DNA from: an uncultured Acidobacteriota bacterium
Lineage (GTDB): Bacteria; Acidobacteriota; Thermoanaerobaculia; Multivoradales; UBA5704
DNA: 64,000 nucleotides
Direction: 5' to 3'
Assembly (NCBI GenBank): GCA_963770895.1
Contig: CAVYRF010000002.1
Span: forward strand, 4,544,001-4,608,000
Positions 1 through 64,000 of this stretch are shown here, in pieces (positions within the stretch are counted from its first letter, which is position 1; every line of letters starts with the position of its first letter). The notes beneath the pieces were generated by a model that saw only the letters and a list, made by a program, of their open reading frames with translations, was not told the origin of the DNA and ran no database searches. The position numbers and the translations under genes were made by a program.

Positions 1-1132
1 CCCGCTCGCGCAGCAGCCGCTCGTCGATGCCTTCGAACAGCCGGCCCAGGTCGCGCGCGGCGAGCAGCTGCTCGGGCGCCCACTCCAGCTGCAGCAGGTC
101 TTCGGGCACGCCGCCGCTGCGTTCCAGGCCGAACCAGATCTCGAAGGCGAGGCCGGGGTCGCTGTCCACCGCGCCGGCGGCGACGCCTTCCAGATTGGCC
201 GCCATGCGGTCGCGCAGGCCGCGGTCGCGCGCCCCTTCGCGCCGCAGCAGCTCCAGCTTGCGGCGCGGCGCGGCGCGCTCGAAGGCGCGCCACACGCTGT
301 CCTGGGCGTCGCCGCTGCTTTCGGCCCAGGTGTAGGTCTGGCGCGCGCCGCTGCCGGCGGCCAGCACCTGCGGATGCTTGCGCGCCGCCCCCCACCACGA
401 CGTCCATTGCCCCTCGCTGACGATGCCCGCCAGCACGTCGCGCACTTCCCCGGCGGTGAGCGGGCGGTCGAAGCTGCGCAGGGTGACGTGCAGCAGGTCG
501 GGAGGCGACAGCGTCTTGAGGCCGGCCGGGTCCTCCAGCTTGCGCCGCAGCACGTGCGAGGTGGCGAGCGGGCGCAGCAGCTTCGCCGCCGCCTTGAACC
601 CCACCATCAGGCCGCGGTGGCGCTCGAAATCGACCTTGAAGCTTTCCAGCCCCAGGTTGGCTTCGACGACCCGGCCCACCCCCTTGCCTTCCATCGCCAC
701 CACGGTGCCGACGTCGAAGGCCAGCAGGTTTTCCAGGCGCTCCACCTTTTCCCAGGTCTTCGGCAGGTCGTGGGTGGCGCGCTGCAGGCCCGCCGCCTCG
801 GACAGCCCTTTGAAGGTGGTGCGGTCGCCGTAGAGCTTGCTCAGCGTCGAAACGATCGCCGAATGGATCTTGTCCGCCGGCAGCAGCAGCGCCGCCGCCC
901 GCCGCAGCAGGTCGAGGCGCACCGCCCAGCGGCCGTCGCGCAGCTGCTCGTCGAGCATCTCAAGCAGCGTCCGGGCGCGCTTTTCTTCGCCGTTGCCGGC
1001 CAGGGCGCGCGCCACGCCGACGAAGTAATCGAGGTCTTCGGGATTGTCGCCGATGCGCGCCAGCCAGTCGTTTTCGACGGCGTCGAAGTCGCCCTTGGCG
1101 AGGTGGTTCTGGGTCGTACGCGAGATCGCCAT
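1..1132 (-). CDS. Long-form GreA/GreB-family transcription elongation factor, N-terminal part (runs off window start)
   Basis: Not in the ORF track. Manual translation from ATG at 1132 gives MAISRTTQNHLAKGDFDAVENDWL...GKGVGRVVEANLGLESFKVDFERHRGLMVGF...WTSWWGAARK, which resembles the N-terminal extension of long GreA proteins. The C-terminal Gre domain would lie outside the window. Confidence 0.65.
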   Translation of the reverse strand, partial: MAISRTTQNHLAKGDFDAVENDWLARIGDNPEDLDYFVGVARALAGNGEEKRARTLLEMLDEQLRDGRWAVRLDLLRRAAALLLPADKIHSAIVSTLSKLYGDRTTFKGLSEAAGLQRATHDLPKTWEKVERLENLLAFDVGTVVAMEGKGVGRVVEANLGLESFKVDFERHRGLMVGFKAAAKLLRPLATSHVLRRKLEDPAGLKTLSPPDLLHVTLRSFDRPLTAGEVRDVLAGIVSEGQWTSWWGAARKHPQVLAAGSGARQTYTWAESSGDAQDSVWRAFERAAPRRKLELLRREGARDRGLRDRMAANLEGVAAGAVDSDPGLAFEIWFGLERSGGVPEDLLQLEWAPEQLLAARDLGRLFEGIDERLLRER

Positions 1133-1230
1133 GCGGAGAAGGAAGATAGCAGATTGAGTTCTATAAGCTAGCCTCCCGGCCAATCGCGGGCCGGTCGCCG
1201 GGGGCCGGCGGGGAGCTGGAGCACAGACCG

Positions 1231-1968
1231 ATGGAGACCGGCGACGTCGAGCGCCGCCTGCTCGAGGCGGGCACCGAAGAGCTGCTGGCGCTGGTGCGCG
1301 AGCTGGGGGCCGCGCTGTCGCCAGCCGCCGCCCGCCAGGCGCTGCGCAACCCCTACGTGAGCGCCGAGGTGATCGCGGAGGTGGCGGCGCAGCCGCGCCT
1401 GGTGTCGTACTACGAGGTCCGCCGCGACCTGGCGCGGTGCCGCGTCACGCCCGAGCCGCTGGCGCTGCAGCTGGTCGCCGGCCTCTATTGGGCCGACCTG
1501 CTGGCGATCGGCCTGGACGCGCGCCTGCATCCCCGCCTGCGGCGTGCCGCCGACCAGTTCCTGCTGGCGCGCCTGCCGGGGATGTCGGTGGGGGAGAGGG
1601 TGGCGCTGGCCCGCCGCGCCAACCCGGCGGTCCTGGCGGTGCTGCGCCACGACCCGACGCCGCGGGTGATCGCCGCGCTGCTCGACAACCCACGCCTTAC
1701 CGAAGGGACGCTGGCGCCGGTGGTGGCCGCCGAACGCACCCCGGCGCCGGTCCTGGAGCTGATCGCCGCCGATCGCCGCTGGGGGGTGCGCTATCCGGTG
1801 CGCCTGGCGCTGGCCCGCAACCCCGCGACGCCGCCCGCGACCGCGCTGCGCCAGCTGGCGGCGCTGCGCAAGCCGGACCTGCGCGCCGTGGCGAGCGACC
1901 CGCGCCTGGCCGAACCGCTGCGCCGCCGCGCCCGCCTGCTGCTGGGAGACCTGGCCGGTGACGGATGA
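1231..1968 (+). CDS. Hypothetical helical-repeat protein (LRV/HEAT-like, repeated 'LxxNP' motifs)
   Basis: 245-aa ORF with a GGAG RBS upstream. Repeated motifs ALRNP, LLDNPRL, LARNPATP. Confidence 0.75.
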   Translation: METGDVERRLLEAGTEELLALVRELGAALSPAAARQALRNPYVSAEVIAEVAAQPRLVSYYEVRRDLARCRVTPEPLALQLVAGLYWADLLAIGLDARLHPRLRRAADQFLLARLPGMSVGERVALARRANPAVLAVLRHDPTPRVIAALLDNPRLTEGTLAPVVAAERTPAPVLELIAADRRWGVRYPVRLALARNPATPPATALRQLAALRKPDLRAVASDPRLAEPLRRRARLLLGDLAGDG

Positions 1969-1989
1969 GGCCGCCTCGCCGGTGAGCAC

Positions 1990-2005
1990 CGGCACGAAAT
2001 CTGCA
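1990..2005 (+). promoter_or_regulatory. Putative sigma54 (-24/-12) promoter
   Basis: CGGCACGAAATCTGCA with GG-N10-GC spacing, about 85 nt upstream of the secreted protein gene. Confidence 0.5.
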
Positions 2006-2089
2006 ATTTGAGCGGGCGACGGCGCAGGCGATGGCGCATGCGTGGTGCATGCGCCGGTGCACAGTGCATACAACATGGACGGCCTGACG

Positions 2090-4990
2090 ATGGCACACCG
2101 CACCCGGCACACCGCACCTCTCCCCGGCAAGGCACTCCTGGCCATCCTGCCGGTGCTCCTGGCGATCCTGATCGCCCCTGCCAGCGCCGGCGCCGCCAGC
2201 TCCAACCAGCTGATCCAGGTGCCGCAGCAGGTCGCCACCCTGCCGCTGGCGATCTCGCGGGTTGCTGACGGCGGCACGATCGAGCTGGCCTCCGGCACCT
2301 ACGACGCGCCGGCGGGCGGTTTCCGCATCGGCAACGCCAACAAGGGCTTCACCGTCCGCGCCGCGCTGGGCGCCACGGTGGTGCTCGGCGGCCAGGGCGC
2401 CCACCCGATCCTGGTCTTTCACAATACTTCGCTGGCCCACGGCGGCCTGGTGATCTTTCAGGGTCTGACCTTCCGCAACGGCGCCGGCGGCTCGTCCACC
2501 ACCTCGCCGGGGGTGACGATCGACACCGCCGCGGCGCGCTTCGTGGGCTGCAACTTCGACGGCAACGGCGGCGGCACGGGAGCCGCCGGCGGCGGTGCGG
2601 TGCTGGTGCGCGGCGGCTCGACCGCCACCTTCATCGGCTGCAACTTCACTGACAACAGCTGCGCCATCCAGGGCGGCGCGATGATGGTCCAAGCCTCCTC
2701 GGTGCAGGTCCTGGGCGGCAGCTTCGTCGCCAACCATGTCAACCTCGCCGACGGCATCCCGTCGTCGCACGGTGGCGCCGTCAGCGTCCTCGACGGCACG
2801 TTCCTGGTGTCGGATGCGCTCTTCCAGGGCAATCAGGCCGGCTGGGTGGGGGGCGCCATCTACGCCTTCGGCGACTTTACCGCCACGCCGGCGACGCCCA
2901 GCTCCTACCTGTCGGTGACGCGCTCGACCTTCCAGTCCAACGCCATCGCGCCGCAGCCCTGCTGTGCACCCCCCGGACCCGCCACCGGCGGCGCCATCCA
3001 CGTCGAAGACCAGACCACCCTGGACGTGCAGGGTTCGTGGTTCACCGGCAACCAGGCGCAGGACGGCGGCGCCCTCAGCTCCTACCGTGCGCAGATCGAC
3101 GTCACCGGGTCGGTCTTTCAGGGCAACGGCGGCAGCCTGACCGAAGGCGACCTGGCGGTCGGCGGCGCCATCTGCGCGCTGTCCAACGACGCCGTTGACG
3201 CCTCGACCGCCAACGGCCAGAACCCGCCGCCGGCGGCGGTGAGCGTCGCCGGATCGCTCCTCCAGGGCGGCACCGGCGGCGCGGTGGGCAACGCCGGCGG
3301 GTGCCTGTTCGCCGCCGGCGACGCCCCCCACCTCTACGGGCAGGACGGGCTCACCCCTGACGGCACCGTCGCGAGCAACAGCGCGCCGGTCGCGATCAGC
3401 GGCTCGGTGTTCGCCGACTGCGCCGTGCTGCTCGACGCCGCCACGGCCGGCGGCGGCCAGGGCGGCGCCGTCAACGCCTCGCTGGTGGCGCTGACCATGG
3501 CGAATTCCATGGTGCTGGGCTCGACCGCCGCCGGCGACGGCGCCGGCGGCGGGGTGTTTCTGTCAGGCGAATCCAACGCGCAGATCTCGCAGACGATCTT
3601 TGCCGGCGACAGCGCCGACACCGCCGGCGGGGCGCTGTACGCCACCGGCTCCAACCTGAACGTCAGCGGTTCCGACTTCATCGCCAACCAGGTGGGCGGC
3701 TCCTCCCGCGGCTCGGCGCTGTACACGCAGCCGCTGGGTGCGACCCAGCCGCACGTCGGCAACGGCGACGCGAGCGGCCTGGTGAGCCAGTCGATCTTCA
3801 GCCAGAACGGCGGCCTGGCGGTGTGGGACGCCGATGCCGGCGGCGCCACCTTCATCAACACGATGCAGTATGGCTCCGACAGCTTCTTTGCCGGCTCCTT
3901 CGGCGGCAACGTCTACGACGATACCTATGCCGACCCGAGCCACGCCGGATTCAGCGTCGCCGGCCTGGATTCGCTGGTGGTGCGGCGCCCCTCGGGCGTC
4001 GCCACGGTCAAGGCCGCGGCGGCCAACCTGGCGCTGGGCGCGGCGCCGGCCGTGGGGTCGCTGGTGGCGTTCGCGCCCGCCGGGTCGCCCACGGCGCGGT
4101 CGGCGCCGCTGCTCGCCTACGCCTGGTCGGGGAGCACCGCGACGCTGGGCGGCGCGCCTCTTGCCGCGCACCAGGGGCTGATCGACAACCCCGCCCCCGG
4201 CGCCTACTCGCTGATCGCCAACGGCGCGCTCCTGGGTGCGGCCAGCGTCGCCGCCGCCCAGTGCACCACGGACCCGGTACTGTGCCTGGCGGGCGACCGA
4301 TTCCGCGTCCAGGTGGCGTGGCAGCTGCCGACGGGGCAGCGCGGCGACGGCCACCCGGCGGCGCTGTCGGACGACACCGGCACGTTCTGGTTTTTCGACG
4401 CCTCGCAGGTCGACCTGGTGGTCAAGATCCTGGACGGCCGCGCGGTGAACGGCTGCTTCTGGGTGTTCTACGGCGCGCTGTCCAACGTGCAATACACGAT
4501 CACGGTGACCGATACCGTCACCGGCGCCGTCCAGGCCTACGTCAACCCCGCCGGCACCATGGCCAGCGTCGCCGATACCACGGCGTTCCTGGGCACCGGC
4601 AACGCTCCCGCCGCGCCGCCGGTCGTGGCGCCCACCCCGCCGGCCACCGGCTCGTGCGCGCGGCGCGCCGGCGACCTGTGCCTGGCGGACCGGTTCCGCC
4701 TGCACGTCGCCTGGAAGACGTCCACCGCCAGCGGCACCGCCACCGGCACGGCGCTCGCCGCGGACAGCGGCACCTTCTGGTTCTTCAGCAGCGGCGACGT
4801 CGAGCTGGCGGTGAAGATCGTCGACGGGCGTGCCGTCAACGGCCACTTCTGGGTCTTTTATGGAGCGCTGTCGAACGTCCAATACACCCTGACCGTCACC
4901 GATACCCAGACCGGCAGGAGCAAGACCTACGTCAATCCGCAGGGCGCCATGGCGAGCGTCGGCGACACCTCGGCGCTGCCCGGAAGTTGA
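2090..4990 (+). CDS. Large secreted beta-helix (Pmp/pectin-lyase-like) protein with two tandem C-terminal lineage-type domains
   Basis: Signal peptide (LLAILPVLLAILIAPASA). Many GGA(I/V/L) and FxxN motifs. Two C-terminal repeats 'CL..RF...W...FWFF...VKI.DGRAVNG.FWVFYGALSNVQYT.TVTDT.TG'. Start could be 2075 or 2090. Confidence 0.8.
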   Translation: MAHRTRHTAPLPGKALLAILPVLLAILIAPASAGAASSNQLIQVPQQVATLPLAISRVADGGTIELASGTYDAPAGGFRIGNANKGFTVRAALGATVVLGGQGAHPILVFHNTSLAHGGLVIFQGLTFRNGAGGSSTTSPGVTIDTAAARFVGCNFDGNGGGTGAAGGGAVLVRGGSTATFIGCNFTDNSCAIQGGAMMVQASSVQVLGGSFVANHVNLADGIPSSHGGAVSVLDGTFLVSDALFQGNQAGWVGGAIYAFGDFTATPATPSSYLSVTRSTFQSNAIAPQPCCAPPGPATGGAIHVEDQTTLDVQGSWFTGNQAQDGGALSSYRAQIDVTGSVFQGNGGSLTEGDLAVGGAICALSNDAVDASTANGQNPPPAAVSVAGSLLQGGTGGAVGNAGGCLFAAGDAPHLYGQDGLTPDGTVASNSAPVAISGSVFADCAVLLDAATAGGGQGGAVNASLVALTMANSMVLGSTAAGDGAGGGVFLSGESNAQISQTIFAGDSADTAGGALYATGSNLNVSGSDFIANQVGGSSRGSALYTQPLGATQPHVGNGDASGLVSQSIFSQNGGLAVWDADAGGATFINTMQYGSDSFFAGSFGGNVYDDTYADPSHAGFSVAGLDSLVVRRPSGVATVKAAAANLALGAAPAVGSLVAFAPAGSPTARSAPLLAYAWSGSTATLGGAPLAAHQGLIDNPAPGAYSLIANGALLGAASVAAAQCTTDPVLCLAGDRFRVQVAWQLPTGQRGDGHPAALSDDTGTFWFFDASQVDLVVKILDGRAVNGCFWVFYGALSNVQYTITVTDTVTGAVQAYVNPAGTMASVADTTAFLGTGNAPAAPPVVAPTPPATGSCARRAGDLCLADRFRLHVAWKTSTASGTATGTALAADSGTFWFFSSGDVELAVKIVDGRAVNGHFWVFYGALSNVQYTLTVTDTQTGRSKTYVNPQGAMASVGDTSALPGS

Positions 4991-5007
4991 CCGGACGGGC
5001 GGGAAAT

Positions 5008-5036
5008 TTGACCCGGGCGATAGCCCCGCGTACAGT
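5008..5036 (+). promoter_or_regulatory. Putative sigma70 promoter
   Basis: TTGACC-17 nt-TACAGT upstream of the rodZ-like gene. Confidence 0.55.
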
Positions 5037-5059
5037 TACAACCGTTTTGTGCGAGAGCC

Positions 5060-6343
5060 GTGCCTAGACGACAGAGATTTCCACCGCACCAGACCCACCT
5101 CGAGGGAGTGCCCAATTTGGAGGCGCGCCCGCCCGCGGTAGGTGTCTCCGGTGACGATGGCGAAGAGCTGTCGCCGCCGTCCGACGCCGCCGGGCCGCTG
5201 GGGGTCGCCGGTGCGCCGGGCTCGCCCCACCCGACACCCGCCGCCACATCCGCTTCCTCCTCCCACCCCGGCTCACTCCCACCGACCCAGCTGCCGTTGG
5301 CCCCCGTAGCGCCGGTCGCCTCGCTGCCGTCACTGCCGCCTCCGGCGGCCGCGACGTCGATGGCAGCGGGGGCGCCGACGCCGATCGGGCCGGCGATGCC
5401 GGGCGCCGGGCCGCGGCGCACCCTGCTGCGGCCGCCGCCTTGGGACAAGAGCGCCGACGTGGACGCCGGCGCCTCCTTCGGGGGCTGGCTGCGGCGGCAG
5501 CGCGAAGCGCGCCAGATCGGCCTGCGCGAGATCGCGGAGCGCACCAAGATCAGCCTGCGCTACCTCGAAGCCATGGAAGAGGACCGCTTCGAAGTGCTGC
5601 CGGCGCCGGTCTTCGCCAAGGGTTTCCTGCGCGAATACGCCCGCTACGTCGGGCTGTCGCCGGACGAGGTGGTCAACCACTGGCTGTCGTCGGTGCAGGC
5701 CGCCCAGGGCAGCGACGACGCGGCGGCCGGCCACCATGCCGGCGCGGCCCATCCGGCGCACGCCGCCAAGACCGGCAAGCTGAAGAGCCGCGCGGCGCGC
5801 GCCGCCGCGGCGACCCCGCGCCCGGCGCCGGCCGGCCACGGCCTGTCCGTCAGCCCGGCCGCGCGGTCGTTCCCGCGCTGGCTGGGCCTGCTGCTGGGCG
5901 TCGTCGTGCTGCTGGGACTGGTGGCGGTCCTCGCCTACCTGTCGGAGGGCTGGCGCCAGCGCCGCACCCTCCGCGGCGAAGACCGGCCGGCCATCGTGGC
6001 GCCGGTCGCGCAGGTCGTGCCGCCGCCGCCCGCCGCGGCGGCGCCGCCCAGCGTGCCGCTTGAAGTGGTGGTCGATTTCAACCAGGAGTGCTGGGTCGAA
6101 GCGGTGGTGGACGGCGGCAGCCGGCGCGCCGAAATGCGCGAACAGGGCGAATCGATGCAGCTGGAAGCCAAGCAGAGCGTGGTCTTCGCCAAGCTGGGCA
6201 ATGCCGCGGCGGTGGAAATCCAGGTCAACGGCTACCCCTACCCGCTGGACAAGAAGCGGGGCGAAGTGCTGCACGACCTGAAGATCGACCTGGACACGGT
6301 GCGGGCGTTAAAGGCGAAGAAAGAGCAGCCCGAGGGGCATTGA
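5060..6343 (+). CDS. rodZ: RodZ-like HTH membrane protein
   Basis: HTH 'FGGWLRRQREARQIGLREIAERTKISLRYLEAMEEDRFEVLPAPVFAKGFLREYARYVGL', one TM helix, C-terminal 'CWVEAVVDG...LGNAAAVEIQVNG' domain. Start uncertain. Confidence 0.8.
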   Translation: MPRRQRFPPHQTHLEGVPNLEARPPAVGVSGDDGEELSPPSDAAGPLGVAGAPGSPHPTPAATSASSSHPGSLPPTQLPLAPVAPVASLPSLPPPAAATSMAAGAPTPIGPAMPGAGPRRTLLRPPPWDKSADVDAGASFGGWLRRQREARQIGLREIAERTKISLRYLEAMEEDRFEVLPAPVFAKGFLREYARYVGLSPDEVVNHWLSSVQAAQGSDDAAAGHHAGAAHPAHAAKTGKLKSRAARAAAATPRPAPAGHGLSVSPAARSFPRWLGLLLGVVVLLGLVAVLAYLSEGWRQRRTLRGEDRPAIVAPVAQVVPPPPAAAAPPSVPLEVVVDFNQECWVEAVVDGGSRRAEMREQGESMQLEAKQSVVFAKLGNAAAVEIQVNGYPYPLDKKRGEVLHDLKIDLDTVRALKAKKEQPEGH

Positions 6344-6347
6344 GGGC

Positions 6348-7364
6348 GTGGCCGTCCCGAATCCCCTGGTGCAGGAGATCCTCTCCGGCCGTAACCGGCA
6401 GCTGCTCGAGCTGGCCGCCGAAGGGCTGGTGCCGCTGCCGCCCGACCAGCTGCTGCCGGTGCAGGTCACCCTGGCGGGCAGCGCCGATGCCGACATCAGC
6501 GGCCGCGCCGCCTCAAGCCTGCGCACGACCGAGCCCAAGGTGGTGGCGCTCTACCTGTCCGGCGTCGCCGGCCCGGTCGAGCTGGCATACTTCGCCGCCC
6601 AGGCGACGCACGCGCTGATCGTCGAGACCCTGGTGCGGCGGCGCGACGTGCCGCGCCAGCTGCTGGCGGACCTGGCCCGCCGGCTGCCCGGCGACCTGCA
6701 GGAGATCCTGCTGCTGCGCCAGGACGCCATCGTCGAGGAGCCGGCGATCCTCGACGCCCTGAGCGAAAACCCCCAGCTCACCCAGTATTCGCAGCGCCGC
6801 ATCCTCGAATACCGCCAGCACCTCCTGCCGCAAAAGGCGCCCGCCGTGCGGGCGGCGATCGAGGAGGCGGCCGAGCGCATCACCCCCGAAGAGCTGTCGG
6901 CGGCGATCGACGCGGTGCGCGCGGTGCCGACCGCCGGCGAGGTGGAAGACAACACCGGCTTGAGCGAGGGGCAGATCCGCATGCTGACCGTGCCGCAGCG
7001 CCTCAAACTGACGCGCGGCGCATCGCGTACCATGAAACAGATCCTGCTGCGCGACCCCAACGCCCAGGTGGCGGTCGGGGTGCTGCAGCACAACAGTTTT
7101 TCCGAGCAGGAGATGGAACAGGTGGCGCGCAGCCGGTCGGTGGTCGAGGAGGTGCTGCTGGAGGTGGCGCGCAAACGCGAATGGATTTCGCGCTACACCG
7201 TCTGCCGGGCGCTGGTGATGAACCCCAAGACGCCGGTGTCGATCGCGGTGAAAATGCTGCCCAAGATGTCGGTGCGAGAGCTGAAGCTGGTGGCGCGGGA
7301 CCGCAATATCGCGGACGCGGTGCGCTCAAGCGCCACGCGATTGTATACAATCAAACAAAAGTAG
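6348..7364 (+). CDS. Hypothetical helical-repeat protein, similar in its C-terminal half to 1231..1968
   Basis: 338-aa ORF directly after rodZ. Motifs 'LLRDPN', 'W..RY.V..AL..NP.TP'. Confidence 0.8.
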   Translation: MAVPNPLVQEILSGRNRQLLELAAEGLVPLPPDQLLPVQVTLAGSADADISGRAASSLRTTEPKVVALYLSGVAGPVELAYFAAQATHALIVETLVRRRDVPRQLLADLARRLPGDLQEILLLRQDAIVEEPAILDALSENPQLTQYSQRRILEYRQHLLPQKAPAVRAAIEEAAERITPEELSAAIDAVRAVPTAGEVEDNTGLSEGQIRMLTVPQRLKLTRGASRTMKQILLRDPNAQVAVGVLQHNSFSEQEMEQVARSRSVVEEVLLEVARKREWISRYTVCRALVMNPKTPVSIAVKMLPKMSVRELKLVARDRNIADAVRSSATRLYTIKQK

Positions 7365-7410
7365 GGCCATTTCACCAGGGAGCCGTTTGGGACCTCGACA
7401 GGACGCGCCC

Positions 7411-8043
7411 ATGGCCAGAGATTTCTATGCCATTCTCGCGGTGGCGAAGACCGCCAGCGAAGATCAGATCCGCCAGCGCTTCCGGCAGCTGGCGAGGGAG
7501 CGCCATCCCGATCGCTACTCCGGGGACGAAAAGCAGGCGGCCGAGGTTGCCTTTCAGGAGATTACGCAAGCTTTCAACGTGCTCACCGACCCCGATCGCC
7601 GCCGCCAGCACGACATGGACATGGCGCGCCGGCAGGAGGTGCCGTCCGACCCCAAGCAGGTCGCCCGCGTCTACCTGCAGCGCGGCGTCAAGGCATACAA
7701 CGAGCGCAACCTGATCGATGCCGCCGACAACTTCGACCGCGCCACCCGCGCCGACCCCGGCAGCGCCCTTGCCTGGTACGACCTCGCCCAGGCCCGCAGC
7801 CAGCTGCCCAACGGCCTGGGGCAGGCGGCGATGGCGATCGAGCGGGCCTGCGAGCTGGAGCCCATGAACGCCGGATACTGGAAACAGGCAGGACGCATCC
7901 TGGCGCTGGCCGGGCGCTCCGAGCGCGCCGTGGCGGCCTATCGGAAAGCGATGGAATGGGGCGAAGACGATCCGGCGGTGCCGCGCGCCATCGAAGACCT
8001 GTCGCGCGCGCCGCGCCGCTCGCTGTTCGGGAAGAGCAATTGA
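7411..8043 (+). CDS. DnaJ-domain TPR protein
   Basis: J-domain with HPD (RERHPDRY) followed by TPR-like helices. Confidence 0.9.
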   Translation: MARDFYAILAVAKTASEDQIRQRFRQLARERHPDRYSGDEKQAAEVAFQEITQAFNVLTDPDRRRQHDMDMARRQEVPSDPKQVARVYLQRGVKAYNERNLIDAADNFDRATRADPGSALAWYDLAQARSQLPNGLGQAAMAIERACELEPMNAGYWKQAGRILALAGRSERAVAAYRKAMEWGEDDPAVPRAIEDLSRAPRRSLFGKSN

Positions 8044-8915
8044 TGCTGCGGGTCAAGGCCTGCGGGCTCTCCGACGTCGGGTTGACGCGGGTCCACAACG
8101 AAGACTACTTCGAGATCGACGCGCGCCACCGGCTGTATGTGGTCGCCGACGGCATGGGCGGCCACAGCTTCGGCGAGGTGGCGGCGCAGATCGCGGTCAA
8201 GGCGATCCACGACTTCGTCGAGAGCTCGAGCGGCCGCGATCTTCCCGCCGGCCGGAGCGATGGGGAGCGCGGCACGCAGCCGGTGCCCCAGGGCGGCGCG
8301 GCGGCCAGAGCGCCCCAGCCGAGCCGCGACGACGAAGAGCTGGCGCGCCATTCGCGGCTGCTCAAGATGGCGGTCTGCAAGGCGCACGACAACGTGCTGA
8401 CGGCGATCCGCAAGGACGGTTCGCTGCACGGCATGGGCACGACCGTGGTCGGCCTGCTGCTGTCAGGTCCCACCGCGGCGGTCGCCCACGTCGGCGACAG
8501 CCGTGCCTATCGGCTGCGCAACGGCCGCCTGGACCAGCTCACCCAGGATCACACCTGGGTGCACGAGCAGGTGGTGGCGGGCCTGCTGTCGCGCGAGCAG
8601 GCGCGCTCCCACCCGCTCAAGAACGTGGTCACCCGCGCCCTGGGCGGCGAAAGCGAAGTGGTGGTCGACGTGCGCGAAGTGCAGGTGCAGCCCGGCGATC
8701 TCTACCTGCTGTGCTCGGACGGCCTCACCGGCATGCTCTCCGACAGCGAGATTCGCGAACGGCTGGGCTCCGGGCGCGGCTTGCACGAGATCTGCCGCTC
8801 GCTGGTCAACGAAGCCAACGCCCGCGGCGGCCTGGACAACGTCACGGTGGTCCTGCTGGCGGTCGAAGACGCCGCCGACGCCGACGACGGCGAAGACGAC
8901 CTGATGCTGCGCTGA
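8043..8915 (+). CDS. PP2C-family Ser/Thr protein phosphatase (Stp1/PrpC-like)
   Basis: Motifs RVHNED, VVADGMGG, MGTT, HVGDSRAY, LCSDGL, GGLDNVT. Start overlaps the upstream stop (TGATG). Confidence 0.95.
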   Translation: MLRVKACGLSDVGLTRVHNEDYFEIDARHRLYVVADGMGGHSFGEVAAQIAVKAIHDFVESSSGRDLPAGRSDGERGTQPVPQGGAAARAPQPSRDDEELARHSRLLKMAVCKAHDNVLTAIRKDGSLHGMGTTVVGLLLSGPTAAVAHVGDSRAYRLRNGRLDQLTQDHTWVHEQVVAGLLSREQARSHPLKNVVTRALGGESEVVVDVREVQVQPGDLYLLCSDGLTGMLSDSEIRERLGSGRGLHEICRSLVNEANARGGLDNVTVVLLAVEDAADADDGEDDLMLR

Positions 8916-8936
8916 CGCCCCCTCCCGTCCCATAGA

Positions 8937-10079
8937 ATGGCGACCATGCGCGACGACGCCCCACGCATCGCGGTCGTGGGGGGCGGCCCCGCCGGTGGCT
9001 CGGCCGCCCTGGCGCTCGCCCGCGGCGGCGCCTCGGTGGTGCTCTACCTTCCCGAGCGGCCGGGCGAAAAGCCCTGCGGCGGCGCGGTGCCCGAGCACCT
9101 GCTGCCGGCGATCGAGGGTTTCGACTCCGCGACGCTGGATGCCATCGTGTCGCCGGCGGTGCACCTGGAAGACGGCGCCGGCAGCGGCCTGGACAGCACC
9201 CTCGAAGGCATCCGCATCTTCCGCCGGCGCGATTTCGACCAGACCGTGGTCGCCGCGGCGCAGGCCGCCGGCGCGCGCATCGAGCCGCGGCGCGTCCAGG
9301 CGATCGAGCCGCTGGGCGGCCCGCGCGACGCCGCGGGCGTGCGCGTCGAAGCCGACGGCTGTCCCCCCCGCACCTTCGACTGGGTGGTCGGCGCCGACGG
9401 CGCGCGCGGGCTGTCGCGCCGTGTGGCCGGCCTGGCGCCGCAGGGCGAAAGCGTCGGCCTGGGGGCCACCCTGCGCGGCCTGAGCGCGGCGCGCCTGGTG
9501 CTCAGCTTTCCCTACCTGGGCGACTCCTATTCGTGGATCTTCCCGCGCCCCGGCGGCGCCTCGGTGGGGATCGCCTACTCGCCGCTCGACGTCGGCGAAG
9601 CGGCGGCGCGCGCCGTCCTGGACGCCCTGCTCGACCGCTACCTGCCGGCCGACTGGCGCCGCCTGCCGGGCTCGCGCTATCGCTATCCGATCCCGGTCTA
9701 CGGCCCCTGGACCGTGCCCGGATTGCGCCGCGCCGCGCGGCGCCGCCTGCTGCTGGTGGGCGACGCGGCCGCACTGGCCGACCCGCTCACCCGCGAAGGC
9801 ATCCGCTACGGGATGCTGTCGGGTTTGTGGGCCGCGGAGTGCCTGCTGGCCGGCGCTCCCGAAAGCTACCCCGACCGCCTGGCCGCCGAGCTGGGCGAAG
9901 AGATGGAACGTGCCGACCGCGCCCGCAGCCTGTTCTTCGCCGGCCCGGTCGGCCGCTGGATGCTGCCCGCCGCCCGCCTGCACCGCGGCGTCCGCCGCGT
10001 CCTGTCCGACCTGCTGGCCTGCCGCCAGTCCTACCGCACCCTGGAAAGCCGGCTGCTGCGCGAAGCCCTCCGCCCCTGA
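8937..10079 (+). CDS. Geranylgeranyl-reductase-family FAD-dependent oxidoreductase
   Basis: GGGPAG, KPCGG, GADG, YSWIFP, LVGDAA..DPLTREGI motifs. Confidence 0.85.
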   Translation: MATMRDDAPRIAVVGGGPAGGSAALALARGGASVVLYLPERPGEKPCGGAVPEHLLPAIEGFDSATLDAIVSPAVHLEDGAGSGLDSTLEGIRIFRRRDFDQTVVAAAQAAGARIEPRRVQAIEPLGGPRDAAGVRVEADGCPPRTFDWVVGADGARGLSRRVAGLAPQGESVGLGATLRGLSAARLVLSFPYLGDSYSWIFPRPGGASVGIAYSPLDVGEAAARAVLDALLDRYLPADWRRLPGSRYRYPIPVYGPWTVPGLRRAARRRLLLVGDAAALADPLTREGIRYGMLSGLWAAECLLAGAPESYPDRLAAELGEEMERADRARSLFFAGPVGRWMLPAARLHRGVRRVLSDLLACRQSYRTLESRLLREALRP

Positions 10080-10181
10080 TCCGGGCGGTCTGGATGGGTG
10101 GTTGCGGGGGGCGCTGCGGGCGACGCGGCGGCGCGCCGCCTTGGCAGACGGCGCGCCGTTGGAGAGGGCCGCGGATGGGGA

Positions 10182-10625
10182 TCAGGCGGTGGTGATGAGG
10201 CGGTCGAGCACGGCCAGGTGTTGCTGCTGCCTGGTGGTGAAACCGCGCAGGAGCTGCTTGACGTCGGCGGGGACATCCTTGTCGTCGAGCGCGCTCTGAT
10301 ACTGCTTGACGCCGTGCTCCTCGCCTTCCTTGAGGGCCTTCAGGGCGGCGGCGTTGCCGAACACCTTCGCCGTGCCCTCCACGGCCTTGGCGAAGCCGCC
10401 CCAGGCGCCGGAATCCTGCGCCGGCTTGTCACCCTTGCGGCCGACGTGGTTCTTGAGGGCTTCGACGGCTTCGCGGTGATCGCGCTCGATGGCCCTGATC
10501 TGCTCGACGCCGGCGTGCTGGCCGACCTTTTCCAGCGCTTGACGGTAGGTTTCGACGGCGGAGATCTCACCCCGCAACAGGCTGTTCAGGGTGTCGGTTC
10601 CGCTGGCTGTGGTCGTCGTCTGCAT
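10182..10625 (-). CDS. Ferritin-like DUF2383/PA2169-type stress protein
   Basis: LNSLLRGEISAVETY...DH...LKEGEEHG..Y four-helix-bundle signature. RBS AGGAGG. Confidence 0.85.
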   Translation of the reverse strand: MQTTTTASGTDTLNSLLRGEISAVETYRQALEKVGQHAGVEQIRAIERDHREAVEALKNHVGRKGDKPAQDSGAWGGFAKAVEGTAKVFGNAAALKALKEGEEHGVKQYQSALDDKDVPADVKQLLRGFTTRQQQHLAVLDRLITTA

Positions 10626-10706
10626 GGCTGCCTCCTGGCAAGTGGTCTCTCGGATGTAGGGTGCCGCCGGCGAAAGCCCGGCGGCGCTGCAGCTCCCAGA
10701 GCCATG

Positions 10707-10722
10707 TGCAAGCGACGTGCCG
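10707..10722 (-). promoter_or_regulatory. Putative sigma54 promoter
   Basis: Minus strand CGGCACGTCGCTTGCA, near consensus TGGCACG-N4-TTGCA, about 80 nt upstream of the DUF2383 gene. Confidence 0.7.
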
Positions 10723-10797
10723 TTGGGCAGCGGCAGCCCCTGGAGGGTGCCGCTGCCTGCGCGAACCTGGCCGCGCGGTGAGGAGGGCTAGTGGCCA

Positions 10798-12057
10798 CTA
10801 GGGCAGGTTGCCGGGATGGGCGGACGGGCCGGCGGCGGGGGTGCCGGCGGCGGTCGGGGCCCAGGCGTAGCCTTTGCGGGTGCGCAGCTTGAGGTCGGGA
10901 TTGGCGGTGGTGACCTGGACCTGCTGGAAGCCGGCGCTGCCGGCGGGGTGCTCGCTGCGGTAGCTGAGCAGGTAGTAGCCGTTGTTCTCGGTCGAGATGT
11001 CGGTCAGGGCGGTGCGGAAGTTGGTGAAGTTGTAGAGGTATCGCCCGCCGGTTTCCGTGGACAGCAGGTTGAGCGAGTTGGCCATGACGTGCTCGGTGCC
11101 GGGGAGCACCTCGTCCACCGAGTAGACGGCGACGTTGTTGCTGTTGAGCGCTTCCATCGTCGGCGTGTAGTAGCGCGGATCGGGCACGTATTGGGCGAAC
11201 GGGTTGATGTGGCCGAAGCCGTTGGTGAACATCACCAGGTTTTTGCGCGCGGCGATGGCGCCGGCGGAGCGCGCCAGGGTTTGCAGCGCCTGGTAGATGG
11301 TGGGCGTCTGGTCGCGCAGCTCGTTGCCGTGCGGCAGGCCGCGCAGCAGCGACGGCGCGGCGTCGGTCGCGGGCGGCATGCGCGACGGCCAGGTGTTTTC
11401 GACCTCCTTGCCGGCGACCGCGGCGTCGATGCCCGCGCCCAACTGCGTGCGGTCGCGGGTGAAGTCCTGGTGCACCTTGAGCTTGGTGTCGTAGCTGAGC
11501 ACCGCCACCCAGTCGTTGGGCAGCAGCTCGTGCGCCACCCACTCCTTGGCGAAGCGGCCGGCCTGCACCTGCTGCGTCAGCAGCGCCGGGATCTCCACCG
11601 CGTTGACCTTCTGGTCCTGGAAGAGCAGCAGGAAGTAGCGGTCCTCGGGCACCTGATCGATGCGCAGGCCCTTCTTGGCCAGCACGTCGGAGCCTTCCAG
11701 GCTGCGGCGGTTGCTGTAGAAGGTGACGCCGGTCAGCTCGACCGGCTTGCCGTTTTCGCGCACCACGAAGTCCGGCTTGCCCAGCCCGACGATGACGTGG
11801 CCCGCGGGGTCGGTGACCAGCACGTCCAGCAGCACCTCCCGCACCTCGATCGCCTCGCCGAAGCGCGGGGTCTCAGCCGTCGGGGCGGCCGCCGCGGCGG
11901 GCTGCGGCTGGGCCGCGGCCGGGGCGATGACCGCCGCCGGCAGCATCAGCAGGGCCAGGGCCAGGGCGGCGCTGCCGGAGAGCGTGGACCGGCCGGAACG
12001 CATCGGAGCTGCGGTCGGGGTCGGAGTCGGGGTCGCGGTGGGGGGGTGGTGGTGCAT
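10798..12057 (-). CDS. Secreted VWA-domain protein (acidobacterial VWFA-related type)
   Basis: Signal peptide. 'VLLDVLVTD..G..IVGL...DF.V.ENGKP', 'RKNLVMFTNGF', 'LSTETGG', 'YYLLSY', 'RTRKGY'. RBS AGGAGG before the ATG at 12057. Confidence 0.85.
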   Translation of the reverse strand: MHHHPPTATPTPTPTAAPMRSGRSTLSGSAALALALLMLPAAVIAPAAAQPQPAAAAAPTAETPRFGEAIEVREVLLDVLVTDPAGHVIVGLGKPDFVVRENGKPVELTGVTFYSNRRSLEGSDVLAKKGLRIDQVPEDRYFLLLFQDQKVNAVEIPALLTQQVQAGRFAKEWVAHELLPNDWVAVLSYDTKLKVHQDFTRDRTQLGAGIDAAVAGKEVENTWPSRMPPATDAAPSLLRGLPHGNELRDQTPTIYQALQTLARSAGAIAARKNLVMFTNGFGHINPFAQYVPDPRYYTPTMEALNSNNVAVYSVDEVLPGTEHVMANSLNLLSTETGGRYLYNFTNFRTALTDISTENNGYYLLSYRSEHPAGSAGFQQVQVTTANPDLKLRTRKGYAWAPTAAGTPAAGPSAHPGNLP

Positions 12058-12097
12058 GGACCTACCTCCTGACTGCCGGCTGCCCTGGGCACAGGCC

Positions 12098-14254
12098 TTA
12101 TGGGAAGCGGCGGTAAAATCCTCCGGCTTCGGCGGTGGCGCGCAACGCCGGCGAGGGCTGATAGCGGGGACCCACGGCGCTTTCCAGGCGCTCCAGCGTG
12201 GCGATGAGGCTGGGCAGTCCCTGCTGGTCGGCCCAGCGGCAGAGGCCGCCGCGGAACGGTGGGAAGCCGGTGCCGAAGATGAGCGCCAGGTCCAGGTCGG
12301 CGGCGCTGCGCACCACCTTCTCTTCGAGGCAGCGAGCGGCTTCGTTGACCATCGGCAGCACCATGCGGTCGACCAGCGCCGACGGATCGGCGGCGGACGC
12401 GTGGGATTCGGGGTGGCCCTCCAGGCCCAGGGCCGCATAGATTCCGGGGTCGGGCTCCTGGCGCTCGCGGCCCTCGTACAGGTAGATGCCCTTGGCCGCC
12501 TTCACCCCCAGCCGTCCGTCCGCCGGCAGGCGGTCCAGCCACGTGGGGAGCTGGACGCGGTCGGCGAAGGCGTCGGCCAGGATGTGGGCGACCTTGCCCG
12601 CGACGTCGATGCCCACTTCGTCGTTGAGCGCCAGCGGCCCGATCGGCATGCCCCAATCGACCATCGCGCGGTCGACGTCTTCGATGCGGTGGCCGTCGTC
12701 GAGCAGCCAGAAGGCCTCGATCGAGTAGAACATCAGCAGGCGGTTGACCAGGAAGCCGGGGCTGTCCTTGACCAGGATGGGGGTCTTGCCCAGCTCGCGG
12801 GTGAAGGCGAACACGGTGTTGACCGCCGCCGGGTCGGCGCCTTCGGGCGCGATCACTTCGACCAGCGGCATCTTGTGCACCGGGTTGAAGAAGTGCATGC
12901 CGACGACGCGCTCGGGGTGCGGGGTGCTGGCGCGGATCGCGCCGATGGGCAGCGACGAGGTGTTGGAGGCCAGGACCGCCGCGTCGGACACGTGCTTGGC
13001 CAGCTCGGCGAACACCGCCTGCTTGACGTCGAGCTTTTCGACGATCGCTTCGACCACCAGGTCGACGCGCTTGAAGCCGCTGTAGTCCAGGGTCGGCCGC
13101 AGCAGCGCCATCTTGCGGCGCAGGCCGGGAACGTCCAGGCGGCGGCGCTTGACCTGGCGATCGAACAGGCCGGCGGCGTGCCCCATGCCGGCGGCGAGCG
13201 CGGCGTCGTTGACGTCCTTCATGCGCACCGGCAGGTCGGTCTGGCCGGCGATCAGCTGGGCGATGCCGCCGCCCATGGTGCCGGCGCCCAGCACCGCCGT
13301 TTCGCGCACCGGCCGCGGGTCGCCGCCGGGCAGACCCGGCTCGCGCTTGGCGTCTTCCGACAGGCGGAAGACGTGCATCAGGTTCTTGGCAACCGGCGAC
13401 GGCGCCAGGTCGGAGACGGCGCGCGCTTCGGCGTCGAAGCCGGCGCTTTCGCCGTGTTCGACCCCCACCCGCACCACCTCGATGGCGCGCAGGGCCGCCG
13501 GATAGTGGCCGTGGGTCTGCTCCAGGGTCTTCTTGCGCGCCTGGTCGAAGACGATGTGGCGGCCGATGGGGTTGCCCTCCAGCAGCGCGCCGCGCAGGCC
13601 GCCCGGACGCTTGCGCTCGTCGCGGCGGGGGGGCGCCGCCAGCACGCGCTCGCGCGCGAAGTCACGCACCAGGTCGAGGAAGCGCGCGTCGGGGAGCAGC
13701 GCGTCGACCAGCCCCATTTTGAGCGCCTGACGCCCGGACACCATCTTGCCGGTGAGGATCATGTCGAGCGCCGCGGCGATGCCGACCCGCGCCGGCAGGC
13801 GCGTCGAACCTCCCCAGCCCGGCACGATGCCCAGCCGGACTTCCGGCAGGCCGATGCGGGTCGCGGCGCTGTCGCTGGCCACGCGCCAGGTCGAGGCCAG
13901 AGAGATCTCCGTGCCGCCGCCGACCGCGACGCCGCGGATCGCCGCCACGGTGGGGAAGGGGAGCGCCGCCCAGGCCGAAAACAGGCGGTGGCCGACGCGC
14001 GACCCCGCTTCGGCTTCGACCGGGTCGGTGACGCGCGCGATTTCGTCGACGTCGGCGCCGGCGATGAAGCCGTTGGGCTTGCCCGACAGCAGGATGAGGC
14101 AGCCGATGTCGCGCCGCGCCGCCACTTCATCCAGAACCTGCTCCAGCTCGACGATGGCGGCGCGCCCGAAGACGTTGACCTTCTTGTCCGGCAGGTCGAA
14201 GGTCAGCGTTGCCAGACGGTCGTCTCCGACCTGCAGACGGAAGATGGGTGCCAC
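12098..14254 (-). CDS. fadJ: Fatty acid oxidation complex subunit alpha (enoyl-CoA hydratase/3-hydroxyacyl-CoA dehydrogenase)
   Basis: FIAGAD, GGGTE, GLPEV, GAGTMGGGIA, ASNTSSL, GMHFFNPV, PGFLVNR motifs. Confidence 0.9.
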   Translation of the reverse strand: MAPIFRLQVGDDRLATLTFDLPDKKVNVFGRAAIVELEQVLDEVAARRDIGCLILLSGKPNGFIAGADVDEIARVTDPVEAEAGSRVGHRLFSAWAALPFPTVAAIRGVAVGGGTEISLASTWRVASDSAATRIGLPEVRLGIVPGWGGSTRLPARVGIAAALDMILTGKMVSGRQALKMGLVDALLPDARFLDLVRDFARERVLAAPPRRDERKRPGGLRGALLEGNPIGRHIVFDQARKKTLEQTHGHYPAALRAIEVVRVGVEHGESAGFDAEARAVSDLAPSPVAKNLMHVFRLSEDAKREPGLPGGDPRPVRETAVLGAGTMGGGIAQLIAGQTDLPVRMKDVNDAALAAGMGHAAGLFDRQVKRRRLDVPGLRRKMALLRPTLDYSGFKRVDLVVEAIVEKLDVKQAVFAELAKHVSDAAVLASNTSSLPIGAIRASTPHPERVVGMHFFNPVHKMPLVEVIAPEGADPAAVNTVFAFTRELGKTPILVKDSPGFLVNRLLMFYSIEAFWLLDDGHRIEDVDRAMVDWGMPIGPLALNDEVGIDVAGKVAHILADAFADRVQLPTWLDRLPADGRLGVKAAKGIYLYEGRERQEPDPGIYAALGLEGHPESHASAADPSALVDRMVLPMVNEAARCLEEKVVRSAADLDLALIFGTGFPPFRGGLCRWADQQGLPSLIATLERLESAVGPRYQPSPALRATAEAGGFYRRFP

Positions 14255-14296
14255 CGCTACGTCTCCTTTGTGCCCGCTCCCGCTGCGCCCGGAGCG

Positions 14297-16093
14297 TCAG
14301 CCGCGATGTTGCGCGTCTGCCGCGGCGTACAGCCGGTCGATCAGGTCGCCGTATTTCTGATTGATCACCCGCCGCTTCACCTTCTGGGTCGGCGTCAGCT
14401 CGCCGGTTTCCAGGGTGAACTCCGCGGGAAGCAAGTCCCAAGCCACGATCTTTTCGTAGCCCGGCAGGTGGGCGTTCACCTTGTCGACCTCCTGCTTGTA
14501 GAGCGCCCGCACCTTGGCGTCGGCCAGCAGCGCCGCCACGTCGCCGGCCGGCACGCCCTGCTTGGCCGCCCAGCCCTTCAGGTGGTCGAACTCAGGCACC
14601 AGCAGCGCCGCCAGGAACTTGCGGCGGTCGCCCAGGACCACCGCCTGGCCGATGAACGGGCTGCCCTTGAGGTCGTTTTCGATCGGCGCCGGCGCCACGT
14701 TCTTGCCGTAGGCGTTGACGATCAGCTCCTTCTTGCGGTCGGTGATGTGCAGGAACCCCTCATCGTCCACTTCGCCGATGTCGCCGGTGTGGAACCAGCC
14801 TTCGCCGTCGATCGCTTCGGCGGTGGCGTCCGGCAGGTTCCAATAGCCGCGCATGACGTTGGGACCGCGCGCCAGGATCTCGCCGTCGCCGGCGATCTTC
14901 ACTTCCACCCCCGGCACCACCTTGCCGACCGTGCCCAGCTTGACGCCGGCCTTGGAATTGGCGGAGATGACCGGCGAGGTTTCGGTCAGGCCGTAGCCTT
15001 CGTAGATCGGGATGCCGGCGCCCCAGAAGAATTCGGCGACGTCGCGTCCGAGCGGCGCGCCGCCCGACACCGCGAAGCGGAAACGCCCGCCCAGGCGCGC
15101 CTTGATCTTGCTGAACACCAGCTTGTCGGCCAGCGCCACCTTGATGCCCAGCAGGCCCGGCGGCGAAGCCAGCTTGAGCCGCCAGGGCAGCGCTTCGCGC
15201 CCCACGCCGACCGCCCAGGCAAACAGGCTCTGCCGCCACCCCGCGCTGGCCGCGACGTTTTCCTGCACGCGCGCCAGGACCTTTTCGTAGACGCGCGGCA
15301 CCGACACGAACACTTCCGGCCGCACCGTCAGCATGTCCTGCGCCACCGTCGCCACCGACTCCGCGTAGGCGATCGGGCAGGCCTGCAGGAAATAGCAGTA
15401 GTCCACGGCGCGCTCGAACGAGTGCGACAGCGGCAGGAACGAGAGCGCCAGCTGCCCCTTTTCGATCGGCAGCACTTCCAGGCCGGCGGTGATGTTGGAG
15501 GCCAGGTTGCCGTGGGTGAGCATCACCCCCTTGGGCTGGCCGGTCGTGCCGCTGGTGTAGACCAGCGTCGCCAGGTCCTCGGGTTTGACCGCCCGCGCGG
15601 TGGCTTCGAACCCCGCCACGTCGGGATCGGCGCCGCGCGCCAGCAGATCTTCGAGCGTCATCGCCCGCGCGTCGGCGCTGGCGCCGCGGATCAGCACGAA
15701 CTGCGCGACGTCCGGCAGCTCGCCGGCATGCGCCAGCAAACCCTCCAGGTGCGTCGTGGTTTCGGCAAACACCACCTTGGCGCCGCAATCGCGGGCGATA
15801 TACGCCGCCTGGTCGGGCAGCAGCGTCGGATAGATCGGCACCGTCACCGCGCCGATGCACAGGGTGGCAAAGTCCACCGTCGGCCAGTGCGGCCCGTTTT
15901 CCGCCATCAGCGCCACGCGGTCGCCGTGGCCCACGCCCAGGCCGCTCAACGCCTTGGCCAGCCGCCGCACCCGGTCCACCAGCTCGGCGGTGGACATCGG
16001 CTGGTAGCTGCCGCCAACCTTGTACAGCAGGCAGTCCGCCCGTCCATAGCCCGCGGTCTGCAAAAACAGCTCTGTAAGCGTCTTCACCACCAT
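14297..16093 (-). CDS. fadD: Long-chain fatty acid--CoA ligase
   Basis: YTSGTTGQPKG, YEGYGLTETSP, WFHTGDIG, TDRKKELI, ELTPTQKVKR. Confidence 0.92.
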   Translation of the reverse strand: MVVKTLTELFLQTAGYGRADCLLYKVGGSYQPMSTAELVDRVRRLAKALSGLGVGHGDRVALMAENGPHWPTVDFATLCIGAVTVPIYPTLLPDQAAYIARDCGAKVVFAETTTHLEGLLAHAGELPDVAQFVLIRGASADARAMTLEDLLARGADPDVAGFEATARAVKPEDLATLVYTSGTTGQPKGVMLTHGNLASNITAGLEVLPIEKGQLALSFLPLSHSFERAVDYCYFLQACPIAYAESVATVAQDMLTVRPEVFVSVPRVYEKVLARVQENVAASAGWRQSLFAWAVGVGREALPWRLKLASPPGLLGIKVALADKLVFSKIKARLGGRFRFAVSGGAPLGRDVAEFFWGAGIPIYEGYGLTETSPVISANSKAGVKLGTVGKVVPGVEVKIAGDGEILARGPNVMRGYWNLPDATAEAIDGEGWFHTGDIGEVDDEGFLHITDRKKELIVNAYGKNVAPAPIENDLKGSPFIGQAVVLGDRRKFLAALLVPEFDHLKGWAAKQGVPAGDVAALLADAKVRALYKQEVDKVNAHLPGYEKIVAWDLLPAEFTLETGELTPTQKVKRRVINQKYGDLIDRLYAAADAQHRG

Positions 16094-16193
16094 GCCGTCC
16101 TCCCGCGGACCCCGTAGGTGGGCCAGATCGCGGATTGTATCCCACGGCCGGCAGGGAGCGGCGCCGACCGGTAGCCGGTTGGGGTACAAACGG

Positions 16194-16219
16194 CGAGAGC
16201 GGCCATGCGGCCGCTCTCG
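16194..16219 (-). terminator. Hairpin, probable terminator of the PRC-barrel gene
   Basis: 11-bp stem CGAGAGCGGCC/GGCCGCTCTCG with a 4-nt loop, followed by CCGTTTGT on the minus strand. Confidence 0.55.
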
Positions 16220-16243
16220 GTCCTGCTTTGCTACCTGCTTGAA

Positions 16244-16615
16244 CTACTGCCAGTAGGGCTTGTATCCGTAGTAGGTGTAGATCGAGGTACCCCAGGTACG
16301 GTCGGCCACCTTCGGCCAGTTGCTCTTGTCGAAGCCGGGAGCGTTCTTCAACTTCTCCTTGTCGACGTCGAGCGAGAAGTGGTGACGGTTGGCGTCGAGC
16401 TTGAGCGCCTCGAAGGGGATCGCGAAGAGCTTTTCCCCCATGCCCATGAAGCCGCCGAACGAGAGGACCGCATAGGCGACGCGGCCCTTCTCGAGGTCAA
16501 GCATCAGCTCCTCGATCTTGCCAAGGTTCTCGCCACTGCGGTTGACGACTTCGTCGCCAATCATCTTGCTGGCCGAAAGGACGTTCGGACGAGCTTCAAG
16601 TGTCGTATTTGTCAT
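16244..16615 (-). CDS. PRC-barrel domain protein
   Basis: LSASKMIGDEVVN..GE.LGKIEELMLD...GRVAYAVLSFGGFMGMGEKLFAIP. Confidence 0.92.
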   Translation of the reverse strand: MTNTTLEARPNVLSASKMIGDEVVNRSGENLGKIEELMLDLEKGRVAYAVLSFGGFMGMGEKLFAIPFEALKLDANRHHFSLDVDKEKLKNAPGFDKSNWPKVADRTWGTSIYTYYGYKPYWQ

Positions 16616-16722
16616 GGTGATGTGCCTCCTTGTCGTGGTCAACCGCGCAGCGCCGATCAGGCGCCTACCTCGTGCAGGTGAGTACAGGTGCTGGCGATTG
16701 CCCGTGCATCCCATTGACGGGG

Positions 16723-16738
16723 TGCACTAACCGTGCCG
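16723..16738 (-). promoter_or_regulatory. Putative sigma54 promoter
   Basis: Minus strand CGGCACGGTTAGTGCA, GG-N10-GC, about 105 nt upstream of the PRC-barrel gene. Confidence 0.55.
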
Positions 16739-16792
16739 TCGACAGACAGCCAGAGCGCGAGGGCTGGTGGCGTCCCACCCGGGCTGTCTCCC

Positions 16793-16822
16793 TTGACCCC
16801 GGCGCGGGCGGGACGGTATTCT
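16793..16822 (+). promoter_or_regulatory. Putative sigma70 promoter for tRNA-Pro
   Basis: TTGACC-18 nt-TATTCT. Confidence 0.45.
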
Positions 16823-16904
16823 CCACGTTCTTGTGCGCGCAGGGGCGACCTCGTCGGTCGCGTGGTGGGGATGGGCGGTGCGCGCCAGGAATTGCGGCAA
16901 CCGT

Positions 16905-16981
16905 CGGGGCGTAGCTCAGCTTGGTAGAGCGCACGGTTCGGGACCGTGAGGCCGGAGGTTCAAATCCTCTCGCCCCGACCA
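16905..16981 (+). tRNA. tRNA-Pro (anticodon CGG)
   Basis: Full cloverleaf: acceptor CGGGGCG/CGCCCCG, D arm GCTC..GAGC, anticodon arm CACGG-TTCGGGA-CCGTG, T loop TTCAAAT, 3' ACCA. Confidence 0.97.
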
Positions 16982-17141
16982 CTTCTCGAAATGGCGGCTT
17001 GCGGGACCCCTCCCGCGCCAGGCCGCCCACCTTCCTGAATCGACGTACGGATCTCCCTCCAAGTGGTCTGCTCGGCGCGGTCGCCGGCGCTCGGGTGCAC
17101 GCGGCGGGCCGGATGGGATCGGGCGGCCCGACGGCTGGCCG

Positions 17142-17561
17142 TCAGGGCGGGTCGGGGTCGATGCCGTGCACCAGCCAGTCGTGGGCGGCGCGGTCCCAGT
17201 CGGGGCGGCGGGTGGTGTCCAGGCAGCGGCTCCAGGCCAGGGTGCCGGTGTCGCGGGCCAGACGGCGGGTTTGCAGGGTGGCGATGGGGCTTTCCAGGGC
17301 GACGGCGATGCGCTCCATGCCGCGCTGCTGGCAGAGCAGGATACAGCGCTTGAGCACGGCCTGGGTGTCGGCCGGATAGGCGCGCGCCCGGCGCGAATCG
17401 ATCAGCACGCCGAAGCGGCCGCCCGGCTTGGGGAGCTTCCTGCCGAGCTCGGCCAGGAGGTCTTCGGCCTGGGCGGCGGTCAAGGGACCGCCGATGACGA
17501 TCTGCACGCCGTAGGTGGTGATCTGGACGCGCGCCGGCGCCGGTGTTCGAGATTGCGTCAT
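17142..17561 (-). CDS. Hypothetical protein, possibly STAS/SEC14-like fold
   Basis: 139-aa ORF with 'FGVLIDSR', 'GMERIAVALESPIATLQ'. GAGG RBS. Confidence 0.7.
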   Translation of the reverse strand: MTQSRTPAPARVQITTYGVQIVIGGPLTAAQAEDLLAELGRKLPKPGGRFGVLIDSRRARAYPADTQAVLKRCILLCQQRGMERIAVALESPIATLQTRRLARDTGTLAWSRCLDTTRRPDWDRAAHDWLVHGIDPDPP

Positions 17562-17685
17562 CGCGCCCTCTGGACAATAGACAACAAGAGACCGGCCCTG
17601 GGTGAGTTTCCCCACCCGCCCAGGGGCCGGTCTTTGATTGCGATTCTATGCGATGATGCTTATTTTCAGCAAATTGGCGCGCGGC

Positions 17686-19908
17686 TTACCAGACGGTACA
17701 GATGTTTTCCGAAGCGCCCGCCGTCGAAGGCGCCGCGGCGGGTGCCGCTGTCGCGGACCTGGCGCCGGGCGCGGTGCCCTGTGCCGTGGCGGTGCCCGCT
17801 GCGGACGGCAGGGGGCCCATGGGCGCCATCTTGGTGCCGGCCGTGCAGCGGAAGGCGTTGGCGAACTCGGGCATGTTGACCATGACGCCGTCGACGCGGA
17901 AGCGGCCGGTGGAGTGGGGGTTGGTGAGCACCTGCAGGCGCTCGCCTTCGGGGGTGTAGGCGGAGCACCAGACGTCGGCATAGCCCAGGAAGAAGCGCTG
18001 TTCGGGGGTGAAGCCGTCCAGCGTCTGGCGCGGTTTGCCGGCCTGGCTGGCCTCGTAGGCCCTGTAGGCGATGCGCAGGCCGCCATTGTCGGCGGTGTTT
18101 TCGCCCAGGGTGAGGCGGCCGTTGAGGTGCAGGCCCGACGGGGTGACAAAGCCGGAGTATTCGTCGGCGATGCACTGCGTGCGCTTTTCGAATTCGGCCT
18201 TGTCTTCCGGCGTCCACCAGTTGGTCAGGTTGCCCTTGGCGTCGAAGTGGGCTCCCTGGTCGTCGAAACCGTGCGTCATCTCGTGGCCGATCACCGCGCC
18301 GATGCCGCCGTAGTTGGCGGCGTCGTCGCGCTTGGGGTCGTAGAACGGCGGCTGCAGGATGCCGGCGGGAAAGTTGATGTCGTTCATCGCCGGATTGTAG
18401 TAGGCGTTGACCGTCGGCGGGGTCATGGTCCACTGCTGGCGGTCGACCGGCTGGCCGATCTTGCTCAGGCGCCTTGCGAACTCCAGGGCGTCGGCGCGCT
18501 CGACGTTGCCGGTCAGATCGCCGCGGCGGATGACCAGTTTGCCGTAGTCGCGCCAGGTGTCGGGATAGGCGATCTTGTTGGCGATGGCGGACAGCTTTTC
18601 CTGCGCCCGCTGCTTGGTCTGCGGAGTCATCCACGACAGGCTCGCGATGTCCTTGGAAAGGGTGGCTTCCAGCTCCCTCACCATTTCCAGGGTGCGCTGC
18701 TTGGCGGAGGGGTCGAAGGCCACGGCGACGAACTCGCGCCCCAGCGCATCGCCGATCGCCCGGTCGGTCTCCTCGACGCAACGTTCCCAGCGTGGGCGCA
18801 GCTGCTTGGCGCCGCTCAGCTCGCGGTCGTAGAAGGCGAAGTTCTCCTGCTCGAACGCGGGTGCCATCCACGGTGCGTATTTGTGCAGCACGTGCCAGCG
18901 CAGGTAGGTCTGCCAGGCCTCGACGGGCTCGGAGTGCAGCAGCGCTTCGACTGCCTTGGCGAACTCCGGCTGCCCCATGGTGACCGTGGTGACCGGCGGC
19001 GCGTGCAGCGCGGCCAGGTAGGCGTCCCATGAAAACGACGGCGTGAGCGCCGCCAGCTGCTGGCGGTCCATCGGGTGGTCCAGGTTGCGCGCGTCGCGAT
19101 GGCTCACCCGGTCGAGCGTCGCCCGCGCCAGCGAAGTTTCCAGCGACAGCACCGTGGTGGCGTCGGTGGCGGCGCGGTCCGCCGGCTCGCCGGCGAGCAC
19201 GAACATGCGCTGCACGTGGTCGGCGTACTGCTTGCGCTGCTGGACCGAGGCGTCGTCGGTTTTCAGGTAGTAGTCGCGGTCCGGCAGGCCCAGGCCGCCG
19301 GCGTCGACCTGGGCGACGACGCGGGTGGCGTCGTGCAGGTCCTGGCCGGCGCGCACGTTGAACAGGACGTCGATGTTCTGGGCGTTCAGCTCGCCGGAGA
19401 GCTTTGCCAGGCCGGCCGGCGAACGCAGCGCCGCGATCTTGTCGAAGTCGGGCTTGAGCGGGGCGGTGCCGGCGGCGGCAACGGCGCCCTCGTCCATGCA
19501 GCTCGAGTAAAAATCGCCGATCTTGCGCCGGTCGGTGCCCGCCGCGGCGGTCTTGATGGCATCCGACTCCAGGATCTGGCGCAGGGTTTCGCGGTTGCGG
19601 CGGGTCAGGGCGTCAAAGGTCCCCCAGCGCGCGCGGTCGGACGGGATGGGGTTTTTGGCCACCCAGTTGCCGCAGGCGTACTGAAAGAAATCGGCGCAGG
19701 GGTCGACGCGCGGGTCCAGCGACTCCAGGCTGACCGCACTGACCGCGCCGGCCGCGGACGGGACGGCGGGCGCGGTCGCCGGCGCGGTGGCGGGGGCCGT
19801 CGCGGGCGCGGTCGCCGGCGCCGCGGTGGCGGCATCGGCCGGAACGGTTGGGGCACAGAGCAGCGCGAGGGCCGCGGCCAGGCCGCAGGATGCTGCGAGC
19901 TTCTTCAT
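17686..19908 (-). CDS. M13 family (neprilysin/PepO-like) metallopeptidase, secreted
   Basis: Signal peptide, DPCADFFQYACGNW, VNAYY, HEMTH (HExxH), GENTADNGG. Confidence 0.95.
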   Translation of the reverse strand: MKKLAASCGLAAALALLCAPTVPADAATAAPATAPATAPATAPATAPAVPSAAGAVSAVSLESLDPRVDPCADFFQYACGNWVAKNPIPSDRARWGTFDALTRRNRETLRQILESDAIKTAAAGTDRRKIGDFYSSCMDEGAVAAAGTAPLKPDFDKIAALRSPAGLAKLSGELNAQNIDVLFNVRAGQDLHDATRVVAQVDAGGLGLPDRDYYLKTDDASVQQRKQYADHVQRMFVLAGEPADRAATDATTVLSLETSLARATLDRVSHRDARNLDHPMDRQQLAALTPSFSWDAYLAALHAPPVTTVTMGQPEFAKAVEALLHSEPVEAWQTYLRWHVLHKYAPWMAPAFEQENFAFYDRELSGAKQLRPRWERCVEETDRAIGDALGREFVAVAFDPSAKQRTLEMVRELEATLSKDIASLSWMTPQTKQRAQEKLSAIANKIAYPDTWRDYGKLVIRRGDLTGNVERADALEFARRLSKIGQPVDRQQWTMTPPTVNAYYNPAMNDINFPAGILQPPFYDPKRDDAANYGGIGAVIGHEMTHGFDDQGAHFDAKGNLTNWWTPEDKAEFEKRTQCIADEYSGFVTPSGLHLNGRLTLGENTADNGGLRIAYRAYEASQAGKPRQTLDGFTPEQRFFLGYADVWCSAYTPEGERLQVLTNPHSTGRFRVDGVMVNMPEFANAFRCTAGTKMAPMGPLPSAAGTATAQGTAPGARSATAAPAAAPSTAGASENICTVW

Positions 19909-20075
19909 CGAGGTGTCTCCTCTTTCGGTTGGTCGACGACCTTGTTCGATCGCAGGAGCCGGGGCGCGCGGCGGTTGCGGGTCGAGGCTCGAAGAGCCTA
20001 TCCTACGGCAGCACCTTGCAGCTCAGGAGCGCATCCGGCCGGCTTTTTTGGGCAAGGTCGGCCCGCGAGGATCGA

Positions 20076-21926
20076 ATGGATCGAGACAGCACGGCCGCGG
20101 ACGCCCCGGACGCCCCATCCCGGGGCGCACCGGCATCACCGCCGGCCGCGGCAACCGCGGCCGGGCTCGCGGGCGCTGCGTCGCAAGACGCGGCGGCCCT
20201 TGCGGATGCCGCGGCGGCCCCGCCGCCTGCCCCGGCGGTCCCGCCCGCAGGCGCGGCCGGCGCGGGCGTGGCCGCCGAGGCGGGCGCCGGCGCCGGCGTT
20301 GGGATCGCGCCGCGGCGCGGCGGCGACGTCGCCCTGGCGGGATGGCTGCTGCTCGCGGGCCTGGTGGTGCTGGGCGTGGTGCTGCTCGGCGTGGCGGCGG
20401 CGCAGGGCGCGCCGGCGTGGCCGGCGTGGACGCTGGCGGGGGTGGGTGCGGCGGCGCTCGCCGCCCACGGCGGCCTGGTGCTGCGCTTCTTCCGCCGCCT
20501 CGAACAGCGCCTGCCGGCCCAGCAGGAGCGGCGCGAGCGCCTGGACGTCAGCCTGAGCGCCGCCTTTCAGCTGCTGGGCGCCGGCGACCTGGTGCGGGCG
20601 GCGGCGTCCAGCCAGGCGCTGCCGGGGCATCTGGCCGGCGTCTTCGCGGCGTCGGCCGAAGCGCTGTCGCGCCTGGCGCAGCAGATCCAGGACAGCTCGG
20701 TCGAAGTGGCGTCGACCGCCGACTCGGTCAACCAGGTCGCCTCCGACCTGGCGGCCGGCTCGGCGGAGCAGGCGGCGTCGGTGGTGGAGATCACCGCCGC
20801 CATGGAGGAGCTGGCGCGCACCGCCTCGCAGATCGCCGACAGCGCCTCGCGGCAAGCGGAAATGGCCGCCGCGGCGGAGGTGAGCGGCGACGCCGGCGCG
20901 GCGGCGGTGGGAGAAGCGGTGGCGGGCGTCGAGCAGGTGCAGCAGCGCATCAGCGCCATCGCCAGCCGCGCCGACGCGCTGGGCACGCGGTCCAAGGAGA
21001 TCTACCGGGTGCTCGACCTGATCACCGAGATCGCGCAGGAGACCCACATCCTGTCGCTCAACGCCGCCATCGAGGCGGTGGCGGCGGGGGTCGACGGGCG
21101 GCGTTTTTCGGTGGTGGCCGAAGAGGTGCGCCACCTCGCCCAGCGCTCGCAGGACTCGGTGAATTCGGTGCGCTCGCTGCTCGACGAGTTCGCGGGGTCG
21201 ATCCGCACCACGATCGTCGCCACCGAGGAGGGGAGCAAGGAGGCGAGCCGGGTGCTGGAACGCTCGCGCGCCGCGGCGGCGGCGATCGTCGAGCTGCGCC
21301 ACGCCTCCGCCGACACCTCGCGCGTGGCGCGCCAGATCTCGCTCGCCACCCAGCAGCAGAACGCCGCCTCCGACGAGGTGGTGATGACGCTGCGCGAGGT
21401 CAGCCTGGTGGTGCAGCGCATGACCGGCGGCCTCAAGGACCTGTCGGCCACTTCCGATCGTCTCAACGCGCTGGCGCTCAAGATCCAGCTGCTGGCGCAG
21501 TCGTTCCACCTGGATTCGCCGCGCTCGCTCAAGCACATGGTGGAGGCGTGGGCGGAGCGCACGCAGGCGGTGCCGGTCGCCGGCCGCCAGGAGGTGCTGG
21601 ACGAGCTGGTGCGCCGGACCCACTTCGTGGACCTGGCCTACTGGGTGGACGACCAGGGAATCATGAGCGCGCTGGCGGTCAATCCGGAAACCCTGGGCGC
21701 CCGGCCGGTGCTCGACCTGGCGCAGCTGCAGGACGTCGACCTGCGGCGGCGGCCGTGGTTCCGCAACGCCGAGCGCGAGCGCCGCACCGGCGTCACGGCA
21801 CCCTACCCTTCGATCCTCACCGGCGAGCAGTGCTTCACCGTCTGCGCCTGCATGACCCTGCCCGGCGGCGGCTTTGGCGGCGTGCTGGCCGTCGACATCA
21901 ACGTCACCGGCTGGACGCGGATCTGA
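20076..21926 (+). CDS. Methyl-accepting chemotaxis protein with C-terminal Cache/PDC-like domain
   Basis: Two TM helices, MCP hairpin 'ILSLNAAIEA...F.VVAEEVR.LAQRS', C-terminal 'RRRPWF..A...TAPYPSILTG..FTV...GGVLAVDIN'. Confidence 0.9.
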   Translation: MDRDSTAADAPDAPSRGAPASPPAAATAAGLAGAASQDAAALADAAAAPPPAPAVPPAGAAGAGVAAEAGAGAGVGIAPRRGGDVALAGWLLLAGLVVLGVVLLGVAAAQGAPAWPAWTLAGVGAAALAAHGGLVLRFFRRLEQRLPAQQERRERLDVSLSAAFQLLGAGDLVRAAASSQALPGHLAGVFAASAEALSRLAQQIQDSSVEVASTADSVNQVASDLAAGSAEQAASVVEITAAMEELARTASQIADSASRQAEMAAAAEVSGDAGAAAVGEAVAGVEQVQQRISAIASRADALGTRSKEIYRVLDLITEIAQETHILSLNAAIEAVAAGVDGRRFSVVAEEVRHLAQRSQDSVNSVRSLLDEFAGSIRTTIVATEEGSKEASRVLERSRAAAAAIVELRHASADTSRVARQISLATQQQNAASDEVVMTLREVSLVVQRMTGGLKDLSATSDRLNALALKIQLLAQSFHLDSPRSLKHMVEAWAERTQAVPVAGRQEVLDELVRRTHFVDLAYWVDDQGIMSALAVNPETLGARPVLDLAQLQDVDLRRRPWFRNAERERRTGVTAPYPSILTGEQCFTVCACMTLPGGGFGGVLAVDINVTGWTRI

Positions 21927-21951
21927 CGGAGCCAGCGGAGCGCTGCGGACG

Positions 21952-22464
21952 ATGATGGCCAGCAAGCCCTTACGCCCCGCCGATCCCGACCGGCCTGCCG
22001 CCGCCGGCGCCGGCGGTGTGCCAGGGGCGGCCGCGGGCGAATCGCGACAGGGTGAGGCGACCCACCTGCTGGTGCGGGCCGGCGAATACGTCTGCGCGCT
22101 GCCGCTGGCGGCGGTGCGCCGGGTGATGCGGGCGCTGCCGCTGCACCCGCTGCCGGGGTCGGCGCCCGAGCTCAAGGGATTGGCGGAGTTCAGCGGCGAC
22201 CCGCTGCCGGTCCTGGACCTGGCGCGGTTGGCGCGGGCGCCGCAGGGCGCCAACCCGGCCTGGCCGGTGACGGTGATCGCCTGGGCGGGGGCCGGCGCGA
22301 CGCGCGAGCTGGTCGGTCTCGCCGCCGACGCGGCGCTGGCGGTGACCCGCCTGGAGCCGGCCGACGTGGTGGGCGGCGACGGGCGCCTGGTGGCCGGCGA
22401 GGCGCTGGTGGCGGGCGAGCTGGTGCGGGTGATCGACCTGCAGGGGTTGGGGGAGGGATCGTGA
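21952..22464 (+). CDS. cheW: CheW-like adaptor
   Basis: 'YVCALPLAAVRRVM...PLPGSAPELKGLAEFSGDPLPVLDL...VGLAADA'. Confidence 0.8.
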   Translation: MMASKPLRPADPDRPAAAGAGGVPGAAAGESRQGEATHLLVRAGEYVCALPLAAVRRVMRALPLHPLPGSAPELKGLAEFSGDPLPVLDLARLARAPQGANPAWPVTVIAWAGAGATRELVGLAADAALAVTRLEPADVVGGDGRLVAGEALVAGELVRVIDLQGLGEGS

Positions 22465-22823
22465 GCGGTGACGGCATCGGCATCGGCGTCCTGGTGTTGC
22501 GGCGCGACGGCGCCACCTGGGGGGTGGCGCACGGCGACGTGCGGGGGCTCGGGCGCGGCGCGGGCGGGGGGTTTGAGGTGACGGTGGCGGCGGGCGCGCT
22601 GGCGGCCGACGAGATCCTGGGGGTCGCGGCGCTGGCGTCGCCGCCGCTGCCGGCCGGTCCGGTGCTGCGCCGCTTCTGGCCCGAGGCGGCGCGCGGCCTG
22701 GCGGTGCACGGCACCCTGCCGCTGGTGCTCATCGACCCGGCGGCGCCGCCCGCCGCGCTGCGCGCCGGCGCCGGCCCCGGCGACGCCACCCGGCGGGAGG
22801 GAGATCGACGTGATGGCGACTGA
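22461..22823 (+). CDS. Short, degenerate CheW-like protein
   Basis: Overlaps both neighbours (GTGA start). 'ADEILGV...RGLAVHG.LPLVLIDP' resembles the CheW C-terminal half. Confidence 0.6.
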   Translation: MSGDGIGIGVLVLRRDGATWGVAHGDVRGLGRGAGGGFEVTVAAGALAADEILGVAALASPPLPAGPVLRRFWPEAARGLAVHGTLPLVLIDPAAPPAALRAGAGPGDATRREGDRRDGD

Positions 22824-24444
22824 GCGGAGAGCGGACCCCACCGGCCGCGCCGTGGCCGGGCTCGGCCTGGCCTTTGGCGTCGCGGCGCTGGGCTACCTGC
22901 TGCTGGTGGTGGCGCGGGCGGCCGGGGCGCCCGGCTGGCTGCAGGACGTCTACCTGCTGGTGGCGGTGGCCGGGTTGTGGGTGTATTACGCCTTCGTCTA
23001 CCAGCCGCAGCTGGGACTGTGGGACCGCGTCGAGGCGGCGGAGCGGCGCAACCAGAGCGTCGAAACCAACCTGGCCGAGGCGCTCGACCTGCTGCGCAGC
23101 GGCGACCTGGTGGGGTCGCAGGCGCACTCCGAGGCGATGCACGACCAGCTGCGTCCGGCCTTCGCCAGCGCCACCGCCGCCCTGGACATGCTGGCGCAGC
23201 AGATCCAGGAGAGCTCGACGGAAGTCGCCGCCGCCGCCAATTCCGTCAACCAGATCGCCTCCGAGCTGGCTTCGGGCTCGTCGCAGCAGGCGGCGTCGGT
23301 GGTCGAGATCACCGCCGCCATGGAGCAGCTGGCGCGCACCGCTTCGCAGATCGCCGACAACGCCTCCAGCCAGGCCGAGCTGACCGGGCGGGCCGAGGAC
23401 AGCGGCGACAAGGGGGCGGAGGCGGTCGAAGAGGCGGTGGCCGGCATCGCCGAGGTGCAGAAGCGCATCGCCGGCATCGCCAGCCGCGCCGACATGCTGG
23501 GGGCGCGCTCGCAGGAGATCTACAGGGTCCTCGACCTGATCACCCACATCGCCGGCGAAACCCACATCCTGTCGCTCAACGCGGCGATCGAGGCGGCGGC
23601 GGCGGGCGACCACCACCGGCGCTTCACGGTGGTGGCCGAGGAGGTGCGGCGCCTGGCGCAGCGCTCGCAGGAGTCGGTCGAGTCGGTGCGCACGCTGCTC
23701 GACGAGTTCGCCGGCTCGATCCGCACCACCGTGGTGGCGACCGACGAGGGGAGCGTCGAGGCGGCGAGGGTGCTCGACCGGGCGCGCACCGCGGCGGCGG
23801 CGATCGAGCGCCTGCGCGGCGGCTCGGGCGACACGGCGCGGGTGGCGCGCGAGATCTCGCTCGCCACGCAGCAGCAAAACGCCGCCTCCGACGAGGTGGT
23901 GCTGACGCTCAAGGAGGTCAGCCAGGTGGTGCAGCGCATGGCCGAAGGCCTCAAGCGCTTCACCGACACCGCCGAGCGCCTCAACCGGCTGGGCCTGGCG
24001 ATCCAGATGGTGGCGCAGTCGTTCCACCTGGATTCGCCGCACTCGCTCAAGCACCTGTCGGAGACCTGGGCGCGCCGGGTGCAGCGCCGGCTGGGCAACT
24101 GGGACGCCATCGAGCGGCTGCTGGGCGAGCTGGTCAACCAGCAGCCCTATATCGAGTGCCTGTACTTTTTCGACGGCCGCAACAACCAGGTGGCGCTCAC
24201 CGTCAACCGCCAGCTGATCGGCGAGCGCGAGGTGCTCGGCGGGGTGAAGACGGGAGAGGGCTTCGCCAGCCGCCCCTGGTACCTGGCGGCGGTGCGCGAG
24301 CGGCGCACCGTGCTGACGCCGCTGTTCGACTCGCTGATCTCGGGCCAGTCGATCTTCACCGCCGCGACGCCGATCTACCACCGCGGCGAGCTGGCGGGCG
24401 TCCTCGGGCTGGACGTGAACGTCGACAGCTGGACCAAGATCTGA
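22810..24444 (+). CDS. Methyl-accepting chemotaxis protein with C-terminal Cache/PDC-like domain (paralog of 20076..21926)
   Basis: Two TM helices, MCP hairpin, C-terminal 'SRPWYLAA...TPLFDSLISG..IFTAATPI...GVLGLDVN'. Confidence 0.9.
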   Translation: MMATERRADPTGRAVAGLGLAFGVAALGYLLLVVARAAGAPGWLQDVYLLVAVAGLWVYYAFVYQPQLGLWDRVEAAERRNQSVETNLAEALDLLRSGDLVGSQAHSEAMHDQLRPAFASATAALDMLAQQIQESSTEVAAAANSVNQIASELASGSSQQAASVVEITAAMEQLARTASQIADNASSQAELTGRAEDSGDKGAEAVEEAVAGIAEVQKRIAGIASRADMLGARSQEIYRVLDLITHIAGETHILSLNAAIEAAAAGDHHRRFTVVAEEVRRLAQRSQESVESVRTLLDEFAGSIRTTVVATDEGSVEAARVLDRARTAAAAIERLRGGSGDTARVAREISLATQQQNAASDEVVLTLKEVSQVVQRMAEGLKRFTDTAERLNRLGLAIQMVAQSFHLDSPHSLKHLSETWARRVQRRLGNWDAIERLLGELVNQQPYIECLYFFDGRNNQVALTVNRQLIGEREVLGGVKTGEGFASRPWYLAAVRERRTVLTPLFDSLISGQSIFTAATPIYHRGELAGVLGLDVNVDSWTKI

Positions 24445-24496
24445 GGCAGTCAGGCGGCCCCACCGCCCGCTGCCAGGCCACCCGCGAGCCCAGCTC

Positions 24497-26746
24497 ATGG
24501 AAGAGGAATTTGCCGATCTAGTCCCGCTCTTCATCGAAGAGTCGCGCGAACGCCTCGACCGGCTGGCGCTGCTGCTGCCGCGCCTGGCGGACGACGAGCA
24601 GGCGGCGGTCGAGGCGCGCCGCGAGCTGCACACGCTCAAGGGCGCCGGCCGCATGATGCGCCTGGGCGCCTTCGCCGAGCTGTGCCACGCCGCCGAAGAG
24701 CTGCTGCACGGCGCGCGCGCCGGCACCTTGGCCGTGCCGGGGATCGTGCCGCTCCTGGTGCGCGCCCTGGACCGGCTGAGCGCGATGCTGGACGCCGTGG
24801 GGCAGGGGGACGGCGATCCGGCGCAGGACGCCGAGCTGATGGCCCAGCTGGCCGCGGCGCTGCCCGCCGCCGGCGCCGCCACCGCTGCCGGACCTGCCGG
24901 CGCTGCCGCGCCGCCCGCGGCGACCGTGGCGCCACGATCGCCAACATCGCCAACATCGCCAACATCGCCAACGTCGCCCGCAACGCCGGCACCGCTGGTA
25001 CCGCCAGCCGCGGCGGCCCCTTCGCCGGCGGCGGCCCCGGCCCTGGCGCCACGGCCGGCTGCGGTCGGGGGAGGGCGGCGCCTGGCCTCGGGCGAGGTGC
25101 GCATCGAGGCCGCGGCGCTCGACGAGGTGGCGGAGCGCGCCACCGAGGTGCGCATCCTGGCGCTGGCGTCGCGGCCGGTGGTGGAGCGGCTGTACGAGCT
25201 GGCGCGCTTGGCCGAAGAGGGGGTGCGCGAGCCGCAGCCGGCGCAGGTGCTGGCGGTGCTTGCGGCGGTGCTGCGCCGCACCGGCGTCGACCTGGAAGGC
25301 GGGCAGCACCGCCTGCTGCGCGCCGCCGAGGAGCAGCTGGACCGCGTGCTGCGCCTGCAGCTGCAGCCGCTGCGCGGGTCGCTGCTCGGTCTGGCGCGCT
25401 ACGCCCGCGAGCTGGGCCGCTCGCTCAAGCGCGAGGTCGAAGTGGTGGTGGAGGGAGAGGACACGCGCCTGGACCGGCGGATCGCGCGCGGCCTGGAGGA
25501 GGCGCTGCTGCACCTGGTGCGCAACGCCGTCGATCACGGCATCGAGGCGCCCGACGTGCGCGAGCGGCGGGGCAAGCCGCGCGCCGGGCGCATCCTGCTG
25601 CGCGCCATCGGCGAAAGCACGCGGGTGCGGCTGGAGATCGCCGACGACGGCGGCGGCATCGACCTGGCGCGGGTGCGCGAGCAGGCGGTGCGGGCGGGCC
25701 TGCTGGACAGCGCGGCGGCGGCGGCGGCCGCGGCGCCGCAGGAAGTGCTGCGGCTGCTCTTCGCCGCCGGCTTTTCGACGCGCGACAAGGTGTCCGAGAT
25801 CTCCGGCCGCGGCGTCGGGCTCGACGTCGTGGCCACGGCGGTCAACCGCGTCGGCGGCGAGGTTGCGCTCACCTCCGAGCCGGGCCGCGGCACCACGGTG
25901 GTGCTCGACGTGCCGGTGGCGCGCCGCGGCGAGCGGGTGCTGCTGGTGCAGGTCGGGGCGCTGCGCCTGGCGCTGCCCTCGGCCGGGGTGCGGCACGCCA
26001 GCCGCGTCGAGGCGGCGGCGGTGGTCGAGCGCGACGGCAGGACCCTGGCGCGCCTGGGCGACCGGCTGGTCCCCTGCGTGCCGCTCGGGCGCCTGCACGG
26101 GCAGGCGCCGGCGATCGCCCCGACCGCCGCGCAGCTGCTGCTCGAGGGCGTCGCTTCGGGGCTGCCCTTTGCCGTCCTGGTGGACGCCGTTTTGCAAGAA
26201 CAGGAAGTGCTGGTGCGCCCGATCACCCGCAAGGTGGCGACGGATCGCCTGCTCGACGGGCTGGCGCTGCTCGCCTCCGGCGAACCGGTCGGCGTGCTGT
26301 CGCCGGCCGTCCTGGCGCAGCGTGAATACCTGCGCGCCCTGCCGGCGGTCGAGGTGCGGGCGGCGCCGCGGCAGCGCCTGCGCGTCCTGCTGGTGGACGA
26401 TTCCTTGGTGACGCGCGAGATGGAGCGACGGCTGCTCGAAGACGCGGGCTTCGAGGTGGCGGCGGCGGGCGACGCCCTGGACGCGTTGTCGCGGCTGGGG
26501 GAGGAGAGCTTCGATTGCGTGGTGACCGACATCGAAATGCCCGGCATGGACGGTTTCGAGCTGACCGCGCAGCTGCGCGGCATGGAGCATTTCGCCCAGC
26601 TGCCGATCGTCGTGGTGTCGACCCGCGACCGGCCCGAAGATCGCCTGCGCGGCCTCAAGGCGGGCGCCGACGCCTATCTCACCAAGCAGAGCCTGGACGC
26701 CGGCGAGCTGGTCCACCTGGTGCGGCGCCTCAGCGGGCGCGGCTGA
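24497..26746 (+). CDS. cheA: Hybrid CheA histidine kinase with C-terminal receiver domain (WspE/FrzE-like)
   Basis: Hpt RELHTLKG, HATPase HLVRNAVDHGIE/DDGGG/FST...SGRGVGLDVV, CheW domain, REC 'VDDS...TDIEMPGMDG...YLTK'. Confidence 0.95.
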   Translation: MEEEFADLVPLFIEESRERLDRLALLLPRLADDEQAAVEARRELHTLKGAGRMMRLGAFAELCHAAEELLHGARAGTLAVPGIVPLLVRALDRLSAMLDAVGQGDGDPAQDAELMAQLAAALPAAGAATAAGPAGAAAPPAATVAPRSPTSPTSPTSPTSPATPAPLVPPAAAAPSPAAAPALAPRPAAVGGGRRLASGEVRIEAAALDEVAERATEVRILALASRPVVERLYELARLAEEGVREPQPAQVLAVLAAVLRRTGVDLEGGQHRLLRAAEEQLDRVLRLQLQPLRGSLLGLARYARELGRSLKREVEVVVEGEDTRLDRRIARGLEEALLHLVRNAVDHGIEAPDVRERRGKPRAGRILLRAIGESTRVRLEIADDGGGIDLARVREQAVRAGLLDSAAAAAAAAPQEVLRLLFAAGFSTRDKVSEISGRGVGLDVVATAVNRVGGEVALTSEPGRGTTVVLDVPVARRGERVLLVQVGALRLALPSAGVRHASRVEAAAVVERDGRTLARLGDRLVPCVPLGRLHGQAPAIAPTAAQLLLEGVASGLPFAVLVDAVLQEQEVLVRPITRKVATDRLLDGLALLASGEPVGVLSPAVLAQREYLRALPAVEVRAAPRQRLRVLLVDDSLVTREMERRLLEDAGFEVAAAGDALDALSRLGEESFDCVVTDIEMPGMDGFELTAQLRGMEHFAQLPIVVVSTRDRPEDRLRGLKAGADAYLTKQSLDAGELVHLVRRLSGRG
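24937..24972 (+). repeat. 9-nt tandem repeat (ATCGCCAAC)x4 encoding SPT repeats in the CheA linker
   Basis: Four perfect copies read directly. Confidence 0.9.
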
Positions 26747-26784
26747 CGCGCGTCGCGGCGCGGTGAAGCGGTGAAGGAGTCCTG

Positions 26785-27891
26785 GTGATCCGCGTCCTGC
26801 TGGTAGACGATTCGCCGTCGGTGCGCGCGGTGGTGCGGCGCTTCCTGGCGCGCACCCGCGACATCCAGGTCGTCGCCGAAGCGGTCGACGGCGCCCAGGC
26901 GGTGCAGGCCGTGCTCGACCACCTGCCGCACGTGGTGCTGATGGATCTGCAGATGCCGGTCATGGACGGCTACGCGGCGATCGAACGCATCATGGAGCTG
27001 CACCCGGTCCCCATCGTCGTGCTCTCCACCCGCGCCAACCGCAACCAGATGCGCACCGCCTTCGAAGCCATCCGGCGCGGCGCCATCGAAGTGCTGCCGA
27101 AGCCCGAGGACACCGGCAGCTGGGAAGGCCTGGCCGCCAGCCTGCCCGAGACGGTGCGCGCCGCCGCCGTGGCGCGCCCGCGCGTCATCGCGCGGCCCGG
27201 CGGCATGCCGGCGGCGGCGCCCCTGGCTGCCGCCGCGCGGCGGCCGCGCGCGCCGGCCGTCGCCGAGCGGGACTTGGGCGGCGGTGCCCCCGCCGTCGTG
27301 GTCCGCGCCGCGCCGCTGCGCTGGGTGCTGATCGGCGCTTCGACCGGCGGCCCGGCGGCGCTGCGCGAGCTGTTCGACGAGGTGGAGGCCGAGCCGCCGG
27401 TCAGCTTTCTGGTCGTGCAGCACATCGCCGCCGGCTTCGAGGCGGCGATGGCCGAATGGCTCAACAAGGAGCTGCCCCTGGACGTGCGCCTGGCGCGCGA
27501 CGCCGAGTCGCCCCGGCGGGGCGCCGTGCGCCTCGCCCCGGCCGGCGCGCACCTGCGCCTGGCCGCCGGCGGCGTCGTGCACCTCGACAGCAGGACGCCG
27601 GCGCGGCGCGGGCATCGCCCCTCGGTCGACGAGCTGTTCCTGTCGGCCGCCGCCAACTTCCCGCACGCGGCGGCCGGGGTGCTGCTCACCGGCATGGGCA
27701 CCGATGGGGTGGAAGGGCTGGAAGCGCTGCGCCGTGCCGGCTCCCTGACCCTGGTGCAGGACGAAGCCAGCTCGGTCGTCTACGGCATGCCGCGCGTCGC
27801 CCTGGAACGCGGCGCCGCCGACCTGGCCCAGCCGCCGCGCCAGCTGGCGCGCACCCTGGCGCTGCACTGGCGACAGCGGGAGCGCACCTGA
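26785..27891 (+). CDS. cheB: Chemotaxis methylesterase with receiver domain
   Basis: REC (VDDS, MDLQMP), GASTGG, VQH, PSVD, LTGMGTDG. Confidence 0.95.
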   Translation: MIRVLLVDDSPSVRAVVRRFLARTRDIQVVAEAVDGAQAVQAVLDHLPHVVLMDLQMPVMDGYAAIERIMELHPVPIVVLSTRANRNQMRTAFEAIRRGAIEVLPKPEDTGSWEGLAASLPETVRAAAVARPRVIARPGGMPAAAPLAAAARRPRAPAVAERDLGGGAPAVVVRAAPLRWVLIGASTGGPAALRELFDEVEAEPPVSFLVVQHIAAGFEAAMAEWLNKELPLDVRLARDAESPRRGAVRLAPAGAHLRLAAGGVVHLDSRTPARRGHRPSVDELFLSAAANFPHAAAGVLLTGMGTDGVEGLEALRRAGSLTLVQDEASSVVYGMPRVALERGAADLAQPPRQLARTLALHWRQRERT

Positions 27892-27902
27892 ACGAAGCGC
27901 GC

Positions 27903-29369
27903 ATGGCCAATATCGATCCCTTGGTCAACCAGCTGGCAGCGCTCATCCACAAGCGCACCGGCAACCTGGTGCCGGCGCCGCGCTTCGACTTCCTGGCCGA
28001 GCTGGCGGTGCGCCGCGCCCACGCCGTCGGCGCCAGGACCGCCGCCGACTACGTGCGCGCCCTGGCCGCCGGCGACCTGGCCGGCGAATGGGGCCACCTG
28101 GTGTCGCTGATCACCATCAAGGAGTCGTACTTCTACCGCGCCCCGCAGCAGTTCGAGGTGCTCACGCGCCAGCTCCTGCCGCGCCTGATCCGCGCCCGCG
28201 CCGCCACCCGCCGCCTGGTCGCCTGGTCCGCCGCCTGCGCCCGCGGCGAAGAAGCCGCCACCCTTGCCATGGTCCTGGCCGAGCACCCCGCCCTCGCCGG
28301 CTGGGACTGGAGCATCCTGGCCACCGACATCGACGAAGAGGCCCTGGCCGGCGCCCGCCGCGGCCTCTACGGTGAGCGCGCCGTCGCCCTGGTGCCGCCG
28401 CCCCTTGCCGCCCGCTACCTGATCCGGCGCGGCAAGCTCTTCGAGCTGGCGCCCCAGCTGCTGGCGCGCATCGACTACCGCCCGCTCAATCTCGCGCGGC
28501 CGCCCTTCGACCTGCCCGCCGAAGAGTACGACCTGATCCTGCTGCGCAACGTCCTGATCTACTTCGACCGCGCCCTGCAGAGCCGCGTCATGGCCCACGT
28601 CGCCCCCCGCCTGGCACCCAAGGGCCTGCTCTTCCTGGGAGCCTCCGAGACCCTGTGGCAGATCCAGGACGAGCTGGAAGCCCTGGACCTGGGCACCTGC
28701 TACGCCTACCGCCACCGCCGCGCGCGCCCCGCCCCCGGCGAGCCCGCCCCGCCGGCCCTCGCCGCCCCCCCGGCCGCGGCCGCGCCCGCGCGGCGGCCCC
28801 CGGTAGCGGGTGCTGCCGGCGCAGCGGGCGCGCCAGGCGACCTGCGTCCACCCGCCAGCGTCACGGTGGCCCGCAGGGCCGCGCCGCCGGCGGGCCGCGC
28901 GCCAAGCGGCCCCGCCGCCCCCGCGATCGGCGGAGCGCCCCCCGGCGCCGGAATGCCCGCGGCTCCCACCACCCCCGAGCTGCTGATCGCCGCCGCCCGC
29001 GAGCTGGTCGCCAACCGCCTGGATCCAGCGCGGCGCGCCGCCGACCTGGCCCTGAGCGCCGATCCCTCCGAACCTGCCTGCCACGTCCTGGACGGTTTCC
29101 TGCACGACCTGGCCGGCCAGACCGAAGAAGCCGTCACCGCCTACCGCGCCGCCCTCTACCTGGATCCGTCGCTCTTCCAGCCCCGCCTGCTGCTCGCCGA
29201 CTGCCTTCTCCGCCTGGGCCGCCGCGATCGTGCCGAGCACCAATACCGCGAGATCCTGGCCGCCCTGGACGCCGGCCGCGAACGCCAGCTCGCCCTGTTC
29301 GACAACCTCCCCCTGCCTGACCGCGACCGCGCCCTCCACCGCTGCCGCCAGGTCCTGAAAGCAACCTGA
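27903..29369 (+). CDS. cheR: CheR methyltransferase with C-terminal TPR (WspC-like)
   Basis: TIKESYFYR, WSAACARGEE, ATDID, LRNVLIYF, LGASE, C-terminal 'YRAALYLDP'. Confidence 0.93.
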   Translation: MANIDPLVNQLAALIHKRTGNLVPAPRFDFLAELAVRRAHAVGARTAADYVRALAAGDLAGEWGHLVSLITIKESYFYRAPQQFEVLTRQLLPRLIRARAATRRLVAWSAACARGEEAATLAMVLAEHPALAGWDWSILATDIDEEALAGARRGLYGERAVALVPPPLAARYLIRRGKLFELAPQLLARIDYRPLNLARPPFDLPAEEYDLILLRNVLIYFDRALQSRVMAHVAPRLAPKGLLFLGASETLWQIQDELEALDLGTCYAYRHRRARPAPGEPAPPALAAPPAAAAPARRPPVAGAAGAAGAPGDLRPPASVTVARRAAPPAGRAPSGPAAPAIGGAPPGAGMPAAPTTPELLIAAARELVANRLDPARRAADLALSADPSEPACHVLDGFLHDLAGQTEEAVTAYRAALYLDPSLFQPRLLLADCLLRLGRRDRAEHQYREILAALDAGRERQLALFDNLPLPDRDRALHRCRQVLKAT

Positions 29370-29373
29370 CAGT

Positions 29374-29592
29374 ATGAGCGGCTTGACGGTTTTCGGGTTT
29401 TGCGCGGTGACCTTGATGTTGGTTTGCTACGCGTTCGAAGCGCGCGGGCGCGGGTGGATTCTGGGTTTTGCGGTGGCGTGCGCGCTCGGTTCTGCCTATG
29501 GATTTTTGCAAGGGGCGTGGCCCTTCGGCTTTGTGGAGGCCGTCTGGTCGGTGGTGGCGCTGCGGCGCTGGCAGAAGGCGGCGGGCGCGTAG
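29374..29592 (+). CDS. Small membrane protein
   Basis: 72-aa hydrophobic ORF with 'YGFLQGAWPFG.VE.VW'. Confidence 0.75.
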   Translation: MSGLTVFGFCAVTLMLVCYAFEARGRGWILGFAVACALGSAYGFLQGAWPFGFVEAVWSVVALRRWQKAAGA

Positions 29593-29596
29593 GTGA

Positions 29597-29977
29597 TCAG
29601 TCGCGGGCGCGAAACTGTTCGAAAAGAAGGTGAGCGGAATCGCGTGCTGCGGTCGGTGCGGTGATGGTGAGCCGAACGCTGTCCGCTTCGTTGTCGATCT
29701 GGAAGGTGAAGAACGGACAGCATTGCGCTTCGCGCTGCACCAGCTGGCGCACCTTCTCCGCTGCTTCAGCCGCATAGGTCAGCTCAAGCCGCAGGTCCTG
29801 GTGTCGATCGGCGCGCAGCGCCCTGCGGTTGAGATCGGCAATCCAGCGGACGCGCTCCTGATAGTCGGCCGCCCCCAGGCTGCACGCGATGGGTGGGCGG
29901 TGGGGTGGCTGAGGTTCCGTGCCGGACCCTGTTCCCGGCGGCGTGATTTCATTGTCGATCATCGAGAATTCGCCCAT
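29597..29977 (-). CDS. Hypothetical protein ('PIACSL...E..CCPFF.F' type, Cys-containing)
   Basis: Motifs PIACSL and EAQCCPFFTF. Start at 29977 or 29962. Confidence 0.75.
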   Translation of the reverse strand: MGEFSMIDNEITPPGTGSGTEPQPPHRPPIACSLGAADYQERVRWIADLNRRALRADRHQDLRLELTYAAEAAEKVRQLVQREAQCCPFFTFQIDNEADSVRLTITAPTAARDSAHLLFEQFRARD

Positions 29978-32169
29978 TATTTTGTCCTCATGTTGTCAAA
30001 GTCCAATTCGCCGGTTGCAGCATGTGCGGTGCGTAGCTCGAAGTCGGCGAAGTCAAAGGTCGCAGTGCCGTTGTCGGCTTCGACGAAGATGCCCGCAAAC
30101 CCTGAGCGCCAGCTGGTTTTTATGGGAAAGCGATCGACTTGCTGGTCATTGATATAGGTGAAGATCTCATCACCTTTGCCTATGACGACCAAAGCATTGG
30201 TCCTCCCAGGTGGATGTATGGCCGTGCTGACAGTGAAGGGGCGGCGCAGGGTGTACTTCGGCCCGCCATCCGACACCACGCTGGAGACCTTGCCTGTGCT
30301 CAGTGCCACTTTGTAGACGTGACGGAAATCGTGACGCCAAAAGAACAGGCCGCCGACGGCACCTTGATTCCCTACGATCTGCGTAAGGTTCACTCTCAGA
30401 TAGAAATCGTCGCCTATCGCTGGAAGCGCCAAAGCCGTATCGTGTGCATCGCGATCTTTGGTTATAGAGAATCGCAGCACCCCGTCCGCAACGGTCGAAG
30501 ACACATAGGTGTTGTTCACCAGGTCCCATCCAGCGGCGAAGCCCTTCGCCAAGCCAGCGGCATCGGGAAATGAGAGCTGCCAGGACCGGGCTTCGGCCAG
30601 GAGCGCCTGCGCCGTTTCCTTGGTCCGTGCATTCTGCGACGCACTCGACGTTTGCGGCCCCGGCAGTTCCCCTTCGCGTTGTGATACCGCGTTGGTGCGT
30701 GGCGGCGGGGGTAGACCCTTGGCAAGACTGGCATCCTTGGTCCCTGCATTTTGCGACGTACTCGCCGTCAGCGGCCTTGCCGGTGCATCCTTTCGTTGTG
30801 ATTTCTCCCCGGTGCCTGGCAGTGGCAGAGTCCCGGCCGGACTGGCATCCGTGGGCGCGGCAAGCAATCTGGCCACTGGCGGTGAAAACCAGGAAACCAC
30901 AGTTATCAGGCCCATGGAAGCGGCCCAGACGACGATGCCGAAGATCAGGCATTTGAGCATCACCTGTGCAGCCTGGGTCGGAGATTGTTTTGCTCTCAAG
31001 TAGGTCAGACGGTCGGCGGGGAAGAGATCGAGCGGTGGACGGATCGGTGGGTGTTTCGCGGCGGCTGGTGCCGGAGCTTGAGTGGGCGTTGCGCCCGCCG
31101 ACGCCGGCGAGGTGGTGGGTACATTTACGGTCAAGGCTACGGCATCTGTGGCTGCCGCAGCCACCCCAGCGGACGTTGCTTCGGCGGTCTTTGCGGCGGC
31201 GGTTGTCGCGCCGGCCAGCACCTCGGCGGCGGCGGTGGCGACCCGCTTGCTGTCGTCGTTCAGGGCGTGCTGGGCGGCGATGCGCGCGGCGTCGCGGAGG
31301 GTGGGGTCGGGGCCGAGCAGGTAGCGGGGGAGCTCGCGGAGGGCGCCTTCGCGCACGCCGGCGAGCGAGCTGTCCAGGGCCTGGCGCAGCTCGACGGGCA
31401 GATCGGGAAGCGGCGGGCGCCAGCCGGGGCGCTGGGCGATGACCAGGGTGCCCTGCTGCTGGTAGGACCAGCGGCGGGGGTTCTGGCGCGGGTTCTCCTG
31501 CACCACCTGTTTGTGGACGTAGTTGTAGAGCTCGTCCAGGGTGACCTGACCGTCGTTGTCCAGGTCGGCTTCGCCGGTCTCCAGGCCGTGGATGAGGTGG
31601 CGGGTGAAGACGGACATGGTGAGCGCTTGGCCGGCGGCGACGACGTCTGCGGGCTCCCAGGCGCGTTCGGTGGAGCTGCTGGCGGTCAGGACGTAGCGGC
31701 CCAGGCCGTTTCCTTCGAAGGTTGTCGCGGGTATGGCGGATTGGCCCTTGGCGCCACGTTCGAAGGCGCCGCTGTAGCAGCAGTCGAGGATCAGGATCTG
31801 CCGGCGGGAGCGGCATTGGTCCATTTCGGCGGTGACGAAGCCGGCGGGGATGGCGGTGGCGGACAGAAAGTCGCTTTCGGTGTCCCGCACCGCCAGGTGC
31901 AGGGCGCCGCGGTCGTCGAGCAGGCCGTGGCCGGTGAAGTAGAGCAGCAGCAGGTCGTCGGGCGTGCGCTTGGCGAAGAAGCGCGCGACCTCGCGGCGGA
32001 CCTTGTCGCTGGCGGCATCCAGGATCGGCGTGACCTGATCGAAGCCGCCGATCGCCGGGTCGCCGAGCACCTTGGTCAGCGCGGCGAGGTCGCCCGGCGC
32101 CGCGCGCAGGGGTGGCAGGGGAGGCTCGAAGAGGCTGCTGCCGACGAGCAGGGCGAGCCGCTGGCTCAA
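29977..32169 (-). CDS. Caspase-family (C14) protease, EACC1-associated type, with TM helix and C-terminal jelly-roll (DUF1080/LamG-like) domain
   Basis: RLALLVG, LYFTGHG (catalytic His), ILDCCYSG (catalytic Cys), SVFTRHL..GL.TGEADLDNDGQVTLDELY, TM 'LIFGIVVWAASMGLITVVSWF'. TTG start overlaps the upstream stop (TTGA). Confidence 0.88.
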   Translation of the reverse strand: MSQRLALLVGSSLFEPPLPPLRAAPGDLAALTKVLGDPAIGGFDQVTPILDAASDKVRREVARFFAKRTPDDLLLLYFTGHGLLDDRGALHLAVRDTESDFLSATAIPAGFVTAEMDQCRSRRQILILDCCYSGAFERGAKGQSAIPATTFEGNGLGRYVLTASSSTERAWEPADVVAAGQALTMSVFTRHLIHGLETGEADLDNDGQVTLDELYNYVHKQVVQENPRQNPRRWSYQQQGTLVIAQRPGWRPPLPDLPVELRQALDSSLAGVREGALRELPRYLLGPDPTLRDAARIAAQHALNDDSKRVATAAAEVLAGATTAAAKTAEATSAGVAAAATDAVALTVNVPTTSPASAGATPTQAPAPAAAKHPPIRPPLDLFPADRLTYLRAKQSPTQAAQVMLKCLIFGIVVWAASMGLITVVSWFSPPVARLLAAPTDASPAGTLPLPGTGEKSQRKDAPARPLTASTSQNAGTKDASLAKGLPPPPRTNAVSQREGELPGPQTSSASQNARTKETAQALLAEARSWQLSFPDAAGLAKGFAAGWDLVNNTYVSSTVADGVLRFSITKDRDAHDTALALPAIGDDFYLRVNLTQIVGNQGAVGGLFFWRHDFRHVYKVALSTGKVSSVVSDGGPKYTLRRPFTVSTAIHPPGRTNALVVIGKGDEIFTYINDQQVDRFPIKTSWRSGFAGIFVEADNGTATFDFADFELRTAHAATGELDFDNMRTK
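30617..30802. repeat. Degenerate ~69-nt direct repeat (period 117 nt) in the caspase extracytoplasmic linker
   Basis: tccttggtccgtgcattctgcgacgcactcg... versus tccttggtccctgcattttgcgacgtactcg...; peptides SASQNARTK and STSQNAGTK. Confidence 0.75.
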
Positions 32170-32585
32170 GGCTCCTTCTTGCCCGCGGCGGGTTTGGCGG
32201 CGGGCGGACCGGCTTGCAGGTTGGCCAGCAGGTCGTTGAGCTGCTGGTGGCTGAATTCGCCTCGCGGCAGGTCGACGGCGAAGGAGCTTTTGCCGCTGGT
32301 CCACTTGATCTTGAGGGTCTTGCCGTCGCCGCGCTTGAGCCAGCTTTGCAGGAAGGTGACGACGCTGGTGAGCACGCCGGGGAGGGCGGCCACGACCAGC
32401 TCGCCGACGGCCAGCAGGTCGCCCTTGGCGCCCCTGGGTGCGGTGCCGCCGGTAGCGAGGCGAGCTTCGACCGGCAGCTGGCGCAGCTCGACCAGCAGGC
32501 TGCGCGTCAGGACGTCGACCTGCTCGGCGTCCAGCCCGTCCCCGCCTATGTGTACGACCAGCTCGACCGGCTCGGTGCCTTCCAC
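32166..32585 (-). CDS. Effector-associated constant component EACC1-like protein
   Basis: 'D.EQVD.LTRSLL.ELRQL.VEA......APRGAKGD.LAVGELVVA....LTSVVTFLQSWL.R'. GAGGT RBS before GTG. Coupled to the caspase gene. Confidence 0.8.
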   Translation of the reverse strand: MEGTEPVELVVHIGGDGLDAEQVDVLTRSLLVELRQLPVEARLATGGTAPRGAKGDLLAVGELVVAALPGVLTSVVTFLQSWLKRGDGKTLKIKWTSGKSSFAVDLPRGEFSHQQLNDLLANLQAGPPAAKPAAGKKEP

Positions 32586-32741
32586 GATGGATACCTCGCT
32601 TGGTGTGCTTTTGGTGATTCTACCAGTTGCGCAGAACCCAAGAGACGTAGGCGGCGGCGTGCAGCTCTTGCGCTGCAGCGCCGGGCACACTAGCCTGAAA
32701 GGTGGTCGCGCAGGCCGCTTCGGCCGTTGCCGCCCGATGCT

Positions 32742-33656
32742 ATGAAGCCGCAGAGCCGCATTCGCCCACCCGCGGTCGCCGGGCAGTTCTATCCCGGCGA
32801 TGCCGCCGTGCTGCGCGCGACGGTCCAGGCGCTGTTGGCCGGTCCGGGCGGCCGCGCCGCGCAGCCGGTGGTGGCGGCGGCGCGGGCAGGTGCCGGCGAC
32901 CAGGGCGGCGACACTGCCGCGGCTGGCGCTGGCGTTCCAGGCCGCCCATCCCCCAAGGCGATCATCGCCCCCCATGCCGGCTACGCGTACTCCGGTCCCA
33001 TCGCCGGCTCGGCCTTCCGGGCTTTGGCTCCGGGCACTGCCGGCGCGGGTGCGGGCGGGGTGCGGCGGGTGGTGGTGATCGGTCCGGCGCACCGGGTGGC
33101 GATCCGCGGTCTGGCGCTGCCCGATGCGGCGGGGTTTGCGACGCCGCTGGGGGAGGTGCCGCTGGACGCGGAGGCGTGCGAGCGGCTGGCCGGGCTGCCG
33201 CAGGTTGCGGTGCGGTCCGACGCGCACCGCGACGAGCATGCGCTGGAGGTCGAGCTGCCGTTTCTGCAGGTGTTGCTCGGCGACTTTCGGCTGGTGCCGC
33301 TGGTCGTGGGGCAGGCATCGGGCGCACAGGTGGCGGAGGCGCTGGAGCTGGTGTGGGGCGACGACCAGACCGTCGTGGTCGTCAGCTCCGACCTGTCGCA
33401 CTTCCTGCCGGCGGCGACCGCCGAGCGCGTCGACCGGCAGACCGCGGCGCGGATCGCGGCGCTGGCAGGACCTTTGGCACCCGACCAGGCGTGCGGCGCG
33501 ATTCCGATCAACGGCCTGTTGATCGTGGCCCGCCGCCGCGCGCTGGCGGCCCGCCAGCTGGACCTGCGCCATTCCGGCGACACCTCGGGGGATCGTTCCC
33601 GCGTCGTCGGCTACGGCGCCTGGGCTTTCGAGCCTCAAAATCATCATGCCGCCTGA
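32742..33656 (+). CDS. amrB: AmmeMemoRadiSam system protein B (MEMO1-like)
   Basis: RPPAVAGQFYP, PHAGYAYSG, GPAH, EHALEVELPFLQ, SSDLSH, CG, VVGYGA. Confidence 0.93.
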   Translation: MKPQSRIRPPAVAGQFYPGDAAVLRATVQALLAGPGGRAAQPVVAAARAGAGDQGGDTAAAGAGVPGRPSPKAIIAPHAGYAYSGPIAGSAFRALAPGTAGAGAGGVRRVVVIGPAHRVAIRGLALPDAAGFATPLGEVPLDAEACERLAGLPQVAVRSDAHRDEHALEVELPFLQVLLGDFRLVPLVVGQASGAQVAEALELVWGDDQTVVVVSSDLSHFLPAATAERVDRQTAARIAALAGPLAPDQACGAIPINGLLIVARRRALAARQLDLRHSGDTSGDRSRVVGYGAWAFEPQNHHAA

Positions 33657-34353
33657 AACTCACATCGGTCGCGATCCGGATGCGGCGCCGGCCGCCGCGG
33701 CAGCCGAACGCGGGCGCCTGCTGTTGGCGCTGGCGCGCCGGGCGATCGAGGAGGCATTGGGCCTGGCTGCCGCGGCCAACGGAGAGCCGGCGGCGACGTC
33801 GGCGAGCCCGGCGGTGTCGGCGAGTCCGGAAGCTGGGTCCGGGGGATCGGCAGACTCGGCGGCGTCGGCGGCGTCGGGAGCGCGGCAGGATGACGCATGG
33901 CTGCGCGCGCCGGGGGCTTGTTTTGTGACGCTGATGCATGCGGGACGGTTGCGCGGCTGCATCGGGTCGGTGCGGGCGCGGCGGCCCCTGGGCGAAGACG
34001 TGCGCGCCAATGCGCGGGCGGCGGCGCTGGCGGACCCGCGTTTTCCGCCGCTGGCCGCGCACGAGCTGGCGGCGACGCGGATCGAGGTGTCGCTGCTATC
34101 GGCGCCCGTGCCGCTTTTGGTGCGCGACGAGGCGGAGGCGCTGGCCGCGCTGCGGCCGGGGACGGACGGCGTGATCCTGGAGATGCGCGGCGGGGAGCGC
34201 TCCACCTTCCTGCCGCAGGTGTGGGACAGCTTGCCGTCACCGCGGGAATTCCTTGGCCAGCTGAAGCGCAAGGCCGGGTTGCCGGCCGACTTCTGGTCGG
34301 CGGACCTGCACCTTTTCCGCTACACGGTGATGCATTGGCAAGAGCCGTCGTGA
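33646..34353 (+). CDS. amrA: AmmeMemoRadiSam system protein A (AMMECR1-like)
   Basis: CFVTL, LRGCIG, DPRF, TFLPQVW, LKRKAGL. Confidence 0.93.
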   Translation: MPPETHIGRDPDAAPAAAAAERGRLLLALARRAIEEALGLAAAANGEPAATSASPAVSASPEAGSGGSADSAASAASGARQDDAWLRAPGACFVTLMHAGRLRGCIGSVRARRPLGEDVRANARAAALADPRFPPLAAHELAATRIEVSLLSAPVPLLVRDEAEALAALRPGTDGVILEMRGGERSTFLPQVWDSLPSPREFLGQLKRKAGLPADFWSADLHLFRYTVMHWQEPS

Positions 34354-34384
34354 TCGCGGCGCGCGATCGAATGGATTTTGGGTC

Positions 34385-34412
34385 TTGACATCGGCCAAAC
34401 GCTTGCTATGAT
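34385..34412 (+). promoter_or_regulatory. Strong sigma70 promoter with extended -10
   Basis: TTGACA-16 nt-TATGAT with TGn immediately before the -10. Confidence 0.85.
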
Positions 34413-34478
34413 CCGCGTCCTTGCACGGTTGGGCTCGATCTTCAAGATCGCCAACCTGACCGTGACGGAGCCGACACG

Positions 34479-34625
34479 ATGAGAGCTCACCAGCCAATCG
34501 ATACGACGGATCGGATTCGCGGCGCCGCCAAACGCGGCGCGCGGGGATCGGATTGCGTCGGACAGCAGCGCTCGCTTTCCGCCCGCCGGGTGGAAGCCGG
34601 GCGCCATGGGGAGCTCGTCTCGTAA
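34479..34625 (+). CDS. Putative 48-aa leader peptide (MRAHQPIDTTDRIRGAAKRGARGSDCVGQQRSLSARRVEAGRHGELVS)
   Basis: GGAG RBS 8 nt before the ATG. Stop lies 26 nt before the terminator stem and overlaps the antiterminator arm. Confidence 0.5.
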   Translation: MRAHQPIDTTDRIRGAAKRGARGSDCVGQQRSLSARRVEAGRHGELVS

Positions 34626-34651
34626 AGGTTTCGCACGCAAAGTGCGGTGCT

Positions 34652-34694
34652 AAAGACCTTCCGGGATGCCCTCCCGGAAGGTCTTTTTGCTTTT
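34652..34694 (+). terminator. Intrinsic terminator / attenuator
   Basis: 15-bp stem AAAGACCTTCCGGGA/TCCCGGAAGGTCTTT, 5-nt loop, followed by TTGCTTTT. Confidence 0.9.
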
Positions 34695-34857
34695 GGAGCG
34701 TCCGCTGCGCGGCACCTGGGACAGCGCATCGGCGTATCTTGCGATCGGGCGCTCCGGCGGCAAACTGAACAGAGGCTTCGCTTCGGGTGGTGCGCGCGCC
34801 TCGCGCAAGCGATGGGTGGCGCGTATTCCAAAACCGGTTCGTAGAGCGCAGCACCCC

Positions 34858-34928
34858 GTGTGGCTAGCTCAATGGATAGAGCGACGGGCGTGGCCCGGAT
34901 GTTGGAGGTTCGAATCCTCCGCCACACG
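34858..34928 (+). ncRNA. tRNA-like element 1 (intact acceptor/D/T arms, shrunken anticodon loop, no CCA)
   Basis: GTGTGGC/GCCACAC acceptor, TAGCTCAATGGATAGAGC D arm, CGGGC-GTG-GCCCG arm, GGAGG-TTCGAAT-CCTCC T arm. Confidence 0.8.
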
Positions 34929-34944
34929 ACAGGCATGGAACCTG

Positions 34945-35017
34945 TCATGGCTAGCTCAATGGTTAGAGCACCGAGCTGATAACTCGGACGTTGGAGGTTC
35001 GAATCCTCCGCCAACCG
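34945..35017 (+). ncRNA. tRNA-like element 2 (Ile GAT anticodon arm, broken acceptor stem, no CCA)
   Basis: TAGCTCAATGGTTAGAGC D arm, CCGAG-CTGATAA-CTCGG anticodon arm, identical T arm. Only TGGC/GCCA (4 bp) of the acceptor stem pairs. Confidence 0.8.
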
Positions 35018-35357
35018 TCAATGGTTGTGTAGCAAGGTCGTGAGGGAGGGCGGCCGGGATCTGCCCGCCGCCGCCGGCCCGCGCCGGAGCGCCGTCTGCT
35101 CCGCCGCGGTGTGCGGTGACGGCAGCATGCGAAGGCGCCTTGCGGTGCCGCTGCCCTGGTCCGTCCAAACGCCGGTTGCTGCCGCGGGTAGCGCATGGCG
35201 GCATGCATCCGGCGGGGACGGCGGGTCAGGAGCGGTGCTCCGCGCCGGAGGTGCGGCGCCTGGCCGCACCTCCCTCTCGACCCCTGGCCTGGCGCGCGCT
35301 CACCGCGGGCGCGTCTTGCCGACGAAGGTGATGTGCGCCGTGGTAAGGAGGTGAGAG

Positions 35358-36458
35358 ATGTGGTGCAAGCTGGTGAAGGTGGCCGCCTACGAGCGCGGCC
35401 TGGTGTTTCGCGATGGTGCGCTGGCGCGCCTGCTGGCGCCGGGTTGGCATTGGCTGTGGGAGCCGTCCGGCGCGGTGCGATTTGAAAAGGTTTCGGTGCG
35501 GGAGCCGTGGGTGCGGCACCGCGACCTGGAGGTGATCGCCAGGTCGGCGGCGCTGGCCGACGAGGCGCTGATCCTGGACCTCAAGGACCACGAGCGGGCG
35601 CTGGTGTGGATCGACGGCCGTCTGGCCGCGGTCTGCGCGCCGGGTCTGTACGTGCTGTGGACGGCGTTTCACGAGGTGCACGTCGAGCGCATCGACGCGC
35701 GGCCGATCCGCTTCGAGCATGCCCAGCTGGCGCTGGTGCTGGCGGCCGACGGCAAGGACCTGCTGGAGTCGCTGGTGGTGCCGGCAGGCTGGGCCGGCCT
35801 GGTGTTCCAGGACGGCCGGCACGCCGCGACGCTCGCGGCGGGCACCTACGCGTTCTGGCGCCGGCTGGCGCAGGTCAAGTTCCAGCTGGTCGACCTGCGT
35901 GAGCAGTCGGTGGACGTGCCGGGCCAGGAGATCATGACCGCCGACCGCGTCACGCTGCGGCTCAACGCGGTGGTGTCGTTCCGGGTTGTCGACCCGGTCA
36001 AGGCGCTCTTGGAGGTGGACGGTTATGACAAGGCGCTGTACCGGCACGCACAGCTGGCGCTGCGGGCGGCAATCGGCACCCGCGAGCTGGACGTGCTGCT
36101 GGCGGAGAAGGACGCGCTGGCGGAAACCCTGGCGGTCGCGCTACGGCAGGGCGTCGCCGCGTTCGGCCTCGAGCTGCGCGCGTTCGGCATCCGTGACGTG
36201 ATCCTGCCGGGTGAGATGAAGGAGCTGCTCAACCGGGTGACGGCGGCCCGCAAGGTGGCCGAGGCCGCGCTGATCACGCGGCGTGAGGAGACCGCGGCGA
36301 TCCGTTCGCAGGCCAACACGGCGCGTATCTTCGAGTCGAACGCGACCCTGATGCGTCTGCGCGAGCTGGAGGTGCTGGAGAAGGTGGCCGGCACGGCCAA
36401 GCTGTCCGTCGTCCTTGGCGACGGCGGCCTGACCGACCGGGTGGTGAAGCTGCTTTGA
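35358..36458 (+). CDS. Slipin family (SPFH/band 7) protein
   Basis: Three N-terminal 'ERGL.F.DG...L.PG.Y/H' repeats, 'GQEIMTADRVTLRLN', 'DVILPGEMK', 'RREETAA.RS.ANTA', 'RLRELE.LE'. Strong RBS TAAGGAGGT. Confidence 0.92.
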   Translation: MWCKLVKVAAYERGLVFRDGALARLLAPGWHWLWEPSGAVRFEKVSVREPWVRHRDLEVIARSAALADEALILDLKDHERALVWIDGRLAAVCAPGLYVLWTAFHEVHVERIDARPIRFEHAQLALVLAADGKDLLESLVVPAGWAGLVFQDGRHAATLAAGTYAFWRRLAQVKFQLVDLREQSVDVPGQEIMTADRVTLRLNAVVSFRVVDPVKALLEVDGYDKALYRHAQLALRAAIGTRELDVLLAEKDALAETLAVALRQGVAAFGLELRAFGIRDVILPGEMKELLNRVTAARKVAEAALITRREETAAIRSQANTARIFESNATLMRLRELEVLEKVAGTAKLSVVLGDGGLTDRVVKLL

Positions 36459-36522
36459 CCGCCCGCCGGCCAGCCCGCGGCAGTTGCGCGGCGTCATTCC
36501 AGACGCTGGTGGCGTGTGCCAC

Positions 36523-36550
36523 CGGCGCGCGGGGTGGCGCCGCTTTTTTT
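36523..36550 (+). terminator. Intrinsic terminator after the slipin gene
   Basis: CGGCGC/GCGCCG stem followed by C and T7. Confidence 0.65.
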
Positions 36551-36570
36551 GCCTTTTGATGCCCTGCCGA

Positions 36571-37851
36571 TCAGTAGAGCGGGCTGAAGAACACCGTCAG
36601 CAGCTCGCCCAGGCGGGCTTTCCAACCGCGGTGGCTCCAGCGTTCGTAGGTAACCTCGCGGCACTGGCCCAGATCGTTGGTAAACATCGCCTCGGCTTCG
36701 CCGGCAAAGCCGCGGTCGTAGACGGTGATGCTCTCTTCGGCGTTTTTGGCCATCGAGCGGGCGTCCATGTTGATCGATCCGACGATGGTGAACATGCCGT
36801 CGAACACGGCGGTCTTGCTGTGCATCATGGTGTGCAGGTATTCGTAGACCTTGACGCCGCCTTTCAGCAGCTCGCCGTGCGAAGCGCGCGAGGCCATGCG
36901 CACCAGCGCCACGTCGTTGTGTTTGCCGGGGATGATGATGCGCACGTCGACGCCGCGCTTCACCGCCTGGATGAGGGCGGCGCGCATCTGCACGTCGGGC
37001 AGGAAATAGGCGTTTTGAATGTGGATCGACTTTACGGCCGATTGGATCGCCAGGTAATACAGCATCTTGGCCAGCGACGACGCGTCGCCCCGCGCCACCT
37101 TGATCGCCTGCGCCGGAAGGTCGCCGGCCGGCTCGATCGGCGGATAGAAGTTGTCGCCGGCCAGGATCTCGCCCGTCGTATAGGTCCAGTCCTCGGCGAA
37201 GATCGCCTGCATCTGCGCCGCGGTGGGGCCGGTCACCTCCACCTCGGTGTCGCGCCATTCGTTGGCGTTGCGGGCGTTGCCCAGCCAGCGCGCTTCGATG
37301 CCGAGCCCGCCGGTGAAGCAGACGGTGCCGTCCACCACCAGGATCTTGCGATGGGTGCGCTGGCCGAGCCGCTGGATGTTCCACAGCCGCACCGGGTGGT
37401 AGATCCGGAAGTTGACGCCGGCCGCCTTCATGCGGTCGGCCAGCGCTCCCGGATGGCCGGCAAAGCCGTCGACCAGAACCCGCACTTCGACGCCGCGCTG
37501 GGCGGCGCCCACCACCGCGTCGGTGATCAGGCTGCCAGCCGCGTTGTCGCTGAAGATGTACGACTCGAGGTTGACCGTATGGCGCGCCGCCGCGATCGCC
37601 CGCACCATGGCGGGGAACACCCCGTCGCCGTTCTGCAACAGCTGGATGCGGTTGCCTTTGACCATGGCGTTGCCGAAGCCGTCGAGCGAGCGGCGGAACG
37701 CGGGATCGTCGACCGGCGCCGGGTGATTGAGATGAAAGGTCTGCCGCTTGGTCGCCGTGGTGGTGCAACCTGTGCCGAGCGCCAGCAGGGCCGCGGCGAG
37801 CAGGCACCCGGCGATCGTCCGGGACGGGCCGGTCGGTTGCGCCGCGCTCAT
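36571..37851 (-). CDS. cls: Cardiolipin synthase / phospholipase D family protein
   Basis: Two HKD motifs (HRKILVVDG, HSKTAVFDG), WRDT, NAYFLP, GSINMD. Confidence 0.92.
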   Translation of the reverse strand: MSAAQPTGPSRTIAGCLLAAALLALGTGCTTTATKRQTFHLNHPAPVDDPAFRRSLDGFGNAMVKGNRIQLLQNGDGVFPAMVRAIAAARHTVNLESYIFSDNAAGSLITDAVVGAAQRGVEVRVLVDGFAGHPGALADRMKAAGVNFRIYHPVRLWNIQRLGQRTHRKILVVDGTVCFTGGLGIEARWLGNARNANEWRDTEVEVTGPTAAQMQAIFAEDWTYTTGEILAGDNFYPPIEPAGDLPAQAIKVARGDASSLAKMLYYLAIQSAVKSIHIQNAYFLPDVQMRAALIQAVKRGVDVRIIIPGKHNDVALVRMASRASHGELLKGGVKVYEYLHTMMHSKTAVFDGMFTIVGSINMDARSMAKNAEESITVYDRGFAGEAEAMFTNDLGQCREVTYERWSHRGWKARLGELLTVFFSPLY

Positions 37852-38507
37852 TGGGGGTGACCCTCGGGGTCGAGCAGCGTTGCCAGGAGCTTTTCGTGCT
37901 CGGGAAAGCTGTGACGGTAGTCGTCGCGGCCGCGCGCGATCACGTCGCGCGCCTCGTCGCGGCCGTAGGTGCCGGCGATCTCCACCTTTTCGCGCCCGCC
38001 GGGGGCCAGCTTGTAGGTCAGGAAATAGTGGGTCAGCCGCTCGACCAGCGCGGGCGGCAGGTCCGCCAGCTCTTGGACGCCGCCGAACGTCACGTCGTCT
38101 TCGAGGACGGCGACGACCTTGTCGTCGGCCTCCCCCGTATCGATCACCCGCAGGCCGCCGATCGGGATCGCCTGGAGCAGGAAGTCGCCGTGCGAGAACG
38201 CCCGTTCCGACAGCACGCAGATGTCGAGCGGATCGCCGTCGCCCCCCAGGTCCTGGCGGCCGGTGCGCTGGCGCGCCAGCGCCGCCAGCGATTCCCCTGA
38301 ATAGGTCTGGGGGACGAACCCGTAGAGCGTCGGGCAGACATTGGAAAACTGCTGCGGGCGATCGATCTTCAGGTGACCGGTCGCCTTGTCGATCTCGTAC
38401 TTGACCGCGTCCGCGGGCACGATTTCGACGTAGACCGTCACCACCGCCGGCGCCTGCCTGCCGATCGGCACGCCGTGCCAGGGATGGGTCTTGAACAGCC
38501 GCTGCAT
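37848..38507 (-). CDS. ppa: Inorganic pyrophosphatase (family I)
   Basis: HPWHG, VKYEIDK, YGFVPQT, DGDPLDI, EADDK. The real start is internal to the long track ORF. Confidence 0.93.
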   Translation of the reverse strand: MQRLFKTHPWHGVPIGRQAPAVVTVYVEIVPADAVKYEIDKATGHLKIDRPQQFSNVCPTLYGFVPQTYSGESLAALARQRTGRQDLGGDGDPLDICVLSERAFSHGDFLLQAIPIGGLRVIDTGEADDKVVAVLEDDVTFGGVQELADLPPALVERLTHYFLTYKLAPGGREKVEIAGTYGRDEARDVIARGRDDYRHSFPEHEKLLATLLDPEGHPQ

Positions 38508-38509
38508 CC

Positions 38510-40609
38510 TCAACTCCCAGGCGCTGCGTCGCGCATCGTGACGTGGGTGCTCTGCTTGCCGTGCGATTCTAACAGCGGTGCCGGGTCGGCGCCCGCGCCG
38601 CCCTGGCTTTCGAACCATTTGCGGGCGCCGACCAGCTTCCACGAACGTTGGCCCTGGCGCAGCTGCATGCCGACGCTGAGCGGTCCGTAGGCGGCGTACA
38701 GGACGCCGTCGTCGCGGCCGCCGGCAAAGCGCAGCCGGGCGCGGATGCTGGCCTTGCCGGCGGTCATCGTCAGCCCGTCGATGGCGATCGAGCCCCTGGC
38801 CATCGCCAGTTCGCCGCTGGCGTCGATCGGGTGCAGGTCGAGCAGGCGGTCGAGCCACCCGAGCAGCGGCTTGGGCCGCGGCGCGAACAGCGCCAGGAGC
38901 GGCCGCGTGTCGCTCAGCGTGCTGCGCATGCGCGCCTGCAGCTCCACCTGCCCGGTGCGCGCGACCGACAGGTAGTCGAGATGCACCCGCGCCCACCAGC
39001 CGCCGCCGCCCCTGCCGCCGGCGCCGCGATTGCGGTCGTCCCCGTTGCCGCCGTCGCCGTCCAGGCGCTGGACGTCGCCCAGCGCCACGTCGCTTTCGGT
39101 GAGCAGCAGCCGCCGCTGCAACAGCAGGGCGCGAAACCGGCTCCGCGCCTGAAGATTGCCGCGCAGGTGGGCGCCCGGCAGCAGGACCTCGACGGCGCGG
39201 CCGCGCAGGTCGATGCCGCCCGCCGCCTCCCACGCCGGCGCCGCGGCGCGCAGGTTGGCGCTCACCACGCCGGTGCCGCCGGCGAGCTGCACGCCGGCGC
39301 CGCGCGGCAGGTTGCGGTTGTAGGAGCTGAAGTCGCTGATCGCCGTCGGCGGCAGGTCGATCGCCACTGCCGCCGGCACCGGCAGGGCGGCGACACGCAG
39401 GTCGCGGGTGGCGATCTCGACGCGCAGGCCGCGCCCCTGCGCACGCTTCTCGCCGGCGCCTTCCCGGCCCAGCTGGAACTGGTCGAACGCCGCGACCAGC
39501 CTGCCCACCGGTCCGCCGCGGTCCGCCGCCACGTCCCAGGTCACCTGGCATCGCCCCGTCGCCACGTCGTCGAGCAGCCGCGCGGTCACGCTGCCCGGCC
39601 GTGCCGCCACGTGGGCACCGGGCAGGTACATGCCGTGGCGTACGTCCAGGGAGGCCTCGAAGGTGCCGGCGTCGCCGCCCAGCTCGATCCATGGCACCGC
39701 GGCCACGTACGGTGCGAGAAAGCCCAGGCTCTGCATGCGGCCGCGCAGGCGCACGCTGCCGCTTGCCAGCGGCAGGAAGCCGCCCTGCAAGTTGGTGGGG
39801 TCGACGGGCGGCAGCTCGAAGCGCACCGCTCCGGTCATGCCGTCGAGCAGCGGCCGGTCGCTCACCTGGAGCGCGCCCCAGCGCAGGTCGGCCGTCGCGC
39901 TGTCGAGCGTGAACCGGTGGGCGTTCTCCATGTCGAAGCCGCCCTGGACGCGCGCCTGGCCGGCGAAGCGATAGCCGGCGATCCACACCTCCCGCACCCG
40001 CTCCAGCGTCACCCCCGCCAGGCGGATGCGCCACCGTCCCCGCTCGTCCTCCGGCCCCGCGGGCGGCGGGGGAGCCGTCGTATTGACCAGGCCGGGAATG
40101 ACCGGCACCTGCGGCGGCGGCTCGGCGGGATGCCACGCCAGATCCGGGCGCGGGCCGGCGCCGGCGGCGGAGGAGGCGATATCGCCGTGAGGGGAGGCCG
40201 CTTCGCCGGCGCCGCCGGGCTTGCCGGGAGCGCCGGCCCCAGGGGAGGCGGTCTGCTCCGGCCGCCGGCGCAGGCGAAAGGCGACGCCGCTGGCGGTCAG
40301 CGAGCTGGCGGCCAGCTCGCGCCGCAGCAGCCGCGGCAGGTCGATGGCGATCGTCGCCGAGTCGATGCCCGCCCACCACTGCGAAGTGCGCGCCTGCCCG
40401 ACGAGCTCTATGCGCTCCAGGTGGACCACGCCCGGCAGCACCGTCCAGGCGGAGGCATAGTGCAGGACGAAGCGGTCCGGGTGCCGGTTGATCAGCCGCA
40501 GCAGCCACCCCGACCGCAGCAGGACGTTGGCCGCCGCCAGGTAGCCGCCGAGGCAGACGGCGAGGATCGCGGCCCCGGTGAGGAGCAGCTTGCGCGTTGA
40601 GCTTTTCAT
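38510..40609 (-). CDS. Hypothetical membrane-anchored beta-rich protein (possibly AsmA-like)
   Basis: N-terminal TM (LLLTGAAILAVCLGGYLAAANV) and a beta-strand-rich body. First gene of an apparent operon with ppa and cls. Confidence 0.7.
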   Translation of the reverse strand: MKSSTRKLLLTGAAILAVCLGGYLAAANVLLRSGWLLRLINRHPDRFVLHYASAWTVLPGVVHLERIELVGQARTSQWWAGIDSATIAIDLPRLLRRELAASSLTASGVAFRLRRRPEQTASPGAGAPGKPGGAGEAASPHGDIASSAAGAGPRPDLAWHPAEPPPQVPVIPGLVNTTAPPPPAGPEDERGRWRIRLAGVTLERVREVWIAGYRFAGQARVQGGFDMENAHRFTLDSATADLRWGALQVSDRPLLDGMTGAVRFELPPVDPTNLQGGFLPLASGSVRLRGRMQSLGFLAPYVAAVPWIELGGDAGTFEASLDVRHGMYLPGAHVAARPGSVTARLLDDVATGRCQVTWDVAADRGGPVGRLVAAFDQFQLGREGAGEKRAQGRGLRVEIATRDLRVAALPVPAAVAIDLPPTAISDFSSYNRNLPRGAGVQLAGGTGVVSANLRAAAPAWEAAGGIDLRGRAVEVLLPGAHLRGNLQARSRFRALLLQRRLLLTESDVALGDVQRLDGDGGNGDDRNRGAGGRGGGGWWARVHLDYLSVARTGQVELQARMRSTLSDTRPLLALFAPRPKPLLGWLDRLLDLHPIDASGELAMARGSIAIDGLTMTAGKASIRARLRFAGGRDDGVLYAAYGPLSVGMQLRQGQRSWKLVGARKWFESQGGAGADPAPLLESHGKQSTHVTMRDAAPGS

Positions 40610-40650
40610 GTCGGCGGGCGGATCGCTGTCAGGCTGTCGCCGGCGAACCC

Positions 40651-40666
40651 TGCGAGGCGCGTGCCA
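40651..40666 (-). promoter_or_regulatory. Putative sigma54 promoter
   Basis: Minus strand TGGCACGCGCCTCGCA, GG-N10-GC, about 40 nt upstream of the 40609 start. Confidence 0.55.
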
Positions 40667-40670
40667 GACC

Positions 40671-40686
40671 TGGCACAGGTGTTGCT
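40671..40686 (+). promoter_or_regulatory. Putative sigma54 promoter
   Basis: TGGCACAGGTGTTGCT, near-consensus. Confidence 0.7.
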
Positions 40687-40757
40687 CCATACCGCGGCGT
40701 GTCCACCCGGACACTCGGCCCAGCAGCCAGCCGGTTCACCAAGAAAGGGGTTTTGCG

Positions 40758-40898
40758 ATGCTCTTGATCCTCGCGGTCATCTTGTTTGTTCTCTGGGTGC
40801 TCGGCTTTGTCGCGTTCCACGTGGGAGGCGGCCTGATCCACATCCTGCTGGTGATCGCCATCATCGTGGTCGTGGTGCACCTGCTACGGCGGGTCTAG
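40758..40898 (+). CDS. lmo0937-family small membrane protein
   Basis: MLLILAVILFVLWVLGFVAFHVGGGLIHILLVIAIIVVVVHLLRRV. Confidence 0.9.
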   Translation: MLLILAVILFVLWVLGFVAFHVGGGLIHILLVIAIIVVVVHLLRRV

Positions 40899-41080
40899 CG
40901 AAGAAGAAACAGACCGAATCGATTGCCCGGTGGCGATCGAGCGGCCGCATCCCCGTGGGGGCCCGCGTGGGTGTGGTTGCTCGGTCGCCGCCGTTTTATT
41001 GCCGTTCGCCCTCCTGGCAGCTCCCCGCTTCCCAAACTTGCGCTCCCCGCCGGCGGCGCGCTATGCTCCTATTCGTGACC

Positions 41081-41093
41081 AGATTAGTAATCT
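41081..41093. promoter_or_regulatory. AT-rich palindromic operator candidate
   Basis: AGATTA-G-TAATCT, between a TTGCGC..TATGCT promoter-like element and the RBS. Confidence 0.5.
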
Positions 41094-41117
41094 AGTTCTG
41101 AATGTGGGAGGCTGCGC

Positions 41118-42200
41118 GTGCCGACGTCCGAGGTGGCTGCATCCCCGTCCCGATCCGGCAGCGCCGACACCCTGCGGCCGCTCGCCATCTATTACGAGCA
41201 CCCGGTCTGGTTCGAGCGGCTGTTCGCCGAGCTCGACCGGCGCGGCACCCCGTACGAAAAAATCGACGCCACGTCGCACCTGTACGATCCGGCGGACCTG
41301 GCGGGAGACGTCCGCCGCGCGCCGGTGCTGTTCAACCGCATGAGCCCGTCGGCCTACCGGCGCAGCCACGCGCAGGTGTTTTACACCCTGCACTACCTGG
41401 CCGCCCTGCAGCAGGCCGGCGCGCGGGTGATCAACGGCGTGCAGGCCTTTCGCCACGAGACCTCGAAGGCGCTGCAGCTGTCCCTGCTGCGCCTGCTGGA
41501 GCTGCCGGCGCCGCGCACGCGCGTCATCCACCACCCGGCCCAGGCGGTGGCGGCGGCCCAGGGCCTGCGCTATCCCGTCGTGGTCAAGCCCAACGTCGGC
41601 GGCAGCGGCGCCGGCGTCCAGCGCTACGACTCGCCCGCGCAGCTGGCCCGCGCCGCGGCGGCGGCGGCCGCGGCGGGCGGCGTCGCGGACCCTGGCGGCG
41701 GAGCGGCCGACGGCGCCCGCGGCGGTCCGGCGATCGACATGGGGCTGGACCACGTGGCGTTGGTGCAGGAGTTCATCCCCGCCCGCGGCGGCCACATCAC
41801 GCGCATGGAGGTGGTGGGCGGCAAGTTCCTGTACGGCATCAAGGTCCATCTGAGCGGCGAAACCTTCGATCTGTGCCCGGCCGACATCTGCCGCACCACC
41901 GCCGGCGTCGAGCTGGGCACCGCCTGCGCCGTCGAAGCGCCCAAGGCCGGCCTGCGCGTCGAAGGTTTCACGCCGCCGTCCGAGGTGGTGGCCGGCGCCG
42001 AACGGATCATGCGCCACGCCGGGATCGACGTCGGCGGCATCGAATACGTCGTCGACGACCGCGACGGCCAGCTCTACTTCTACGACATCAACGCCCTGTC
42101 GAACTTTGTCTCCGACGGCCCGCGGGTCATCGGTTTCGACCCCTTCGTGCAGCTCGCCGACTTTCTGGAAGCGGAGATGGAGGCGCACCATGATCGCTGA
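41118..42200 (+). CDS. ATP-grasp (RimK/glutathione synthetase-like) protein
   Basis: VVVKPNVGGSGAG, LVQEFIP, GGIEY, YDINALSNF. Confidence 0.85.
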   Translation: MPTSEVAASPSRSGSADTLRPLAIYYEHPVWFERLFAELDRRGTPYEKIDATSHLYDPADLAGDVRRAPVLFNRMSPSAYRRSHAQVFYTLHYLAALQQAGARVINGVQAFRHETSKALQLSLLRLLELPAPRTRVIHHPAQAVAAAQGLRYPVVVKPNVGGSGAGVQRYDSPAQLARAAAAAAAAGGVADPGGGAADGARGGPAIDMGLDHVALVQEFIPARGGHITRMEVVGGKFLYGIKVHLSGETFDLCPADICRTTAGVELGTACAVEAPKAGLRVEGFTPPSEVVAGAERIMRHAGIDVGGIEYVVDDRDGQLYFYDINALSNFVSDGPRVIGFDPFVQLADFLEAEMEAHHDR

Positions 42201-43347
42201 TTCCAACCCGACCGCCGCCGGCACCGCCGAGTTCACCGCCGCCGCCCGCGCCGCGGCCCGCCCGCGGCCGTCCGCGCCGGGCATGCGCTTCGGCTACTGG
42301 CTGCCGGTCTTCGGCGGTTGGCTGCGCAACGTCGCGGACGAGGGCATGGAGGCGACCTGGCCGCACGTCAGCCGCCTGGCCCGCCGCAGCGAGCAGATCG
42401 GCTTCGACGTGACGCTGCTCGCCGAGCTCAACCTCAACGACATCAAGGGCGTCGAAGCGCCCGCCCTGGACGCCTGGTCCACCGCCGCGGCGCTGGCCGC
42501 GGTCACCACCGAGCTGGAGCTGATGGTCGCCGTGCGCCCGACGTTCCACCTGCCGGCGCTGCTGGCCAAGCAGGCCGCCAACATCGACCGCATCAGCGGC
42601 GGCCGCCTGTCGCTCAACGTCGTGTCGTCCTGGTGGGCCGACGAAGCCAGGAAGTACGGCGTCGCCTTCGAGCAGCACGACGACCGCTACGCCCGCACCG
42701 CCGAATGGCTCGACGTCGTGGACGGCGTCTGGTCGCAGGACCACTTTTCGTACTCCGGCCGCTTTTACAAGGTCGAGGACAACGTTTTGCAGCCCAAGCC
42801 GCTGGCGCAGCCGCGCCCGGTGCTATACGCCGGCGGCGAGTCGGAAGCGGCCAAGGACCTGATCGCCCGCCGCTGCGACGCCTACCTGATGCACGGCGAC
42901 CCGCCCGAGCGCGTCGCCGCCAAGGTCGCGGACCTGACCGCGCGCCGCGAGCAGACCGGCCTGCCGCCGCTGCGCTTCGGCGTCGCCGGCTACGTCGTCG
43001 TGCGCGACACCGAGGCGGCGGCCCAGGCCGAGCTGGCCCGCATCACCGACGTGCGCCAGAGCGCCGCCGGCTTCGACAACTTCCAGCAGTGGCTGGCCGG
43101 CACCCAGCTCGAGCAGCAGATGTCGATCCAGGACTACTCCGTGTCCAACCGCGGCCTGCGCTCCGGCCTGGTCGGCACCCCCGCCCAGGTCCAGGAGCAG
43201 GTGGCCCGCTTCGAGCAAGCCGGCGTCGACCTGCTGCTGCTGCAATTCAGCCCGCAGTACGAAGAGATGGAGCGCTTCGCCGAAACCGTCATCGCCCCCC
43301 TGCGCCGCCATCGCGCCGCCGTCGCCGCGGCCGCGGCCGCGGGCTAG
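42190..43347 (+). CDS. LLM-class flavin-dependent monooxygenase (SsuD/SfnG-like)
   Basis: FGYWLPVFGG, AVRP, SGGRLSLNVV, GGES, LVGTP. Confidence 0.9.
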   Translation: MIADSNPTAAGTAEFTAAARAAARPRPSAPGMRFGYWLPVFGGWLRNVADEGMEATWPHVSRLARRSEQIGFDVTLLAELNLNDIKGVEAPALDAWSTAAALAAVTTELELMVAVRPTFHLPALLAKQAANIDRISGGRLSLNVVSSWWADEARKYGVAFEQHDDRYARTAEWLDVVDGVWSQDHFSYSGRFYKVEDNVLQPKPLAQPRPVLYAGGESEAAKDLIARRCDAYLMHGDPPERVAAKVADLTARREQTGLPPLRFGVAGYVVVRDTEAAAQAELARITDVRQSAAGFDNFQQWLAGTQLEQQMSIQDYSVSNRGLRSGLVGTPAQVQEQVARFEQAGVDLLLLQFSPQYEEMERFAETVIAPLRRHRAAVAAAAAAG

Positions 43348-43388
43348 GCCGCGGCCGCGGTCGCGGGTCCGCCGACCTCTCGCTTTGC

Positions 43389-46951
<3,563 letters not shown>

Positions 46952-46955
<4 letters not shown>

Positions 46956-48370
46956 GGTGTTTCCTCCCAGGAGTGGGGACCTTGATCGATCCCGCGCGGC
47001 GTGGCGCGCCGCCGCACGAACATGGCATAGGCCGGCAGTCCCAGCGCCACCAGGCCCAGACCCCACAGCGACTCGACCGGCCGCTCGTAGAGCGTGTTGC
47101 CGATCAGCAGCAGGCAGGCGAGCACGAACAGCGCCGGCACCACCGGATACCCCCAGGCGCGATACGCCCGCGGGGCGTCGGGCCGCCGCCGTCGCAGCAC
47201 GAAGACGGCGGCGCCGGCGGCGGCGTGGAACACGACAGAAGCGAAGACGACGTAGGTGTACAGCTGCACGTAGGTGCCGGTGACGGTGAGCACGACGGTC
47301 CAGGCGGTCTGCGCCCACAGGCTGGCGGTCGGCGTGCGGTAGCGCGGATGGATGACCCCCAGCGCCGGAAAGAACACGCCGTCGCGGGCCATCGGCAGAT
47401 AGATGCGCGAGCTGTAGAGGATGGTCGACGAGATGCAGCCGAAGGTCGAGATCAGCACCGCGACCGACACCAGGCGCGAGGCGAGCGGCCCGAACAGCAC
47501 GGCGGCGGCCTGCTCGCCGACGCGCGGGCTGGCGGCCATGGCGGGCAGCGACAGCGCCCGCTCGTAGGCCACGTTGAGCAGCAGGTAGAGGGCGGTCACC
47601 GCCAGGGTGCCGTAGATCAGGCCGCGCGGCAGGTTGCGGCCGGGGTCGTGCACCTCGCCGGCCGAGCAGGTGAGCGCGTACCAGCCGTCGAACGTCCACA
47701 GCACGGCGATCATCGCGACGCCGAAGGCGCCGGCCAGGCCGAGCGGCGACGCGAGGGCCGCCGGCAGCGGCGCGGTCAGCGCGGCGTGGGCCGCCGGCCG
47801 CACCAGCAGGCCGAGCAGGCCGAAGGCGGCGACCGATCCGATCTTGAGCACCGTCAGGGCGTTCTGCACCCAGGCGCCTTCGCGCAGCCCGAAATGGTTG
47901 ATCGCGGTGAGGCCGACGATCGCCGCGACCGCCGCCACCTGGCCTCCCGACAGCTGCCAGGTCCAGGAGCCGATGCGCTGCGCGAGCAGGATGTGGCCGG
48001 TCGAAAAGAACGGCACGAAGCTGCCCAGGTACTCGCCGAACGCCACGCCCAGGGCGGCGAGCCCGCCCGACATGATGACCAGAAAGCAGGTCCAGCCGTA
48101 GAGAAAACCCCAGACCGGGCCGTACGTCTCCTTGAGGTACTGGTAGAGGCCGCCGGCGCTCGGGTAGAGCACTCCCAGCTCGGCGAACGACAGCGCCCCC
48201 GCCAACACCAGCGCGCCGCCGACCGCCCAGGCGGCCAGCAGCAGACCCGCGTGCGGCAGGTCGTGCGCCATGTCGGCGGGAGTCAGGAAGATGCCGGTGC
48301 CGATGACCGAGCCGATGGTCAGCAGCACGCAGTCCGCGAGCCGCAACCCGCGAACCAGACCGCTGCTCAG
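46952..48370 (-). CDS. APC-family amino acid permease
   Basis: IGSVIGTGIF, FAELG..YPSAGG.Y.YL, YRAWGYP. Start is either TTG at 48346 or CTG at 48370. Confidence 0.88.
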
Positions 48371-48750
48371 CTCTTGCCCCGGCGCAGCGCGTCGATGCTA
48401 TAGGCGCCCGAGCCGCGCGCCGCGACGTACAGGAACAGGAAGCAGTAGAGGACCGCCAGCTCGCCCTTGTTCTGGATGGGAAGCGCCCCTTGGGACGCGT
48501 GCACCATGAAGTAGGCGACCGCCATCTCGCCGCTGCAGAGGAACGCGGCGATGCCGGCGAACAGGCCCAACGCGATCAGGATGCCGCCCACCAGCTCGAT
48601 CCAGCCCCCCACCTGCATCAAGAGCGCATCGCCGTGGCCGCCGCCGAAGGCGCCGAAGATCTTCTGCGCGCCATGGCAGAAGAACATCGCGCCGGCGACG
48701 AAGCGCAGCAGCGCATAGATCGGCTGGGAATACCTTTCGAGCCATTGCAT
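48367..48750 (-). CDS. DoxX family membrane protein
   Basis: LLRFVAGAMFFCHGAQKIFG, SGEMAVAYF, GELAVLYCF, GSGAYSID. Confidence 0.92.
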   Translation of the reverse strand: MQWLERYSQPIYALLRFVAGAMFFCHGAQKIFGAFGGGHGDALLMQVGGWIELVGGILIALGLFAGIAAFLCSGEMAVAYFMVHASQGALPIQNKGELAVLYCFLFLYVAARGSGAYSIDALRRGKS

Positions 48751-48881
48751 CGCCAACCTCCTTGTCAAGAAGACAGCAGGGACGGCGCGTTCGGTCAGGG
48801 ACCGAGGCGCTCGTGGGACGCGGCGCGCATCAAACTACCATATGGCAGCCGCGCGGCAAGCTCATCGCCTGCCGCCATCTC

Positions 48882-48897
48882 AGCAAGTCCGATACCA
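48882..48897 (-). promoter_or_regulatory. Possible sigma54 promoter
   Basis: Minus strand TGGTATCGGACTTGCT, GG-N10-GC. Confidence 0.4.
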
Positions 48898-48951
48898 TAG
48901 CTGACGCGCGGCGGGCGCACGCCGCGCGCGCGCAATGGGGAGATTGCCGTC

Positions 48952-50034
48952 ATGCCGACGATTTCGAGCAACCTGAAGGGTCCGCTGTCCGCGCTTGCCA
49001 TGCTGGCGCTCTGCTCGTGCGCGTCCAACCCGGCACCGGCACCGGCGCCGCCGGTAGGAGCGCAGAGCACGGCGCCGACGGCGGCAGTGCCGGTGCGGAG
49101 CGCGGCGACGACGCACCTGTGCGGCGCCGACGCCCAATATGTCACCTTCGCCAGCCTGGGAGTGCCGCAGGCGGAGCGCCCCATCGACCTGGTGACGACC
49201 GACGACGCCGACTACGTGCTGTTCGCGCCCGCCCGCCTGGTCAAGCTGACGCGCGAGGAGGGCAAGGTCAAGCTGCAAACGATCGTCGGCGAAGCGGGCC
49301 AGTCGTGGCAGGCGATGGCGCTCGACCCGATCGACAACACCCTGTGGGTGGCGACAGGGGAGTTCGTGCTGGTCCACGTGTCGCCGTCGCTCCATCAGCA
49401 GACGGTGCCGCTGCAGCGCGTGGCCGGCAGCGGCGGCTTCGTCCGCCTGGTGGTGGCGACCGATGCCATCTACGCCGAGCCGGCCTGCGCCAGCGACGCG
49501 GTGTGGCGGATCGACCGCAACGGCAAGGTGCTCGCTTCGTCGTTCCCGCTGGAAGCGGACCTGTCGCGACCCCAGGACGACATCGCCCAGCAGTGCGCCC
49601 GCGTGCGCCTGGACCGCGATCCCGAAGGCCACGTGGTGGCCTGGGACTGGCACAAGAAGGCGCTCTTCCGGGTGGACGACCAGGGGGCGTGGCACGACGT
49701 CAACGGCGGCGTCTTTGCCACGCTGCCCGACCCGCGCGTGCTGACCGGGGTGGACGTCGGCGGCGGCGGCGAACAGTGGTACTTCACCGGCGCGGCGGGG
49801 CTCTTCCTGTGGAAAGGCCGGCCGGTCTTCCTGGGCCAGCCGACCATCCGCAACATCGGCACCGGCGCCGACACGGTGCTGCTGGTGCCGCAAGGCGATA
49901 CCGCGCGCGAGCTGATCGAGGCCTGTCACGGTGCCAGCATCCAGCGCGTCGCGACCACGCCGCACCGCTATGCCGCCCTGCTCCGCGGCGGCATCGTGCT
50001 GGGCGACCTGGCCGGTGCGCCGGACCTGCAATGA
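48952..50034 (+). CDS. Hypothetical lipoprotein, probable beta-propeller
   Basis: Signal peptide ending ...ALCSC. Beta-rich repeats (MALDP..NTLWVAT, VWRIDRNGKVL). Confidence 0.7.
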   Translation: MPTISSNLKGPLSALAMLALCSCASNPAPAPAPPVGAQSTAPTAAVPVRSAATTHLCGADAQYVTFASLGVPQAERPIDLVTTDDADYVLFAPARLVKLTREEGKVKLQTIVGEAGQSWQAMALDPIDNTLWVATGEFVLVHVSPSLHQQTVPLQRVAGSGGFVRLVVATDAIYAEPACASDAVWRIDRNGKVLASSFPLEADLSRPQDDIAQQCARVRLDRDPEGHVVAWDWHKKALFRVDDQGAWHDVNGGVFATLPDPRVLTGVDVGGGGEQWYFTGAAGLFLWKGRPVFLGQPTIRNIGTGADTVLLVPQGDTARELIEACHGASIQRVATTPHRYAALLRGGIVLGDLAGAPDLQ

Positions 50035-50711
50035 GCCGGTTCGTCGATCTCAGCCACACCGTCGAGCACGGCCTGGTGACGCTCAAGGGGCTGCCGGCGC
50101 CGGTCGTCTGCGACTTCCTGAGCCGCCAGGAGTCGCGGCAGATCTATGCGCCCGGCACCGAGTTCCACATCGGCAGGATCGACATGATCGCCAACACCGG
50201 CACCTACGTGGATGCCCCGTTTCATCGTTTCGCCGGCGGCAAGGACCTGGCGGAGCTGCCGCTGTCGTCGCTGGCCGAGTTGGACGCGGTGGTGATCCGC
50301 CCCGACCTGGGGGCGGGCGGCCGCGCCATCGGCGCGCGGGCTTTTGCGGGGATGGCGTTGGCCGGCAAGGCGGTGCTGTTCCAGACCGGCTGGAGCCGCC
50401 ATTGGGCGACCGAGCGCTACTTCGAGGGGCACCCCTTCCTGACCGCGGAAGCGGCGGTGGCGTTGCGCGACGCCGGGGCCGTGCTGGTGGGGATCGACTC
50501 GCTCAACGTCGACTCGACCGACGACGGCACGCGGCCGGCGCACACCACCTTGCTGGGCGCCGACATCCCGGTGTGCGAGCACCTGTGCGGTCTCGCGGCG
50601 CTGCCCGCGGCGGGATTCCGCTTCTCCGCCGTGCCGGTCAAGGTGCGCGCCTTCGGCACCTTTCCGGTGCGGGCCTACGCCGCGTTGGCCGCGGGGAAGT
50701 CAGGCAGGTAG
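50031..50711 (+). CDS. Cyclase family protein (kynurenine formamidase-like)
   Basis: DLSH, NTGTYVDAPFH, VGIDS, H..LL...IPVCEHL, FPVRA. Confidence 0.9.
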   Translation: MSRFVDLSHTVEHGLVTLKGLPAPVVCDFLSRQESRQIYAPGTEFHIGRIDMIANTGTYVDAPFHRFAGGKDLAELPLSSLAELDAVVIRPDLGAGGRAIGARAFAGMALAGKAVLFQTGWSRHWATERYFEGHPFLTAEAAVALRDAGAVLVGIDSLNVDSTDDGTRPAHTTLLGADIPVCEHLCGLAALPAAGFRFSAVPVKVRAFGTFPVRAYAALAAGKSGR

Positions 50712-50756
50712 GGCAGGCAGGTAGGGCAGGCAGGTAGGTGGCAGGGCAGGCAGGAC
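50701..50756 (+). repeat. Short low-complexity repeat (GGCA/GGTA units)
   Basis: caggcaggtagggcaggcaggtagggcaggcaggtaggtggcagggcaggcagg. Confidence 0.7.
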
Positions 50757-50854
50757 GCAAAACCGCCCCGCCTGCCGGCCACCGTGGGGTGACGGGCGGG
50801 CGGGGCGGATGCGATCGAAGGGCTGCCGACCGGCGGGGTCAGCGGGACCAGCCG

Positions 50855-51964
50855 CTAGATGCGGGCGATCGCGCGGCGCCGCACGTGCAGCACGGCGGCC
50901 GTGGCCAGCAGCAGGCCCAGGACCACCAGGCTGACCTGCGACAGGGTGGGCACTTCGGCGATCGGCTCGGCGGCGACGAAGTTGACGACTTCAGCCTCCT
51001 CGGCCGTGGTCATGCACTGCGTGGTGTTGGGCGGCAGGCTGACCAGCGACGCCGCCTTGGAGGCGGCCGCGGCCTTGGACGGCTGGTTGACGGCGAAGTT
51101 CATGATGATCTTGGTCTGGCCCGGGTTGAGGGTGAAGGTGTAGCCCCAATACGGGTTGTCGTTGCCGTTCTGGAAGAAGATGGCGGCCAGGGGCGTCGCG
51201 GCGCCGGGGCCCTGCATGATGTGGCCGAGCCGCGGGTCGGAGGTGGTGGTGCCGGAATAATTCTGGAATGTCGCCACCCAGGTGTCCGAGGTGTCCACCG
51301 TGGTGGTGCCGCTGGACGTGGCGGTGATGATGGTGTTGTTGTCGGAGCCCAGGTTGTTGCCGGTCTCCATCGTCACCGTGATCGGCGTCGCGCCGGTGTT
51401 GGTGAAGTAGTTGAGCCAGCGCGCAAACTCGTCGTTGTCGGGGACGAAGACCTTGCGGTACATCTGGAGATTGCCGGTCGTCTGGACGGGGAACACCAGC
51501 TGGCGGTTGACCTGGGACGTCGTGCCGAGACACTCGCTCGTCGGCGGGGCGCCGTTCTTGTTGTAGATCACGTAGTTGGCGTTGCCCGTCTCGCACGGTG
51601 CGGTGACCATGTTGTTGAGGCTGAGGCACATCGTCTGGTAGCCGTCGTACGAGTCGTTGAGCTGGCTCTGCGTCACGCCGCCGTTCAGGGTCGAAGCCGA
51701 GACCGAATGCGTGTAGGACGCTTCGGACATGGCCGCCGACGCGGAGCTGGAGGTGGAGAAGGTGATGTTGGTATTGATGAAGTACTTCATTCCCTGGGCG
51801 TCGATGAGGGCGATGGAGCCGGTGGCGTTGGCGCCGTGGCCAGATCCCTTGCCGGATTTGGCGGCCCTGGTCTTGGCGCTGCGGCGCTCCACCAGGGAGA
51901 CGTCGGCACTGGCCAGCGAAGCACACAGCAGACTGAGGATTGTCCAAGCAACGACTCGCCGCAT
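50855..51964 (-). CDS. Secreted protein with IPTL-CTERM sorting signal
   Basis: Signal peptide, Thr/Asn-rich body, C-terminal 'VPTLSQVSLVVLGLLLATAAVLHVRRR'. Confidence 0.85.
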   Translation of the reverse strand: MRRVVAWTILSLLCASLASADVSLVERRSAKTRAAKSGKGSGHGANATGSIALIDAQGMKYFINTNITFSTSSSASAAMSEASYTHSVSASTLNGGVTQSQLNDSYDGYQTMCLSLNNMVTAPCETGNANYVIYNKNGAPPTSECLGTTSQVNRQLVFPVQTTGNLQMYRKVFVPDNDEFARWLNYFTNTGATPITVTMETGNNLGSDNNTIITATSSGTTTVDTSDTWVATFQNYSGTTTSDPRLGHIMQGPGAATPLAAIFFQNGNDNPYWGYTFTLNPGQTKIIMNFAVNQPSKAAAASKAASLVSLPPNTTQCMTTAEEAEVVNFVAAEPIAEVPTLSQVSLVVLGLLLATAAVLHVRRRAIARI

Positions 51965-52177
51965 AGCTGTAGATCCCTCCTGGAAGAGTTTCAAGAGCCA
52001 GCCGATTGCACGCCGACGCGATTGCACACCGGCATTTGGGAACTAGGCACAACCTATGTGCGGACTATATCACAGGGGCCCCACCTGGCCACAACCCGCC
52101 GCAACCGCAACCCGCTGCGCGCCCGGAGTTTGGGCGGGCGTCTGGGGAGGCTCTGAGTTAGAATCGCTGCCCTCCTC

Positions 52178-54445
52178 ATGACCGCCGTCGCCGTCCCCAG
52201 CCGCCGCCCGTCCTTACGACAGCTCAGGGGGAAGCCGCGGCTTGGCTGGACCGCGGCGGCCGCCCTGGCCGGCCTGACCCTGCTGGGCGCCGCCGGCTGC
52301 GGCCGCGGGGAGCGGCCGAACGTGCTGCTGATCACGCTCGACACGACGCGCGCCGACCATCTGGGGTGCTACGGCATGCCGCTCGCCCGCACGCCGGCGA
52401 TGGACCGGCTGGCCAGGGAGGGCGTGCGCTGCACCGATGCGATCTCGGCGGCGCCGATCACGCTGCCGTCGCACTCCACCATCCTGACCGGCCTCTATCC
52501 GCCGACGCACGGCGTGCGCGACAACGGCACCTTCGCGCTGGGCAACGACGCGGTGACGCTGGCCGAGCGGCTGCACCGGGCCGGTTATCGCACCCAGGCG
52601 ATCGTTTCGGCGCTGGTGCTCAACCGCCGCTACAACCTGACGCGGGGCTTCGACGGCTACGACGACGACCTGTGGAGCGAGAACCAGCCGAAGCTGTTCC
52701 TGATCCGCTCGCGCCCCGGCCCCAGGACCGCCCAGCGCGCCGTGCGCTGGCTGGAAGGCTGGTGGGAGGAGCGGCCACGCCGGCCGTTCTTCCTGTGGAT
52801 GCACCTGTTCGACGCTCATCAGCCCTACACCGCGCCGGCCGGTGAACGGCTGCATTCGCCCTCGGTCTACGACGCCGAGATCGCCGTCCTGGACCAGTCG
52901 GTGAGCAAGGTGATCGAAGAGCTGCGGGTGGAAGGCGTCCTCGACAACACCCTGGTGATCGTCACCGCCGACCACGGCGAAAGCCTGGGCGAGCACGGCG
53001 AAAAGACCCACGCCATCTTCATCTATGACGCGACGGTGCGGGTGCCGCTGCTGTGGCGCTATCCGCGGCGGCTGCCGGCGGGCAAGGTCTACACGGCGCC
53101 GGTGCGCACCGTAGACATCGTGCCGACGGTGCTGGCGATCGCGGGGCTGCCGGGCGGCGGCGAAACGCAGGGGGTCGACCTGCTGCCGGCGCTGCGCGGC
53201 GAGGTGGCGCCGCCCGACCTGCCGCAGTATTCGGAGTCGCTGTTGGCGCAGGTGGACTTCGGCATGTCGCCTCTGTTCGGCATCCGCCACGGCGGCTACA
53301 AGTGGATCCGGGCGCCGCGCCCCGAGATCTACGACCTGCGCCGCGATCCGGGGGAGCTGGCCAACCTCTATCCGCGCGAGGCGCGCCGCGGCGCCGCGCT
53401 CGACCGCGACCTGGCCGCCGTGCTGGCCGACAGCAAGCGGCGGCAGCTGGCGCCGCAAAAGACCCTTCCCGACGCCGAGACCCAGCGCAGTCTGCGGGCG
53501 CTGGGGTACCTTGCGCCGGCCAGCGAGCGCGAGGCCATGGCGGGGCTGGACCCCAAGGACGCCCTGCCGCTGTACCAGAAGCTGGAAGAGGCGCGCCACC
53601 TGGCGCAACGGCAGCAGTGGAGCCAGGCCGAGGCGGTGCTGAGCGAGATCGTCGCGCGCCAGCCGGCCAACGTCTCGGCGCTGGGGGTGCTGGCCCTGGC
53701 GCAGCTGCACCAGGGCAACCTGGCCGGGGCGCGCGAAAAGTACCTGCGCATCCTGGCCGCCGATCCCAAGGATTCGCGGGTGTACCTCATGCTGGGCTCG
53801 ATCAGCATGCTGGAAGGGGACCTGGACGGCGCCGAGCGCAGCTATCAGAAGGCGCTCGCGGTCACCCCCGGCTTCGTCGAAGCACTGTCCAACCTGGGCT
53901 TGATCGCGGCCTTGCGCGACGAGGACGCGCAGGCCGAAAGCTGGTACCGCAAGGCGATGGCCGCCGATCCCACGTTCCCGATCGCCTACCGCCGCATCGC
54001 CGATCTCTACTACGACCGCGGCGACTTCGTTAAGGCGCTGGGCTTTTACCGCCAGGCCCTGGCCGAGCAGCCCAAGGATTTTGCCGCCGCCGTGCAGGCC
54101 GGCAACTGCGCCCGCCGCACCGGCGACGCTGCGCAGGCGGCGCGCTACTTCGACCGCGCCGCGCAGGAACGGCCCGACGCCTGGATCCCCAGATACAACC
54201 TGGCCTGCCTGGCGGCGGTGGGCGGTGCGGCGCCGCGCGCGCTCGCCCTGCTGGCCGCCATGCAGGTGCCGCCGCGGATCGCGCTGCTCGATTCCGATCC
54301 CGACCTGGCCGCCGTGCGCCGCCTGCCCGGTTTTTCCGCGGTGCGGCACAAGCTGGTAGCACTGGCCGTGGCCAAGCGTCGCGCCGCCAACGCACCGGCC
54401 GCGCCGTCCAGCCCTGAAGCCGGCCCCGACGACGACCTGGATTGA
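52178..54445 (+). CDS. Sulfatase-like hydrolase with C-terminal TPRs (lipoprotein)
   Basis: LITLDTTRADH, TLPSH, HLFDAH, ADHGE, TPR repeats, AAGC lipobox. Confidence 0.9.
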   Translation: MTAVAVPSRRPSLRQLRGKPRLGWTAAAALAGLTLLGAAGCGRGERPNVLLITLDTTRADHLGCYGMPLARTPAMDRLAREGVRCTDAISAAPITLPSHSTILTGLYPPTHGVRDNGTFALGNDAVTLAERLHRAGYRTQAIVSALVLNRRYNLTRGFDGYDDDLWSENQPKLFLIRSRPGPRTAQRAVRWLEGWWEERPRRPFFLWMHLFDAHQPYTAPAGERLHSPSVYDAEIAVLDQSVSKVIEELRVEGVLDNTLVIVTADHGESLGEHGEKTHAIFIYDATVRVPLLWRYPRRLPAGKVYTAPVRTVDIVPTVLAIAGLPGGGETQGVDLLPALRGEVAPPDLPQYSESLLAQVDFGMSPLFGIRHGGYKWIRAPRPEIYDLRRDPGELANLYPREARRGAALDRDLAAVLADSKRRQLAPQKTLPDAETQRSLRALGYLAPASEREAMAGLDPKDALPLYQKLEEARHLAQRQQWSQAEAVLSEIVARQPANVSALGVLALAQLHQGNLAGAREKYLRILAADPKDSRVYLMLGSISMLEGDLDGAERSYQKALAVTPGFVEALSNLGLIAALRDEDAQAESWYRKAMAADPTFPIAYRRIADLYYDRGDFVKALGFYRQALAEQPKDFAAAVQAGNCARRTGDAAQAARYFDRAAQERPDAWIPRYNLACLAAVGGAAPRALALLAAMQVPPRIALLDSDPDLAAVRRLPGFSAVRHKLVALAVAKRRAANAPAAPSSPEAGPDDDLD

Positions 54446-54548
54446 CCGGGGCGCCGGCTCAGGCGCCGGCGAGCGCCTGGCACGGACGGCGGACGTGGCG
54501 TGGCCAGGCTCGGTCGGGCGCGGTCAGGCGGATGGCTCGCTGGGCCGC

Positions 54549-55046
54549 TCAGGCGCTGCGCAGGGCCTTCTTGAGCAGGGCGATCTGGCCGGAGTGGTAG
54601 ACGTTGTGCTGCACCAGGCCGTGCAGCGTGACGTAGACGGTGACGCCGGCGCCGGTCGGCGCGTCGTACAGCAGGCCGATGCGCTCTTCCAGGCGCGATT
54701 CGTCCAGCGCGGCCACGTCGCGCAGCAGCTGCCGGTGCCGCTCCTCCAGCGCGCCGCGCGCCGCGGTCCAGGCCTCCTGGTCAGCATCTTCGCCGGCGGG
54801 TGCAGCCGGCCAGTCGCCCTCCGCCGGCTGTGCGGCGACGCCCGTCTGCAGCCGCTGGCGGATGGTTTCGATCCACGCGGAAACGTGCAGCGTGAGCTCC
54901 CAGATGTTGTGCACGCCGGCGAGCGGTCGCGCCGCCGCCTCGGCGGCCGTGACGTCGGCCAGCAACCCCCGCAGCGTCGGACCGTACCAGGCGTCCCCTT
55001 CCCAGGCCCGCTGCAGCTGATCGATCATCCTTGCCATTTCTTGCAT
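54549..55046 (-). CDS. DinB family protein
   Basis: AWYGP, HNIWELTLH, HNVYHSGQI. Confidence 0.9.
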   Translation of the reverse strand: MQEMARMIDQLQRAWEGDAWYGPTLRGLLADVTAAEAAARPLAGVHNIWELTLHVSAWIETIRQRLQTGVAAQPAEGDWPAAPAGEDADQEAWTAARGALEERHRQLLRDVAALDESRLEERIGLLYDAPTGAGVTVYVTLHGLVQHNVYHSGQIALLKKALRSA

Positions 55047-55133
55047 GAACCCTCCGGTAACCTGCCCCAGACGCAGCGGCGGCCCGGCGCACATCGTGCG
55101 CGCGGGCCGCATCAAGGCCGCTGTGCAGGCGGC

Positions 55134-55571
55134 TTAGCCGCGCTGCCTGGCGGAGGCGCGCATCACGCAGGCGCCGGCCAAGGCGAGAAAGCCCATGGCC
55201 GCGAAAAGCGGCAGATCGCTGGCCGTCTTCGGCAGCGTCGAGGGAGCGGTGTTGGAGCTTGTATCCGTGGTGGAGGTTGTCGTGGTGGTTGTGGTGTTGT
55301 TGCTGGTCGCCGTCGGGGTGGCGCTGTTGTCGGTGTTGTTGTTATTGCTGCCCGTCGTGGCGCTGGTGTCCGTGCTGCCGTTCTGCGGCGTCGTGGTCAC
55401 CGTGTTGCCCGCGGTGGCCGAGCTGGGATTGGGATGATCCATGGTCGCGCCGTACGGGTCGTGGGTGGCGCCGCCGCCGGGAGGGGCCGAAGTGGTCGGG
55501 CTCTGTGCCATCACCGCGAGGGCGGTGGCCAGCAGCAGGCTCATGCTCAAGGAGACGATCTTGCTGGTCAT
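55134..55571 (-). CDS. Small secreted Thr/Ser/Asn-rich protein with LPxTA sortase-type C-terminal signal
   Basis: Signal peptide, low-complexity body, 'LPKTAS' plus TM helix plus basic tail. Confidence 0.8.
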   Translation of the reverse strand: MTSKIVSLSMSLLLATALAVMAQSPTTSAPPGGGATHDPYGATMDHPNPSSATAGNTVTTTPQNGSTDTSATTGSNNNNTDNSATPTATSNNTTTTTTTSTTDTSSNTAPSTLPKTASDLPLFAAMGFLALAGACVMRASARQRG

Positions 55572-55666
55572 AAGAACCTCCTAGATAAGTGTCCGTTTCG
55601 GCGCGGCAGGGTCGAGGACCTGTCCAGGCTATCTGGTCGCGCCGTTCCAACGTCGGATTCCTTTGG

Positions 55667-55682
55667 TGCAACTCCAGTGCCA
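55667..55682 (-). promoter_or_regulatory. Putative sigma54 promoter
   Basis: Minus strand TGGCACTGGAGTTGCA, near-consensus. Confidence 0.7.
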
Positions 55683-55896
55683 ACCAAAACAGGGCGTGGC
55701 GGTGCCGATGATCTGCTGCTTGGTGAATCGCTTGACGTGGAGGGTTTTAGACGGATTCCGCCTCTGCCACCGACCGTGAGTTGGAGGGGGTGGTCTTTGT
55801 GCCATCTTTACGGTTGGATGGGTATTCTTTGTCGGCTTTACAGGGCTGCGGCGCTAGGTTTGAGCCGTGATCGCATCCCGTTGGAAAAAGGATTGG

Positions 55897-57087
55897 ATGA
55901 TGAGATTGGGTTGGTGGCTCCGGGTTGGATTTCGCTTTGGGTGCTGCTGCGTGGTGGCGGCGGGGCTGCTGGCGGGGTGTCATGAGGCGAAGCAGGGGGT
56001 GGAGCCGGCGGGGCCGCGGATTGAGGGCGACCGGATCGTATATCCGGCGGGGGCGTTGGAGCTGGCGTCGTTGACGACGGTGGCGGCGTCGGCGGCGGGG
56101 CAGGATACGGTGCGCACGACGGGGCGCCTGGCGTGGGACGAAGACCGCACGGCGCGGGTGTTCCCGCCGGTGGGGGGGCGGGTGCGGCAGCTGATCGCGG
56201 ATCTTGAGCAGCGCGTGCGGCCGGGGTCGCCGCTGGCGGCCGTCGAGTCGCCCGACTTCGGCCAGGCGCAGGCCGATGCCAGCCGCGCGCAGACCGACCT
56301 GGAGGTCGCGGAGCGCAACCTGGCGCGCGAGCGCGAGCTGTACGAGCACCAGGCGGCGCCGCAAAAGGATCTGGAATCCGCCGTGGCGGACCGCGACCGC
56401 GCCAAGGCCGAAAACCAGCGGGCGCGCTCGCACCTGGCGCTGCTCGGCGGCACTCCCGGCGCGGTGGACCAGCGTTTCGTGCTGCGCAGCCCGATCGCCG
56501 GCACGGTGGTCGACCGGGCGATCAACCCCGGCCTGGAAGTGCAGCCCGGCGCGGCTTCGCCGCTGTTCGTGATCTCCGATCCGTCCCGCCTGTGGGTCTT
56601 CCTGGACGTGGTGGAGCAGGAGCTGCCGCAGGTGCGGGCCGGACAGGAATTGGTCCTGCACAGCACCGCCTGGCCGGGGCGGGCGTTTCGCGGCCGCGTG
56701 GAGGTGGTGGGCGACAGCCTGGACCCGGCGACCCGCACGGTCAAGGCGCGCGGCGTCCTGGACAATCCGGACCACCTGCTGAAGGCCGAGATGTACGTCC
56801 AGGTGGAGGTGGAGGTCGGCACCGCCGCCACCGCGGGCGCGGCCGGCGCCGCGGGGGCCGCCGCGGTGCATCCCGCCGTCCAGATCCCCTCCGCCGCGGT
56901 GGTCGCCGACGGCGACCGGCACTACGTCTTCGTCGAGGAGGCGCCGGGCCGCTTCGAGCGGCGGGCGGTGCAGACCGGCGCCGAGCGCGCCGGCGAAAGC
57001 CAGGTGCTGGCGGGGCTGGCCGCGGGGCAGCGGGTGGTGGTGGATGGCAGTCTCCTGCTGCAGTCGCTGATGACCCCCGGGGCGTAG
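55897..57087 (+). CDS. RND efflux periplasmic adaptor (CusB/CzcB-like)
   Basis: LAGC lipobox, LRSPIAGTVV, LDPATRTVKAR, LKAEMYV. Confidence 0.9.
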   Translation: MMRLGWWLRVGFRFGCCCVVAAGLLAGCHEAKQGVEPAGPRIEGDRIVYPAGALELASLTTVAASAAGQDTVRTTGRLAWDEDRTARVFPPVGGRVRQLIADLEQRVRPGSPLAAVESPDFGQAQADASRAQTDLEVAERNLARERELYEHQAAPQKDLESAVADRDRAKAENQRARSHLALLGGTPGAVDQRFVLRSPIAGTVVDRAINPGLEVQPGAASPLFVISDPSRLWVFLDVVEQELPQVRAGQELVLHSTAWPGRAFRGRVEVVGDSLDPATRTVKARGVLDNPDHLLKAEMYVQVEVEVGTAATAGAAGAAGAAAVHPAVQIPSAAVVADGDRHYVFVEEAPGRFERRAVQTGAERAGESQVLAGLAAGQRVVVDGSLLLQSLMTPGA

Positions 57088-57095
57088 GCCGCCGC

Positions 57096-60000
57096 TTGTC
57101 GCAAACCCCGCAACCCCAAGCCGGGCTGCTGGCGCGCTTCACCGCCCAGGCGGTGCGCAGCCGCGTCGTCATCGTCGCCCTGCTGCTGGTCTTCGTGGCC
57201 GCCGGCATCGCCGCGTTCGAGCGGCTGCCGGTCGAGGCCTATCCCGACGTCACCAACGTCCAGGTGCAGATCATCACCCTGTTCCCCGGCCACGCCGCCG
57301 AAGAGGTCGAGCAGCTGGTCACCGTGCCGGTCGAAAACGAGATGAACGGCATCCCGAAACGGGCGTCGATGCGCTCGATCTCGCTGTTCGGCCTGTCCGT
57401 GGTGACGCTGGTGTTCCAGGACGACGCCGACCCGATCTACGTGCGCGCCCAGGCGTTCGAGCGCATGCAGGACGTCACCCTGCCGGCCGGCGCCCAACCC
57501 AGCCTGTCGCCGGATTCGACGCCGGTGGGCGAGATCTATCGCTACACGCTCGAAGCGCCGGCGGGATTTTCGGCGCTGGAGCTCAAGGCGCTGGAAGATT
57601 GGGTGGTCGAGCGCCGCCTGCGCACCGTGCCCGGCGTGGTCGACGTGGTGGGCTTTGGCGGCCCCACCAAGCAGTACCAGGTGCTGGTCGACCCGCTCAA
57701 GCTCAAGGCCTACGGCATCACGCTCAAGAACGTCTTCGACGCGCTGGCGGCGGGCAACCGCAACGCCGGCGGCGCCTACATCGAGCACGGCGCCGAGCTG
57801 TACGTGGTGCGCGGGCTGGGCATGGTGCAGAGCCTGGACGACATCGGCGCCATCGCGGTGGTCAGCCGCGGCGGCACGCCGGTGCTGATCCGCGACGTCG
57901 GCAAGGTGTCGGTGGGACCGGCGATCCGCCTCGGGCGGGTGGGCAAGCTCCTGGTCTGGAGCGACGCGCAGGGGCGGCGCCACGCCGGCGACCAGGACGA
58001 CGTGGTGCAGGGGATCGTGCTGCTGCGCAAGGGCGAGAACGCGCTGGCCGTGCTGGATCGCGTGCGCGCCGAAGCGGTCGAGATCAACCGCGAGCTGCCG
58101 GCCGGCGTGCGCCTGGTGCCGCACTACGACCGCACCGACCTGATCGATCGCACGCTGCTCACCGTGCGCAAGAACATGGGCGAAGGCATCGGCCTGGTGC
58201 TGCTGGTGCTGGTGGTGTTTCTGGGCCTGGGCAACTGGCGCTCGGCGCTGATCGTCGCCGCGGTGGTGCCGCTGTCGCTGCTGGGCGCCTTTTTGCTGCT
58301 CGACCTCTCCGGCATCCCGGCCAACCTGATCTCGATGGGCGCAATCGATTTCGGCATCATCGTCGATTCGGCCGTGGTGGTGGCCGAAAACCTGTTGCGC
58401 ATCATCGAGCTGCGCGGCGCCAGGCTGCGCTCGATCAGCGAGGCGATCCAGCAGTCGGTGGGGCAGATGGGCAAGCCGATCCTGTTTTCGAAGGCGATCC
58501 TGTTGACCGCCTTCATCCCGCTCTACACGCTGCAACGCGTCGAAGGCAAGATCTTCCGCCCGATGGCGCTCACCCTCACCTTTGCGCTCATCGCCGGGAC
58601 GCTGCTGGCGCTGTTCGTCGTGCCCACCCTGCTCAGCTTCGGCGTCAACCTCGCCCGCCAGCGTGCCGCCGCGCCGTCGCTTCTCGTCGAGCGCCTGCAG
58701 CGCCTCTACCGGCCGGCGCTCGACTTCGCGCTGCGGCACCGGGTGGCGGCGGTGGCGGTGGCGGTCGCGTCGCTCGGCGGAGCGTGGCTGGTGGGGGCGT
58801 CGCTCGGCTCGGAGTTCCTGCCCAAGCTGGACGAGGGCGCGCTGTGGGTGCGCATCACCATGCCGGGGTCGATCTCGCCCAGCGAGGCGGAGCGCGTGAC
58901 GCGCGAGGCGCGCCACATCCTGGCCAGCTTCCCCGAGGTCACCACGGTGGTCTCGCAGCTCGGCCGCCCCGACGACGGCACCGACATCAACGGTTTCGAC
59001 ACCGTCGAGATCTTCGTCGACCTGCTGCCGCGCGAGCGCTGGACCACGGCGCACGACCGCGAGGGGCTGTCCGACGCCATCCGCCGGCGCCTGGAGCGCA
59101 TTCCGGGCACCGACCTGACCGTCTCCCAGGTGATCGAAGACAACGTCAACGAAGCCGTCTCGGGCGTCAAGTCGGAGCTGTCGGTGAAGATCTTCGGCCA
59201 CGACCCGCTGGTGCTGCAGTCGCTGGCCGACCAGGCGACGGAGGTGCTCAAAAAGGTCAAGGGCGCCGCCGACGTGTCCGCCGAGCGGCTGGCCGGGCAG
59301 CCGCAGGTGCAGATCGTCCTGGACCGGCAGGCGATCGCGCGCTCCGGCTTGACCGTCGACGACGTGCAGTCGGTGGTCGAAACGGCGCTGGGCGGCAGCG
59401 TCGCCAGCCACGTGCTGGAGGGGGAGCGCACCTTCGACCTGGTGGTCAAGATGTCGCCGCTGGCGGTCTCCGACCTGGACGCCATCCGCGCCCTGCCGGT
59501 GCTGGGGCCCAACGGCGAAAAGTTCACCCTGGGCTCGCTCGCCCACGTCGTCGTGGCGCCCGGCTTTGCCCGCATCTACCGCGAGGAGAACGCGCGCCGC
59601 ATCGCGGTCAAGCTGTCGGTCGACGGCCGCGACCTGGGCTCGCTGGTCGAAGAGGGCCAGCGCAAGGTCGCCGCGGCGCTGCACCTGCCGCCCGGCTACC
59701 AGCTGTCGTGGACCGGCTCGTTCGAAAACCAGCAGCGCGCGGTCAAGCGCCTGGAGCTGATCGTGCCGCTGACGCTGGTGGCCATCTTCTTCCTGCTCTT
59801 CCTGGCGTTCAACTCGGCCCGCATGGCGGTGCTCATCCTGCTCAACATCCCCTTCGCCGCGGTGGGCGGGGTGCTCGCCCTGTGGCTGGCCGGCCTGTCG
59901 CTGTCGGTGGCCTCGCTGGTGGGTTTCATCGCTCTCTTTGGCGTGGCGGTGCAGAACGGCGTGCTGATGGTCGAGCGCATCCGCGAGCTGCGCGACCGCG

Positions 60001-60299
60001 GCATGCCCGAAGGCCAGGCCGTCCGCGAAGGCGCCGTCAGCCGCATGCGCCCCGTTCTGATGACCGCCCTGATGGCCAGCCTGGGGCTGCTCCCCGCGGC
60101 CCTGTCGCAAGCCGTCGGCGCAGAGACCGCCCGCCCCTTCGCCGCCGTCATCGTCGGCGGCCTGGGCACCGCCACGCTGATCACCCTCTTCATCCTGCCG
60201 CTGCTCTACACCTGGTTCGAGGAATCCACCCCCGCCGCCAACGGCCTGGCCGCCGGCGACCCGGACGCCGGAGCACCGTCATCGGGCTTGGCCGGGTAG
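57096..60299 (+). CDS. CusA/CzcA-family RND permease
   Basis: LPVEAYPDVTNVQVQI, GAIDFGIIVD, EFLPKLDEG, RMRPVLMTA. Start approximate (TTG). Confidence 0.93.
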   Translation: MSQTPQPQAGLLARFTAQAVRSRVVIVALLLVFVAAGIAAFERLPVEAYPDVTNVQVQIITLFPGHAAEEVEQLVTVPVENEMNGIPKRASMRSISLFGLSVVTLVFQDDADPIYVRAQAFERMQDVTLPAGAQPSLSPDSTPVGEIYRYTLEAPAGFSALELKALEDWVVERRLRTVPGVVDVVGFGGPTKQYQVLVDPLKLKAYGITLKNVFDALAAGNRNAGGAYIEHGAELYVVRGLGMVQSLDDIGAIAVVSRGGTPVLIRDVGKVSVGPAIRLGRVGKLLVWSDAQGRRHAGDQDDVVQGIVLLRKGENALAVLDRVRAEAVEINRELPAGVRLVPHYDRTDLIDRTLLTVRKNMGEGIGLVLLVLVVFLGLGNWRSALIVAAVVPLSLLGAFLLLDLSGIPANLISMGAIDFGIIVDSAVVVAENLLRIIELRGARLRSISEAIQQSVGQMGKPILFSKAILLTAFIPLYTLQRVEGKIFRPMALTLTFALIAGTLLALFVVPTLLSFGVNLARQRAAAPSLLVERLQRLYRPALDFALRHRVAAVAVAVASLGGAWLVGASLGSEFLPKLDEGALWVRITMPGSISPSEAERVTREARHILASFPEVTTVVSQLGRPDDGTDINGFDTVEIFVDLLPRERWTTAHDREGLSDAIRRRLERIPGTDLTVSQVIEDNVNEAVSGVKSELSVKIFGHDPLVLQSLADQATEVLKKVKGAADVSAERLAGQPQVQIVLDRQAIARSGLTVDDVQSVVETALGGSVASHVLEGERTFDLVVKMSPLAVSDLDAIRALPVLGPNGEKFTLGSLAHVVVAPGFARIYREENARRIAVKLSVDGRDLGSLVEEGQRKVAAALHLPPGYQLSWTGSFENQQRAVKRLELIVPLTLVAIFFLLFLAFNSARMAVLILLNIPFAAVGGVLALWLAGLSLSVASLVGFIALFGVAVQNGVLMVERIRELRDRGMPEGQAVREGAVSRMRPVLMTALMASLGLLPAALSQAVGAETARPFAAVIVGGLGTATLITLFILPLLYTWFEESTPAANGLAAGDPDAGAPSSGLAG

Positions 60300-63040
60300 C
60301 TAGGTAGCCGGCCGCACGGCAGGGTGGCCGCGGTGGCGCCCGCGCACGCGGCGGCCAGGTCGCGCGCCTCCGCCGCCGCGGCCGGCAGCCCCGGCAGGTC
60401 CGCGGACGCTTCCCGATCGAAGGCCGGATCGCCGATAAAGACGGCGCCGCCGTCGGGCAACGCCCCCAGCTGACGGTCGCGAGCCACGCTCTGCAGGTAG
60501 AGGGTGGCGCTGGGAGCCGTGGACAGGGTGTATTCCTCCGCCAGGTAGCGGCCGGTGCGAGCGTCGCGGAGCAGCGCAAACGGCAGCGCCGCGAGCGTCC
60601 CCTGCGGGATCACCACCAGCGGGCCGCCGGCGGGAAGGGATGCGGCGGCCGGAAGGATCAGGCTTTCGTAGAGCCGCGACTCGGCGTCCAGGAGCTCCGC
60701 CTGGCGGTGCTCCAGCAGCGCCGTCTGCAGCTGCCGCGTTGCGGTGGCGGCGGCCGCGGCGGTGATGCCGGTGTCGATCAGGCTCAGCTCGTGGCGGCGG
60801 ACCACCCAGGCGACCAGCCGGGGCGGGACTTCGGCGAACACCAGCAAGGTGGTGCCGGGAGCCAGCCGGCTGCGGATCGCCGCCGCCGTGAGCGGCGGCG
60901 CGCCGCGGCGGGGGGACCGCGGGGTGCTGCCCGGCGGGGAGGTGACGATCCAGTCGAGCAGCGCCCTGGCGCGCTCCCGCTCGCCGTAGTCGAAGGCCAG
61001 GTCGCGATGGTTCTGCCGCAGCTGGAGGGCGACCATCCGGTCGAAGACCGCCTTTTCCTGGTCCAGGAAGCCGATCCGCTCTTCGGTGCCGGCGATCCTG
61101 CCGCGCTGGCGCTCGATCTCGGCGAGTGCGGCGCGCAGATCCGCCGCCGCCCCGGCGCCGTCTCCCAGCGTCTGGGAGGCCAGCGCCCGCTCCGCCAGGG
61201 CGTCCACCAGCTGCGCGTGGTCTCCCGCCTCACGGAAGAAGGCCAGCGCCCTGGTGAGCGGCACCACCGCGCCGGCGGCATCGCGCGGCCGACCCACGGC
61301 GCCGGCGACCAGCAGCAGGTCGCCCTGCACGCCGGCGCGGCCGCGGCGATCCCGCACCGCCGCCAGCTGCGCGCCCGCCTGCTCCAGGTCGCCGCGCGCC
61401 AGGTCGGCGCGGCCGGCGGCGGCGAAGATCCTGGCGCGGCCGCGCAGCGCTTCGGCGACCACGGCGGGCCTGCCGATGCGCCAGGCGCTGCGCACCACCT
61501 CGTCCTGAAAGAAGCCGGCGAGCGCCGGCTGGTGCAGGTCGCGGGCCATCTCCGCCACCTCTTCATCGGCCGCGAACGCCGCCAGCGGCACGTCGCAGCG
61601 AGCGGCGTCGCGCAGCGCGGCGCCCGCCACGTGCCAGGCCTCGGCTGATGCGTCCAACTGGTTGAGGGTGCCGGCGATCATCGCCTCCAGCCGCGCCTCG
61701 TTGGCGACTTCCCGCAGGTTGTGGAAGATCGCCAACGCCTGCCGCTTTTCGGTGAGCGACGGCGTGAGCCGGCCCTGGATGCCATCGATCAGGCCGAGCA
61801 GCCAGAGAGCGCGCCCACGCAGCGCCGGATAGCGTTGCGACCGTGGCGAAGCCGGCACGGCGCGCAGCAGCGGCACTGCCCGGCGGAAGTCCGACTGGCG
61901 AAAGGCGCAGAGCGCCAGCTGGAAGTCCGCCCACGCAAGCAGAGGGCTGCCGGCGCGCGCCAGCGATGCACGCGCCTGGACGAGCGCCTGGCGGGCCGCC
62001 TCCAGATCGTCGCGGCTCAGCCGGAGCAGTGCCGCGCCGTAGGCGCGATGGCCGGTGGCCAGCGCCGCCAGGGCGGCTCGCGCGGTGGGCGGCCGCGCTG
62101 CGCCATCGATGACGGCCACGGCGTCTTGCAGCATTTGCTCGCCGCTGCCGCGCGCGAGCGCCGCGCCCAGCTGCCGGCCGATGGCCAGGAAGCGGTCCGC
62201 CGCCTGGGTCTGGCCGCCGGCCAGCGCCTCGGCCCACGCGGCAAGGATGTCCTCCTCGCCCAGCTCGCGCACCTGTTGCGGCCAGCGGGCGACCGTCGCG
62301 TCGACGGTGCGCTGGTCGCCGGTTGCCGCCGCCTGCTCCAGCGACGCGCCGGCCGCCGGCCAATCCGCCGCGGGGAGTTGCCTGGTCAGGGCTGCCAGGT
62401 GTTCGCGCTCCTCGGCGGCCCATTGCGGGTGTGGTTCCCCGGCCAATACCTCCTGCCATGCGTCGGCCGCCGCTTGCCGCAGGTTGAGGCGCTCCAGCGC
62501 CACGGCCTGGTTGAAGCGCGCCGCCGGCAGGCCGGGCTCGCGGCTCAGCGCCCGCTGGCTGGCGATCAAGCTCGCTACCAGCTCCAGCGCCTCGTCGTCC
62601 GGCCCGGCGCGAGCCAGATGGACGACCGCAAGATCGCTCGGCGGCCAGCCCGACCGCGGCACGAGGCCGGCCGCGGCGTTCAGCAGCGCCATTGCGGCGT
62701 CGCTGCGCCCTGCCGCCAGCGCGACCAGGGCGCGTTCGCCGTCCAGCTCGGCGGAAGGTGCGGCGGCAAAGGTGAGCAACGGGCGCGGCAGGTCGCGCAG
62801 CCGGGCGGTGCGGGAAGTCCGTGGCGTGGGTGCGCTGGCCGGCTGAGCGGCCTTCGACCAGGCGACCCCGCACCATCGGCCGCCTCCCGGGCGCGCGATT
62901 CCCAGCTTGCCGGCGAGCGCCGACCGGGACGGCAGTTCATCGATCGGGGAACGGTGTGCCCGGTCGCCGCACCCAGCCAGCGTTGCCATCGCGCCGGCCA
63001 GGCAAAAAAAGGCGGCTAAGGAGCGCGCTCGCAGCGGCAT
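60206..63040 (-). pseudogene. TPR-CHAT protein, lipoprotein-like, with C-terminally truncated CHAT domain
   Basis: LAGC lipobox, TPRs (ARFNQAVALERL), 'ERERARALLD', 'LVVIPQGTLAALPFALL', 'FIGDP...LP....EA'. The His- and Cys-bearing catalytic segments are missing and the frame runs into the cusA antisense. Confidence 0.7.
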
Positions 63041-63198
63041 TCGCAACCACGCCGAGCTTGGTGGGGCAGGCGAAGGTCGAGCCAGCAGCAGCGGCCAGGC
63101 CGCGACCGCGGGCCGAGGGTGCAGCCCAAGCCTGCCCATCTGCTAAGCTTACCGCGTCTGCCAAGGCATCGTTCCGGGGTTTTGTTCGGGGAGGTTCG

Positions 63199-64000
63199 AT
63201 GATCTATCTGCGTCTTTTCTTTCACGGCCTGATCGCCTTTGCCATTGCGCCTCACCAGTCGCAGATCACGGCACTGCTGGTTGCGTCCCACGACGATCAA
63301 AGCCGGTGCATCGCAAAACATTCAGGCACCTTGGTATTTCCAACCACTGATCAGACCAATTGCAGGAACGCCAAATGCGATTGGAACGCGAACCTCTGCA
63401 CCTGTACGTTGGATGCGGATGCGCATCACCAAACGATTACGATCGGCGCGACCGCCAATCCCGAGGTCACCGACCCCGATCACGAGCCTCCCAGCAGCGC
63501 CTTGCCCGCCACCTCCACCGACGCGGCCGATGTCGCGTACTTGATGAATATGAGCAACCTTGGCTCCGAAGTCATGCAAACGGCTCTGACTGGCAATCCC
63601 GGAAATCTGGTTGCTCGCATGGTCTCTCCCTATACTCGCTTAACCGCCTGCGACCTTGCCACTGACCCTGACACTGACGATGTTCTGCACTCGTATAACT
63701 TCCACTCGTTCGGGTCGGCGAAACGCGGCTGGGATCAGGCGATCGCACAGGGTTTGGCCGCAGAGGCCGATGTGCCTCCCGGAAACGTGACCCTTACCCT
63801 GGGTCCATTTGAATCAGGCGGTGGAACTTCCTACACCTTGGCGCTGCTTCCGGGTACCTGTTCAGACGGCACGACGAACTGTATTGAGGTTTACCTGGAG
63901 TACACGCGCCCGCCGTTTGCCGATCTGACAGACGACTGCAACAAGGCAGGGGTGGGCAGGGACTTCGCCTTCTATTTCGACCTGGCGACACTGTCGCCGC
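63199..64000 (+). CDS. Hypothetical Cys-rich protein divergent from the CHAT gene (runs off window end)
   Basis: Not in the track. GGAGG RBS, then an open frame MIYLRLFFHGLIAF...ITALLV...H...GRDFAFYFDLA with no stop to 64000. Lower GC than the surroundings. Confidence 0.8.
   Translation, partial: MIYLRLFFHGLIAFAIAPHQSQITALLVASHDDQSRCIAKHSGTLVFPTTDQTNCRNAKCDWNANLCTCTLDADAHHQTITIGATANPEVTDPDHEPPSSALPATSTDAADVAYLMNMSNLGSEVMQTALTGNPGNLVARMVSPYTRLTACDLATDPDTDDVLHSYNFHSFGSAKRGWDQAIAQGLAAEADVPPGNVTLTLGPFESGGGTSYTLALLPGTCSDGTTNCIEVYLEYTRPPFADLTDDCNKAGVGRDFAFYFDLATLSP

Follow-up and report, generated by a model that had tools for sequence, protein, structure and literature searches.

A Band-7 gene and a b7a-tRNA-type RNA behind a putative leader-peptide attenuator in a soil acidobacterium

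Positions 34385-36550 of a soil acidobacterium sequence contain, in order, a promoter, a leader ORF, a terminator, a tRNA mimic, a structured RNA, a Band-7 gene, and a second terminator, all on the plus strand (positions refer to the window, the whole stretch of 64,000 nucleotides that was analyzed). We interpret these parts, with a probability of about 0.65, as one transcription unit in which a Band-7 (SPFH) protein and its cognate b7a-tRNA-type noncoding RNA are controlled by a leader-peptide transcription attenuator. The Band-7/b7a-tRNA pair found here is the pair that comparative genomics has assigned to RtcB-type RNA-repair systems, although it stands alone in this genome, with rtcR, rtcA, and rtcB not adjacent. 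Burroughs and Aravind reportedly predicted Band-7 together with b7a-tRNA, in silico, as a scaffold of RtcB RNA-repair operons in Nucleic Acids Research in 2016, so the pair is not the undescribed system that a preliminary description of this DNA had proposed. The prediction is also reported in 10.1101/312249, according to which the b7a-tRNA was experimentally unvalidated as of 2018. What seems to be the new part is the control of the pair in Acidobacteriota, where a promoter, a leader ORF, and a terminator are found instead of rtcR; no published account of an attenuator ahead of the Band-7/b7a-tRNA pair was found in the literature searched.

The order of promoter, leader ORF, terminator, tRNA mimic, structured RNA, and slipin (the Band-7/SPFH gene) is also kept in other acidobacterial loci. 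The recurrence of this order in related loci places the arrangement well beyond chance; these loci share ancestry, and counts across them are not independent. The elements named in the preliminary description are all present where it placed them, and its view of them as a single unit agrees with the conservation of the same parts in the same order. The identities of the parts, their order and conservation, the covariation of the cloverleaf, the terminator, and the alternative pairing at the family level were all computed here. The unit ends in an intrinsic terminator at 36523-36550, a 6-pair GC hairpin (36523-36542) followed by seven T, which faces the 3' end of a convergent PLD-like gene on the minus strand (36571-37851).

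The sigma-70-type promoter at 34385-34412 (TTGACA-16-TATGAT, 11 of 12 matches, with TG before the -10 element) is the only sigma-70-like site in 33500-37500, where shuffled sequence gave a mean of 0.2. No further promoter-like site was predicted between 34412 and the slipin gene. A TTGACA/TATxxT promoter occupies the equivalent position in several of the aligned acidobacterial loci, for example, L060, L026, L055, L065, and L070. Downstream lies a leader ORF of 48 codons (34479-34625), which begins with ATG, has GGAG 9 nt upstream, and ends in TAA at 34623-34625. Leader ORFs of 22 to 63 codons were printed for 21 loci; in 17 of these, a Shine-Dalgarno-like motif stands ahead of an ATG or GTG start. 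Two further loci gave no leader ORF: L058, which is without a canonical in-frame start, and L073, where the terminator was missed by the pattern. The distance from the end of the leader ORF to the 5' arm of the terminator is 26 to 44 nt in all 21 loci. Chance ORFs are common in DNA of 70% G+C; we infer that the leader ORF is probably translated.

The attenuator terminator at 34652-34694 consists of a 15-pair hairpin (34652-34686) with a T run extending to 34694, and the hairpin alone is predicted to fold at -26.1 kcal/mol. In 24 of 27 acidobacterial loci, slipin is preceded by a CCTTCC...GGAAGG hairpin with a T run, and a differently spelt one was found in L072, giving a total of 25 of the 27 acidobacterial loci with enough upstream DNA, in addition to the window itself and 5/5 further relatives. 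The motif was absent from all 51 non-acidobacterial loci (47 of them with at least 600 nt upstream). On alignment A2, the terminator helix pairs in 93% of cells, with compensatory change in 9 of 13 pairs. The terminator occurs once in the 8.16-Mb genome and is therefore no dispersed repeat.

Two candidate antiterminator strands lie within 34599-34633, in the last eight leader codons and at the stop codon, and each of them (34599-34614 and 34625-34633) can pair with the 5' arm of the terminator. For 34657-34671, the first is the most favorable partner (-15.9 kcal/mol; median, -8.8); in the predicted nascent RNA, the outer 5' arm forms a 7-pair AU-rich helix with 34625-34631. When all 16-nt windows in the 150 nt upstream were scanned for pairing with the inner 5' arm and loop, the strongest partner overlapped the leader stop codon in 11 of 20 loci, against about two expected from position alone; in the other nine, a stretch away from the stop codon pairs best. 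The stop-codon partners reach -18 to -21 kcal/mol (medians, -6 to -9). The pairing in the window is thus weaker than that of its relatives (-15.9 versus -18 to -21 kcal/mol, with the terminator at -26 kcal/mol), and its strand lies within the last codons rather than squarely on the stop. The letters of the antiterminator pairing covary between loci. In a fixed-column count, 78.5% of cells pair, compared with 33 to 57% when the strands are slid, and the covariation score was matched by none of 500 shuffles, while both-side change occurs in only four of eight pairs, a number that 136 of 500 shuffles reach. The terminator/antiterminator leader of the preliminary description has good support at the level of the family and weaker candidates in the window itself.

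In the proposed switch, RNA polymerase would start at the strong promoter and a ribosome would translate the 48-codon leader. During normal translation, the ribosome at the end of the leader would cover the strand complementary to the 5' arm, the terminator would form, and transcription would end at 34694. If the ribosome stalled or failed to load, the possible triggers being damaged or scarce tRNA, ribotoxins, or translation inhibitors, the strand would be left free to pair with the 5' arm. With this arm sequestered, no terminator would form and polymerase would continue into the tRNA-mimic RNA and the Band-7 gene. Since the leader is built like a ribosome-dependent attenuator, induction by trouble in translation is a reasonable inference; judged from sequence, the leader and stop signal probably switch the pair on when ribosomes falter, and read-through may be induced by translation stress.

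Among ribosome-mediated attenuators, trpL and hisL, which encode leader peptides of amino-acid operons, are the textbook cases. With these, the leader described here shares a promoter, a short ORF, and an intrinsic terminator, and it has a candidate alternative helix that would be set by the position of the ribosome. Inspection by eye of the leader peptides from the 21 printed loci, unlike those of the trpL/hisL type, revealed neither a run of codons for a single amino acid nor a shared stretch of regulatory codons; the signal is therefore probably general translation performance and not one amino acid. The bmrCD operon of Bacillus subtilis is reported (PMC4191407) to have an attenuator that responds to ribosome-targeting drugs. 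The regulated product in the unit described here, a tRNA-shaped RNA and an SPFH protein, differs from those of the known attenuators named.

Alternatively, two units could adjoin, in which the promoter, leader, and terminator (34385-34694) would be a micropeptide or small-RNA gene and the mimic and slipin would be transcribed from a promoter of their own in 34695-34855, perhaps within a conserved stem-loop block at 34776-34845 that lies between the terminator and the tRNA mimic. This block has blastn matches in nine loci, and RNAalifold predicts a long hairpin in it (alignment columns 24-85); its sequence is highly conserved and few pairs vary, and conservation mainly in sequence would suit a protein-binding or promoter site. 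The strength of the 15-pair terminator with its T run and the weakness of the window's antiterminator also fit such a division. However, no sigma-70-like promoter was predicted after 34412, sigma-54 spacing was not found by eye in the block, and the pairing of the leader end with the terminator arm covaries. Furthermore, 25 of 27 acidobacterial loci have the small unit together with the pair, in varied contexts, and the genome contains no other copy of this unit. A tRNA-Leu gene separates the mimic from the terminator in three loci (L066-L068), which suggests that the terminator gates whatever follows it. We therefore regard a division into two units as unlikely. A single attenuated unit is also in keeping with the 663 nt of noncoding sequence between terminator and slipin (34695-35357), in which none of five predicted terminator-like sites lies.

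The Band-7/SPFH gene (35358-36458) encodes a protein of 366 amino acids that matches Pfam PF01145 (Band_7) over residues 140-311 (E value, 1.7e-32). It is preceded by a 10-nt Shine-Dalgarno sequence, AAGGAGGTGA, at 35345-35354, three bases before the ATG, and this sequence is conserved in aligned relatives. In the structural model (pLDDT, 86), three beta repeats of five strands each make up the N-terminal part (residues 1-180; pLDDT, 94) and are followed by an SPFH domain and a long helix. The modeled SPFH domain superimposes on that of Pyrococcus horikoshii (P. horikoshii) stomatin over 104 residues (Z score, 17.6; rmsd, 1.1 A). The preliminary description had called the protein membrane-organising, for which the protein itself gives no support: no hydrophobic segment was found (maximum 19-residue Kyte-Doolittle mean, 1.45, at residue 82), and the model is without an N-terminal helix. 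The lack of an N-terminal membrane segment and the presence of beta repeats at residues 1-180 speak against a membrane-anchored stomatin or slipin, and on the model the Band-7 protein is predicted to be soluble. An oligomer of this soluble protein may bind the mimic RNA, and the resulting particle could be a scaffold or decoy for damaged tRNA.

The eukaryotic vault combines the major vault protein (MVP) and vault RNA with the TROVE protein TEP1. Beta-sheet repeats, an SPFH-like "shoulder," a long helix, and a small structured RNA partner are features that MVP has in common with the system studied here. The whole slipin model aligns with residues 323-721 of MVP over 223 to 252 residues (Z scores, 10.3 to 12.2; rmsd, 6.6 to 8.8 A). 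The N-terminal repeats alone scored Z values of 3.2 to 3.7 against the MVP repeats and 5.4 to 5.9 against the first SPFH beta subdomain, and none of 30 members of the slipin family matched the Pfam Vault families at an E value of 1 or less. The likeness to the vault in the model is thus an architectural one that does not imply homology.

Two tRNA-like units of b7a type lie between the conserved block and slipin. Unit 1 (34856-34931) has a 7-pair acceptor stem, normal D and T arms, and a shortened anticodon loop, in which cmscan fits four letters where the model has six; it scores 51.4 bits with the Rfam tRNA model (34858-34928) and 71.4 bits with our own model R1. Unit 2 (34943-35020) has an anticodon-like loop of 7 nt (GAT) and only four of seven acceptor positions paired, with scores of 54.8 bits (Rfam tRNA, 34948-35013) and 77.2 bits (own model). 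Both units are thus defective, as had been noted from the sequence, and CCA is encoded in neither. ARAGORN calls unit 1 only, and the single unit of most relatives aligns with unit 2. Behind them lies a conserved structured domain (35036-35282) whose ends, at about 35036-35055 and 35262-35282, pair in a long-range helix. RNAalifold found compensatory change in 16 of 44 and in 42 of 107 pairs of this domain, and a spacer profile detected it in 33 upstream stretches, some of them from Planctomycetota and Desulfobacterota.

Conservation of RNA structure upstream of slipin homologs, which the preliminary description had proposed to look for, was evident both in the presence of the mimic and in the covariation of its cloverleaf. 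A b7a-type mimic matching our own model at 60 bits or more was found in 69 of the 80 loci with at least 600 nt upstream, at a median distance of 389 nt from slipin; 63 of the 80 score at least 66 bits, and the best evident genuine tRNA in the search scored 64.9. All eight orthologs (E value of 1e-100 or less, among 40 relatives) have a same-strand Rfam tRNA match 230 to 800 nt upstream, and ARAGORN called six of these eight units, with anticodons that were differing or unreadable. Across the family, the cloverleaf pairs in 91.7% of cells and shows compensatory change in 16 of 21 pairs, a level attained by none of 500 shuffles. Both the sequence and the length of the anticodon loop are variable (about 4 to 9 letters), the anticodon called differs from locus to locus with many "???" from ARAGORN, and the three outer acceptor pairs are unpaired in 15 to 26 of 49 members.

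If the variability of the anticodon loop, set against a constant tRNA body, reflects diversifying pressure, it could point to a module of biological conflict in which the mimic acts as a decoy for anticodon nucleases or other tRNA-directed toxins and a Band-7 cage protects or presents it, with no repair scaffold involved. The patchy distribution within the genus, where one of nine genomes carries the module, fits this as well. Against it, the slipin matches no PADLOC defense family at an E value of 0.01 or less, and no nuclease or toxin gene was identified beside the module within the window; decoy and scaffold are themselves indistinguishable computationally. We consider a conflict module without a repair role to be a rather improbable account of the pair.

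That the units are working tRNAs, spare or specialized decoders with slipin as merely the next gene of a tRNA operon, would agree with Rfam scores of 51 to 55 bits against a gathering score of 29, with the normal 7-nt GAT loop of unit 2, with CCA after the acceptor stem in some family members, and with the 6 to 17 ordinary tRNA genes upstream of the same slipin in some Planctomycetota loci. The inconstant anticodons and loop lengths of homologous copies, the frequently open outer acceptor pairs, and the defects of the two units, including their lack of CCA, argue against decoding, as does the conserved structured domain after the mimic, which is absent from ordinary tRNA genes, and we think this very improbable. 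It is scarcely credible that the units are functionless, as decayed tRNA genes or attachment-site remnants of a slipin-bearing mobile island: a synteny break follows directly after the AMMECR1 gene, five relatives with Memo-AMMECR1 have neither slipin nor the PLD gene downstream, and the same-genus slipin is only 66% identical and in a different context, but the cloverleaves are full-length, with invariant D- and T-arm letters and compensatory changes that persist over six or more phylum-level labels, they keep a constant distance and strand with respect to slipin, and attachment-site remnants are normally 3' tRNA fragments rather than whole units.

The Band-7/b7a-tRNA pair of the window shares with the predicted system a Band-7 gene directly after a predicted noncoding RNA with a strong resemblance to tRNA, and the same protein subfamily and RNA occur in rtcR/rtcA/rtcB operons. 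Of 85 related loci, 20 have rtcR, rtcA, or rtcB within 3 kb, and in L100 the order is rtcR, RNA, slipin, rtcA, rtcB; the association of slipin and tRNA-like RNA with RtcB neighborhoods, given as established in the preliminary description, is thereby upheld. Its statement that neither RtcB nor Ro60 is present holds for the window, with no rtc gene in 30000-41000, but not for the genome, which encodes RtcB on another contig, among unrelated genes (C1:1230955-1232289). TROVE/Ro60 (PF05731) was not found in the host genome (95% complete), while control genomes gave the expected hits. The window thus differs from the predicted system in having no RtcB, RtcA, or RtcR adjacent, in carrying two copies of the mimic with a structured domain of about 250 nt behind them, and in its putative leader-peptide attenuator, and a link to repair would extend to the pair of the window by homology of the pair only.

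Related arrangements are known from other bacteria. The Salmonella rsr-yrlBA-rtcBA operon encodes Ro60 (Rsr) with the Y RNAs YrlA and YrlB (PMC7790460, 10.1101/312249), and 10.1101/312249 proposes that Ro60/Y RNA and Band-7/b7a-tRNA are functionally interchangeable. In both, a noncoding RNA with a tRNA-like module adjoins the gene of a presumed RNA-binding scaffold protein in RNA-repair neighborhoods. The protein of the window, however, is SPFH and not TROVE, its control is by an attenuator and not by RtcR and sigma-54, and no Rfam Y-RNA family matched in 33500-37500 at an E value of 1 or less, the only hits being tRNA and a chance plastid family. In Anabaena sp. PCC 7120, the TrcR regulon comprises rtcB, the trn tRNA operon, and alr0739-alr0740 (PMC10272220), and alr0740, annotated as slipin family, is up 42-fold in a trcR mutant. 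There, a slipin by annotation is derepressed together with rtcB and a tRNA operon induced by translation-targeting antibiotics, an indirect link to translation stress, and the control is a transcriptional repressor.

Bacterial lineages may have coupled one and the same particle to separate alarms of translation damage: RtcR, which answers to tRNA fragments, a cyanobacterial repressor, and an acidobacterial leader-peptide attenuator. The convergence of unrelated devices (RtcR with sigma-54, the Anabaena repressor, and the leader peptide here) on one output, with alr0740 linked by annotation, suggests that the particle answers damage to the translation machinery. It is possible, and we put it forward tentatively, that the Band-7 protein, together with its RNA (about 450 nt, tRNA mimic plus structured domain), forms a soluble, cage-like ribonucleoprotein, a bacterial counterpart of Ro/Y RNA particles with vault-like architecture, which would be licensed by a sensor of ribosome performance and would capture or shield damaged tRNA or decoy tRNA-cleaving toxins. 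A soluble SPFH protein with extra beta repeats would extend SPFH biology beyond membranes. The attenuator predicts when the pair is made, namely, upon ribosome stalling, and the leader with its terminator would serve as a compact reporter for finding the inducing stress.

All elements of the operon lie on the plus strand of an 8.16-Mb genome, 3' of a Memo-AMMECR1 gene pair (32727-34353). A sigma-70-like promoter (TTGACA-16-TATGAT, 34385-34412; 11/12 matches), the only such site within 33500-37500, is followed by a leader ORF of 48 codons with GGAG upstream (34479-34625) and by a first terminator consisting of a 15-pair hairpin and a T run (34652-34694; -26.1 kcal/mol). The next 663 nt contain no convincing gene. 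Two tRNA-like units are located there, one with a shortened anticodon loop (34856-34931; Rfam tRNA, 51.4 bits) and one with four acceptor pairs (34943-35020; 54.8 bits), and ARAGORN calls only the first of them. The slipin gene (35358-36458) encodes a 366-aa Band-7/SPFH protein and is preceded by a 10-nt Shine-Dalgarno sequence ending three bases 5' of the ATG; a second terminator follows at 36523-36550. Rfam matches across the operon region were to tRNA only, apart from a plastid match that fell below threshold and lies on the other strand. Every part listed in the preliminary description (promoter, leader ORF, terminators, tRNA-like units, slipin gene, and ribosome-binding site) was confirmed. 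A sigma-54 promoter was considered by eye at the 34776-34845 block and at 34710-34725 and rejected, as the spacing does not fit.

The Memo-like and AMMECR1 genes overlap, and just upstream of them a 775-aa ORF on the minus strand (29977-32304) carries an N-terminal caspase domain (Peptidase_C14; E value, 2.7e-12). The gene pair is kept in five relatives (L140-L144), with which synteny stops right after AMMECR1, where the operon starts. These five relatives differ downstream, which left no clean empty site from which the boundaries of an insertion could be traced.

Slipin orthologues with an E value of at most 1e-100 were present in 8 of 40 relatives, and in all eight an Rfam tRNA match lies upstream in the same orientation. 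ARAGORN calls six of these eight tRNA-like units, here termed mimics, with anticodons that differ or are unreadable. Scanning a single genome for each species gave 357 relatives, and the best 80 were kept; these are labeled Planctomycetota (32), Acidobacteriota (29), and Desulfobacterota and allies (11), with further labels from Sumerlaeota, Myxococcales, Hydrogenedentales, Krumholzibacteriia, Verrucomicrobia, and Chitinophaga. The tRNA-like genes called by ARAGORN lie almost equally far upstream of slipin, with varying anticodons, many of them reported as "???". An alignment of 49 mimic copies shows D and T arms with almost no variation and anticodon loops of differing sequence and length; the three outermost pairs of the acceptor stem fail to form in 15 to 26 copies. 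Across this alignment 91.7% of the cloverleaf cells pair, with compensatory change in 16 of 21 pairs, a number reached by none of 500 shuffles.

A covariance model built from this alignment, a check that had been suggested for the regions upstream of slipin, gave matches of at least 60 bits in 69 of 80 loci having at least 600 nt of DNA upstream of slipin (at least 66 bits in 63 of these); the model is not specific to mimics, the genuine tRNA-Pro of the window scoring 62.4 bits and the best evident true tRNA 64.9. The 69 copies lie a median of 389 nt from slipin, with 61 of them within 228 to 567 nt. Among the 11 loci missed, searches with filters off revealed weak remnants at the expected place in L128, L111, L082, and L116, a 40- to 48-bit match at that place in L131 and L112, and nothing above chance on the plus strand of L099, L104, and L130.

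Several loci differ in the surroundings or ends of the mimic. CCA is encoded one base after the acceptor stem in some aligned mimics (for example, L059, L087, L093, L118, L120, and L121) and is missing from the rest, among them the two units of the window. Two tandem units, each assigned Ile (gat) by ARAGORN, also occur in another locus from Thermoanaerobaculia (L057:2525-2674), so the window is not alone in having a duplicated mimic. In five planctomycetotal loci (L086, L108, L107, L121, and L090), mimic and slipin directly follow an array of 6 to 17 tRNA genes of ordinary appearance on the same strand, and L086 has three more 3' of slipin, so the Band-7 module is embedded in a tRNA gene array there.

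The spacer between mimic and slipin is likewise conserved and is folded by RNAalifold into a domain closed by a long-range helix, which in the window pairs approximately 35036-35055 with 35262-35282. Compensatory change was seen in 16 of 44 pairs of this domain in one alignment and in 42 of 107 pairs in a larger alignment. When the spacer was searched for as a sequence profile, 33 upstream stretches, planctomycetotal and desulfobacterotal loci among them, proved to contain the corresponding region. A conserved stem-loop block also lies 5' of the mimic (34776-34845). Because both the spacer domain and this block are conserved, the proposed stretch of about 650 nt of structured noncoding RNA is real.

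When the acidobacterial loci were aligned farther upstream, the promoter, short ORF, and terminator proved to be conserved too. A strong terminator that shares the arm motif precedes slipin in 25 of the 27 acidobacterial loci with enough DNA, counting L072, whose stem is spelled differently, and is present in five of five further relatives and in the window. No terminator with the arm motif was found in the 51 non-acidobacterial loci from the best 80 of 357. A pattern search of the whole genome returned a single occurrence, at the window locus, and so no regulon was found. The leader ORFs span 22 to 63 codons and end 26 to 44 nt before the 5' arm of the terminator; counted by eye, the stop codon is TAG in 17 of 21 and the last residue is proline in 10 of 21. 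The leader of L058 has no canonical in-frame start. A match between leader codons and the mimic "anticodon" was also considered and found no support by eye.

An antiterminator, in which the 5' arm of the terminator would pair instead with the end of the leader ORF, was sought by comparing all 16-nt windows in the 150 nt upstream with the inner 5' arm plus loop. The best partner begins 6 to 10 nt ahead of the leader stop codon in 11 of 20 loci, with energies of -18 to -21 kcal/mol compared with medians of -6 to -9, and in four more loci a window overlapping the stop lies 0.8 to 2.8 kcal/mol behind the best partner. Between loci, a change in one of the paired letters is accompanied by a change in its partner. 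In an alignment of the attenuator regions, 93% of terminator cells pair, with compensatory change in 9 of 13 pairs. The antiterminator in fixed columns pairs in 78.5% of cells, compared with 33 to 57% when slid; both sides change in only four of its eight pairs, a number that 136 of 500 shuffles reach. The window's own candidates, at 34599-34614 and 34625-34633, are weaker than those of its relatives. With a ribosome positioned at the leader end, the antiterminator strand would be masked, so that smooth translation would favor termination and ribosome stalling or absence would favor read-through. In three loci of Acidobacteriota (L066, L067, and L068), a tRNA-Leu(CAG) gene lies between terminator and mimic, so the attenuator there seems to gate a genuine tRNA too. 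We found no paper linking either slipin or Band-7 to leader peptides or to attenuation, and control of the Band-7/mimic pair by a leader-peptide attenuator appears to be new and not in print.

The slipin protein had been described as membrane organizing; it has no segment at membrane-helix hydropathy (maximum, 1.45), which speaks against that description. Its AlphaFold model (pLDDT, 86.2; 93.8 for the N-terminal part modeled alone) predicts three five-strand beta repeats (residues 3-46, 70-113, and 136-179), an SPFH domain, and a helix at 285-346. The repeats occupy residues 1-180 (35358-35897), and each is predicted to resemble the first beta subdomain of SPFH proteins. In structural comparisons the model came closest to stomatin SPFH domains (Z score, 17.6). 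Compared with residues 323-721 of the major vault protein, the whole model scores 10.3 to 12.2 and shares the overall build of repeats, shoulder, and cap helix; the repeats alone, however, match the vault repeats at just 3.2 to 3.7, and the first beta subdomain of SPFH proteins at 5.4 to 5.9 (best, 5.9). A structure search with the repeats alone found no fold covering all three, and none of 30 family members matched the Pfam Vault families at an E value of at most 1. As judged from the model, the likeness to vaults is one of architecture only. NCBIfam gave only subthreshold HflK matches, and PADLOC assigned the protein to no defense family.

With rtcR, rtcA, and rtcB of the Trichlorobacter thiogenes locus (L100) as tblastn queries, 20 of 85 related loci were found to have rtc genes no farther than 3 kb away. 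The gene order in T. thiogenes is rtcR (divergent), RNA, slipin, rtcA, and rtcB, and in three loci rtcB lies between mimic and slipin. In an acidobacterial locus (L128:2400-5461), the attenuator terminator, a 13.5-bit mimic remnant, and slipin (2989-4137) are followed immediately by RtcB (4232-5461), which ties the attenuator form to repair enzymes. A pairing of Band-7 with a tRNA-like RNA was reportedly predicted in silico by Burroughs and Aravind in 2016. With its kind known from that one prediction and rtc genes beside 20 of 85 loci, the operon cannot be called an undescribed system. The preprint 10.1101/312249 states that the Band-7/b7a-tRNA pair is sometimes swapped for Ro60/YrlA and describes b7a-tRNA as lacking experimental validation. 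The suggested check of the genome for both partners gave a split answer: no TROVE gene was found, but RtcB is encoded on another contig, contig 1, beside ArsR-type, AHSA1-like, and DUF899 genes and with no Band-7 gene next to it.

Collectively, the operon is a real, conserved RNA-protein operon of a kind known from one in silico prediction, and the window variant is, on its sequence, a stand-alone form with a duplicated mimic and a predicted attenuator gate. Scaffold and decoy roles of the putative RNA-protein particle are not separable by computation. According to PMC10272220, a slipin-annotated gene of the Anabaena TrcR regulon is upregulated 42-fold, along with rtcB and an antibiotic-induced tRNA operon; this gene (alr0740) is set beside the window slipin by annotation, not by orthology. 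The association with rtc operons, the anatomy of the attenuator, and, by analogy, the Anabaena TrcR regulon support a link between the Band-7 module and translation stress.
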